From Lingula anatina (taxonomy: Eukaryota > Animalia > Brachiopoda), in assembly GCA_051362555.1 (NCBI GenBank), contig CM120640.1, positions 48,400,788 through 48,464,787 on the forward strand: a stretch of DNA of 64,000 bases, given 5' to 3'. Shown one piece after another: positions 1 to 64,000 of this stretch. The position numbers were made by a program, and so were the translations under genes. The stretch's first letter is position 1. Every line of letters begins with the position of its first letter. The notes under the pieces are model-generated. The model did no database searches, was not told where the DNA came from, and saw only the letters and a list, made by a program, of their open reading frames with translations.

Positions 1-3000
1 CACATGCTACTTTCCCATTGAGTAGATGATCATCAAGCATGACTTCCAACCTGTTAGCCTCGTAAGTAACTATGGAAACAAAGATGCATGAAAGAAGTGT
101 TTTTCACGCAAAACTAATAAAATCAATCTCTGAGGAACAAGGACAAAATAAAGGAAATAGATAAGAATTAGGGAAAATGGTGACATCCACAGCACCATGT
201 CATTTCTAATATGAATTTATTAAAAAAACAAACTTTTTAAAACTGATTTTCTTGAAAAATAAACTTCTGATGTGCTTTCAATAAAACGACTGTATTAAAC
301 TGGTCTTTCCTCACAAGCACTTATATCATATCAGCCTTTTTCCCTCCCACCATTAGCACTTGTTAAAGAGAGCAGTATCAAGCTACTTCCATCTGCTTGT
401 GAGCTCCTTACCTCACCGCCCACCACAATACATCAAACAGCCACAACTCTATTCAAGACAGGTAAACTGAAAGCCTTAATACCGCATTATGTAACAATAT
501 TAGGGTATTACATCTCTATTACTAGCTCCTCCATTGCCCTTTCATAATAAGCCCTCCAATCCTACAAATCAGTCCCTTGCTGTATTTGTAATTGAACTTG
601 AGCTACTGAAAGTATTTGAACAATGACAACTTTGCAAGATTTACAATTTCTTCTCATTTTGATGAAATCTCTGCCAGTCTTTAAACCTTTATAACAATAA
701 AAATGTGTTCTTGAAAACAAACTGAGATTTTATCTCTTGTGGATAAATCAATGAAGCATGAAACTAAAAGGGTAAATTTTGTATGACCTTTTTAGACTAG
801 TGAAGTAACTTAAATTAATAGAGCCTGTTATTCTATGGGCAAATACTTTGCACTTTATATTAATGAAGTAAATTGCCTTGAATCAAATCAATCAAGCCCA
901 AGCACTAAACATCTGATCCACAAGACACAGTGCAATCTAGTTTTACCAACTTCTTTTCTGTCAACTCCAGGGATTTTCAAGATTTTTACTTTATTTCAAA
1001 GAACAAATAGTATTACCTTAACATTTGTCTCCTAATCAATACTTAAGTTTCTTAGATAACTACCTGAACCATAACCATAACCATAACCATTTTCTGTGGA
1101 AATGAATTAAACAACTGACTAAATTTGCCAAATCCCAAAAATCCCTTAACAATGAGTGATTCAGCTGTAACCTACTGCCCACTGCTCTCTTAGGAAATAA
1201 AATGCAAAACCTTGACCTCTATCATTATTAAGGTGTTGATGCCACCCATACAATATTCCTACACATCCTTTATTAAATATAGATACTGAGGTGGTTATGT
1301 GGTGTGTGGGTGTGTATGTAATAAGAGACCTTGTGGGATGTGCGTAGTCGTCACTTATCATTTCAAAAACCTTTATTAACTAAACATTACCCCAACTTAA
1401 ATCATTAAAAGAGGAATTATGGTAAAACTAAAGCTTTTTTGATAAAAATTACAAGTGTATGAAGATAAATGATGTGATCTCCACAAGTGACCACAGCCAA
1501 ATATCATGCATAAAATACCTGGCATACATTACACAATATATTTAGCTCATACAGGTGATGAATTAAATGACCACTTTCTAGTGAGTAAGGAAGCAAAAAG
1601 AGTAACAGCATGTAGCATATTCCTTAGGTCATACCAAAACCAATCAATCATCAAACAAAGGTAGATAAATTCAGGAGAATTAGTCTGTCTCTTGGGTTGA
1701 GTCATTGCTTGGCAACATCTTCAATGAGACAATTAGAATTGCTGACAGTATTATATAATATATGCTCCTGGTATAGTTAGAAGAAACCCAAGCGGTCTGG
1801 CAACCACCAGTGATAAATATTGCATTACCTGGACAGATGGATATTTGCTATTGATTACCGTGATGACAAAGTCAAGTTGATTAGAACGACTTAGTCACCT
1901 GTGTGATGTCTCATCCTTTTCTTGTTGGAATAATAAGAGACTGAAACAAATATTGAGAGAGTTTTAACTTAAAAATTGATGGAGCAAAAAGTTGTCTTAA
2001 AAATATACATCTACTTTGCATCTACTTTGCCTTTGGAACTCATCAGAGTAATTGGTCAATGTGTTATAAAACATTGCAAATAATGTCAGACAAGTTGACA
2101 TTTTCATAGCTCTCCCAAATTCTCATGGACTGTCTTTAAAATGTTTGGAAATTTTCTTTTTTTTTTTAATGAGTAGGGTAGTAAAGGCACTAAAATGTAT
2201 TAATTTTTAAAATCCACGTTATCTTTGTTGAGTACTGAACATCTAAACAGAAATCTCAAGTCAGCTTGTTATTTGAGTTTTGTCACTTTTGTTAAGCTTC
2301 ATCATTTCCAGCATTATTTAATTAGTGAACTGACAAATGCAATGTTCAAGTCATATGTACAATAGTTGAGCTTTTCCAAATGTCAGTTTAGTCAGTAAGC
2401 CAGTAAACACATCATCCACCACAGCACTAAACCATCAGTTCCTCCACAGTGCTTGGAGGTAAATGGTACTGGAGACAACAGGGGTGGGGCAGTCACTTGG
2501 AACCGTAGGCGAGGAAAGCATAATATGGAAGATTTCACAAGTAGTTAAACTGAAACTTTATACTTTTCTCCAGCAGCTGTGTTAGGTATATTTAGGAGGT
2601 TTTCTTGAAAATTTTCACCACATTTCTTACTAGTAATTATATCCCCCTCTCTTCCTGCAATCAAACAATTTGGATTATTTTTCGGACATCAACTTCACTT
2701 GTCATTATAATATAATAGTGATAAGGCTGAGGAAACCAAACTCTTCCACAGCCCACAAAACTAGAAGAGCAAAGGTGGACAAAGGTACTCATAAATCACC
2801 CCTCATGGTTGAATGCCTTTAAAAAACGTGCAGCTGATGGAGTAAACCACAACCACAAAAAAAGTGCAAAATTTCTTGTCATTTACAAAACTGGGAACAT
2901 GATATATTGGAAAGAACATCTTGTGCATAGTCTAGGCCTTGGCTTGCCACTTCTGTCCATTCATGATGTTTTTTAGATTTTATGCCTCTGGTAGGACCCA

Positions 3001-6000
3001 GTAATCAGAGTAATTAAGTCTTTCTACAGGCTTAAAAAAGGAACATCAAATTTTTGTGATGCTACTTACTGTTGTTTTCTATGTATGAATGCAAAAATTC
3101 AGTTGCTGTGGTTTTTCAGGCTATTCCTATTTGAACATTTACATTTGCCAGAAGGGATGCCAACATATGACATCGGCATCTAACAGGGGCACAATGGAGC
3201 AGTAAATTATTTTCTAAATAATGCAAAATGAAAACTGTATAAGTGTGCCTGGGGATAAACAACACTGATGACACATTAGGAGATCTTGGGTGGTGAGAAA
3301 TAAGACTTACCAAACAGAACAAATATAAATAACAAATTAAAAGCCTGCATTTCTACTGCAATTTACAAAGTAAAAAATCATAAGTGTCATTTGATCTAGC
3401 TCTCAGAGCCTTGTCTGAACATCCAATTTTACTAAGCATCAGACTCACTGACAATCGCATATAGCAACATGCCTGATGTCAATGTCAAAGGCAATATGAT
3501 AATTGGAAGAATAGTGATAAAAAGATGTCTCAGATACCTGAGCTCCAATTGCCTGCATAATCTTGCTCTGACAAAGAAAGAAAATTGAGAAAATTGCAGG
3601 AAAAACCTGACATGTTATAAATTGCAGGTCTTTTCCCCTGGGTAATTTGGCTTTTCTGATCACAGAGACCATTCCATACATTTCGTTCAGGAGTTTGAGC
3701 ACGTATTGTCTGTCTGCAGTTTTCCAAAAAGGGGTTAAAAGCTCCCAGTATCAATATCAGTGCTCCAGGCATTTTGCACTTTGCTCATAAGTCTCAAAAG
3801 CATGCTTCTCTCAACAGTTGGACAAATGTTTTACTGCATGTAACAAGAGCTGGTGAATATCTTAAAAGCAAGCAGTGTCAAACTGGATGCAATACATGTT
3901 ATATAATGTTAAGATATGCAAGTCCTTACAGTTGCTTATTCTGTAAATCTAAGTGATTTTGAAGAAAAGTTAATGCCCATAAAGAATTGTTAACGCAGTC
4001 TACTGTCACTCATTTTTAAGAGTGAAACATATACCAAACAAAACCAAGTGATCAAATGTTGACTCAACTTCATGCAACATAGCAAAATCTAGAGAAAAAA
4101 GAAACTGAAGAATTTTCAAAAATTTTAAGGTATTTCACAAACCGGTTTTATGATATTTAACTACATGTGCTTAACACACATACATAGGCTTAAGAGAAGA
4201 AAAGAAATATATCACCAAATCTAAAACCCCATTATCCATTCATTTTAAAACAGTTTTCCAGTTGCAATGTTACCAACATAATCATCAAGAAAATTTTCAA
4301 ATATTTTTAACACATCTAATATCTAATATCTAATAATTCTTATCTTAATAACATCTTTAGTCATAGGTTTCAAACCATCTATTTATACCACTTTCAATTC
4401 CATACTTATCACCATGCAAAAGAGTTACATAAAATGTTGATAGACTTAATAATATTGTGATGAGTTAATCAACTTTTACACAGCATGGGCTCAAAGAAAG
4501 TGGCTGTATTACTCCTCTCTTAATCAGAGTAAATAAGGCCTCCATGAATAACAATCGACACACCCCTGGTTAAGGTTTTAGAAGCTAATTAAATGGCGGG
4601 ACTACTGTTGATTAATGGATATAACCCGCAAAGTAGCTCCCTCAAATAGACTTCTCTAGAAACATTACACAAGAAATATAAGACGGCTTTTACAAACTTG
4701 GAGGACCTCTGTCTGAAGGGCAAAATGCCTGGCAAATTATCCCATTCATCAGATTATGCTCTTGTTGGAAGTATGTTTGTCAATTATTTTTTGTTTGAAA
4801 ATAGCTGAGTATGTGGTTAAGAGACTGAAGACAGCATGATCAGATTGCAATCAGACACTAAGGGGCCAGGTGTAATGTCCAGCGACCCTCTATCATTGCT
4901 CTATGCCTGTCCTCTAGAGCATTTTACTGCTATATAATTATCAAAGGAAATGGATTCAAAAACACTATTCCAGTCTACATTTCTGATCATTTTGAATCCC
5001 TTCGGCATCCTCATATCAATCAAAGCTGGGTTCAAAACCCATGTCATTTTTAAGTCAATATGGTGGTTTAATTAAACCCTGCTATGATTTTCATGGCCAA
5101 TATACAGGAGCTGGATATTAAACCTTACCATTTTAGTTAGCAACTTCATGACATTGTCATCATCAATCAAAACTCCCCGCTTTCTTAATTACATTTGTTA
5201 GTTTGAATCAAACATACAAATCCTAGCTTTTGGTATTGGGCCATATGTATGGAATAATGCAATCAGAATTATTTTATTAGTGAAACATATCCTACCATCA
5301 GCCCCATCAGAACAACATTAAACCCCACATTGTCACTACCTTCTTGAATTTCTGTGTTTCATTTTATTGGTTGTTCATTTATTTCCAGATACAGTGATGT
5401 ATGATTTCTAACAGATATATTGCAATGAAAGATTTTCAGCAAGTTCTACATCTATCATTATTATAAAAGCCACTGCAGTTGGTTTAAAAATTGGGCTTAT
5501 CAAAATTAAATACATATTTAGTTCTTGGCCAAAATATAGTGATTTACTATTCAATATTTAATTTCATTTATGGCAAACAAATAATATGTAATAATTCAGA
5601 CCACCCATCACTCACATCAGTTCATTTTCATGAAGAAAATGGAGTGGTACACTATGTCTCCATGGAACTATTATTGAGTTATCTTCATTTCGTGAAGAGT
5701 GGTAACAGATCTGGACTTACTTAAAGTGTTAAAGAGACCCATTAACCAGCACTTATATATAATAGATCACTTCAATAATAAAATTTGCTTTGATAGGTCC
5801 TGCTGGTATCAGTATACAGTTTCCCACATTATCGCAAACCTTTCAAATAAACCTGTTCATCTTATAGATCATGCATTGCATTATTCTCCAGTTTAAAGTC
5901 AGTTCCGAAGTACGTGAATGAAATGCACCTTTAGAAGCACTTAATGACACAAAGAAAAGTAATTCTACCATCATTTTGAAAGTTTGCACTGCCTTTCCAC

Positions 6001-6182
6001 AAAGGAATTGTCAGGTATTGTTTTACTTGTAGCCCCTTTAGACCACCTGTGGTGAAAATACCTTTACTGAATGAAAGGCTTTTGAAGTAACATGACCACG
6101 TGGGTGGATGTGGTTAATTGAGAAGTGATGTTACTGAAGGAAGGGCACAGAGATTGTCCAAAATTATTTCAGCTAAGCTTAA

Positions 6183-6517
6183 AGGGATAATAACTCCTTG
6201 TTTCGGCCAAAAAATGAATTTTCCTGGAGTAAACAATTTTCCCATACTTACCAATGGTTAATGAATCCATATTTACATTCAAAGTTAGTCCCTGTCTTTT
6301 TTTCTAAAAAGTTTGGTTTTTTGTTAAAATCTCTTAAGAGATTATAACAGAGTATAGCCATCAATGGAGGTCACCTGGTCTAAAGACAAGCTCAGATATC
6401 AGAATAATAGCTTTAACTGCCATTTTTATGGTAAAACAGAATATATTATATTTCTATGAGTTATTCACAATGTTTTTATTGTGAAATATAGATCTCATAC
6501 GAAGAGTTATTATCCTT
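6183..6517. mobile_element. TTAA-target MITE (Kolobok/T2-MITE-like), same family as 43800-44139
   Basis: TTAA|AGGGATAATAAC ... GTTATTATCCTT|TTAA; colinear similarity with the MPP10 intron copy. Confidence 0.8.
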
Positions 6518-8456
6518 TTAAAAAAAGGGGCTGGGGGGGGGGGGGGGGCAGCAATTTGTCTCCTTTAATTCCAGGAATTATCCTTGGATAAAGGTTTGTA
6601 ACCTCAGATATTTTGCATAGTGTATACAGACATATGCAAAAGTACTTTGAGAAATACATTAATTTAATTTTTTTCTTGAAAAGCAATTAGATGAGAAAAA
6701 AGTCATTGGCATGTGATATAAATGAAATGAAATAAGCTCAGGTCTAAAATGTCAAACACAACCAAAAAATAAATCTTCCATTGCTGCACCTGGTAACTAC
6801 AGGATAGCTGCATGTGCAGCTGCACTGATCATGGGTTGTGGCTAACTGTCACCCTATGACGAAGTGTAGATATACTTCCTAATTACTGAATACATCATGT
6901 AAGTGCCAAACATATCTCAAACAAGATGACATTGTAACTCAACACCTGAAAAGGGGGGTTACCAAAACAGTGGACCACCATGAGCAAGCATAATGCTGAC
7001 CATCATCTTGCTCATGTCACTAGAGAAAGGCTTGTCCTATGTAATAGTATAAGCAGTCATTACATGGGTTCATGCTGTGTGACGTACAAGTCTGAGTTCT
7101 CTTCCCTGAAATCAGATATATAACAACAGAGAACTGCCCAAACAGTTATCAAGAGGTAAATAACTTGGTAATTAATTCAGCAATGTGAAATAGTAAAAGT
7201 AAGAACAGTCATCACAGCTTGACCATGTGCTGTCTGAAGCATAAGTTCTAAATTTCCCCTTTAAAATCAACTTTGTCTTTCCTTTGCTGATGTTGTGAGG
7301 AAACTCAGCTAATCAAAGACAAATTATTGCAATGACTGCTCAAGTTCTGTCCCACACAAAATGGGCCTAATAGAAAGAATGTCTGCCCAACACTATAAGT
7401 TACTACTTTATGCTGACTGAGGTACTAGCTTGAGTCTCCCGCCAGGACATCCTCAATCTTCTAATTAAAACAGTGAGTTTAAGACATGCTTAATGGATTA
7501 GGAAAACTGGGAGTTTTCCAATAGAGCACCACAGTTAACACCATCAATTATCTGGTTATTAATGAATGACTGAGTCTGTTTTTCCAAGGACAATATATCA
7601 TGATGAATTTCTCAGGGGAACGGTGGTCCCAAATTTTCTCTAATATTTCAGAAATGAGTCTAATAATTTACACATTAGATCCGTGATTTATTTCTCCTTT
7701 ACAGCACATTAAAAGTGATTTCTTTACACAGCATTATCATCCATGAATACAGTACATTTTGGAATATATACAATGTAAATCAACATAATTTGCTATGGTA
7801 ATAAAAGTTGGCAAACATTAGACAGGATTACGACTGTTTGCTTTGACCACTGTTCATGAAGTAAAATGATAAGAAGCCAAATCTTTCAGGCCGAAGCACT
7901 TTTAATCCCAAAACATACTTAGGAAAATGAACAAACATTACTATTTAGTTACACAACACAGCAATCAAACAATTAATGTCCTAATGTACATTCACTATTA
8001 TTTGAACCAATTACTCATAGTATTGCTAGTGTACTAGTATTGCTCGTATTGCCTGCCAAATGAAAAGAAAATATTTGAAGTCAATAAAAGCAGAGTATAG
8101 TAAAAATCTAATGACAGTGACATAATCACTTACCCAAGAAGGTGGTGGAAAATCATTACATTGATCACAATAACAACTGGCTTTAATGACCAAGTATGGG
8201 ATTAGTGACACTATAACATATTCAATCTTCTACTCTTTGAGCACTTACAACTGTACCATACAGTAACAAAAGATGTAATGCAATATTATGTAAAGACACA
8301 AATAAGAACTTGGGGATATATACAGTAGCACATAAGGGAAACATGTCAATGATTTATCGCTCTTAGATTGGCAAAACAAGGCCCATATATATAAATGTAT
8401 CTTCTATTTTTCACAGAGAATGATCACAATGTACTTAGCAGTTATGAACTCCATTT

Positions 8457-8561
<105 letters not shown>

Positions 8562-10919
8562 ATTACAATATCTAGGGCCATATTTTAGCAAGAACACACA
8601 TTCTAGATATAAGACAAATAAGTCAAAGATGCCAGATATGTACAAAGACTGACCCATGAAGGTATGTTGATGAAATAGTCCACTTAATCAATTGTGAAGC
8701 TTATTGTCATAGCTGCAAACTGTAGCTTTTGGCTAAATATCAGCAGCAGATGATACAATCTGTTACATTCTTCCTAATCAGTTCATCTTTGTAAAGTGAC
8801 ATTTTGAGATCATTCTTGATTGGCAGGCCATATACACAATCTCTAAATAATAAATGTCATATTTCTATGAAAACCACTTTCCAAATGGCCCCCATCAAAT
8901 TTTAATCTACCATCACCATCAAAGATAATTATTGCAAGAAAATGCATCTAATGCATGTACCATCCGGCATTGATGGGTGCAAGCTGGACTTAATAACCCG
9001 TCACTTTTCATACACCTCCCTAAAGGGGGTGGTCACGGCCATCTTTTGTTGCCTTTCCATTATACATTCACATTGTGACCAGCAGGTTATATATTGACAG
9101 TCAATGTTTTGCATAAATATTTCCATTTTGAATCCCTCTAAGTCATTAGGCACCCCATACCTTTGGATTGACACTTTACTTTCTAAATACACAGGTACAA
9201 CAATAAGACATTGCACAAAGTAGCTGCAATAAAGAAGTCATTACGCTATAAAAAGAGCCTTTTATTTGTGGTTTGAAATAGTTTACCTCCTCATTTCCCT
9301 AGATATCATGAAGTAGAATACTGATAGAAAAAACAGATATGTATATAAGAAATATGCCTAGCCTAGAAGATTAGATTTTTTTTTTATGTACTGGCAATAT
9401 TCATTGTGTTCCCAGACCTAGTGCTCAGGTGCCTAAATCATGTGTCCTAAAATTGCACACATTCTTTATCACAAAGAAAATGTTAAATAAAATACAAGCA
9501 AAAACAGCCAAGTGAAAAGTTTTTCTTCACAACTTCACTCATGTAAGACAAATCAGATATTCCTTCCACACTTCCCATGCTTATTCACTCAGGAGAAAGA
9601 TCAATATTATTGCAATCACCTATGAACCAACCCCTTCTAATTACAGTTCCTGATCTCCTTAAGATCAATAACCAATTTTAATATTTCATTTTCAATTTCC
9701 CTTTCCTCCATTATATCTAGATATTCTATTTTCACTCAGCTTTTCAATTTGTCCTGAGTAAGTAGTATACCATGCTATGTTCCCCAAATATAGCAGTTTC
9801 TATTACTGTATTATTCCTATAAATTTGTAGTATAAATACACCTGCAATATAGAGGTCTTTTATACCAAGCACATTCTTTTTTAATGACAGCATTTTTAGC
9901 ATGTTTCATTGGACACATAAGCTTGGGAAGTCTTTTCCTCCTTTAACCCAATACAGGGAATTTGCAGACACTTAAATATATCCCTGGGGGCACGATTTAA
10001 TTAGCTGACGCGTGCACACACTGGACACTGAATAAGAATTTGTACAAACTGAGTGACATGCACCTAAAGGACTGATGATTTTGCTACTTGACTGTTGGGT
10101 TTTCAAATATATTCCTGCACTATTAGTTTAGCATCTTCTTTGTTTTTCTTCCATATAATATCTCAGTCGATCTGTGAAGATAAGTATTTGAGTATGCGCT
10201 GTGGTAAATTATCAAAATGTGAAATAATATTTTTTTCTTTGAGATTCAGCTTCTTATTCCCATTTCCTTGTTGAATTTACACCTTCCACTAACAACACAT
10301 GGAATGATGAAATTTGTAAAAATGCACAAGGCCTACTAAAATAAGAAATTCTTTACTGCATGGTATGTTTCTTTTCTTTATGAAACAAAATTTGAATGCA
10401 GTTTTCAAATGCAATTCATCAAGAATATCATTTCATCTTTGAGAGCCATCCTCTACTTCTCCATTTTCAAAGTCAATCAATCAGTCACTGACTTCATGAC
10501 ATATCATGATCACATTACTGAATGTGACAGCACTCCCTGTAATGCACACTTCAAATCCTTAACCTATGATTTATCTATGAATAGAGTTATTCTATAACAA
10601 CAATAACGCGAACAAAGTGTTTTACTTAAATTACTTATTGAATCAGACAGTAAATGGGAGATGTGGTCCAATGTGTTACAATAATTATGCAGTCAGTTTA
10701 TATCTACTCACATATTCTTCAATTCAGTGATATTATCAAAATGCCAAAATTTTTATAAAAAATACTTAAAATTGTTTGCAATTCCTTTTGAATTAAAATG
10801 TCAATTTTAATGATTCATATGAACTACAGTTGCCTGGAGAAGAGCACAAGAATTCCACGTGGATAATTGTAAAACAACAATGTCTGTATTTCAAATTTTT
10901 TTCCTTATTCCTTTTTCAG

Positions 10920-13900
10920 TAGATGGAAGAAAGGTTCCATATAAAGGAGAAGGAGGCCATGGAATAGAATTTCTAGTCACTACAAACAATGTAACTGCCG
11001 AAGTTGATGAAGATGTTGAACTAATATGCGCATTAAGAAACCTTGGGCCTAAAGTGGTAGGTAAAAATCATTGCTTGGTAGTTTCCTAGAAAATGCCTTG
11101 TAATCTCTTTCTGTAGAATCAATATTTCTGCAATGGCCATTTCCAGCCCTCAGTCTTTTAAATTGAATCTATCCAGGCAGATGTACTGAGTGTCCTTCCT
11201 CTCCATTTTTCTTGCTTTGTGCCACAGAAGTATGTATACTGCTACCAAGTCTTTACTAAGATTTCCTTTCCTATAAGGTGTGGTGCAACATTCATTTTGT
11301 GTTGCTTGCATAAGGCCCTTTCCTACAAACTTACATCCACACATGCCTCATTCTCTTCATCAATTAAGTCATGAATGACATTATGTGATTGAGAAAATGC
11401 ACACACTTAAGACGACAATCAGTGTGTTGCTAAATGTGGCTCTTAAAGTTTGAACCACACAAGCCCCAAGCCAAAAAGCTGCATGTCAGAAATGCATTCT
11501 TTGCAAGAAAACCACCATTACAGGAGAGTTGATTCAAGTAATTTAACGACAGTGGCCATGTTTAGATAACAATACCAAACACTAGAGGCGAATTTGACAA
11601 TATTTTAGAACATGTTTGCATAGCTCCAGTGCACATACAAATTTCCACAATACAAGACAAACACTCCTAATAGACATAAGTAAAACTTACTTGACTGCTC
11701 ACTAAGTAAAAAGTAAACGTACTCACACCCAAAATCTAAAACTTACATGTTATAATCTTCTCTTACTTCTAGTATTGTACATTGAAAAGAAATTTTTGAC
11801 CACTTCATACATAATCATAATGCAATTACATGGTGACAAATCCTATTTTCTCTTGTTGGGATTTATTCACAAGTGGAATTTTATTTAGTCTGTCCCCTTT
11901 AATGTGCCCTGCCTGGGTATATACTGACATCAAGCTTACAAAGCAAAAAAAAAAAACAAAACATTCCTACATACAAAATTTAAGTTATGGCACTGCATTT
12001 CCGATGTATTTAATTTGCTGGCTGGTTTTGTTCAAGAAGAAACATTTATTAACTAATCAAAAGTTAAAAGTCTATCTTGATATATTTACACCAGGACGCT
12101 AAGGAAAAAAAGGATCTATATAGAAAGAATGAAACATATGTACTAATAGGAAAAACAGTATTTTATACCTTTTGTTGCCTTGATATGAGAAAAAACACCA
12201 AGCAGTCTAAAAAAACCAACTAAAAAAAAATTCTATCAAACATATACCAACTTGGAGTTGAAGACACTTAAAAAAAAACCACAAAAAGAAGAAGACTCTT
12301 CAAAACTTCGCTTACTAAAAATAGCAAACAAATACAAGGGCAATATTCATAAAGCCAGATTTTACCACCCAAATATTTACAATAGCTTCACTATTTACAG
12401 ATACAGGTTAATATGAGGGCTGGTCCTCTTTGAAGTGAGAAACCAAAAGAAATGTATTCATGAGGACCATAAAGCAGCTAGAGTTCCAGATCAATGAAAG
12501 AATGTCCTATAGGTATAGAATTAACAATAAATGTTCAGGGCCAGTGCATGTGAAAATGTAACATCAACCCACCATTAATCCCATGTGATCCCACCTTACC
12601 ACAGGGGTTTTCACTTACTAATTCAGGGCCCTAATATAACCCCAGGTGACTGCAAGTTGAGCTTGGCCCTATCAGTCACGACAGGTGTGCCAGAGCCAGC
12701 CAGTCAGTAAAATATAAGGAACTTAAGAGCTTAGGAAAATTACTCCAGCCACTTTTGTTCCATGGTGATGATGCTGTGAAGCATGTTACTTTTAAGGTCT
12801 TTTTCTTCCTACATTGCATCATCCACAGAATCGTTCAAATTGAACTGCAGTTGCATCGCCAATCCAAATAACTAGCATGGGGAAAAAGTATTTAAGTTCA
12901 AATTATAATCTGCACTGATGCTTTACCTCCTTAAACCTAATGTTAAAGTACATTTTAATTTTTCTAAATTTTGATAAACACTTTTCATTTTTCAGACCCT
13001 TTATAATACTTTATTCTAAAACCCTTTTTTAAACAATTTTTTTTGCTCTTAAAAATTTGAAGCAATATATTTATGCAAAATTTACTGGCAAATTAAGATA
13101 AAAATCAACACATGCATGTGGAAAAATAACGCTGCCAAATAAAAAGAAGATCCCAGAAGTGATATTGCAATAACAGCTTGGAATCACAATATGATAAACA
13201 CCAGATACTTGTATAAAACAGTTAACTCCAGATGTATGGTAGAAGACTTTCATATAAAAAGTACTTTCCTGCTGTAAACAGTATTTTTCTATGAATTACC
13301 AAGCTTTATTCATCCTTTTCCTGATACTGGGGTGCTTCAGGGGGTGAAACATTAGATTATTTTTGTCTACATTAATTCATGGCATTTGTCTGTTAATTGA
13401 CCTAAAAGTATTACTAATCCTTTGATAAGTTCAACATGAAGTGCTTTATGTACTTAATGTGTGTTTAAAATATTAAATTTTGTCTCTTAACATTAAGTTC
13501 AGCCTGTTTTCCCAAATATCTCTCTTGAAGCTTCTACAGATATCTGCAAAAAAGGCTTTCATTAATCACAAAAACACTTATTGTTGTAAATTGCCATAAT
13601 TTTGTTATATGTCATGTTTGATATATGACCTGACAGGAAATCTAGGGTTTAAATTGCCTACTACATACATCACGTAGCTTTACACTTCCTGAATCCAACC
13701 TTCATTTACCTGGTATGAATGTAATACAAGTAAAATAAGAAATGTCACAGCCATGCAGTCATAGAAATATGAAAGTAATAAATATAACACTCCAGAAGTA
13801 TTTATGGGATTTTGTTTAATATTCCTAGAAACAGTAACTCTTAGGCTGTAAAGTTTAGAGGAGTTTGTCTTCTTATATATCAGAAATCAAGCCCACTTCC

Positions 13901-16900
13901 ATTAGTGTCTTTGTGTCTGTTTTATGGAACAAGTGATCCATTTTCATTGGTACACTTTCTCTTTTAAAACTAGAGTAACTGCACATTAAACTTCCATTTC
14001 TCTTTCTTCGGAATTGCCAATCAAATTGCCATTTTTCACTTTTCACTGCCATGCTCTCCATTTTTGTCTCCGACTTGTTCCAGTTGCCAACAGCAACATA
14101 TCTGCATATTAAAAGAAATTAACAGACTGTTGTCTTGAAGGAGAAACAGAAATCAATAAATGGTATTCTTGTAAGTGGGTCTGATAGTATGTAAAGCACC
14201 TTACACACTTACATAGGAAAGTTGTCAGGGAGGTCAAGTAATTTTTAAGGAATAAAAACTACCAAAAAATCTTCAAAAAGCAACTTTAAATTAAACTGGT
14301 AAGAGGTAATAAATTTTGCTTACAAAAACACCCCAGAAACAGTTCATTACAATTAAATATTGCAACAAGGGAATCTCAATCTCAAATATTACACACAGAT
14401 ATAACAAATGATCAATCAATGCTGCCTTTCAAAACATGAAAAAATCCTCCAAGACAAATTGTGAATCATTCATAAAAGTACATTAATTTCATAAATGGAT
14501 ATGCTACTTCATACAGCAAAGATTTTTTCACATAAATTCAACTCTTCCATAAAGTACTACTAAAGAGAAATAGCCTGATGCAAAAAGACTGCACAGATCT
14601 CATTGATGTCTGTGACTTTACCCCAGGATGCATGACTTGTGTACCTTAATTAGAGCCCTGTAATTGTCCAAATGGCAACAATCAAAAGGAGAAAGCACTC
14701 TTTGCTTGCAGGCCAAGAAAAAAAGACTTAAAGTAATATAACAGTGTCTTCATGTCTAGTGACATTGCATTAATGGCTTAGACTGACATATCAGCTTGAT
14801 AAAAGATAAGGATGGAAAATTCTTATTTTTTTCTCAAAACACCTACACACTTGACTAAAAACTTATGTACCCTCTTACTGCAATATTTACTTGTTCCAGA
14901 ACTGCTTTTCTGTAAAAATGACAAATTCTACATTCCAATTTTGAAAAATTTCCAGACAGCCTATAATGATGTGGGTTGATTTCCCTATGATTAAGTACCA
15001 CCCAGAGGAGACCTTGAACACACAACCATCTGAGAACTTCAAAACAATCTTTCAACTGATATCAAAACACAAATTAGGAATCACAAGGAATCTCCCACAG
15101 GACTGTTATCTCTCATCCTTCCTCACGAAAATACGCCCTCAATCAAATATTTGTATTTGAGCATCCTGCACGTCTTTAGATCACTTCCCTTTTGTGCAAT
15201 CTATATCTGTGGAACTAGCGTAAAGGTGCATCCACCATGAATATTGATGCAGAGATATGGCAAGACTTCATACAATTGATAAAACCTGTGTATTTACTCT
15301 TAAAATTCAAAGTACACCTTAGAGAATATTTACATTTGTGAAAAAATCAGTGAAAGGAATATCAGGAGATACTGGAGCACATGTATGTTGCATGATTAAA
15401 ATAGTGAAAATTAAATTGTTGGCTGTCTGCCAAAGGATTCATTTACCTGGCTTGGGAGAGGCAACTATCCCCCCCTAAAGATTTTAACTTTGATCACTGA
15501 ACAGAAGGTGTAAAATTGGACACCTTCAAGCTCAGCAAAACAGAAAACAAGAATTTAACCAGAAACACTTATGTGGGTCTCTTGACAGGTCCAAAACAAG
15601 AGTTTTTTTAGAAAGTTATGCAAAATTTGTTAGGGTACAATGTAGTAATTTTCTTGTTTAATGGTTGATAAAAATGAACCAAAAATACCAGCCAATGCCT
15701 GTTGTGAGAACAAGACAAAGCCATGAGCAACAACAATCCATTCTCATCAGAAGTCGATAGGTGATCAAGCAGTGTTGTCAAATTTCCGGTCTATCCTTTT
15801 TTTCTCAACTTAATTAACAGTCAAAGTCAACACTTTTCCTTTCTACAAAGCATTGAAAATGGTGACTGATAGAATTGGGCATCAAATTTTACCCCCAGGG
15901 ACGTCCTTATATTGCCATTCACTTCTCCCCATTTGTTCAATGAGGCTTAGAATTTTCTTTGGTGAACAATACCACAACCAAATGGCAATATGAAATAATT
16001 TGATGAGCTTCTTTAAGTAGCTTAGCTTATCACAAACCATGGGGAGAAAATTAGTATGCTAGACAGCAGACAAAAAAATTAAGATCATAATGATGCATAC
16101 TTTGAGGATTACACCAAACAACCACTACACTAAGGTGTAATTTAAAGAGGGCAGGTGAGGACAAAACTACAGATGACCAGATTAGGACTAAAATGTTTGT
16201 CTCGTTTTATAACCTATATGTATATGTTATGTATATGTTATTGTACATCATATACTAAAATAATCCAACTGGAAAAAAACACCAACTGCAATAATGAGGT
16301 GTACATTGCTTATGTTCCATTGTATTGTGATTACTTATGCCTCACCTCTCATGATTCAAAAAGATGCCTAAAAAAACTAGTAAATAAGTCAAAAGACAAC
16401 TCTATTAAACATGTCATGCAGTGACAACATACACATTCTTAGATTTGTTCTCCCTTCAAAACATCCATAGGCTATGTGGTGACTCTATGTGGACTATGAA
16501 TTAAGTTACAATCTGTCAACAGAAGACACAAGAGACATTTTGTCCTTAAAAATGACAAATCGACTTTAACTGTCTCAAAATCTGTCTAAAAACTGGGGGC
16601 AAATATTAAACCAGCCGCTGTACACTTTGTAGTCTATTGTAATAAACTGGGGACAAAAAATTTGGAAAATACTTTTAAACAGTACCCCCCCCCCCCCAAA
16701 AAAAAAAAGGAGGGGTAGGAAAGGAAAGGAAAAGAAAAAGAATGAAAGACAAAATGTCAAGGGAATTTGAATGACTTTACAAATATTCTGTATGCAACTA
16801 TTCCAGATAGAAAAAAACTTTTCCTGCAGGTTATTTGCAAAAGACAACCAACAATCACAAAAGATCAGAATTTAATTTGTTATCTCAACTGATGCTTCAT

Positions 16901-19900
16901 ATGGTAGACTGAAAGCAATCATTCATTACTTGAAGCTGCTTTCAACAAGGGAAATAGCAAGAAATATGATAGTCAACCTTGTCACAATAAAAGTATTGCA
17001 AGGGAAAATTCTCTTCATGTAATAGAATCTTAGGGCTCATTCTGTCAGGGGCTGTGGATGATCTTTTGATCTACCCCCACTAAACATGCACCAAAGGAGT
17101 AACACTTTCAATCCTTTTTCAATGAATATCATTCAGGTTGTGAGGTGTACAGGGAAATCAAAAATTTATTCATCCAGAAAGAGCTGATCTTCTGCATAGT
17201 GCATCCACAATAAAAAGGTATAGGCAGAATTCAATTTTATGATACTGACAACTAGGTCTCAAAATTCAAAATGGTTTTCATTCAAATGTCAATTTTGTAT
17301 GACTGATGTAACTATTGCATGCTAAGGCTGAAACTGTTAAAATAGACCTGCATTTGCAAAAAGCAGGCGCAATGTACCTAGGAACAACGGCAAAATTTGA
17401 ATGGGTTGTGTCTAAACTTAAAAACAAAAATATTTCATTTACCTTGTATTTACCTAGGAACATAAGCAATTGGCAAGTAAAGACAGCTTGAAGAAGTAAA
17501 TGTGTTCTGTATTTGTATACAGGGGGGTATATAAACTCCTAAATAATGGACTCTCGTATACGTACTTCAATAACAAAAACATCGGGCAACATGACTATAT
17601 CCTCTTCAAAAAAAAATGAATGAAAGACTGAATGGGCCTTTCTTTTCACTTAAACCCCTTTCATTGTGAATTGGTATTCCTTTTCACAACTTGACACCCT
17701 GTCTTCTATTGGTTGGGACCAAAAAATCATAAAACAATAAATGGAAAACCCTTTTGAACCCATCACCTTTTACCTGATCTGATATATCAAATTTTTGCAA
17801 ACAAAAATACAATAGTCATCTGTGTCCATTTCCTAGTTTTGCTCCACAAATTGAAAATAAGTTATACTTTACCTCCAAAAGTAACTGTACTTTTGAGTAA
17901 AACTTTAATTTTCTTTAAATTATTCAATTTTTGTAGGACCCCTTAACTTGTGAAATATTGTGAACAATGTCAGAGAAGGGTTAAAAATACTGTGTGCAAG
18001 ATTTTCTTTAAAAGATAGACCTTTCCGTGTTGTTTGTACATATCTAAGAGCCCTAGTCACTGAATTTTAAATCCTTTACCACCACAGCAACAGCAAACTC
18101 AGAATTTTCATGACAATTCTTTTTATCGACAAGAAGGGCCCTCAGGACCTCGCACTTGTCCTAGCTACCACTGTGAAAAGTCAGAAGATCAAAGGAAAGT
18201 ATACAAATAGCACCTGTGCTTTTATCACACTGTTGCCATTATAACAAAATACTTCACCTATGCTAATCTTTACATTCAGTTACAGTTAGGTGATCAGTGT
18301 GACAAAATAAGAAACACTACGAAGGACGTGTGTTTGCAACCATTATGTACCCAATCTCAAACCCAATCTTTTCAATCTGTTAAATAATTCTATAAGCTCA
18401 CTTCAATAGATGTAACTCATCCTTGGCCCATCTACAAAGTTCATTTTCCAAACAAAATGTTCATTACTGAACATGTAAGTGAGACCAAAATCCCTCATGA
18501 ATCATTCAAAAGATAGTAAATACTGTTCAAATGAAAATCAAAATTGAATTGAGTAGGACTTTAATATACTCTTTTCATTTCCTCTGAAAGCTTCCTTTAA
18601 ATGAATTTTTTTAGCCCAAACCTCCCTTTTCAACCGTCTCCATTTATAGTCACTACTTTTTAGGCTGCTTTATATTGGAAAACTGCCTAGACAGTATCAC
18701 AAAACTGTACCATAGATACATCCTACTGAAAAATGTATTCTTGTTGTCTGATAATTTGTTATAGGATAATCCCTAGTTTTAAATAACCTTATTATGAACA
18801 TGGCTTTCACACCACAGCCTTTCTATTATAAAACAAAACAATTTGATGGAGCATCGATGCCCTAACCATTAATGCTGTATCAATTTCATCTTTATTTAAA
18901 TTTGTACTTGATATCGTCACTAATATTTAACTGGGAAGAGGCATTGGTGAAATTATCATCACTTCTCTAGAAAAAAACTACTAAGTAAGTGCATAATCTT
19001 CTGCAAATAATTAGCAGATACATGTACGATGAATCCTGCAGATATGTTGTCATTGTTTCAACCCAGCAAGATATACCCCACTGTCTAAACAAGAAGGTGT
19101 GTACAAATAGCTATAGTTTACTGAAGAAACACCAGTTGGCAGTCATAGAAAAAATACATCATGCTAAGTATGGGATAGCTGATAGGTATATAACTTGAAT
19201 TTAATTGATTTCTGAGTGACCACCAACAGGAACCAGGTGGGGCACGTTTTTCTTCCATGCTTCTTTACCAAGTATTATATCCATCAAAAACAACAATGTT
19301 GCATCATGGAGGAGTGATGCCTGCTTGAAACTATTTTCTAGAATATTTCTTTGCTCCTGAAACTATTATTGTCAGTTAATAGTTGTTTGGGCCACACAAA
19401 ATGACCAGGATGCCTCAGTGTGTTGTTCTAAAAACAATACAGGTGCCAGAGTCTCAACAACTAAGACAAAATACTGTAGGCTTTTTGACCCATTTTTTCC
19501 TTATTTTGATATTCTACAACATACTGCAAGGATAAAAATCATTATTTACAGATAAAACATGCACTGCCTTTATGTAAAAAGAGCCAATTTTCTTAAAACA
19601 CTTCATCTATCAAATCTTACAGTGGCACTATTTAGAGGGTAGGGAACACCTTTTGCATTATGCAGGAATGGCCTTATTTTTCAAGCGTGATGCATTATTG
19701 GAGCCCAATATTCTGCGTGAAACGTGATTCAGGAATTTCTTTGTTCCACGTTATTGGTATAAATTCATCAACGTGATTCGCGATTTACCCTTCCAAATCT
19801 ACGTGATTCGTGAAAACGTTTAATTAACGTTACAGGAATTTTTGTTCGAGAATGTCCCCGAACTTTGCATCATGATTGTAAGGTGATCACTCACTGAATA

Positions 19901-22900
19901 TAAATTCAACAAACTCTTTGAACAAAGAAGGTAAAGCAGTGGAAATGTGAGTAGTTCGCTAGTTTCCGGTTCAAGTCGTATATCGTCACCTTAGTCTCGA
20001 ACGCGGGAATCCTGACCAATGAGAATGGCTGAATATCTCTAAGTAGAAGATTCCTGTTATTCAACACACAAAATAAATCATTCTGGTAATGTTATAAATT
20101 CTTTGCATTCCTGCAAGTACGGCAAATTTCTATCTTGATGAATGGTGATAGCTTTCAATTCCTCGTGATTGGTGATTGACCTGAATATATCTTCGTGATT
20201 GGTTATTGACCTGTTTTAATTCTTCGTGATTGGTAATTAAGGGGGATGGGGTATTCTCTACCCTCTATTTAGTATGCAATCATGACGCTCAGCTGCTCAG
20301 ATGTCACCCGGATGAATCAATTTGACACACATCTTCTGAAACATTTGGAGACTTTGTCCACCACTGCCACTTTACGGGTCACTGAAAATCCATGAAGCAC
20401 AATACATACGCGCACACACACATACACACCCACACACACTTGCCTTCTTACATTAAAAATGCATCAACAAAATTTAATTCATAGACTTGTACATTAACAT
20501 TGCCACCTAAAACAACAAATGGTATGTGCTATCTTTTTAAAAAGACAAAAGTGATGACTTAAATCAGGTTTGACTAGGTATATGTAAAGTAAATAAAGTG
20601 TTGGACCTCATTCCCATAGACACACCATCGGTCTAGGTACATTGACCCAACTCTGCAGGAGCTCTCGCTTAGTGCAATCAGCTTAACTGAATAAGATGCC
20701 TCAATCCTCTTCCCTATGTACTATAATCACTAGCATTTCTGCATTCTACTTAATGCCAGGAGGAGGCATGTTAAGGAGGCTGATTGCACTCAGCAAGAAT
20801 CCCCAAGGAGTTGGGTCAATCCACGTAAACCAATGTGTCTATGGTAATGGGGCCTTAGTGGTGTCTACTGCATGTCTTATTCTAAAATAGAAAATAAATT
20901 CTATACATGCAAAAAAAAAGCCTATGGCCTAAATTTTTGGTCCGCCCCTGTACTTAATGCTTTTTTACAAGAAGGCACAACACTGTGCATTAGAGAACAA
21001 AACTACATAACCATTTCCATTTACATCCAATACAACTGCAGGATGTGTAGCCATTTTAAAATGAATTATATCAAATTAGCTTAGTCAGTACATTAAGAAG
21101 TACATATTAAGAAGCAGTTACATCTTCTAATATTAAAACTGCTTTATGACAACACGGGATCTTTTTTTTATTTACTCATCTTTTCTTCAGCTACCTGACC
21201 TGTATGTAAAATAAGATGACTCATAACCTCACTTTACTGTGGATCACTAGGACCTCCTAAGTCATTTAAAACCTTCTGAAGCTTTTCAAGAACCTTTAGA
21301 AAATGACCCAGCTAAAGTTTATGGAGAGTCTTTCACCTTTGTGAATACAAAGACACTTTTTTTTCTTAAGGGTGTTAAGAACAAACTTAATGGTCAATAA
21401 AATGATCTAAATGTACATAAAACGTTAATGTCATGATTGAATGTAGTATAACACATAATTATCTCATACTTAAAGCAATCATAAAGGAAAAAAACTTTTT
21501 CAGGAGAAAGATCTTGCTTTTGTGGTTCTTTTGTCAATTTCTGCATCTTGAACTTAGTTTGGTACCATAAAAATGCAGTGAGCCCAATAAACTTGTCTAT
21601 TAAACATCTTCAGTCAATCAAACAGAGATCTTAAATGATGTTACATGTATCACATAGTAGGTTTGCAGTGGTGAGATTAGAAGTGTGAGCCATGCCATTT
21701 TAAAGCATTTACTGGCATTCAGAGCTTAAAGTGAATTCAGTCAGGCAAAAGAAGTGGGCAATCAACATCTTGCCATCAATCCTCTAGCTCAATACATTTC
21801 TCGGTATTTGTGGGAATTGCCAACTTCTTCATTTCACTTCAGGAAAAGCCTAAGGAACCTACAAACACAAAGCAAATCAATAATTTGGATTACTTTACAT
21901 TACAATAATTGGTATTAACTACAAAAATATGTGTTCTACAGCTGTTTGAACAAGCAGCAGTGGAAAGTCACAGAATGTCAGCACATTTGATCCTTGCAAA
22001 TGAGCAGTCAATGTTTCTGCAGGATGATCATTTCCACCAAGGGGAGATAATCTGAACTCTGGTTACACTTGCAGATAGCACTGCCCCCTATTGGCAGACT
22101 TCTGCCACCTGATAACACTATATTCAAGTGAAGAACAGCATTCAGCAACATTTGTACACCACTTTTATTCTTTTGTTTCACACTCTTTACTGACATATTT
22201 GTCGGCTGAAATAGTTAACAATTTTTTTAAAAAGAAATATAATTAAATCCATACTTACACGGTACATGTAACATCATTATAATAAAATCAAAACCAATTT
22301 CTACAGGTCGGTTGTCAACTACAGTCTAGTGGAATTTGAGAAATAAACTGATTGCCCCAAAAAGATCGAAAAGTCTGAAAGCTAAAATGTGTTGACTGCC
22401 ATCATTTTTCTTTTTGATTCAGTTACATTTACCTCAAAGTCAGATATATAAGCCAAATGTATTGAAAAAAACTTGGAAAGCCAATGTGTGTTAATTGTCT
22501 GACATCATTTATTTTTCTTTTTTTGCCATAGTTCTGGGAATCTAAGAGAAACATCAGCCTCCTGGGAATCATTTTCTGCCTCACACCACAACAACACAGT
22601 ATACACCATCAAGTCTTCATCAATCAAAATTCTAACTTTGGTCTCTTAATTAAGCAGACTTGCAACTCTCAGAACGCCTATTTCAGACTATGAATATTAT
22701 CATGCCCACAGCAATTTCCCTCCCAATTTTATGGTTCTTAAGATCTAAACTATCCCCTTGACTAAAATAGTCTAATTGGGATAGTAGGCAAAAGCACTGG
22801 CATCCGATGATCTTAAACTGAGAAATCTCTGCTTTTACATCATCCAACAAGTATTATATGAAAACACAAACTTTACCTTTTTTCTACACAACTAATTTCC

Positions 22901-25900
22901 CAAGAGAGAAACTGGTTTTTCAATGGAACAAAGAAAAAAACACTTTCAACAGGTATATGTTGTAAAAAAAAAAAAAACACACACACACACACAAGGGTCA
23001 GAGAGAATCTAATTTGTTGAAAGTTATTTATATTTCTACATTAGCCTTTACACAAGTTTGAAAACTCATTTTCAATTATAAATACAACAGGAAACTTGGT
23101 TATCCATCATAATCACCTTAAAGCTATTCTTTCAGTATCAGGATAATATAAATATAAGTCAAATATGAATTGTTTTAGTAAGCAGAAATGCAGCAAATCA
23201 CAATCACAATCTAGCAAATCACAACCACAAACTGAAAGGATAAACTTAATTTCAGACTATAACCCCCTTAATTTAAAAACTCAATACAACATTTTCTTCA
23301 GCTAAACAGTTATAATAATACAATGTACAGCAAGGTGACATTTTCTTCAACCAAATGGGCCTGGCCAACCCCAACCACATCTAAACTTTTCTCACTTGTG
23401 CCTAACCAATCAAAATAATCAAGAGGTAGACAAGACAGGACTTGACAATCAAAAATGACAAATCAAACAAACAAAAAAATTCCTTGTTGACCATTTCACC
23501 ATCTTTCAAACACTGAGAAAGTAAAATATTATATCACCTTTCATCCCCCCTTTACCATGTGATTATTGATCCTTCCACATGGTTCTAACATCATATAACA
23601 AAGGCTGACTGAATATCAACTTACTTTTCCCTATCTGTTTAACCATATCTTTAGTGGCCTTCAAAAACATCACTTTCCAACTTCCATACAAATAACACCA
23701 TTACAATGTTATATTACATTCCCCAGCCCTTTTATTAAATGCTGCAGTAGCAATGATAAAGCATACCATATATTACATGAGACAAGATAAACCAGATTAG
23801 TCTCCAGTTTCCTAAGGGTGTAATTACAAAGATATTCAGTTTAAAACAATTTCCATCACCATTTCATTTGGTTTGGATTGATTATAGTTTAACCTAATGA
23901 GAGACTGAATACATCAGATATCATTAAATTATCAATAATAAGGATGATCTGTGGTTGAATTCTATTAATCCAGTAAGAGTTGAGCAGGTGGTCAATGGGC
24001 CTCTTATGATCTATATACTTCTGCTGTACCATGAATCCAGACCTCATTTATGGTTGAAATAAATATCATAATGCATAGAATATCACTTTAAGAGGGCATT
24101 ATTGTCTTCTTATTATTTTTCATTTAATATAATACAGTTTTATACGACATTTCTTTTATGATAAATTAAGTATGAGGTAAAACATCAATAAGACGTACAT
24201 AAGATGCAAACAAAATATTCAATTCTGATGAAAATTAGACTTAGAGGGTCAACAAAAGTAAATGTACCCAACAAAAATATTTTTTTTGCAATAAGTTTTG
24301 ATATGATAGGTTTCTGCTTCCATATGCATGTTACCATGCAATAAAGTGCTGATATATATAATACTAAAATATACATATGCATCAATGATATATAGTGCAC
24401 AACTTCTTTAAAAAATTGTACACCCTACTTTCAAGCTGGTCACTAAAATTAATCTGTGACATGCATGTTCATTATCAAAATGCGTGAGTTTACTTCATAA
24501 TGCAGAAAAGTGGTCAATAAGCTATACTTCTTGATATCAATGTCTAATGTCTATCTTTTCTTCAGGTAATATGGAAAAAGGAAGGCATATTACAGCCACT
24601 CACTGTGGGCACCTTCGTGTTCACTGATGATGAGCGTTTGTCCACAGCCTGTGAACTCAAGGGCCAGGACACCACATGTTCCCTCAAGATTAACAGGGTA
24701 TCTGTGGATGATGCCGGCATCTACTTCTGTGAAGTTTCAACAAATTTGGACGTTCATCTGAAATATCAAATACAACTTAATGTAAAAGGTATGAAAGTTG
24801 CTGTAAATATAAAGCAACAACTGGAAAAGGAATGATTTACACTGAGAAAAATCCTTTTGAGCTCAACCTTTATTTGTTTTCCATTATATTAAGATTTCTA
24901 ACACATTGATCCATTAGTAGTAAATATTCATGTAAAGAGGGTCAATCTTTTCCTGATAATTTCCCCAAATTCAATGACAGGTATAACACTCACAAGCATT
25001 TGCATTAAACATCAGGTATATATTTGTTATGTTGACTAAAGTAATCTCACCATGTATATCCTATATTTATTAGTTAACCATTATAGGTACTATTTTTATG
25101 TTAAGGTTTGTTCCTGTGACTGCCTTTTATTAAGTTTCAACTTTATGACATGCGCAGCATGCATGCTATAACTTCCAAATCCATTCAGTTTGACTCCATT
25201 CTTGATTGCATTTTTGCTAGGTTTTACTAAATATGGGCAAAACTAACAAGTGGCCAGTTTTGTCACATTGCTCATTTTGCTTTTTTTAAATTGTTAACCC
25301 ATTAAAGAGTTTGATTAACAGGAGCAGATGCTGGCCAATTAATTGCTTGCCGACTTTTTTCTCTGTAACATATATTCCTTTGTGATTGATATATGCCTTA
25401 TGAATCAGTTGTGTATGAATATAAAACCTTTTGTATTCTTACTTTGCTGAATTTGTTTGCATAATATGCAGTAGTTTGTATGAGTATTTTTCATCATAAT
25501 ATAAGTGCATTTTATTGGTTACTAGATATGACATATAACATGCATGAATTATGCCAAATTCATAATATTTGAATATCAAGGCTTTGAAATGTAATAAGCT
25601 TCAAGTTCTTGTTGCAATGTTGTCTTGTTTTCATGTGCAGTAATGAACTTAAATTAGGCTAGGATAGGCCTGACATGTCACTTTTATCTCTAACTATCGC
25701 ATGAGATGTTGTTGCATAATTAAGCTAATTACTAACAAACAGTCATGTTACTCTCTAGCTGTTCTCCTAGATACGCAATCTCTCAATATTTTCTAACAAC
25801 AAGGATACACTGCTCTTGCAGACATCATCTGGGCTCCTGTGTCATTTATAATTAGCAGATACAATGCAATTTGAACAATAAAACTATAACGGGGATGCTA

Positions 25901-28900
25901 CATAACTGTAAGTGTAACAATCCCAAAAACATTTTTTGCAAACACAGGGTTCATGGGTAAATATTGCATTACTCCAAGGTAAACTCCATCATAACAGGGT
26001 TGAGCTCAGATGAAGTCAGCTGGATCTCTTAAGGTGAATCCTTCTTCATAAGGACATCAGAACTTGTTCACTCTCATAACTGCTTTTTGCACCATTGTTG
26101 TTCCCAGGACATTACGACCCAGAAGAACCTCCAGGTAGACTGGTTTTCCTATTGTCAGATTTCTCAAATTCTTTTTTTATTGTCATGTTGTTGTTGTGCA
26201 AGCAAACCTTTGTGTTTAACACAAGGTTACAGAACCAACAAAGTCATATTTTAAGCACTTTGGCACATTTGTGCACAGTTTTAGTACTATCATGCAATGC
26301 ATCACATTTTCTGGCCTTCACTTGTCAAGCATCTAGATTTGTTCAATTTAAACTAAATTCTATATTAATGCATAATCCATGCCTTCTGACACAGCTTTTG
26401 CCCTGAAATGTCTTTGCCATAAAAACAGCATGTGTCTATGCTTGTTTCGCTACCTACCTCCTGGCAATTTGAGAAAGACATACAAATGCTTTGCAATCTG
26501 TATCTTCATGCTTAACTTAATTACTACATGGGCAAAAAAAAAAAAACAAAAGCCAACAAAACAAAGTGCCTCCAAAAGTGGAGAGAGATGTGCCGTTTTA
26601 GGTAACCCTGTCATATGTCAGTCAAACAAAATGTTTCTCCCCCCCCCATTTTATGATTTGATAACACAAAAAGTAAATAAAAAAACTACTGCCATACCAA
26701 ATTATAGGCCTCTATATAAATTATAATTGCTGCATACAGCAAGTTGACCTGTTTATTGACATTTAAAAATCTCAGAAAGGCATTTTGGGACAAACAATGT
26801 CACAGTGGCACAAGCAGATTATTGTGGCTGTGATCCTGTGACCAGTTAAGGGATTCCACACATAAATCAAGTACTGATCAATTCAGTATTTCTAGCTAGA
26901 ACTAAAAATCAGGCAAAAACTTTGCCTTTTAAAAGCCTCTTTGTTCCTCATTTTAGAACTGCATAAAGGCAAAATTATATTCTGCTTAAAGAGTGGCTGA
27001 TGCTACATATTAGATGTTCCCTTTACTTGATTCTCTTACTCTTTTAGATGTGGTCTTTGCATTGGAACAAACCACATGTTAGATGTTGTTTTAATCACAA
27101 TAGTGGAAGTTTGTTTTTTTTTTATCATAAATCTGCATAGCGAAGTTTGTCCATTCCTTTCAGGAAAGATTGCATTGTCAGTTTAAGCCTTTGTGCTGAA
27201 TGACCTAATAAACATAAGTCCTTCAAATATATCCACAGCACAAGTATCTTAACTATTAGTTTGGGTATACATATAATATTTACTGAAGAAATTTCAGTTG
27301 ATTTAAGTTTTTTCTAATCATATTTGAAAACTGGCTTTTTAATAATTAACTAACCAATCTGACAATAGACATGGGTGGGTGAAAGTTTTTGTAGTGATAG
27401 TCTTTACATGTACACACTGCACCAGCAGAGGACATTACCACCACACCACCACTGTCATTACACTATAGTCAATAAATGTGGCAGAATGGAATCACAGTCC
27501 TGTACATGCACTACCCCCCCCTAACCACCATCACTGTGCTTACTGAGCACAGGTTAACAACAGTGGAGTCAGTCAAACTGAATATCTAGCTTTTGTTTTT
27601 CATGGAGACTATTATTTCATTGAGTGATCCTAAATTATAGTATCAATTTCTTATTTGCATGGAATTAAATGAACTCGAGTAGTAATTTTTAAGGCATGCA
27701 GCAGCACTAGTTTGAAACTATTTTAGTTCATTCTATGATAAGTTTTTGATCGTGTTACAGTCATAAGCTGGAATGCCAACTGTAACTGATTTTTATATCT
27801 CTTTGGAATGCCTAAATTTGACCCATTTTTGTTGGAATGGAATTAATCAGCTTTGATTGCCTAATCTATTTGAATTATAATTCATAGATAATCATCAAAT
27901 AGAATATTGTCACTTTATCATTGCAAAAACAAACCCTATAATTTGTTCCGCCATGTCTGCAACATTGCACAAGTACATAACATGGTGTTGACCCTTTGTA
28001 GATTTCCACTGTTGTTACTCTGTCCATCATTGCTGCGGTGCATGCAATACATGGATGTTTGTGTATTTTCTAATTTCAGAACGTCCATTGCTTCCTACAA
28101 AACCAGGTAAGAGAAGAGATTGTTGCCACCATCCTGACTGGCATTCATTTGTCAGTTTTTTTAAAGCACACTAACACTTCTATGACACTAGCAGTTGGTC
28201 ACCACAGATTATGTACTAGTATTGGGCAGGGAGGGTTAGGGAGAGAAAGTGAGGGGAAACTGCAAATTTATTATTAAGATGAAGGCAAAATAATGCAATG
28301 CAAATCACACTGGTATACTAAGCCCACCAAAATGGATGCTTTGCCTTGATACTGCATGCAAGGTAAAAAAAGGGTCTAGTCACTTAATGGCATTGCTTCT
28401 TGGATAAATCTCTAAAAAAGCTGTAAGACAGCGCACTAGCTGGTGTTGAATTAATTCTGATGCTTTTAAGGTTTGTGATCAATTGAACACAAATCTTTAT
28501 AAAGAGCAATTTTCTACAAGCTTTCCACAAATTTTCAAACAGGCAACTAAGGGCTTGGACCATGGAAATTTTTTTTTTGTCATGGAAGTGTAGTGTGGAA
28601 GAAATGGGGATACAAACAATTGCCCCTATGCTATTCATCAATCCATACAACCAGACAATATATTCTAATCCAACAACACATTGGCAAAGGTTTGGCAAGG
28701 GTATAATCTATAACAGCCTTTTGGCTAAAAATCAAAACTTTCTGGAAAATGGGAATATTGCAACCACCAAACAATCATACCCTTTTCAATCCCAGTTGCA
28801 ACATAATACATTTTACGCGTCATCTCTTCTCTTGGGATTTTCCCCAGAAAAGAGAGGACTGATCAGCTTGAAATCACTTCACACATATAATAGCTTGGTG

Positions 28901-31900
28901 GGTTTACAGGAATATAAACATATTTTACAACACATTTTTGTTCTTGCATGGGTAGTCACTGTCCTGCATGGCAACATTATTATTATTATTATCATTATCA
29001 TATAGATATCAAATACAGAGTACATGTATTTCCATGTTTTATGTGTCCATTTTGTTGCATGTGTGTAGTATCTGTGTGTCAGTAGAAAAATATATATATT
29101 AACTTTTTGTGGAATATAAAAAGCACAAAGCTTAAATATGAAATGAATATATCAATTTGAAGTTTGCCCCAAAAAATATGAATGCTAATAACTGTCTTCC
29201 TAATGATTGGAAGCTGTGCCATAAGCTATGAATCAATAGGTACGAGAGCATTTTATGCCAAGCATGATCAAACTGAGCATGAGACATATATTTAAAATAA
29301 AATTTGACGGCATATAATAGTGACCCAGCTAGGCTTCTGAATCTTTAAGAAGGCATGCATCAACCCATATTAGTTGTGTATATAAGGGAACAATTTGCAG
29401 TGAATACAAAGCATGTAAACATACCCTTCCCCTCATGATATGAGCTGGTATACCAATAAGTCAAGGCATGTGCAACATATAGCCTTTTACCATTATAAGG
29501 CTACATGATTGAGCCAGGATCAAAAACTTCTAAATTCTTCAATAGTTGTTTCTCTTTCCTGTTTGTTAAGTTTTTTCCTCAGTAGCCTTGGTGCCTTGAT
29601 CCCTTCCTTATCTCTTCACTTACTCTGAATGCTTGAGCTAAGCCAATTCTCAACTGAAATCACAGCAAATTGTGCTACTAACCCAGCATATAGAATAGTT
29701 TAAGCCTCCAAATCCATAAAATAATATACCATGATTGTGTAGTAAAAATGTAGTGATTGAAATACTGCATTATTCGTGGTGTTTTGTCTCTATATGTTCA
29801 GTGACAGTCCATCATGGCTTTTTGTTGTTTTAAGTTTATAAAGTAGTTAGAGGCTTCAATTTTTAATTTTTTTTACCAAATGAAATGGTAATATATATAA
29901 GTGAAAGCATAATAAGTAGGAAAGTTCAAAAAAGGGGTTCCACGCAAGACATAGCAGAATGGACTTTTTTTAGTCCAATGCATGTTGTGGCCTTAGCAGG
30001 CATTTTTCTTTTTCCAGTGGTCCTCTCTGGGACAGAATATGTAGAAAAAGGCAGCCGAATGAGACTGATTTGCAATGCTACTGGCACAGAAGAGCCTCCC
30101 ACTGGTATAGAATGGTTTAAGAAAGGCAAGCGCTTGCAGACCAATATGAAAAAAGGCATAGAAATCAAACAATATGTTTATATGAAAACACTGATAAGCA
30201 TATTAGCCATACATCAAACAGATATGGAAGATGCTGGGGACTACATCTGTAGGTCCAGTCATAGCAGCAAGGCCGTCAACAAAATCAGTGTGCATGTTTT
30301 AGATGGTGAGAGACGTTTTCTAAATAATAAAACACCCTTGTAATTTAAACAAAAATGGTACAGATGTACAAAACTCTGAGCAACGAAAACAAGAAATTGG
30401 AATCCTCAAAGAGATACGTAAAATCTCAAGGCCAGGCAAATCAAAATGCATTACAATCTGGGTGATTTCACCATTTCTTTTAAATATTTGCTGGAGGGAA
30501 AGGGTTCACGATTGCACATTTCTGCTCTTTATTTGGTAATTTTTTTGTGTGACTCAACACATTTGACATGAAAATTCACTCCTTTCACACATTTTTGATC
30601 TTAAAAGAAAACACTGAAATTTAATGAAATGTTATAGATGTGATATCATGTGTTATAAATTTCAATCTTCATTATCTTTAACATTTGCTTTTTTCTTTAT
30701 TTTCATGCTGTTTGCATGGGCAGTATCTACAACGAATGTTAAACGTGGTAAGCTCCCAGAATTTCTTACAGAGCTGGGTCTGGTTTTGTGTGTATTGCAG
30801 CACAAGAAAACCAGGTCCAATATCAGAATTAACAAAGATGATTTGTAGTCTAGTGTCATACATATTATTGCCTTAAAGAGACTAATTAAGCTGGATCCTA
30901 AGAGTATCTGAAACATATCCAAATTCAAGGAATCACTGAGACAAGTGGAACCTACAAAGTCAAAAAATGTATATCAATCACTTTACTTCAACTCTGCACC
31001 TTCTTCCTTCACCATATACCTATACGTGCTTATGCATATAATTCTGAAAGAGGCTCACTCATAGGATCCAGACTAATCGACACACTTATATACTTACTTA
31101 CAGGTACTAGTAGATGTATGCTTGCATTGCTTTAGCTTGGATCAGGTTGCTTGCATTTTTCTCCCTTAAGTAGTAGAAAATGCTGATGATCTTTCTCCTT
31201 CTTCTCTTTCTTTCTCCATCTCTCTTTACTCTTGAATCACTTCTGCATCTGTCATCAGTATTGTGCGATCGTATCTATGGCTTAAAAAAATTCAAATCAC
31301 ATATTATAAAACTGGCTGATTTTCTCAGGAAAGCTAACATTTTTGTCATTCTTTAACTTCATCTCAGCCAGTAATTTTTTATATAGATTGATATAACAGA
31401 AAAAAATTAAGTCTAACCACATTTCTAATAACTAGGTCCATTTGAATATGTTTGAAGCATTTAAAATTTCAGCAAAAAAGCTCTAAGATACCACATTAGG
31501 CACCTAGCTCTACTATAATTAGAATTTGAGTTTTCTGCTTTTATTAAATTTGGGATTTTCATCAGAAATAAAAACTGGTGAAAATACCATTTTGGTCCAT
31601 ACACCTGTTCAACGCTTCACTTCACAGTACACACCATGTCAGAAAAAAGGAAAAACAGCACTGTACATCACCAGTAACAACCTGCTCCATGTAGCTAATC
31701 ATAATCATCACATTTGTGGACGCTGTTCTTTCTGTCTTGCTTTCTATCATCAGAACCAGGAGCCCAGCCTTGTGATCAGACAAATGCTGATGGCACTTGC
31801 AGCACTGGCATTCACCTGCAACCCCCAAACAACCTTGGCACCTCCAGTGAGTATGGCAACAGTATTCTGAGAGAAAAAATAGGGAAAACTTTATTGACTA

Positions 31901-32252
31901 TTTCCTTTTCTCTCAACACTTTGGGCACTAAGTTTCTTTTCTTTTAATTATAACTACATACTCTAAGATAATATTTTGAAAATAAACCATTAGAGTTTTT
32001 CTGGATTTTTTTTTTTTTTACTTACGATTCACTCTTTTACTATGAATAAAAATCAACCACTCAGTGCAAGACTTTTAATCAAATCTTTAGAATAAAATGT
32101 TCAAACCCATAACTTCAACCAATGTACTTTGATCACATTTGAAATTTAAAGTCCAAATCTTCTTTTACCATTATAATATTTAATATCATATTCTAGGTTC
32201 TCCTTCCCAAAAATATGCAGAAACATGCCACTCGCTGTTTGCTAGCTTTTAG
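10920..32252 (+). CDS. Two-Ig-domain cell-surface protein, zig-8/Dpr/DIP (IgLON-like) family; 5' signal-peptide exon not located
   Basis: Exons with compatible phases: 10920-11056, 24566-24788, 26108-26134, 28080-28106, 30018-30305, 30724-30747, 31754-31846, and a tentative last exon 32197-32252. Ig1 reads VELICALRNLGPKV|VIWKK...LTVGTFVFTDDERL...DDAGIYFCEVST. Ig2 reads LSGTEYVEKGSRMRLICNATG...IEWFK...EDAGDYICRSS. Both have the B-strand Cys, C-strand Trp and DxGxYxC motifs. Confidence 0.85.
19635..20265. mobile_element. Non-autonomous TIR element with CGTGATT subterminal arrays
   Basis: GAGGGTAGGGAACACC / GGTATTCTCTACCCTC termini, flanked on both sides by TATTTA. Repeated (A/T)CGTGATT(C/G)G motifs at both ends. 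CpG-rich relative to its flanks. Confidence 0.8.
20603..20854. mobile_element. Degenerate foldback MITE (PIF/Harbinger-like termini)
   Basis: GGACCTCATTCCCATAGACACA / TGTGTCTATGGTAATGGGGCC termini; internal mirrors ATTGACCCAACTC / GAGTTGGGTCAAT and AGTGCAATCAGC / GCTGATTGCACT. Confidence 0.75.
26108..26134 (+). CDS. 27-nt micro-exon in the Ig1-Ig2 linker, (G)HYDPEEPP
   Basis: ttgttgttcccAG|gacattacgacccagaagaacctccag|GTagac; phase 1-1 and open in the frame of the flanking Ig exons. Confidence 0.7.
28080..28106 (+). CDS. 27-nt micro-exon in the Ig1-Ig2 linker, (E)RPLLPTKP
   Basis: tattttctaatttcAG|aacgtccattgcttcctacaaaaccag|GTaaga; phase 1-1, strong splice sites, proline-rich peptide. Confidence 0.75.
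30724..30747 (+). CDS. 24-nt micro-exon after Ig2, (V)STTNVKR
   Basis: tttgcatgggcAG|tatctacaacgaatgttaaacgtg|GTaagc; phase 1-1, preceded by a long pyrimidine tract. Confidence 0.7.
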
Positions 32253-35200
32253 TCATTGCTTTATGGTTTTATGTTATAAAGACACAAGCAATACTCAGAG
32301 TTATTATATATGTCAATGAATATGTGACCATAATAGCTAATCAAATCCACACTAAACTGAAAAGGCAGAATTATATCATGTTTACAACATATCAGACCCT
32401 TTTTCTCTTAATGGTCTAAACTGTTATCACTATCCAAGACTGTATTTTATAAGTAATGAAATTCCTTCCCTGTGATTCTGAAAAGCCTTCTTTTCAAACC
32501 ATTGCACCATAACACCAAACATTACGCATGGGGACCAGACCTGAGGAATATGTTATAATTCTAGCTGTTAGATCTTCATACTAATCTTGCATGATGTTAG
32601 ACACCAAACTATGGCCCAGTACTCAGGGATATATCTATACTTACATGTACTTGCAGAGTGGGTGATTTTTGTGCCCTGTCATACTCTAGACTTCATATAT
32701 GGAAATCATCTGAGATCAACTGTCTTAAATCATATAGAATTTTAATTTAAAACAATAATTGGTGGTTGTTGAATTTTTTACTGGTTTACAGAGATCCAAA
32801 GATGAAGTTTTCATGTACAATACTAATGATTTTTATTGAGGGAAAACCCTTTTCATTTGTGAGACATTTCATCCCTTGAAAGAAGGGTGGGAAAGGGACT
32901 GTATTTACAGAAAAAAAAGACTGCACAACAGAAAGCTACATCTTTGATTTGATTGCACAATTCCGACTTTCAATTTGTGCACAGAATTCTAATTCTAGCC
33001 TCACTATTTTTTAACAACCCACCAATCACTTGGCCAGGTCGAGTAGACAGTAAGTGGTAGAATGAATTCAAATTTAATCAGTAATTTGTAATGTTGGACT
33101 TTCTCTAATTTCCTTCCAGTTTGAAATCTCTCATTGATAAAAAGTGCACCCACGAATCTGTGCACAATGCTTGGCATTTTGCTGCTAGTGATACTTTTTC
33201 ACAATATCTTGCACAAGCATTATATAACAAGAGATTGACACATTTTAATATTTAGTATAATATACCTATTGTAACTTAAACTTTAAACTTTAAATCTGGA
33301 TAATATATTTATGTGAAATAATTTTGGAGTCATGTGAAAAATTTTGAACTAATTTCATTACATCCACTAATTTTAAGATATTCAAATGCATGCTTCTCTG
33401 TTTTATAGTAAAAACTTTCATAAAATGTACAGTTCATAATTTGAAAGACAGATCTTAAAACCAATGTTCCTATCATTATCTACAGTAATACTATTTGTCA
33501 GTAATTGTCTATATGTCAAACTATATGTATTTTTTTCCTGAGTGGCATGCAAATCTGTCATTATTTTGTGTGTACACAAATATATATTTTACATATTACT
33601 GTGATATGCTGGAATAAACTCACAAGGTATAAAATGTAATATTTCAGGCACTTTAACCAGAACAGACAATGTAAAGAGTGGGAAAATGGCATCCACAAGA
33701 CTTTCATATGCATTATATCTATGTACACTTCTTCTGGTGTCTTTCCATCTTAATTCAAGACTTTAGCAGTTCTCACTGAATTAACTTGTACAAAGTACAA
33801 ACTGAGAAAAAATGCTCTTGGATACCAAAATATGTGTCAGGTTGAAAAAGTTGTGTAGTCAATATTCTGTGTAACTGCTGGGCAGTTGGAATGCACATTC
33901 AAAGATGGAATCACATGGTGCACCAAGACATTGGACATCTTCACACAGAAGGACAAACAAGACTGCTGAACTACAAAGAATAAGCCAATAAGCCAAAGAA
34001 GTATGCATCTTCTCTTTGTGGTCTGTGAAATTGGTTTAACTATTTTCACAAAAAAGGGCAATTTGGAGCTCAACACTTGGCTGGTGCCTGTAAAATATAA
34101 TGATGAAACTGTTATTAAATTTAATATATTTATTTGACAAACAATGAGATCACAAACACACTGGCTGATGTACATCAATAACCATGAGCTTAATCAATAT
34201 AGCAGAACAAATGTGAGGATACCTCATCTTTAGAAACAATGCAATGGTTGTATCACTGTCTCTAATATACAATAACAGACAACAATACTGCTAAGTTACA
34301 ATGAAAAATATGAACTGCCCTGGTCTATAATGTTTCATGCATCAATGTGAATCTTGTAAAAATACATTCACAACTTCAGTTTTAATTGATTTCTGAGGTT
34401 CAATACAGAGATCAGATAATACATAGGCATCTGATAACTGCATGTCAGAGTACCACATGGAAATGTTGAACTTATTCTTGGACTGTATAATCATCTAGTC
34501 AGATAGAGTTGACTGTACTTAATTGTCTAGAGTAAATCCAATAAGATGGTCTGTCAAACCAAACCAGACTGTGGTCAATTCAATCTTTCACCACATTTTT
34601 AATGAATAACAATACCTCAGAAATGATGACGTGTAAAGATATCATTCACATGAGTGATGAAGAATTATTGGTATATAATATATGTACATGCATAAATGCT
34701 ACACAGTGGCGTAACTAGCATATTTATCATCTCACCTACGCCCATGAATCAACAAGGTTCAGGGCCAAAATGAAGAGAAGAAAGCTTTTTTACTTAAATG
34801 CCATAAAATACCAGACTGTTACAAGCTTTTACTTCTAAGACATTTTTCTTTAGTTTATAATTCTGTCATAGAAATGTATCCCACCTTAAAAGTGCTTACT
34901 GGACAGACTTATGCTATATTCAGAACTTGGAAAAAATGTAAATGAAGGTTGTAAATAATTTGAAGTGATGAGGAAAAAAGCACTAATAAAAGATTTTACT
35001 GTCATACCTGTTAAGGGCTTAATTGTATTCTATTTATTATTCATTGCTTGAAAATATCAACACTTCTTTATGCAGTTGTGTGATTGACTTGTATACTATT
35101 ATTATGCACGTTGTATAGGTTACTTACAGAAGCAAAAATACATTCTTTATCTAATTAATTTGGACAGTTTGATTTTTGTATAATCAAGGGCATGTTTAAT

Positions 35201-36839
35201 GTAATTGATAGTAAAGTGGGTTTATCTAGTATCTTTTTATATTTTAGCTTGTAACTACTACATTTTTATTAATATCACTGTACAGTTCATGTTGTTGTGT
35301 ATTTATTCCACTGCATTACTGGTGCATCTTTTTATGCAACTTCCTTCTTTTCAGTGGTTTTGAAAAACATTTTTCAGTTTTTTTTTTTTTTTTTGTTTGA
35401 TGCAATATGTGATGCCAAAGCATAATAACAGTAATGTGTACATTTGTTGTAAACTTTTTTGTGTTATTTTGAAAAACCAATTACCATTACCTTTACAGTC
35501 AAATAGTATAGAGGATGTTTTGCTTTCAATTCAGTTTACATAGCAATGAACATCCTGTAGCCCAGGTTAAACCTAACTATTGTAAAACATTTACTTAAAA
35601 GTGTGCTTCAGCTTACTGACAGTTGAATTATTTTTGTTTGTCGCACACTTAAATGAGGTACTTTGTAAGTTTTTACTGCAAGTCAGCATAGATCTAGACT
35701 TTTACTGTCAATTTTATCATGTGGCAAGTGTTATGAAAAGTGTAATTTAATAAATATTAAAGACTGTTTGAAAATATGTTTGTCGTTGTTCTGAAAAAGG
35801 AAGTTAAAGTTATAAAAGGCTATCCTGCATAGTAATGTTTCTAAATTGCTTATCAGTTTTAAAAAAAAAAATCTCTTTAATCAAGAAATGTGTGCCAATA
35901 AATAGTCTCCTTTCCAAGTTCTTTGCAGAAAAAGGGGGATATTAACTCCTATTCACCTCCAATCTCTCAAACAGCACTTTCTCCTTTTTTCCTTCTCGTC
36001 TTTGGCATGTCTGCAAAATGTCGTTCTTTCTAGAACTTTTATTCTTTGGAAATACACAAACTGTAATAATTTACTTAATTTACAAGTCCCCCATTTAGAT
36101 TTGTCATTTTGCCTTTACAAAAGCAATGTACTTTTCAATAAATTTTTGTTCACAGAAATATTTGAACTTGTTACTACAAATGTGGTTCTTTGAACACTTG
36201 TCTCTCTACACCTCTCTAACCTTGCTCTAAATAAGACAATACCTTTTGAGACATAGTTTTGCATGCTCTAACAGAAAGAACCTGGTTTTAAAATTATTTG
36301 ACTTCAAAATCAGTTTAGGTTAGTCATTAAAAGGCATTTCTATGTCTTCTTTGAAAGGGAAAGTATTTGAAAAAAAATTTAAGAGTTTAAAATTTTGTTA
36401 AGATTACAAACTAAGAGATACAGTCCATTAGAGGCAGCAGTAAATTTTTTAGATTTTCTCAAGAAACTAAATTTATCTTACTTACCTCTGGACAAGTGGT
36501 ACTGAAAATAACATGTGGATGTTATCTATATCTGGATATTCACTAAACTGATGTCACTGTCACTGTTTGCATATGTGACTGAGTGGTCAAAACTTATGCC
36601 ACGTCTTGACTTACCTGAAATATAAAAGAGATAAACTTTTTTATAAGTACATCTCTTAATAAAATGACAAATGGATGTAGCAGTATGAACAATAAATTGT
36701 CATTCGGTTAAAAATCAAATCAATCTTTAATTATAAACTATTTATTTCTAATCCAATTGTGGGACTGAGTAGAGATCAACAAAAAAAAATGATGAGAAAA
36801 TGGAAAAAATAGGGTGCATGAGAATACATTCCAGAAAGC

Positions 36840-37100
36840 CTTGTGGTTTGTTTAATTGTCTGCCTCCAGAATGAGAGGACGTGGGTTCAGCCACATCCAG
36901 GGACATACCAGTTCTTTATAAATGACACCTGCTGTCACCCCATTTGGCTATCAGCACTTACAGGTTGAGGCAGAGGTAAAGCTACCTGTCTGGCATTAAA
37001 AGATATTGATGATATGCCAGCTTTCAGCACCCCATATGTGTGTACAGCAGCTGAGCTATATCCTCCCCAGGGAGGTGAGAATGTCATTGGCCAGTAAGAA
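36840..37100 (+). mobile_element. Degenerate tRNA-derived SINE
   Basis: Box-A/B-like head (GTGGTTTG..GGACGTGGGTTCA) followed by CATACCAG..AAATGACACCTGCTG..TGGCTATCAGCACTTACAGG. This resembles invertebrate SINE central domains, recalled from memory and not searched. Confidence 0.4.
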
Positions 37101-37657
37101 TCAGGGGCAAGAAAATAAATATATATGTCAGCCATATTGTTAACCTGCAGAATAATGTTTAAAACCTTTCATAAAGAGGAGTAGTTTGCAGCATTTTGAG
37201 GTACTGAATAGTTGAAACACCACTCTGCAGGGCTCAGTAACTGTCTTTTCTTTTCTATTTGGAAGGGATGGAGGCTGTCATTTTGTTTTGGAAACATCAC
37301 TGTAGTCCTTCAGTGTCCTCAGTGGATCTGTCTGTGTTTAGTATTGCATCATACCAGAAGGCTTGGCTGGCCCATGCACAATGCAATCTTTGCACTTCAA
37401 ATGGCTGCCAGAATCAGATATTCTCGCTGCCTCCATGGAATTGAGAGACGAGTTCTAATACCGGCCTAAAATGTGTAAAGACAATATCCCATTATTATGA
37501 GTAAAATTGGGAACACTGTATAACATTATGACTAAAAAAAGTTCTTTTCTAATTCCCCTTTTGTTTATCTATTTATTTTTAGATCAGATATGCATTAATT
37601 TGTACACAATTTTTGAATGTCACTGTGCCAATGTTATCTGAACCTCATAATAATGAC

Positions 37658-37658
<1 letters not shown>

Positions 37659-37703
<45 letters not shown>
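37659..37703. repeat. (AAT)n microsatellite
   Basis: Directly visible. Confidence 0.97.
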
Positions 37704-37996
37704 TTTTTGTTTAAAGGTGAGTTAAACAGTGAGCTTACTAATTGTTATCATTTTCTATTTTACCTTCACTAAAAATATACACTAAACAAAAATATCAATT
37801 CCCTATGTGAATTATTTATGTAACATGTAATGGGCTATGGCAGTAATCTGTGCCTACAGGCAGTTATCTGTAGCACAATGAACAACAAAATTTAATTTGT
37901 ATGATCTAATGTATACTATATATAACCCAAAATGTTGGTAGAAATTTTCAGTACTGTGTGGGAGATTTATATTTTTTGCTATGTACGCGTAATTAA

Positions 37997-38601
37997 CCCC
38001 TTGTAAACAATTCGGTACTTTTGTAGTATACCCCCCCACCCTGTAACTTTCTGTAACTTTCACTTTTCAAACAGTTTTTTACATTTTATTGTTCATCTAT
38101 GTCAAAGCTGTTGAAATAAAATGCTTTTGTAATTACCTGTGGACTTTTTATTGGTTTTAATCACGTTTAATCCAGCCCATTGAAATACAATGTTAGAATC
38201 TTCAATTTACTCCCGCAGTCAATAACTTGCCGCGTTTTCGTTGGCTAACTCTAAGGTAATTTTATGTGAACAAGTAGCTCATAATAATTTCACAGAGGAA
38301 GTCCAAGTATACAATGTATCAATCCTATGTTCACATAAAATAAGGTAGAGTTAGCCAACGAAAACGCGCCAAGTTATTGACTGCGGGTACATTGTAAATT
38401 TTCACATTGTATTTCAATGGGTTGGATTAAACGTGATTAAAACTAATAAAAAGACCACAGGTAATTACAAAAACATTTTATTTCAACAGTTTTGACATAG
38501 GTGAAATAGACAATTTAAAAAAATGTTTGAAAAATGAAAGTTTCAGGAAGTTACAGGGTGGGGGGGTATACTACAAAAGTACCAACAATTCTTTAAAGGG
38601 G
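37997..38601. mobile_element. Foldback MITE of about 605 bp with two inverted arms of about 275 bp; piggyBac-like left end (TTAA|CCCC)
   Basis: GGTACTTTTGTAGTATACCCCCCCACCCTGTAAC is mirrored by GTTACAGGGTGGGGGGGTATACTACAAAAGTACC. CCCGCAGTCAATAACTTG..GCGTTTTCGTTGGCTAACTCTA is mirrored at 38346-38387. The right TSD is degenerate. Confidence 0.85.
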
Positions 38602-38787
38602 TCATGGAAATATTATTTCTTTCCAATTGAATACTCATTTATTTGTTTTAACTACATACGTTATACTTACAAACTAATGGGGACTGCAAAGCATCACAGA
38701 CGCATTAAGAGCGTCAATTAATTTCAGGCCCTTGGTCTTGGAAATAGAGAGAATAATAATATTTATACCCCCCCCCCCCCTCCAACC

Positions 38788-38845
38788 GAGAGAGAGAGAG
38801 AGAGAGTGACAGAGAGTGTGTGTATGTGTGTGTGTGTGTGTGTGT

Positions 38846-38930
<85 letters not shown>
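38788..38930. repeat. Compound (GA)n/(GT)n/(GA)n microsatellite upstream of MPP10
   Basis: Directly visible, preceded by a poly-C run. Confidence 0.97.
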
Positions 38931-38935
<5 letters not shown>

Positions 38936-38959
38936 CAGTGTGCTGTACTTTAACTTACT

Positions 38960-39203
38960 TATTAGTGCCTAATCAAATCATCCGCCATAGAGCACGTGGA
39001 TTTATTTACATCTCGTAATCTATCGCGGATCTTTAACTTTTGGCAAAATAAAACTGTTAACTCTTTCTTGTCACCCAAAGAATTGGACAATGCAAATAAA
39101 AGAAAACTATTAAATTTATATACGAGATTTTACTTCATGACGCCTTTTTACTAGATCTACATTGACTTAGAAAATTGGGTCATGTTGAATTCAAGATGGC
39201 GGC
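38960..39203. promoter_or_regulatory. MPP10 promoter/5' region
   Basis: CpG-containing segment with an E-box CACGTG (38993-38998). A YY1-type AAGATGGCGGC overlaps the start codon (39193-39203). Confidence 0.55.
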
Positions 39204-42200
39204 GCCCAGTGGAAGTAGCGTGGAAGACGTACTGAATAGAGTTTCTGCCCAAACGAAGCGTCTGGATAGTTTTCTCAGGTAGAATATATGTACAAAGTAG
39301 ATTGGAATAATTTATTTTGGGAAGTTTTTATTATTTGTAATTATATTTGAGATTTAAAATGAAAAATGAAAGGCGTGTGCTGAGATGGTCACGATATGTG
39401 AAAAAAATACTAGTATCTATTAGTATCAGTACTATAATTATGTGTATTATGTATTACAGTATGACCCCTGATTTGTAGATGAGATCGAACCACTCATAAC
39501 TACTTCTTGAAAATCAGTCATCATATTTATGTAAATTGTCTATAGGTGCCAAATTGGCAAATAGCAATCGGAAAAGAAAACGGGCCTTGAAGGCTTTTTT
39601 AATTAACTTGATTATATGGGTGAAGTCAAATATAAGATAATATTCATTTAGATTATTTGTAGAGAAATCAAAACAAAGTTTCTGCATATGCATAATGTCT
39701 CAGTGTTAACTGCTGTATTACTGTCTGACTGTAAATTTACTGCCACTGCTACCAATATTCATGAGTTCTAAAGGCAGTGACATGCTTTATTATACATTGT
39801 CATTTTTTGTTGTATATAGGCATTTGCTTACAGTAAAGATGAGTTTTTTTTGGTCAACAAGCGTTGCAGAGGTAATAATAGAATAGTTCTTGAGGGTTTA
39901 ATTATAACTTACGACTTTTTTTTCAGCATTCACAATGAAGTTGCTGATGAATTGCGCTCTTCCACCAAATTATTATATGACTACTCTAAATCTATTGAGA
40001 CTTGTAAAACCGGTAGTGAATCACTTCCAGAACTGATTATTGACAATTTTGATGATGAACAAGTTTGGCAGGAATTGGAACTTCACAATGATTCAGCAGT
40101 CTCAGATTTATTGTCATGTGTTGCCAAGTCATTGGCCAGTAAAAGCAACTTATCATTTGCCATTCATAAAAATGAAGAAACAAGTAATAAACGCAACATT
40201 GGGAAACCACCCTATCAAAACAGAATTAAGAAAAGCTTTCCTATTGATGAAGAAGTTTCTTCTGAAGAAAATGATGGGGACATTGAACTTGATCAGTTTC
40301 AATCACAATCACACAGTGATGACAGTGATGCAGACTTGAAGCATGTTTTAGAAAAAGCTGGTGCTAATGTATACAGTAGAGATGATAGTGAAAGTGAAGG
40401 TGATGTTATGGAATATGAACATGAAGAAGATGGTGAGCAAGAAGAAAGACAAGAAGATACGGACTCTGATCCAGAAATAACCTTCCGTACACAGCCAAAA
40501 TTAAAGAAAAGACAGCAACGTAATGACATTGGAAAAGCTAAAAGAATCAGGAAATCTGTAGTTGATGATAAATTCTTTAAACTGTCTGAGATGGAAGTAT
40601 TTTTGGAGCAAGAAGATGCCAGGGAAGAGAGAAAGAGAAGACAGGAATCTGGACAGGGGGACCAACAGGAGGAGGAGGAAAAGGAGGATGACATAGATTT
40701 ATTTGAAAACATTGAATCTGATGGAGAGGCGGTAAATTCACATGGATATTATAGATATATAAAAATGTCTCAGACTAACTAGTTCACTTTTTTACTACTG
40801 TTTTTCAATTAGTGATTTAAGTACGATGCCTTATGATTTTAATAATACTTCATTTATATACTTCAATAATACAGTTTGTATGTTTGCAACTTTTTTCTCA
40901 CACTCAGGCCTACCCAACTACCAGGCACCAAATGATCCCTAATTCACCGGTCGATCGGACCACACTTCCCCTTTTTCAAGGTGTGCGTCTGTACGCATTT
41001 CACAGTATCATACCCCGAACAAATTTTGAGTGGTGATGAAATACTTTCCAACCCTGCTAAGAATCATCACTATCACATTGCCCACTAGGCAAGCCCGTGT
41101 CGTGTCTGATACTTCAAAGCGCGTACTGACGCACACCTTGAAAATGGGTAGACTAGTGTGGTCCAATCTACCGGTGAATTCAAGATCATTCGGTGCGGAG
41201 TCTGGTAGTTGGGTAGGCCTGACACTTTATGGCCAATCCTTAAAGCTTTTTTTTATTATTTTAGAGCGAAGGGGATATTATGTATGCCGATTTCTTTGAT
41301 CAACCATCTAGCCAGGTGTCTAATAAACAGAACATCAGCATTGAGGAGGAGGATCAGATAGAGGAAGAAGAAGAGGATGTTGATAGTGGAGATTTAGACC
41401 AGTATGAAGTACTCTTTACCTAGTTACTAGTCCTTTTTTTCACCTATGCTCATTACTTTATCAGGGCTACTCCACTGAGGTGTAGATAAATTTACCAAAA
41501 AAAACATTTCTGATGAAAATTACATTTCAAAGGTAATAGTCCACATTTGTCATACTTATTTATTGACAATACATGTAATGCTCCCCCCCCCCTTTTCCAT
41601 AAAGATAACCTCGTCTATTTTAACACAAAATAAAACTTTTAATGCTGTTCATATCACTATCTCTTTTTTAAAAGGGATGATGAAAATGTTGAAGGCACTG
41701 ATGAAGAGAGAGAAATCCAAACAAGGGTTCAATCAGGCAGAGATTTGTTTGCTGCTAGTGATAGTAGTGAAGGTGAAGATATTGGTGATATATTTGGAGG
41801 AAAGAAAATACATGAAAAATCTTCCTTTGAGAAGAGGCAAGAAAAGGTAACATTTCTTGCAGTAAATTGCTTTTAATTTAAATCTTGAGATACCTAAGAT
41901 GATAGTATTTAAAGTTGTTAAGACAACATTTGTGCTCCTAAAAGGCTATAGACTGTAACTTTTCACTTTCTTAAATGTCTCAAACAATTCAGATTATGAT
42001 GTGATGTTTCTATCAAGTCTTAAAATACCATGTTTCATTACATTAATGTTCACTGCAACAGTATGATCAATTTACTTTGAAGCATTGTGTGTTTAAATTA
42101 TCCTACTCTAAATCATTTTTATTCTTTATCATGATAAGTAAATTACACAGATATTGTATTACCATTTTTTACAGTGTAAGTGTTTTGTTTAGAAATAGAT

Positions 42201-43906
42201 GTCATTTTTTTCAGTTGAAGGAAAGAATTTCTGAGTTAGAAGAAACTGCTCTGGCACAGAAACCTTGGCAGTTGACTGGAGAAACCACAGCAACTGCCAG
42301 ACCAGAAAACAGCTTGTTACAGGAAGATCTGGAGTTTGAACACACTACTAGGCTAGGTATTTAATTTATTCTTGTTGTTTGTGTGCTAAAAATCATTTTC
42401 TCTCAAAATTCTGTAATTGTTTTTCATCTTACTTTATCATAAGTAACTTCAAGTGTCACAACTTATTCCTAGCTATTAAATAGTTAAGCCGTTTTATCAA
42501 TATCTAGACAATAAAAAATTGTTCATTTACTATTCTGATAGGACATGTAATTTTCAATTATTTTATACGTTTTCCTGTTTAGCACACATTTTGTTAATTA
42601 CAGCTCCAGTCATAACGGAGGAAAAAACAGCCAGTTTAGAAAGTGTCATTAAACAAAGGATAAAAGATCAGGTGAGTGACAGCCAACAGAGCTTACCGGC
42701 TGCCAACTTAGATGTTCTTTATCTTGTATTTAATGAAAGATACTGTAGTGCATCATTCTGTTTTATCAGGGCACTTGGGAACTATGTAGCCAGTTCGCAA
42801 TTTCTTTGTCTTAAGTAATTTTAACCATATAACGAGTTATCAATTTTGTTATTGAACAAATGTCAAATTTAGAATGTTTTACCCATTGCTAAGTATTTAA
42901 ATGTAAGCAAATGTCATCAAACTAATATTCAACAAAAGTGAAGTTGTGAACTGTATTTAAAGAAGCATGTCAATTTTAGAATATTTTACCCATTGCTAAG
43001 TATTTAAATACATGTATATGTAAAAGTCATCAAACTGATATGCAATGGAAGTGAAATTTTCTAGTGTATTTAAAGAAGCATAAAATTACTTCAATTTTGG
43101 AAATGGTTAAATACTCATAAACATTGTGTTACATTTATGTATATTAATTATTTATCATTATCCTGGGTTGTTGTTTTTCCAGGCCTTTGATGATGTGGAG
43201 AGGAAAATCAAGCCTACAGAGGATGCATTCCAGTATAAAAAGAGGATAACACTTGATCAGGAAAAGAGTAAACAGAGTTTAGGAGAAATATATGAGCAGG
43301 AGTACTTAAAGCAAGTACAGGAGGTAGGTTGGGGGTTTTAGAAGAGCATGAGAGGGAAATGTGCAAGTTTGGTGCATTTTTCTATCATAATGTAGCGAAG
43401 AAGATCTTGGTAATGCACAGCAAATAAAACACAAGATTAAGTTGTTTAGTTTATAAATTTTATCTTTTTGGTCCAGGCGCTGTATTAAAATTACATAAGT
43501 TTAATTTTTGTGCAACAGCTTGATATTACTTTTTGGTGAATTTAGATTGCTTTGATTAAAGCAAATATAGTTTGTTGATTCCTCATGATGTGAAAAAATG
43601 TTTCTGCTCCTTTTTTCAGACAGAAGAAGATAAAACAGACCCTCAGCATGAAGACATTAAAAAAATGATGCAATCCTTATTTATCAAGTTAGATGCTCTT
43701 TCTAACTTTCATTATACACCCAAACCGGTAAGAATGTTAGACATTAGTGTTAAAAAAGAAGCAGCTGCTTTCTAGCTTTAAGCAAGATCCAGACATTAAA
43801 GGGACAACAACTATTCCTTTTGGTAAAAAAATGGATTTTTCTGTGGTAAAGAAAATTTTCCCATACTTGCCGGTAGTTAATGAATCTGTTCTGACAGTAA
43901 GTCCCC

Positions 43907-43951
<45 letters not shown>

Positions 43952-45677
43952 TAATCATCTGTCTTTTGTAATCATGGCCATCTATAGAGGTCATGTGGTC
44001 CAATTGGCAAGTGCAAATTCCAAAATAATTGGGATAACTATGATTTTGGTCGCTAAAATAGAATTTATTATATTTCTTTGCGTTGTTCATTATGTTTTTA
44101 CAGTGAAATATGGATCTCATACCACCACTTGTTGTGCCTTTAAGTCATAAGTTGTTTTATATATATATAATATGTATACATCATTCCTTAATATCTTTGT
44201 AAACAATAAATTGTCATTGTAAGTTGCATTGCAAGATGGTTTTAATTATAAAGTATAAAACTTAAGGTTAAAAAAGGGTTGAAATAATTACTAGTAGGTA
44301 AATTTTATGTCAATTTGTTACACTGCATTAGGCTGTCCCTGAAGTCAAGATTGTCAGTAATATGCCATCTATAGTAATGGAGGAAGTGGCCCCACTTAGT
44401 GCCAGCAGTGCTGCATTGTTGGCTCCAGAAGAGATACAGGTAAATAGCTTCTTAAACATATGTATGTTGGTAGTGTTTGAAACTGCAAAACTATAAGGAA
44501 AATACACTAATATTACATTTCTAAAAGTATTAAATTTGTATGTATTTGTTTTATGAAATAAATATTACAATCTTCAAATATAAATCGGTTCTTTTTAAAA
44601 ATAAATTTTGTCTGAAAGTTTTCGCATACTTTAGAAACTTTGATTTTTGTTTAAACTCACAGGAGAAACCCAAGGGGGATGTAAAAGGGAAATCGGAAGC
44701 AACAGACACTGATAGAAAGCATGAAAGGAGATTAAAAAAGAAAGTTAAACGGTTGAAAGAGAAGGAAAAAAAGAAGAGACAAAAACTTATAGAGAAGTTA
44801 AAACCAGGCTTAAGCAACAAGCACAGTAAAAAGAAAGCACTGAAAGAGTTGGAAAAACAAGAAAAGAGCTCCAAAAACCTAACAGTTATACAGGTAAGGC
44901 AGTTTTATGGAAATTAAAATGTTTTAATACACCAAATAATTAAAATAAAATATAAATATTAAGACGTCAAAAATTTTTATAATACATCACTTCTTAAAGA
45001 TGCATACAAAGTCAATTTTTTGTCACAAAAACCAACCAAATGCCAGCATATAGATTCAAGTAGTATAACTAAGAGTTTTACCAAAAGGCACTGTTTAATT
45101 TTACCCGAAAATGATGTCAGAACGATTTTTCTGCTGGCATTCTAAGCTGTATGTCAATGGGACAGGAAAGTAGGTCACGAAAGTAGGTTAAATTTACAAC
45201 CAAAAATTTAAAGAAAGGAGCAGTCTAAAGGTCTTTTATGGCTGATCGAGTGATCTATTCACTTTATCCCTTGGCATGTCGAATTTATTTGAGTCATATA
45301 AGAATCTAGTAGAAGTGGTTTAAATGTGTTACTGGGAATCCATGCTCCACCGATGCTCGGTTCGTATGTACCTTTAATCAAACATTTTTGGGAACACAAG
45401 AATGTATCACAGCATATGATAGCCATTGCACAAGTCTTTTTTGCAATTGTTTGCATAAATATGTGAAATTTATACATCAACCATACTTATTTTATGTCTA
45501 TACTACTTCTATTTCTACCTTTAGGAGGATAAATCAAGAAAGGCTGGACTGACATCATCTAAGGCCTTCTTCACACAACTCCAGGAAGAAGCTAAGACCC
45601 AAATACGCATCCACAAGACTTCTAGGAATGAGATGATAAAAGCAAAAGCAAATACTGCAGCTAAACTTATACTCTAA
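39196..45677 (+). CDS. MPHOSPH10: U3 snoRNP protein MPP10 (SSU processome), 11 coding exons
   Basis: Exons 39196-39278, 39927-40731, 41265-41401, 41675-41846, 42215-42356, 42604-42671, 43183-43323, 43620-43727, 44332-44439, 44663-44893, 45525-45677, all GT-AG and in phase. Mpp10 motifs: [76 protein letters not shown]. Confidence 0.96.
40905..41221. mobile_element. MITE in MPP10 intron 2
   Basis: Perfect 20-bp TIR CAGGCCTACCCAACTACCAG / CTGGTAGTTGGGTAGGCCTG, with imperfect arms extending about 100 bp. Flanked on both sides by ACACT (40900-40904, 41222-41226). Confidence 0.9.
42860..43079. repeat. Two-copy tandem duplication (unit of about 110 bp) in MPP10 intron 6
   Basis: ATGTCAA.TTTAGAAT.TTTTACCCATTGCTAAGTATTTAAAT...GTCATCAAACT.ATAT...TGTATTTAAAGAAGC occurs twice, head to tail. 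Confidence 0.9.
43800..44139. mobile_element. TTAA-target MITE (Kolobok/T2-MITE-like) in MPP10 intron 8
   Basis: TTAA|AGGGACAAC ... GTTGTGCCT|TTAA. The interior is similar to the copy at 6183-6517 (AATTTTCCCATACTT..GTTAATGAATC; GTGAAATAT.GATCTCATAC). Confidence 0.8.
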
Positions 45678-46326
45678 ATCAATATTCAGCTCAGAGCACA
45701 TTCTGTAACATTATTTTGATTTTACAGATTGGGAGGGGAGTGAATTAGAGTAGAGCTAGTGACAAAATTTAGGATGTATAAAGTTATTGTGTTGTGATTC
45801 ATTTGCAACTTTTCTATGACATTTCTATGCCAAAATAAAATAAGCGTAGAAAAAATATGTTCTGCTATTGTTTTAATATAAATGGCATGTTTCCAATGTA
45901 GCAACCAACAAACAAAATTATTACTATTATGATAGAAACCGTTTTACAATGTTCTAGCAAAAAGTTAAATTGATATGTTCAAGTAAACATTCTGGAAAGT
46001 GGTAATTCTGTTTTTTTAACATGCATTCTAAACAAATGTTTTAACTATATTCACTTTTCTCTTTGGAGAAATTTAAATCTGAATTCTGTTTTTATATATA
46101 AATTTGCATTTTAAACATCACTGAAAATTATAAATATTGTATATATTTGCCACTATTTTACACTTCTAAAAGAAAAAAATGAAGATTGGCCCCACCTATA
46201 ATACAGAGCTGCTGAAAAAGAAACCTGTCGAATATCTCCAAGTTTGGGGTACACAAAACAAACCTAGGTCTTTACTATAATTATAAACATTTTTTTCAAA
46301 TAGGTTATGAACCTATTGCAGATTAA

Positions 46327-46541
46327 GACCCCATTCCCAGAGATTAGATCGATCTACTTTAGATCGGCCCAACTCCCTGGGGGTTCACGCTAAATAGCTG
46401 TCAGCCGAGCGGGCACGAAAGTTAATTACCCCCTTACAGCTTGTAGTAGGCAGGACGGACATTTAAGTCGGATTATCTGACAGTAATCTAGTGAGACTCC
46501 CTGCGGGGATAGATCGATTTAAAAGCTCTGGGAATACGCCC
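46327..46541. mobile_element. Tourist/PIF-Harbinger-like MITE between the convergent 3' ends of MPP10 and the TIR gene
   Basis: TAA|GACCCCATTCCCAGAG..TAGATCGATCTA ... TAGATCGATTTA..CTCTGGGAATACGCCC|TAA; 3-bp TAA TSD. Confidence 0.75.
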
Positions 46542-46610
46542 TAAGTCTATTTGATGCAATAAAATACTCAAAAAGCTTTATTTTAATCCTGCCTCCCATT
46601 TCAAGGATTG

Positions 46611-48550
46611 TCATAATGTGGTGCAGGTACTGATAAGATCCTCTTTAAGATGGACAAGTTTGCTCTCATTTTCTGTACAGTCGGCATCAACATCAGCCAT
46701 TTCCATACCATCTCCACTTTCTCTTGCTTGCAACTTGTCTTCTCCAAGTGGAACATCACTACTTTGATACAATTTTGCATCTTCTTCAGTGTTTTCTAAT
46801 TGTTCTCCCTCAACCATTTCATCTGCTCTGTTACAGAAAAAATAAAGTTATAGGACAACAAGTTCACAACAGTAAGTTGTTTACAAATTAAATGTAAGAA
46901 GCAATCTGAAATGGTTAAAGGAACTATTCTCAATGAAATGGAATACAGGATCACACAATGAAATTGAGATTACGACATTTCCACCTTACCCCAAGGTCTT
47001 CAGGTGTGAACATAAATGCGACAATTTCATACAGCTGGTATTTTGACATGTGCCTTGCAACAGTGCTTCTAATAAGCACCCTGTAATAAATAATTTTTCA
47101 CTGATATTACATGATAACTTACCCAGCATCTTGTAAATAATTATTTGAAGTGTTGCAGTCCTCTTTCTGGCCTACCACTGGACTTAAAGTGTAAATGTTC
47201 TTATCTCCAACATGAATGTTGGAAGAGTTTACAATGTTAATATTGTAAACTTTAGGTGGCTGTGAGTGATGAGCAGCAGCAGCACCTGCTCCAATTTCTA
47301 ATGGCTGACCATTCTGTTTACTGAACTCTTCAACATCTGCAACCCCTGCATTTCTATCCCTTCTCATCTCCTCTTGTTTTTGCTTTTTCCGTTTCTGTAT
47401 CCATTGATGCTTCTTATTCTCCTGGTCCACTTCTCGCCTTATCTTCTTGTCTCTACATGCATCACATGTAAATAATGATTTGACTTGTCTTTTGTAGTAT
47501 GGGTCATCTGGCACGAGACCTTTGAGACTACTCAAGCCATATGGAATGTACTGAAAATCATCTTTAGGTTTGGTGAAGACTGGAATAAAGCCCCAGCGTT
47601 TTGTTTCATCTTTGAGAGATTTTGTCAGGGCTTCATTTACGTGTGTTTCAAATATCTTGTCTGTTTGCTCTTCTTCACAGTTAGCAGTCATGTAGAACAG
47701 CATGTAAGTGCTTCGCTTAATTGCTTCCTCAGCACACTGCCACTCTGCTTGTATCCATGGGAACTCATTGTGGTCATCATATGTACATCCTCTTAATTTG
47801 AAGCCATTACTTTCTGCCAAAGTTTGCAGTTCCTCATGATATGCAAGTGCCTTTTCTCTATCCTTCTGACAGAAAAACAATACATAATCGTATTGTGGTG
47901 CTTTTAATTGTGCAGGGATTTCATATTCCTGTACAGATATGTCATCGATGTATGTTTGCTGTTCAACAGCATCTTGACTAGTGTCTCTAGCAGTATGCAT
48001 TTCTCCACTAGCTCTGTGGTCTTGCTCCTGATCTAAATTTAAATATATGAACATGAAATAATAAGACTGGCAACCAATAAAATGTTTTGAAATAGATGTA
48101 CTGTAAATGATATAACGATAATATTAGTTTTCACCTCGATTTCAGGCTCTACTGGTATACTTGATTCACATGAAGTTTATAAATAAAGTTACCAAAGTGT
48201 ATGGATATACTTCTCTCAGGTAAAATATTACTTATAGAGTCTGATGAATGGTACTAGTACGATAAACGGTGAGGTTTGGAAAAAATATATATATATACGC
48301 TTGACTAAAGACATATTTCTGACAATGCATTGTTTAAAATTAAAACTGTAATTCAACCAAGGACCAGTAACCATGTACAGTACTAGACACACCTTCAAGG
48401 AAAAATTACTTATAGTACATTTTTCGACTAGTGACCGTAAAACTATGAGTAATCTTTGAATGCATTGATCGTTTTCATTAAAATTTACCCCCGATAAAAT
48501 ATGCAGCAAATATTCTTACCGATCCGACAAAATTGTTCTTCAAGACTCAT
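46611..48550 (-). CDS. TIR-domain adaptor, TICAM/TRIF-like, with downstream coiled-coil and RHIM-like motif (385 aa, 3 exons)
   Basis: Exons 48550-48520 (MSLEEQFCRI), 48032-47123 and 46827-46611; phases 1 and 2 match. TIR at about 47892-47470: YDYVLFF..DREKA..GCTYDD..EWQCAEEAIKRSTYMLFYMTAN..VNEALTKSL..FIPVF..PYGLSSLKGL..YKRQVKSLF. RHIM-like segment NIVNSSNIHVGDKNIY at about 47240-47190. Confidence 0.85.
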
Positions 48551-48705
48551 TTTTCTTAGGCCAGCTATCCCAGGTATTGCCGTTACATCTCAGATATCAA
48601 TAACTTAATTAATGCTTAAGTTAACTTTTCAGTCATCTGAGTTATATTTATAGGTTCTTGCGTGTTGTTTCGCAGACCAAAAGCAACAATAACGTTGTTT
48701 AACCA

Positions 48706-48752
48706 GGGTTTTTCCCACTGGGTTTTTCCACAAGAGGAAAAGGGAAATTTTT
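48706..48752 (-). promoter_or_regulatory. Tandem Rel/NF-kappaB-like sites upstream of the TIR gene
   Basis: GGGTTTTTCCC (48706-48716), GGGTTTTTCCA (48720-48730) and a weaker GGGAAATTTTT (48742-48752), 155-200 bp upstream of the ATG. Confidence 0.55.
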
Positions 48753-48837
48753 CTAATCTCCTGCTTGTGAAGAGTTTCAAACGCAATTTCGAGAGGTACG
48801 AAGAGAAGCAGCACTCATATCAATCGATTGAATCTGG

Positions 48838-50719
48838 GGGGGCGTCTCGATAGTCCGAAGGTTCATTGGTCCGAAGGTTCATTGGTCCGAAAAGTGGTAA
48901 CATTTTCGTCGATTTTTTAATCAAGGGTTCATTGGTCCGTTACAGTGACGTCATATTTGCTCCGTAACACTAGTCCCGCGGCCATGCTGGAGGGAATGAA
49001 CGACGGGGAATAGTAGCGGTAATATAGGTGAACCAAATAAAATAAAATAAACTTCATATCGCGATCAAGTACACCAAAGGGAAAAGGATATATACAAGCT
49101 GAAGCTTCAGGTGCTCAGCAGGATCGACCAATATGAACTCAAGACAGTCTAAAAACATGAAATCCTACCAAATGCTACTTATCCAACATCGTGTTGTCAG
49201 AAGATAGTTCAGTTATCTTGTACTTCATTTTTCTTGTTCATTGGGTAGTAACAGTTATAGTTTGAGAGAGTTTAATGTGTAATCATACGTTTAACCTTAC
49301 ATAGAAGCAACTTTTTTCATAAAGGATAGATATAAGGAGAAATTTGAGCTGATCATCAGGATAAACCCTTGTGGACTCAAGGAAGAATGTATGCAGGATT
49401 GTCATAAAGTATGACATGAAATATTGCTGTCAGTTATGACTTATCTCTACATCGTGAAGCTGTCAGAAATTATTTCAGCATTCTTGTACTTCATATTGGT
49501 TCATTAGAAAGTACATGTAACAAGACTGTTGTTTGAGAGAGTTTTATTATTCACCATGAATGCAACCATTCATATAAACAACATGTTAGGATTTTATTAT
49601 TATTCAGTCATTCACAGAAGCAAGGCATTTTTCACACTTATGTATTTATGATGTCCAAAAATAACAATAATTCAGTTCATGAATTGATCTTCATTTCTGT
49701 TTTTTTTTTTTTTTTTTATAATTTACTTGCACCCAATCAGTGTGGCTTGGTGGGAAATGCCAGTCAATTTCCTAAATGTAAATTAATAGAAAGATGACAA
49801 TAGTGATTTTTATTCGTATTGTAACTTACAAGTTTACAGTTGAAAGGAGCAGAATTTAACATTTTTACAGAGGAACGTGCAAATTCATTTCATGAGGTTA
49901 TATGTCAATTACACCTGAGGTAGAATTTACTTGCAAAATAAAATTACTCTTATCACTACACCAAATCGAAAATTAAGCCACTAACTTCCAAATGCACCTC
50001 ATACAGGTAATTGATTTAATTGGCCCAGCTCAGCTGTGTACAGTACAAATATAGCCTTGACACTAATTGGCAATAATGCTAACCAGGTATGAAAGAGGTA
50101 GGTGACAGCCGATAAAATCTAGAGAGCACCGTAACTGATAACAAATTACACCCAAGGCAATAGGTGAGTCTTCATTATAAAAGTCGAAACCCTGCCTGGG
50201 TATTTCCACACTTTTTAACAAATTAACACACTCTCCACCCAAACTTTTTGGGCACTACTTTAAATATTTATGTAGCGTACGTGCGCCCCAAATGTACACA
50301 CCTAGGTCTTTGATTTTCTACTGTTTTTTCTTTTATGGTAAAATCTGCACAGCTGGCTCTCCATTCTTTGCTATAAAATTCAAAGCCACCTCGCCGTCTC
50401 TCCTCCGTTTATGGTTTTAGTTCCTTCACCATGGATTGTTACCACTGCAGGCAGCCTGAACGCTTGTAAAGTTAGTTATCTTCTCTCGATCAAATAACCC
50501 GCAGTAATTCATCATTTTGCTCGGTTGAATATCAAAGAAAATACAGAAAACGAAAACTGAACTACAGGCATGGCTTGTTCATGCGCAGCAGACGATTCCG
50601 GTCTCCCTCCAGAATGGCTGCCGTCTGTTTTGATGACGCAGGCTCTAATGGGTCAATAGTGAACATTCGGACCAATGAATCTTCGGACTGTTGAACCTTC
50701 GGACTATCGCTACGGCCCC
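48838..50719. mobile_element. Non-autonomous DNA transposon (about 1.9 kb) with GG termini, 8-bp TSD and 16-bp subterminal repeats (Merlin- or Mutator/foldback-like; superfamily uncertain)
   Basis: TSD GAATCTGG at 48830-48837 and 50720-50727. Left TIR GGGGGCGTCTCGATAGTCCGAAGGTTCA versus right-end reverse complement GGGGCCGTAGCGATAGTCCGAAGGTTCA. GAAGGTTCATTGGTCC-type units occur at both ends. No transposase ORF. Confidence 0.88.
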
Positions 50720-51381
50720 GAATCTGGCAAATTTGGTTAAGACACTGTCTCAATTTGTTTGAATTACGAAAAATTTAACTCTCATTATGTGTTTAAGGTG
50801 TCACCTTTTACTTAAATTTCCCCCCCAAGTCTTGTTCTGCAATGCAATCAGTTTCAATATATTTTGTATTACCCGGTTTTATTTTGAAAGCCTGTGTTCA
50901 AAAGTTTTTACTAAGGTTTCAAAGAAGTTTTATCTTGATAAAATTCTTTGTCTTACTTTAACTTAAATTCATAAATGTTATTCTCTTTTATTTTGAGCAC
51001 TCTGTTGTGGCAAACCATTTGTGTTATAATTATTTAAAGGCACCTAAAACCTGCTTCAAATAATCTGAGACAGAAAATTGAGCGTTTATTTATAATTTCA
51101 CATAGCCATTTGCAACCCTGGTGCTTCTCGTTCTTCCAAGTTCTATAAGCGCAACTGATAACACTGTGCAAACATAATAAAGTTATGAAAAAAGGCACCA
51201 TTCAAATAAAAAATATCAACGTATTTATTTTGCTGCTAAAGGGCATCCAATGACCTGGAGCAAAAATAAATATTTACAGTGAACAATCTGCAAACAAAAT
51301 GCAGATGTTTAATTAAGTCATAATATAATTATCCCCAGCAGAAATCTGAAGACTACTCGACTTGGAGTCAAAATGCTTTTA

Positions 51382-54300
51382 TCATGCTGCTAAAGGATGT
51401 GCACTGTTATATTGTTGAATATCAACTTCCTTGTGAATTCTGCCAGTCTTTGGCTTTTTGCGGCCTTTGCATTTATCCTGATAGTTTTTAGCCTCCTTGT
51501 GAAGTCTTTCCACAAAATCTGGCAAGCCTAAAACATAAAACAGACTAGTAAGTAAAACTTTTGCAAAATAAAACCTGTAAAACTTTGCCACAAAACGTTG
51601 GTAGATGTTTGCCTCACTCTGCAATTTCAAAACATTACACTTGCATTACTAAGTACAGAATAATAATAATATTATACAACATGTGCTGCAATGATGGCAA
51701 TAGAGGACTCTCCCTACCTGAACGGGCTATCCATTTGTATGCAACTGAAGGAATTGGGGCTTGTGGGTCATCATGGTAAGTCATCAAATAATCTAATCCA
51801 TTCTGAAATTTGATGCAAATCACACTTCTTATAATATATTTAACATACTGACAAATTACCAAGAAAAACTTATTTATTTTTAGATTAATGTTGGACTTGC
51901 ATTTAAATGGTTTTCATTTTCAAATTGGTACTTTTATACATTTTGGAAAATCTTTTTTGGTTTCAAAACTTATTATCTAGCACAAATGAAAGTTAGTGCT
52001 TTCCTGTCTGTATCTGCAATAACACGCTTTTCAAAATTAAAATCCTGGTAAAAAATTTTAACCTACTTGATCAAACTCTGTGTGGGGCTTGATGACCATA
52101 ACAGAACTGTATGGTTTGACCCTGATATAGTCCTTAGTCTCTGGACATTTCTCATGGTCAGTGGATCTGGACACCAGTACTATCACTTTCTCCTCTTCAA
52201 AGACCTGTGACAAAATATAAGCAGGGTATATGATTATTTATCACTATTATCTTACTTCACATACTGATAAATGAGAACATGCTATTAACACCAGTATTCT
52301 ACATTTAAAAATCTAATATTCAGTTATTGAAAAAAAAAAGGTTATCACACTTAGAGGCTCATAATGACAAGAATAAGTAAAGCATTTTGTTCCCCAAGGA
52401 CGTTTTCAAAAAAAAAATCCTTTCTAGTGTTTTTTAATGAATTTATATGGTGAAGTTGATTTTGCACTGTTGAAAATACTATCAAAATCTGTTTTCATTT
52501 AGTATTTTTCTCCAGTATTTTTTCTCCAATACCTTTCATGGCAATGTTAAATTGACAGTTCATGAGATCATTATGTTTAAGGTATGCTGCATGTGTTTAT
52601 AAAATTTTAAGTCTACATATCTTTCAGAGCTACTTATCTTTCCCAATTCAGACAACATAACTATGGACATATGTTTTCATACAGTACATATTTTGCTCCA
52701 GTATTTTCTCCTATGCCTTTTAGTATTGTGAGCCATTTGATCATTCTAAGTTAATTACCTTAAATCTACGTCTATACACATATTCCCTTGCATACATTGG
52801 GTACTAGAAAAGAAAAAAATACAAACTCATTACAGCATTCTACAAGAGCCAGCATATATGTGACAAGTTTTTAATACAGACATATTTAAGGTGTTTCAAT
52901 TGGAACCAAACATAAAAAATTCGCATAAAAGTCTAAATTTTGCACCCACCGGATATCGAGTGACCCAATGCACAATTTCATTATTAGACTCTTTATCTTC
53001 TTCCACCTTTTCTAGATTTATCACCATTTTGTCCCATGTCTTTCGAAACTCCAGATCAATCTAAAAATAATAATAATGAATTCACAATTGCTTTCTTGAC
53101 AGTTTCTTAGGCAAGAAACCAAAATGTTTGGTCTCTATGCTTTTGCATAAAGTTTAAAAAATAATTAAGAATTTTTTATTTTTAATATTTTCCAACTAAC
53201 TATAATATCCCACTAACCTGAACATCAAGGAAAGCAGTAGCAGGAATATCATAGAATCTACCAAATACTGAAAAACAAAACAAAAAAAAAATTGAATAAC
53301 ATTCTATGCCCACTATAAAAATATGCCAGCTAAAAGAAAAAAATAGTGAAAAGCTTGACCTGAGTGATCTAGAAAAATATAATTTGGATAAAGCACCAAA
53401 ACTATACAATTAATTCTCTCAATCTAAACGTAATTCATGTTATTTCAAGAGCCTTTTTTGAAAATGATTTTTAAGAATAACTTTCAAATGTCACTGATCA
53501 AAGTTTATCCAGTCATAAAAATATCAACAAAAGTAATTCATCTGTTATGTTAGAAAACAGTAACATGAAATTCTAAAAAAAAAACATGCACACCTTTGTA
53601 TTCATACAAATGGCTATCAGCCATTTGTTTTCTCCATATTTTGAATGTATCTTTGTCAATAACACACTCCCAATCATCCATGTAATGCGAGTCATTCCCA
53701 TTTCCATTGCCTGTGTTATTTGTCTCTGAAATTTTATCTTTGGAAGAGCTTTTCTGTTTCCTGGTGTATTCATTCAGATTTTCAATGTGGTGCATATCTG
53801 CAACACAGCTAGAAAGAAAATAATAAAGTTACAGTTCCAGCTGAATAATATTAAATTTAAAAACAGTGTTAAGCAACAGTATGCCACCTCCCATATATTT
53901 GCAAACACAACAAAACAACCAAAAACTAAAAAAAAAAGAAAAGAAAAAGAAGCAAACATATGCTAAATTGACAGCTCATGTTAAGGTACGCTGAGCAGGT
54001 TTTAAATTTTTTAAGTCTAGATATAAATCCTTCAAAGCTACTTGTCTTTCCAAATTCAGGCTTTATAAAATCCCTCAAATAAAAGTACCTGATAGGAAGA
54101 CGGTATTTTTCAATGATTAGACAGCATTTAAGAACTAAAGTATTAAATTCAAAATGGAATAAAACATCAAACCCAAGTGCAATAAGCGGTCAAGAAATTT
54201 GTGACAGGTGGGGAGAGGATTCATTTTCCCCCCAAGGTAAATTAGTTTTGATTAACCTTGGCCAGGGAACCCCATATAGAGTACCTTTAACAAAACAAGT

Positions 54301-54826
54301 AATAGGCATTCCTTAGAAGTTAACTGTTACACAATTTTGAATGTTGTATAACCTCCCTGAACTGACAACAAATACTTAATTTTCATACTCTGTAGTTGAA
54401 ATAGCCCTTATATTTGAACTGAACAATAGTATGGGTGGTGACTGAGTAAACTCACTTTAGTAGTTCATCGTCTGAAATATTCTGTTTTGCTGCAAATCCT
54501 GCTCCACTCATGAGTATCCCTCGCCGCCCCCTCTTCTTCAAATTCCGTACAAAGTTTTTCATCACTTCTTTAGCTAGTTTTTCATCATATAATCGATTAT
54601 ATGATGTCAATATCTGACAACCTCTTTTAGCCCGGTGTATGACAACAGCATTACATTGCTTTACAAATATTCCTCCTATGACTTCTAACTCCTGGCTGCA
54701 TCTGTTTACCAGTGACCTACAAGCCCCCAGAAACGTGCTCGTCTTTGACCGTTCATTTTGGGCAAATTTCCTGGAACATTTTCCAATATCAATGACGATT
54801 TCAGGCCGAAGTATATTCCTAAACAT
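51382..54826 (-). CDS. STARD7: StAR-related lipid transfer protein 7 (mitochondrial phosphatidylcholine transfer, START domain), 8 exons
   Basis: Exons 54826-54456, 53808-53594, 53267-53218, 53060-52950, 52803-52759, 52204-52067, 51802-51718, 51527-51382. Basic N-terminus resembling a presequence. START motifs: LYEYKVFGRFYDI, QIDLEFRKTWD, HWVTRYPYPMYAREYV, MVIKPH.EFD.NGLDYLMTY.DDPQ, GLPDFVERLH. Confidence 0.92.
52547..52653. repeat. Dispersed repeat of about 100 bp, shared with 53963-54060 (STARD7 introns 5 and 1)
   Basis: TAAATTGACAG.TCATG...TTAAGGTA.GCTG...TTTTAAGTCTA.ATAT..TTCA.AGCTACTT.TCTTTCC.AATTCAG in both places. Confidence 0.8.
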
Positions 54827-55300
54827 TATGGATATCCTAAAGAACGAATTCTAGACAATTAAACTAAAATAAATCGTAGAGATCAATCAGTGGCACCTAC
54901 AGCCATGTGCCATGTTGCCTAATGCCGTACTGTGACCTTCATCACCTTCCAACGTGACGTAATAGATGAAAAATTCAAGACAGGCCGTTAATCTGTTTTC
55001 GGTGTTACACTTTTTAAGTCCAAAATGATAAATGAGCAGTGTAATTGTTGTAATTATCTTTTATATAAACGCAAGATATAAATATGCATGTATTTTTACC
55101 TGTCTATCATTGTTCATATCCGGTTAGTATTTCATCCTCAGATGGTCTCGAAAAGTCTCGTTAACAAGTCCGAGATTAAACTTGTGTACTTAGCAACAAT
55201 ATTCATAGTCTGAGTGAAGAAGTGAATGTTATCGAATAATTTTTACCTTTCATATTATGTTTTTATTTAGTTTTTAAGGTTGGAAGAACCCTTATTACCC
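54827..55300. promoter_or_regulatory. Bidirectional promoter region shared by STARD7 and CFAP43, with an RFX X-box-like site
   Basis: The divergent ATGs are 474 bp apart and CpG is locally elevated. GTGTACTTAGCAAC (55184-55197) resembles an X-box, and TGACGTAA at about 54955 is CRE-like. Confidence 0.65.
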
Positions 55301-58300
55301 ATGGAGTCAATAGGTTCTCTCGTGCTTTCGTAAGTATAATAAAATGTTTGTGGTTTGAAATCATTTCACATTTCCAGCGAAGCCGTAGGTTGTAGGGTCT
55401 AGCATTAAATTTTTACATTTCCATTATGGTTGAATTCTGTTTAACCTGATATAACCTTTAACAGTACTCTTGTAATCAGATACATGCTTAAGATTATTAT
55501 ACGACTGCGGTATTTAATAATGCACTATCTTATAAATCATCACAATACATAACTACAATTGTTTGCCTTGTTTGCATACCAGTGTGAGCCAGCAAAAGTG
55601 AAGGCCACTCTTATTGATCAAATAATATTTCGTTCATGATTTTCTCTGATTATTTTTTAATTTAATTATTATTTTAAAAAAAGAGAAATATTGATTCACT
55701 TGACACACATACCAGTACTATATATTTTATGATTATATATGTAATGAAACTACATGTACTGTAGATCTAACTCAAAACATGTATACTAGTACCATGTACA
55801 TATACATGCTGTTACATATTACTACATTTTTCCTGAACTATTTTTACAATAACATTTTCTACTATCTAAAATATTTGAAGGAGGTTACTAGATTGCATGT
55901 TTTTCCAAGAAAAGGAAAAAGTAATTGTGAACTCAAGTTTGTTATAATAGATTTAGACATTGTTATTGTATCAGCATATTATACTTTTCTGCTCTGCAGT
56001 TGGCCTAACTTTCATTTTTCTCATTTTTATTTTGTAGGTGGGCTAAAGGCTATGATGGCAACAACACTCATTTCATAGACAAGAGCACCATTTGCTTTGC
56101 CTGTGGCCATAATGTAACTTTTGTGAAAGAAAATGGAGAGGAGATGGTGTTCCCCAGTCCAGGAGAAGGTGTGGGTACCCTGGCTGTTCACAGTGTCAAC
56201 AAAGTGTTTGCTTTCTCTGATCTGTCACTGCCACCAAAGGTTTTTGTGTACAGTTTTCCAGGTTTGGAACAGAAAGCTGTTTTACAAGGTAATTAAGAAA
56301 CTTTAAAGTGAATCTTACGAATAGGTTTGTTGAAGTTTTTGGTTTTAAAATGTGAATTGTAAATGTCCTTCCTTTATTTTATGACCTATACTGGAGTTAT
56401 ATATAATGTGACTAAAAAAGGGTGTGACTGTTTTGGAATATCTTATGGTAAATTTGCAGCTGAAGATATTTTGATTTTGCAGTGCAATGATTCTGTTATT
56501 TCTGTGATATCTTCTTTGAAACAACTATAAAAAATCTATATATTAAATATGGATAGTGAAGTTATGATTTTGCTTTCAGGTGGTGCCCAGTTGGAATATT
56601 CAGCCATTGCTTTCTCAGCTAGTGATTACCTAGCTACTGTCTCTGGTTTACCTGAATTTGAACTTGCAGTATGGTAAAAAAAATTAATGGATATCATTTT
56701 CTTGTTGTATTGGATAAGATATATATGTAAATGATTAAATTTCTCAGTTTTGTTTACCTTAACAAGATTTTATTTTCTACAAGATGAAGCCCCTGCATAT
56801 AAAAAATGTCATATACCCTTAAAGCCTATAAACTATATCATTACACTGCTTTAAAACATTTGAATGAGAACATAGAGACAAGTTTATCAGTATAATATTC
56901 TTATAATTACAGGGATTACATTAAGGGAAACAAGCTGTGCACTGTAAGTTTACCACATATCACCCCTACTGGTGTGTCTATCAACCCAGCCAAGTGGAGA
57001 CAGATATGTGTCACCACAGACAATGCTCTTACACTTTACCACGTTGAACAAAGTGATGAGCATTATTTGATGAAGCCAAGGTAAATTTTTCATATTTATT
57101 TCTTCTCCTTGTTCCTTTTGTCATCGGCAGTGCTTACCATGTCTATTCGGCTTATAAGCATAATGACCAGTCTCAGAGCAACAACATCTATCAGTGTTTG
57201 ACAGTCCTGTTTTTTTTAAATAACTTTAACATTGCAAAAAGGTCTTTTGCATATTGCATAATGGTAAAAAAGTAATGAATGACATGTATATTCACTAAAT
57301 ATGCATCTTTCAGACATACAGTTACCATACACTTACAAAACAACTTTTTTAGTAAAACTAATTTGCCAGTAGAAGATTCAATGGCAACAATAGAGGAAGA
57401 AGGCCGCATGCCTACTAGAGCATCCACACGTTTGACCAAAATGACTGTGGAACTGCCTAAGGCTGCTGTAGCTGGATTGGTGGGAGAAATGGCTGAGAGA
57501 TGGGATGATTTACAGGATCATAGGCCAAGGGTGGTCCCCAAAAGTCACTGTTGGACACCAGTTGGGGATTTATATGTTGGATGTGAAGGTGGACAACTTC
57601 TGAAGGTTAGTGCCACTGGAACTGTTTTATAAAAGAAAAATATTGTAATTTTTTAGTTTTTTTATTGCAAAAAGCTTCTTTAAACTTGCAGGTCTGAAAG
57701 TCAGTTTAAAAACAGTTTTGAAATGAACCTACTAAACTGAGATTTTCAACTGGTTGCATCTGTTTTTTTATTACAATGTTTGTTAATTGTTTCATATTTG
57801 TATTGCAGGTTGATGGAGAAACCCATGTAGCCAAAGTCATGTATACTCCTGGACCAAAAGCTGCAGCCCCTCCATCTCGAGAACCAAGCCAGTCTTCATT
57901 GAAGCTGACCAAAAAAGTTTCCATGGCAGATATGGATTGTATGTTGACCTACCTATGGTTGCCTGAATACCTAACATTTACTATACTGAGTCTGCCTATA
58001 TTAAGACAAAAAATGCTACACATTTGCATATGCACCTCTCTAAAGAATCAAGCCTCATTACTTTTCAATTAAATATTAAAAATTAACATATTTTAGATTT
58101 ATAGAATGTATGTTTTATTGTATTTTATTTTAAGTTACTTTTTTATAAAAACCTATTGAAACTGACTATAATTATGATTTAATTGCTGTTATCTTTCAGT
58201 GAATAGTGCCATGATGAACATTGTCCCAGAAGGAGCATTCAGGACCATGGCTCTGCACAAGACTGGGCTGTTTGCTGGAGGATTAGTAGGTTTCTTTTTT

Positions 58301-61300
58301 TTCTTCTTCTTCTTTTATAATTATTATTTTATATATATTTATATATTATTTATTTATTTTATTTTATTTTTTTATTTTTATTACTTTTTTTTGAGGACAT
58401 ATCATTTATCTCAGAAGTATTTGCTTGCAATTTTTTTATATCATCATAACTGCAGAAATTTATCAATATGTAAAAAGTCTTGATTGTATTTTGAAATTTA
58501 AAGAACTAGGAATGGAGAAAGATATCCAGTACATATTAACTTTAGGTGACCTTTACTCTTTCATGGATCTAGAGGGGTGATTATTTTAGGCATTATTTTA
58601 CTTTGTTGAAAGGAAGCTTTACCTCAAATACTACCAATTAATATCATACCCCAAATGACTTACTGGAGGTGAAAATAAGCCGTTAAAACACTTGTTTTAT
58701 TTATTTTTTAATATCTTGCAGGATGGTACACTGAGAAAACTTGAGGTTAAAGGAGATAATGTAAAAGTGGTGGAAACCACACCTGTTGGTCTGCCTATAT
58801 CCTCTATGAGCTTCTCATCAACCTTTAACAAGTTGGCTTTGGGTAGTTCAAGGGTGAGCAATAAATATATTTATGTTGTCATAAATAATGAATACAAATA
58901 GATTTTAATGTTTTGCATGTAGATTCTTCAGTATTTAGCTTTTGTAAAATGTGTTAATTTGAATAATTCAGCATTATGAAATAACATTAAGTATTCAAGT
59001 AAGCAAAGGGATAACATTTTTGATGAACAAGTATCGGTATAATGTGCTCAGTCATTTCGCACAATTGATTTTTGCAGGGAGCTCTCCATGTGTATGACTT
59101 GGAAAATCCAGGCAGTACCAAAGAGATCTTTGATATTCACCATGGAAACTTTGTAGCAGTTGACAGCCTGGCTGGATGTGACCACTGTGTGGTAATGAGA
59201 AATTACCATTTTATTTATTTAATTATTTTTTTTTTATATGAATTATTTGAAAACACTGAAATCAGAATTTATATCTTTTTAATGTGGTTGAATTTTGCAG
59301 CTACAGCAGCATTTGTTTGGAAAAGGAAAAAAACTGAAACAATTAAAACAGCATTTATGTTACGTAAATTTTTTTTTTCAAAAAGCATATAAATTAGCAT
59401 AATTTTGAGCATCCAACATTATGTCATACATAAATAAACCAATACTCTGATAAAGCCTATTATCATTTATTAGCATTATAAGTTTTGATTTGATAATTGT
59501 TATTTCGTGTATGTTATGTGCTTTCTATAACGTGGAAGCCAAATTATCGTTGCAAATGGATAAGACTATTATAAAACCATTTTCCAGTCTGTGCGTGAAG
59601 ATGGTGAATTACAAGTGTGGCGTGTTGATACTTCCCAGATGGAAGGTTTTATTCCCATTGGACAAATGGTATGTGCTAATCATTTTCAGTTCATTTCAGT
59701 GCTATGCAGTACATTAAGACATAGCAAATAACCAAATAACCTTTTTGATTGAATTTTTAAAGTAGAAAAATAATAAAATGTAGTTTTTATTTGGAAGACA
59801 TCATTAAGAAGTCACTGCTTATGTTTGTCACCTGTTCCTATCATCAGAAAAATTCCTTATTGTATATTTCATATCAGGCTACCAGTTTAGCTTGCAGTCC
59901 ATTGCTCCACATGGCAGTGGTTGGAACAGAGCTGGGATACCTATTCTTCATAGACCTTAATGATACAAAGAACCCAAGGCCTGTTTACCAATATAGAATA
60001 CATACAGGACCAGTCAACCACATTGTGTAAGTGAAAATTCATATTGATATTTGTTTTGTAAATATTTGTTTATATGGTTTGATTAAAGGCTGTATTGCTT
60101 TTTAATAACATTTATCAGTAATCACAACAATTGGCATCAAGCTGAATTACAACAGTTACTGTTTCTATAAGACTGAATTGTTTTCTTCTTATGTGCATCA
60201 CCATGCTTTTTGCCTCTTTCTTTATGATTGTATATTTTACTGAAGACATGATAATACATCTTTAACATGTATGATATATTTTTTGGCTCTTTTAATATTT
60301 TATTTGTATTTCTGTTTATTTCAGCTTTGATAAAAATGGTCGGTTCATCTTCACAGCATCAGATGATGGGAATGTGTTTGTCATTGATAGCAGAGCTTCC
60401 AAGAATTTTGAGGTTGTGGGGCACACTGGTAAGCTGTTTTATTACCGCTACAACAAATGTATCCTTTGTGCTTATTTTTCACCATTAATTTATTTTTGCA
60501 CTGTTATGACAATTATAACATGCTGTTCTCTTTTTATCTATTGAATCAAATTATTTTTTACTTTTTTTGTGTGTGTGTTACTTGTGTTAGCAAACCTGCC
60601 ACATACTTACTATGCATTCTTGGTCTTTAGGCTACATTGGTAAATCAAAGAAACTTGATTTGTTTCAGAAAAATTTAAATCCCACATAAAATTATTTAAT
60701 TAATACTGTAAGATAAACATATTACAATTAAGAGAGGAAGAAGTACAGCTCTGTACATAGTTTACAAAAGTCTTTTTTAATGTTTTATGCAGCTGTGGCA
60801 GGAGATGTACAGAGTATATCCATGTTCAGTTCTGAGGGTTCTAGAGACATCAAGGTGGTCGTCACTTCCAACAACACTGGACACAAGAGACTGGGAGCTA
60901 CTATTGCAGTTGTATTTGACATCACTGACAAGTTGACCAGAGGTAAGTGTGGTTTCAAATTCTGCTCATCTCTGCTTTGTTAAAAATGGGAGACATGGAA
61001 TGAATATACTAAACAAAAGAAAGGAAAAAAACCATTGTGTCTCCTATACATTGTCACTCTTGATAGAAATAGCAATTTTATCAACGATTAAATAGATCTT
61101 GCAGTTTTAAAATATATATACATGTATTAGACATTTAGATGGATAATGAGAAAGACCACTGGTTAAAAGTATCACTTATTATCTATAGAGTATCTCCACA
61201 AACATGACATGACATTGATTTTGGGTAATAATTTTTTTTCAGACTTTAAATTAGCGCATGCCAGTCTGAAGAAGAACTTTAGAGATGATGCCATCAACAA

Positions 61301-63979
61301 GATGGTGTTGACTTTGACAGTGCCCTCCTATGGTGCAGCCATAACTAATGGTGGGGTCATGTATACTATCTCACAGACCAACAAGATGATACACAAGATG
61401 ATCCTGCCTGAAGAACGTCCACCGGTATGTAGCTTGGATGACACAATAAATTTCCTCAGTGAAGGTTTTGACTAATTTATTTTATGTACTGTGTTATTAA
61501 GAATGCATATATACCATGGTGTTTTTTTATGATAAATGTGTTTTCTAAGGCTTTGATTTTTTTTCTGTCAGAACTAACTTCAGATATTTTCATATGTCAT
61601 CTTTTGTAAGAATCAACATTTTTTTTTTGGTGGATGTTGATTATTAAACTATAGAATTATGAAGACTTCATATTATTGTAATAACAGAGAGATGAGGCTG
61701 TCTTGAGTCATGTCGGGGAATATCCAGGCCACCAGTTGCCAGGAGGAAGGCTCATTATGTCACCACACAACAAATGGGTGGCATCTTATGGCCCTGATGG
61801 AAAAATTTACATAAGAACAGTCGGAGATATGGTAAGTGCAACTGCAAGCATTCTTGTTGAATTAACAGTGTTTATTGCTTACATGTCTCATTTGCTCCTT
61901 TCTTATAAAATGAATTATTGTGGTCAAGCATATCCAACATTTCAAATTTTTATCCTTTTAAACTTATGCAGCATCATTTTAGGTAAAACATTTATGAATT
62001 ATTATTCTGATTAATTATAATGTTTGTTTTTTTTTTTATCTTCTGTAGATTCAAAGAAAAATGATGTCCATCATCTGTGAATCCTGGAGCATTTATGGCA
62101 ATACTTTGCAACATCATGGTTTTCACTGTAAACATTTGGTTTTCTTTTATATATGTATATGTGCTTTTTGATTTCAGGACCACCCTCTGCAGCTGTCCCC
62201 CCATGACTACCGGCATGGTGGAGTGAGGCACATGACTTTCTCTGGAGACAGTCAGATGTTGTATACTGTGGGATACGATGGAATTATGGCTTGTTATAAG
62301 TGGAGGTAAGGGAGATAGAATGTTGGCATTTTGATAAGTGTAAAAAGGTCAGGCGAAGTGTGCTTGGAAGTCTGTGATACAAAAATTTGCAATGGTTTGA
62401 AATTAATATGTTAGCTTTTCAGAATATAAGCAATTAAGAATGAAGCAATTTACAATGATAATTTGTATTCAGCAATTCCATTAATCTATTAAGCAAATTT
62501 GAAACTGCATCAAGAGTCCAGACACTTTCATGTCTACCAACATTTGGTGCTTATGTTGTAAATATCATCAGGTATGTGAAAACCCCAACTGCTCAACTAC
62601 TCTCCTTTCTGTCAACTGCATTGCTTATGTATAATGATAAAATTTCTTTTAGGCTAACCCAAAGTGGTCAGGCCAAAGCAAAATCAGCCATTGAATCAGC
62701 CAGGGCTATCAGAACCAATAATATGCAGACCCAGCAGACTGAGGATGCTATGCTGCAGAGTATGAAGGAGTGGTCACCATCCAGTGAGTCAAGGCCTGTC
62801 ACCACTGCTCCTAAGGAGGAAACAGTAAGTAACAAACCATTTTCAGTACAAATAGCACATAGATATTTGCCTTTAGAAATTGAGCATGAACTACTAAAAA
62901 GGCTTTCTGTTTGAATTGTTTTATAGTTTGTCTGGTAAATTTGTGTGTTATACATGTATGTCTCTATTATTTTGTTTTTCTTACTATGTGACTTTTTTGT
63001 AGTTACTTGCTTCTGTTTTGTTTTGTTTATTCATTTTTTCTCCTAAACTGGATTTTTTATTTACCGCAAGTCATTGAGAATAATTTGACTAAATTAATCA
63101 CCAGTTTACCAGATTTAGCTTTTTTTTTTTGACAATTTCTGAGGTAGGATGGGCATCTGATTGTAATACCTGCTATAATTGATCTTCAGGAACAACTGGA
63201 AAAGGAGCAGTCAACTGAGGAAGTCTATACCACCCCTACCCCAGTTCCAGGTCATGATAGCACCTGGTTACAGGCACAAGAGCTTATGGTAAGCTGTTAG
63301 GCATCTTTTAGAATGTAGTTATATATATAGCAGGGAATATAGTTATACATAGCAGGGAAATCTGAGTAAAGCAAGCCAAAAATAAGAAAGAGGATTTTGT
63401 TGATTTGATTTAGTATGAGAGATCATAATACAAGGTATTAGTGTCATGGATATCTTAATTTTAATTTTCTTATTTTTATATATGAAAGTAAAAGTAGAAA
63501 AAAATACATCTTGTTCATATCAGAATATTGTTCATCATCTGATTAATATATCACTTCAAGTTTAACATTTTTGGCTTATATATTTCTGCCTTATGAAGAC
63601 TTTTTATATTTTATTTATAGTCAATCAAAGAGGAAGACAAGGAATATGCAGAGGTCAAAAAGCAACTGAGGCTGGAAATCAAAGACATGAGAAAAACAGT
63701 GAGTTTATTATACAGTATCATTGTGAAAATGGATTATCCTTAGACATAATACTGTTATATTGCTAGGAGATCAGCATGAACTACTAATTTTTTAAAAGGT
63801 TACCAAAATTTTTGGTAATAAACATTAATTATTACCTTTTTTCATAAATCTAGATTCAAAAGATGATGCAAGAGAATGAGGGTCTTCCAGATACTGAGAA
63901 ACTTGGTAGACATGAGTTTGATCTTGATATTGATGAGCAGATCCATCTGCAACAGGAGGCAGATAATGAAGTAGCAAGG
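55301..63979 (+). CDS. CFAP43: Cilia- and flagella-associated protein 43 (WD40 repeats followed by coiled coil), 5' part; continues beyond the window
   Basis: Exons 55301-55329, 56038-56288, 56580-56673, 56913-57080, 57353(or 57314)-57605, 57809-57938, 58200-58285, 58722-58853, 59078-59191, 59588-59668, 59878-60026, 60325-60428, 60793-60942, 61243-61424, 61688-61831, 62178-62305, 62653-62824, 63190-63288, 63621-63698, 63854-63979. Motifs: SWAKGY, YLATVSGLPEFELAVW, HCWTPVGDLYVGCEGG, GHQL..SPHNKWVAS, ENEGLPDTEKLGRHEFDLD. Confidence 0.9.
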
Positions 63980-64000
63980 GTAAGCAGTTACATTGACTGT

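Follow-up and report, generated by a model that had tools for sequence, protein, structure and literature searches.

Does a TICAM-type adaptor, with a TIR domain, a helix and a RHIM in that order, exist outside the chordates? The question is raised by a minus-strand gene in a stretch of 64,000 nucleotides of Lingula anatina DNA (the window), which an initial annotation, made from the letters alone, had read as coding for a TRIF-like adaptor. According to published reviews and surveys, non-chordates have no TRIF homologue and TRIF and TRAM first appear in amphioxus (PMC6043800), the lancelets are the basal occurrence of TRIF/TRAM-type adaptors (PMC9440496) and a TRIF-like TIR group is restricted to chordates (PMC7075850); a TRIF-type adaptor is described as absent from Aplysia (PMC9334734), Saccostrea (PMC4892480) and placozoans (PMC6321704). 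Molluscs are stated to possess downstream components, perhaps with an unidentified adaptor (PMC4892480).

The gene and the features of its product that are referred to below are as follows (window positions).

48520..48550, minus strand: coding exon 1, with the start codon and residues 1–10; 4 of 4 RNA runs have reads across junction 48520/48032
47123..48032, minus strand: coding exon 2, with the acidic N-terminal stretch, the entire TIR, the helix and the RHIM-like motif
46611..46827, minus strand: coding exon 3, with the acidic tail and the stop codon; pLDDT mostly <50
47449..47898, minus strand: TICAM-type TIR domain, ~ residues 56–205, from profile and fold searches
47755..47760, minus strand: BB-loop Pro102-Trp103, from alignment columns
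47641..47643, minus strand: His141, from alignment columns, in the column of the glutamate of enzymatic TIRs
47314..47448, minus strand: long charged helix extending the last TIR helix, ~ residues 206–250 (DSSP helix 201–250)
47188..47247, minus strand: RHIM-like motif, residues 273–292, with the core IHVG (residues 283–286) at 47217–47206

Among the enumerated combinations of GT/AG splice sites, this arrangement of three exons on the minus strand was the sole one to read openly from M to stop, over 385 residues. Its product is identical to the database protein P0001, the uncharacterized LOC106172349 of the brachiopod Lingula anatina, so that the guess of a lophotrochozoan was correct. In raw RNA reads from the same species, both introns (48033–48519 and 46828–47122, with GT..AG ends) are skipped in all four runs, by 5, 9, 2 and 3 spliced reads per run at one junction and 5, 2, 4 and 4 at the other; the reads span all three exons, and two stranded libraries are consistent with a minus-strand transcript. 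The protein begins MSLEE, has about 50 residues ahead of the TIR, and contains both the helix quoted in the initial annotation and PKVYNINIVNSSNIHVGDKNIYTL. The spliced model, the RNA and the database identity thus establish that the 385-residue protein with its TIR, charged helix and RHIM-like segment is real.

MPP10 exons (U3 snoRNP; 39820–45677, plus strand) face the gene tail to tail, and between the two is a short, MITE-like repeat (46320–46548) with imperfect 26-nt inverted ends and a very high, diverse RNA depth. A segment of ~ 1.9 kb at 48838–50719, flanked by 54-nt inverted repeats (87% complementary), is likely a non-autonomous DNA transposon; it lies immediately upstream of the 5′ end of the TIR gene, and its left end is covered by abundant RNA reads. 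Elsewhere in the window, where the scan covered 128 of the 145 exon-like ORFs (one swapped in), there are two immunoglobulin-domain exons (24548–24832 and 29867–30343, both plus strand), probably belonging to one cell-surface Ig protein, a START-domain exon (52061–52237, minus strand), a weak WD40 and a strong CFAP43 coiled-coil exon (62172–62306 and 63854–64000, respectively, both plus strand) and a weak GCM-motif match (20320–20463, minus strand; E 0.003, under the cut-off). The Ig-domain, START-domain and CFAP43 exons suggest that the neighbours form no immune cluster.

A search of 1.84 billion representative proteins found 127 proteins at E ≤ 0.001 including the query, that is, 126 relatives; word-index homologue searches were insensitive, giving 1 and 3 matches. 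Thirty of the 126 were looked up. Ten have an organism name and, the frog apart, are annelid, brachiopod, bivalve or gastropod proteins (Owenia, Lingula LOC106170920, Argopecten, Mactra, Potamilus, Haliotis, Patella, Batillaria, Bradybaena and the frog Hyla), and there may be non-vertebrate deuterostomes among the 20 that do not. The Hyla TICAM1-like protein was retrieved by the query alone, at E 7.4e-5 among the 1.84 billion proteins, and is the only relative close to vertebrate TRIF (41% over 140 residues), the remaining long alignments being at ≤ 27%. LOC106172349 is therefore a real, expressed member of a widespread spiralian family of TICAM-type TIR and RHIM-like proteins, with at least one paralogue in Lingula itself, LOC106170920 (P0008), which has 1387 residues and a canonical IQIG core. 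TIR_2 is touched at E ≤ 0.01 by 54 of the 127 proteins and its cut-off is passed by only six of them in Pfam, the other 121 falling below the threshold, which explains how the family could escape notice. In two relatives, P0106 and P0099, the TIR is followed by a Death domain in one and a trypsin-like domain in the other, and neither has a RHIM-like motif that passes; judged from sequence, effectors may have been swapped on one and the same TIR type. The Mactra protein P0047 carries the source name TMED7, yet Pfam detects TIR_2 alone, and the name probably derives from the vertebrate TMED7-TICAM2 read-through.

The closeness of this TIR to those of TRAM and TRIF appears at the level of families. 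The TIR_2 and RHIM profiles that the initial annotation had proposed as a check gave no confirmation, as neither these nor Pfam TIR matches LOC106172349 at E ≤ 10. Against the PDB, the query sequence alone ranked TRIF (E 0.37) under a chance match, and the Argopecten (scallop) relative alone had no match. Since the first profile (A1) included a frog TICAM1, the profile and fold searches were redone without the frog row. The resulting profile of 81 relatives matched TRAM at E 1.7e-17 and TRIF at 2.4e-10, as against 1.6e-5 for TLR2, 3.8e-4 for MAL and 5.5e-4 for MyD88 in the PDB, which contains few invertebrate TIR families. A narrower profile of 26 rows (five named spiralians and their tree neighbours) matched TRAM at 1e-6 and no further TIR, TRIF included, at E ≤ 0.01. 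In the reverse direction, a profile built from 19 TICAM1 sequences of vertebrates found 17 PDB sequences at E ≤ 10, among them TRIF, TRAM and RIPK RHIM pieces, and no chain of MyD88, MAL, SARM1 or a TLR. When a profile from the same TICAM1 alignment was run on the family TIR stretches, with scores scaled to the same database size, 95 of 126 were matched at E ≤ 10 and 79 at E ≤ 1e-3; the query scored 7.9e-8 and the Owenia TIR only 0.25. With the frog row, the family profile aligned the TIR, helix and RHIM of human TRIF as one match, and the frog-free match to human TRIF covers the same range.

In the AlphaFold model the TIR fold, at ~ residues 56–205, is confident and a single continuous helix covers residues 201–250 (pLDDT > 90); confidence is low at both protein ends and over the RHIM-like segment. 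In the fold search of 48,161 chains with the frog-free model, TRAM (Z 17.5, rmsd 2.4, 153 residues aligned) and TRIF (Z 17.4, rmsd 2.9, 154 aligned) stood above MAL (12.6), MyD88 (12.4) and SARM1 (10.4), and the ranking agrees with that of the first model, made from the alignment with the frog. An Atlas search ranked TICAM2 first (0.90, 186 shared features). Thus, by profiles in both directions and by two fold searches, the TIR is nearer to TRIF and TRAM than to the other solved TIRs, as the initial annotation had supposed, at a TIR identity to the two of 16–21%. What that annotation called a coiled coil is shown only as the long charged helix predicted by the model; the segment after the TIR is charged and mostly proline-free in most relatives (84 and 90 of 108).

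Of the residues said to be shared with TRIF, two prove to be general to the family. In the 116 non-vertebrate rows that cover ≥ 120 profile positions, Pro161 is invariant and the position of Thr126 is T or S throughout; in contrast, the T of G-x-T occurs in 9 of 116, and where E-x-x-C has its C the commonest residue is H. The column of His141, which we take to be that of the catalytic (NADase) glutamate of enzymatic TIRs, has Gln in five TICAM1 sequences of vertebrates, and none of the 116 rows has Glu there; with this glutamate absent from the alignment, an enzymatic TIR was rejected. The BB loop reads Pro-Trp-Ile in the query against x-Pro-Gly in vertebrate TICAM1. Trp103 shares a column with the BB-loop proline of the latter, and by register Pro102-Trp103 would match Pro116-Cys117 of TRAM (PMC11745336). 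The loop is poorly aligned, so that the counts at the vertebrate BB-loop columns (Pro in 2 and Gly in 2 of 116 relatives) are to be read beside a Gly one column further along in 50 of 116.

The motifs particular to vertebrate TRIF and TRAM were also searched for. The TRIF N-terminal domain (PF17798) was found in none of the 127 proteins, the frog TICAM1-like protein included, and LOC106172349 has no pLxIS motif, no TRAF6-binding motif and no N-myristoylation motif (MGxxxS). Across the family, pLxIS (7 of 126; shuffle 9.4) and TRAF6 motifs (41 of 126; shuffle 42.8) are not in excess, and a myristoylation motif is present in 3 of 126 relatives (shuffle expectation 0.8). The frog TICAM1-like proteins P0105 and P0147–P0163 (355–463 residues) likewise have no TRIF-NTD in the Pfam data. 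We therefore rejected TRIF proper, as the N-terminal domain, pLxIS and TRAF6 motifs are missing, and TRAM proper, as the myristoylation motif is missing and a RHIM-like tail is present in place of a TIR-only build.

Is the tail segment a RHIM? By the definition of PF12721, which asks for a core (I/V)Q(I/L/V)G or a score at the Pfam cut-off, the query with its IHVG core falls outside; the IQIG RHIM of P0008 itself scores 19.8 bits against a cut-off of 20. The segment is RHIM-like in its alternating hydrophobic strand, its turn, its core ending in Gly followed by x-x-Asn, its disordered context and its conservation. A motif matrix built on 14 canonical-core relatives, with the query and vertebrates excluded, gave the query 19.9 bits, a score that none of 2000 tail shuffles reached (maximum 12.3), and also recognised the RHIMs of two vertebrate TRIFs, with 32.9 and 18.4 bits. 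An HMM version of the test was weaker (6.4 bits, matched by 5 of 5000 shuffles). Tails were examined in 115 of 128 proteins, four vertebrate tree rows (label x) being excluded. In an iterated leave-one-out test, the motif passed in 56 of the 112 non-vertebrate relatives whose tails have ≥ 25 residues (54 of them above the highest shuffle) and in 50 of the 70 whose tails have ≥ 150; many of the 56 without it are short or probably truncated. The variant core that the initial annotation had put forward, and the conservation of the motif, are upheld by these scores. The second core position of the 59 passing motifs is Gln in 24, Met in 9, Ala in 6, His in 4, Asn in 4, Thr in 4 and another residue in 8, with Met in place of Gln in Argopecten and Batillaria. 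RHIM-like motifs of the insect IMD pathway may tolerate His at this position. No alternative letter occurs over 47204–47257 in four of four further RNA runs, and the His is therefore not an assembly error. Variation in the RNA reads, with one of 13 variable places falling in the motif's 60 of 208 bases, is too thin for a claim of selection. A Pfam match to EAD10 over the motif (E 0.001, under the cut-off) was dismissed as a similar short strand. An Atlas search with residues 262–300 gave no usable match, and a four-copy complex prediction for residues 264–299 scored 0.11 (mark 0.32), too low to inform.

A tree was calculated from 50 TIR stretches, namely 44 family rows chosen by name or clade and six vertebrate TICAM1 sequences. 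The vertebrate TICAM1 sequences share a long branch of length 1.79, supported at 100/100, and the tree does not settle where it attaches. The molluscs come out together at 93/81, which narrowly misses being starred, and among them three gastropods are separate from the bivalves; the query joins Owenia and LOC106170920 at a weak 71/84. Constraining the query to vertebrate TICAM1 was neither rejected nor supported (p-AU 0.20). As the tree holds no outgroup, TRAM or amphioxus sequence, orthology is what we infer from the comparisons as a whole. The initial annotation had named as contrary outcomes a TIR robustly outside the TICAMs, a core region neither conserved nor amyloid-forming, and a deuterostome genome; none of these was found, the phylogenetic one being judged by reciprocal similarity and fold, without outgroups.

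The reading that we prefer, at a probability of roughly 60%, is that LOC106172349 is a protostome co-orthologue of the ancestral TICAM, a non-enzymatic adaptor that would act through its candidate RHIM on RIPK1 and so on NF-kB. By its sequence features it is probably a pre-duplication, amphioxus-type TICAM-like protein, neither TRIF nor TRAM proper and co-orthologous to both. With TRIF it shares the fold, the order of TIR, helix and RHIM, the beta-D Pro, the beta-C Thr/Ser and the lack of a catalytic Glu; it differs from TRIF in its missing motifs, the apparently replaced Pro-Gly of the BB loop, the IHVG core and an identity of only 20%. With TRAM, its best profile and Atlas match, it shares a short acidic N-terminus and, by register, apparently a Pro one before the BB-loop apex, whereas MGxxxS is absent from the query and the RHIM-like motif from TRAM. 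The nearest likeness is to amphioxus bbtTICAM, which by the description in a review (PMC6043800) likewise joins a TICAM-type TIR to a RHIM and activates NF-kB via RIP through its own RHIM, with no interferon output. From that description, bbtTICAM is set apart as a chordate protein, and LOC106172349 as a protostome one with a His core.

The TIRs of TRIF and TRAM form two-stranded filaments, which are proposed to concentrate RHIMs and so to recruit RIPK1 and RIPK3 (PMC11745336), and RIPK1-like proteins with a conserved RHIM are described in Lingula and the zebra mussel, the latter requiring its RHIM for NF-kB (PMC12119088). Together with amphioxus TICAM, these lead us to read LOC106172349 as a likely scaffold adaptor, which by analogy may work as amphioxus TICAM does. 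On activation, a receptor with a TIR domain, probably one of the Toll-like receptors, would seed a filament in which the adaptor TIRs line up head to tail; the long helix would keep the tails clear of the filament; and the clustered RHIM-like motifs could then form a cross-beta stack with the RIPK1 RHIM of Lingula, from which NF-kB activation, and possibly cell death, would follow. The output would be without the IRF3 arm of vertebrate TRIF. We infer each of these parts: orthology, filament, receptor, partner, amyloid and output.

It is unlikely, yet conceivable, that LOC106172349 is instead a bridging or damping member of the family, which would co-assemble with LOC106170920 or with receptors while its His core weakens or caps RHIM stacking. 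The idea arises since some single-residue changes in the tetrad abolish NF-kB activation by RIPK3 and spare cell death, and since the RHIM of human TRIF is dispensable for NF-kB (both PMC12119088), so that such a role could exist beside a paralogue with a canonical core. LOC106170920 has such a core and the higher score against vertebrate TICAM1 (45.2 against 34.9 bits), and may be a better choice for the role of main adaptor; the TRAF6 and pLxIS motifs are missing from the query, and inhibitory TIR adaptors in amphioxus target TICAM and RIP1b (PMC6043800). Against this, the family has many cores without Gln, the query's motif agrees well outside the core, and its distance from TIR to core, 78 residues, matches the 75 of frog TICAM1.

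Somewhat less probable again is that the protein, while a TICAM-family adaptor, acts below a TIR or SEFIR protein other than a TLR (cytosolic TIR sensors, TIR-STING, and IL-1R-like and IL-17R-like receptors were considered) or mainly drives cell death. The departure of the BB loop from the vertebrate form and the missing myristoylation motif would suit this, no receptor is pinpointed by the data, and the Death and trypsin-like domains behind the TIR, in one relative each, indicate that outputs vary. The characterised TICAMs described in PMC6043800 and PMC11745336, however, all act below TLRs, and nothing among the genes nearby points to another sensor. Least probable of the three is a separate invertebrate TIR lineage, the nearest cousin of TICAM or convergent on it, that gained its RHIM-like motif independently: the low identity to TRAM and TRIF, the long TICAM1 branch with its p-AU of 0.20 and the mobility of RHIMs among invertebrate immune proteins (PMC4262963) would allow it, whereas the reciprocal profiles, the gap of ~ 5 Z units to other TIRs, the order of TIR, extended helix and RHIM common to TRIF and the query, and the coherent molluscan group with gastropods apart from bivalves all speak against it.

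Several observations count against novelty. A weak TRAM match in Mytilus has been noted and cnidarian TRIF/TRAM cited (PMC3308963), a review gives TRAM and TICAM2 as adaptors of scallops in a figure legend (PMC12521104), several relatives have received the automatic name TIR domain-containing protein, and RHIM proteins in general are already known from invertebrates (PMC4262963). The family may also be among the ecTIR-DC and orphan invertebrate TIR proteins, which are cytosolic and proposed as alternative adaptors (Gerdol et al. 2017, 2018, via PMC6321704), and so be catalogued already in the Gerdol surveys. A full-text search, with the Gerdol bivalve-TIR and Lingula-immunity surveys outside its scope, found no description of a protostome TICAM with a RHIM.

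Returning to the preferred reading of LOC106172349 as a TICAM co-orthologue, we hold it an even chance that a TICAM-RIPK1 RHIM axis is older than the protostome–deuterostome split, and that overlooked spiralian TICAMs with a predicted RHIM amyloid and a relaxed core (Gln, Met, Ala, His, Asn or Thr) are the missing MyD88-independent adaptor of molluscs, annelids and brachiopods. The family offers a concrete candidate for the adaptor that molluscs are thought to have, with genes in scallop, clam, mussel, abalone, limpet, snails, Owenia and Lingula, and its natural core variants provide a test of which residues are needed for RHIM stacking. If the orthology is true, MyD88-independent signalling from TIR to RHIM would date to the bilaterian ancestor, and the pathway would be far older than the chordates that are usually credited with TRIF/TRAM adaptors.
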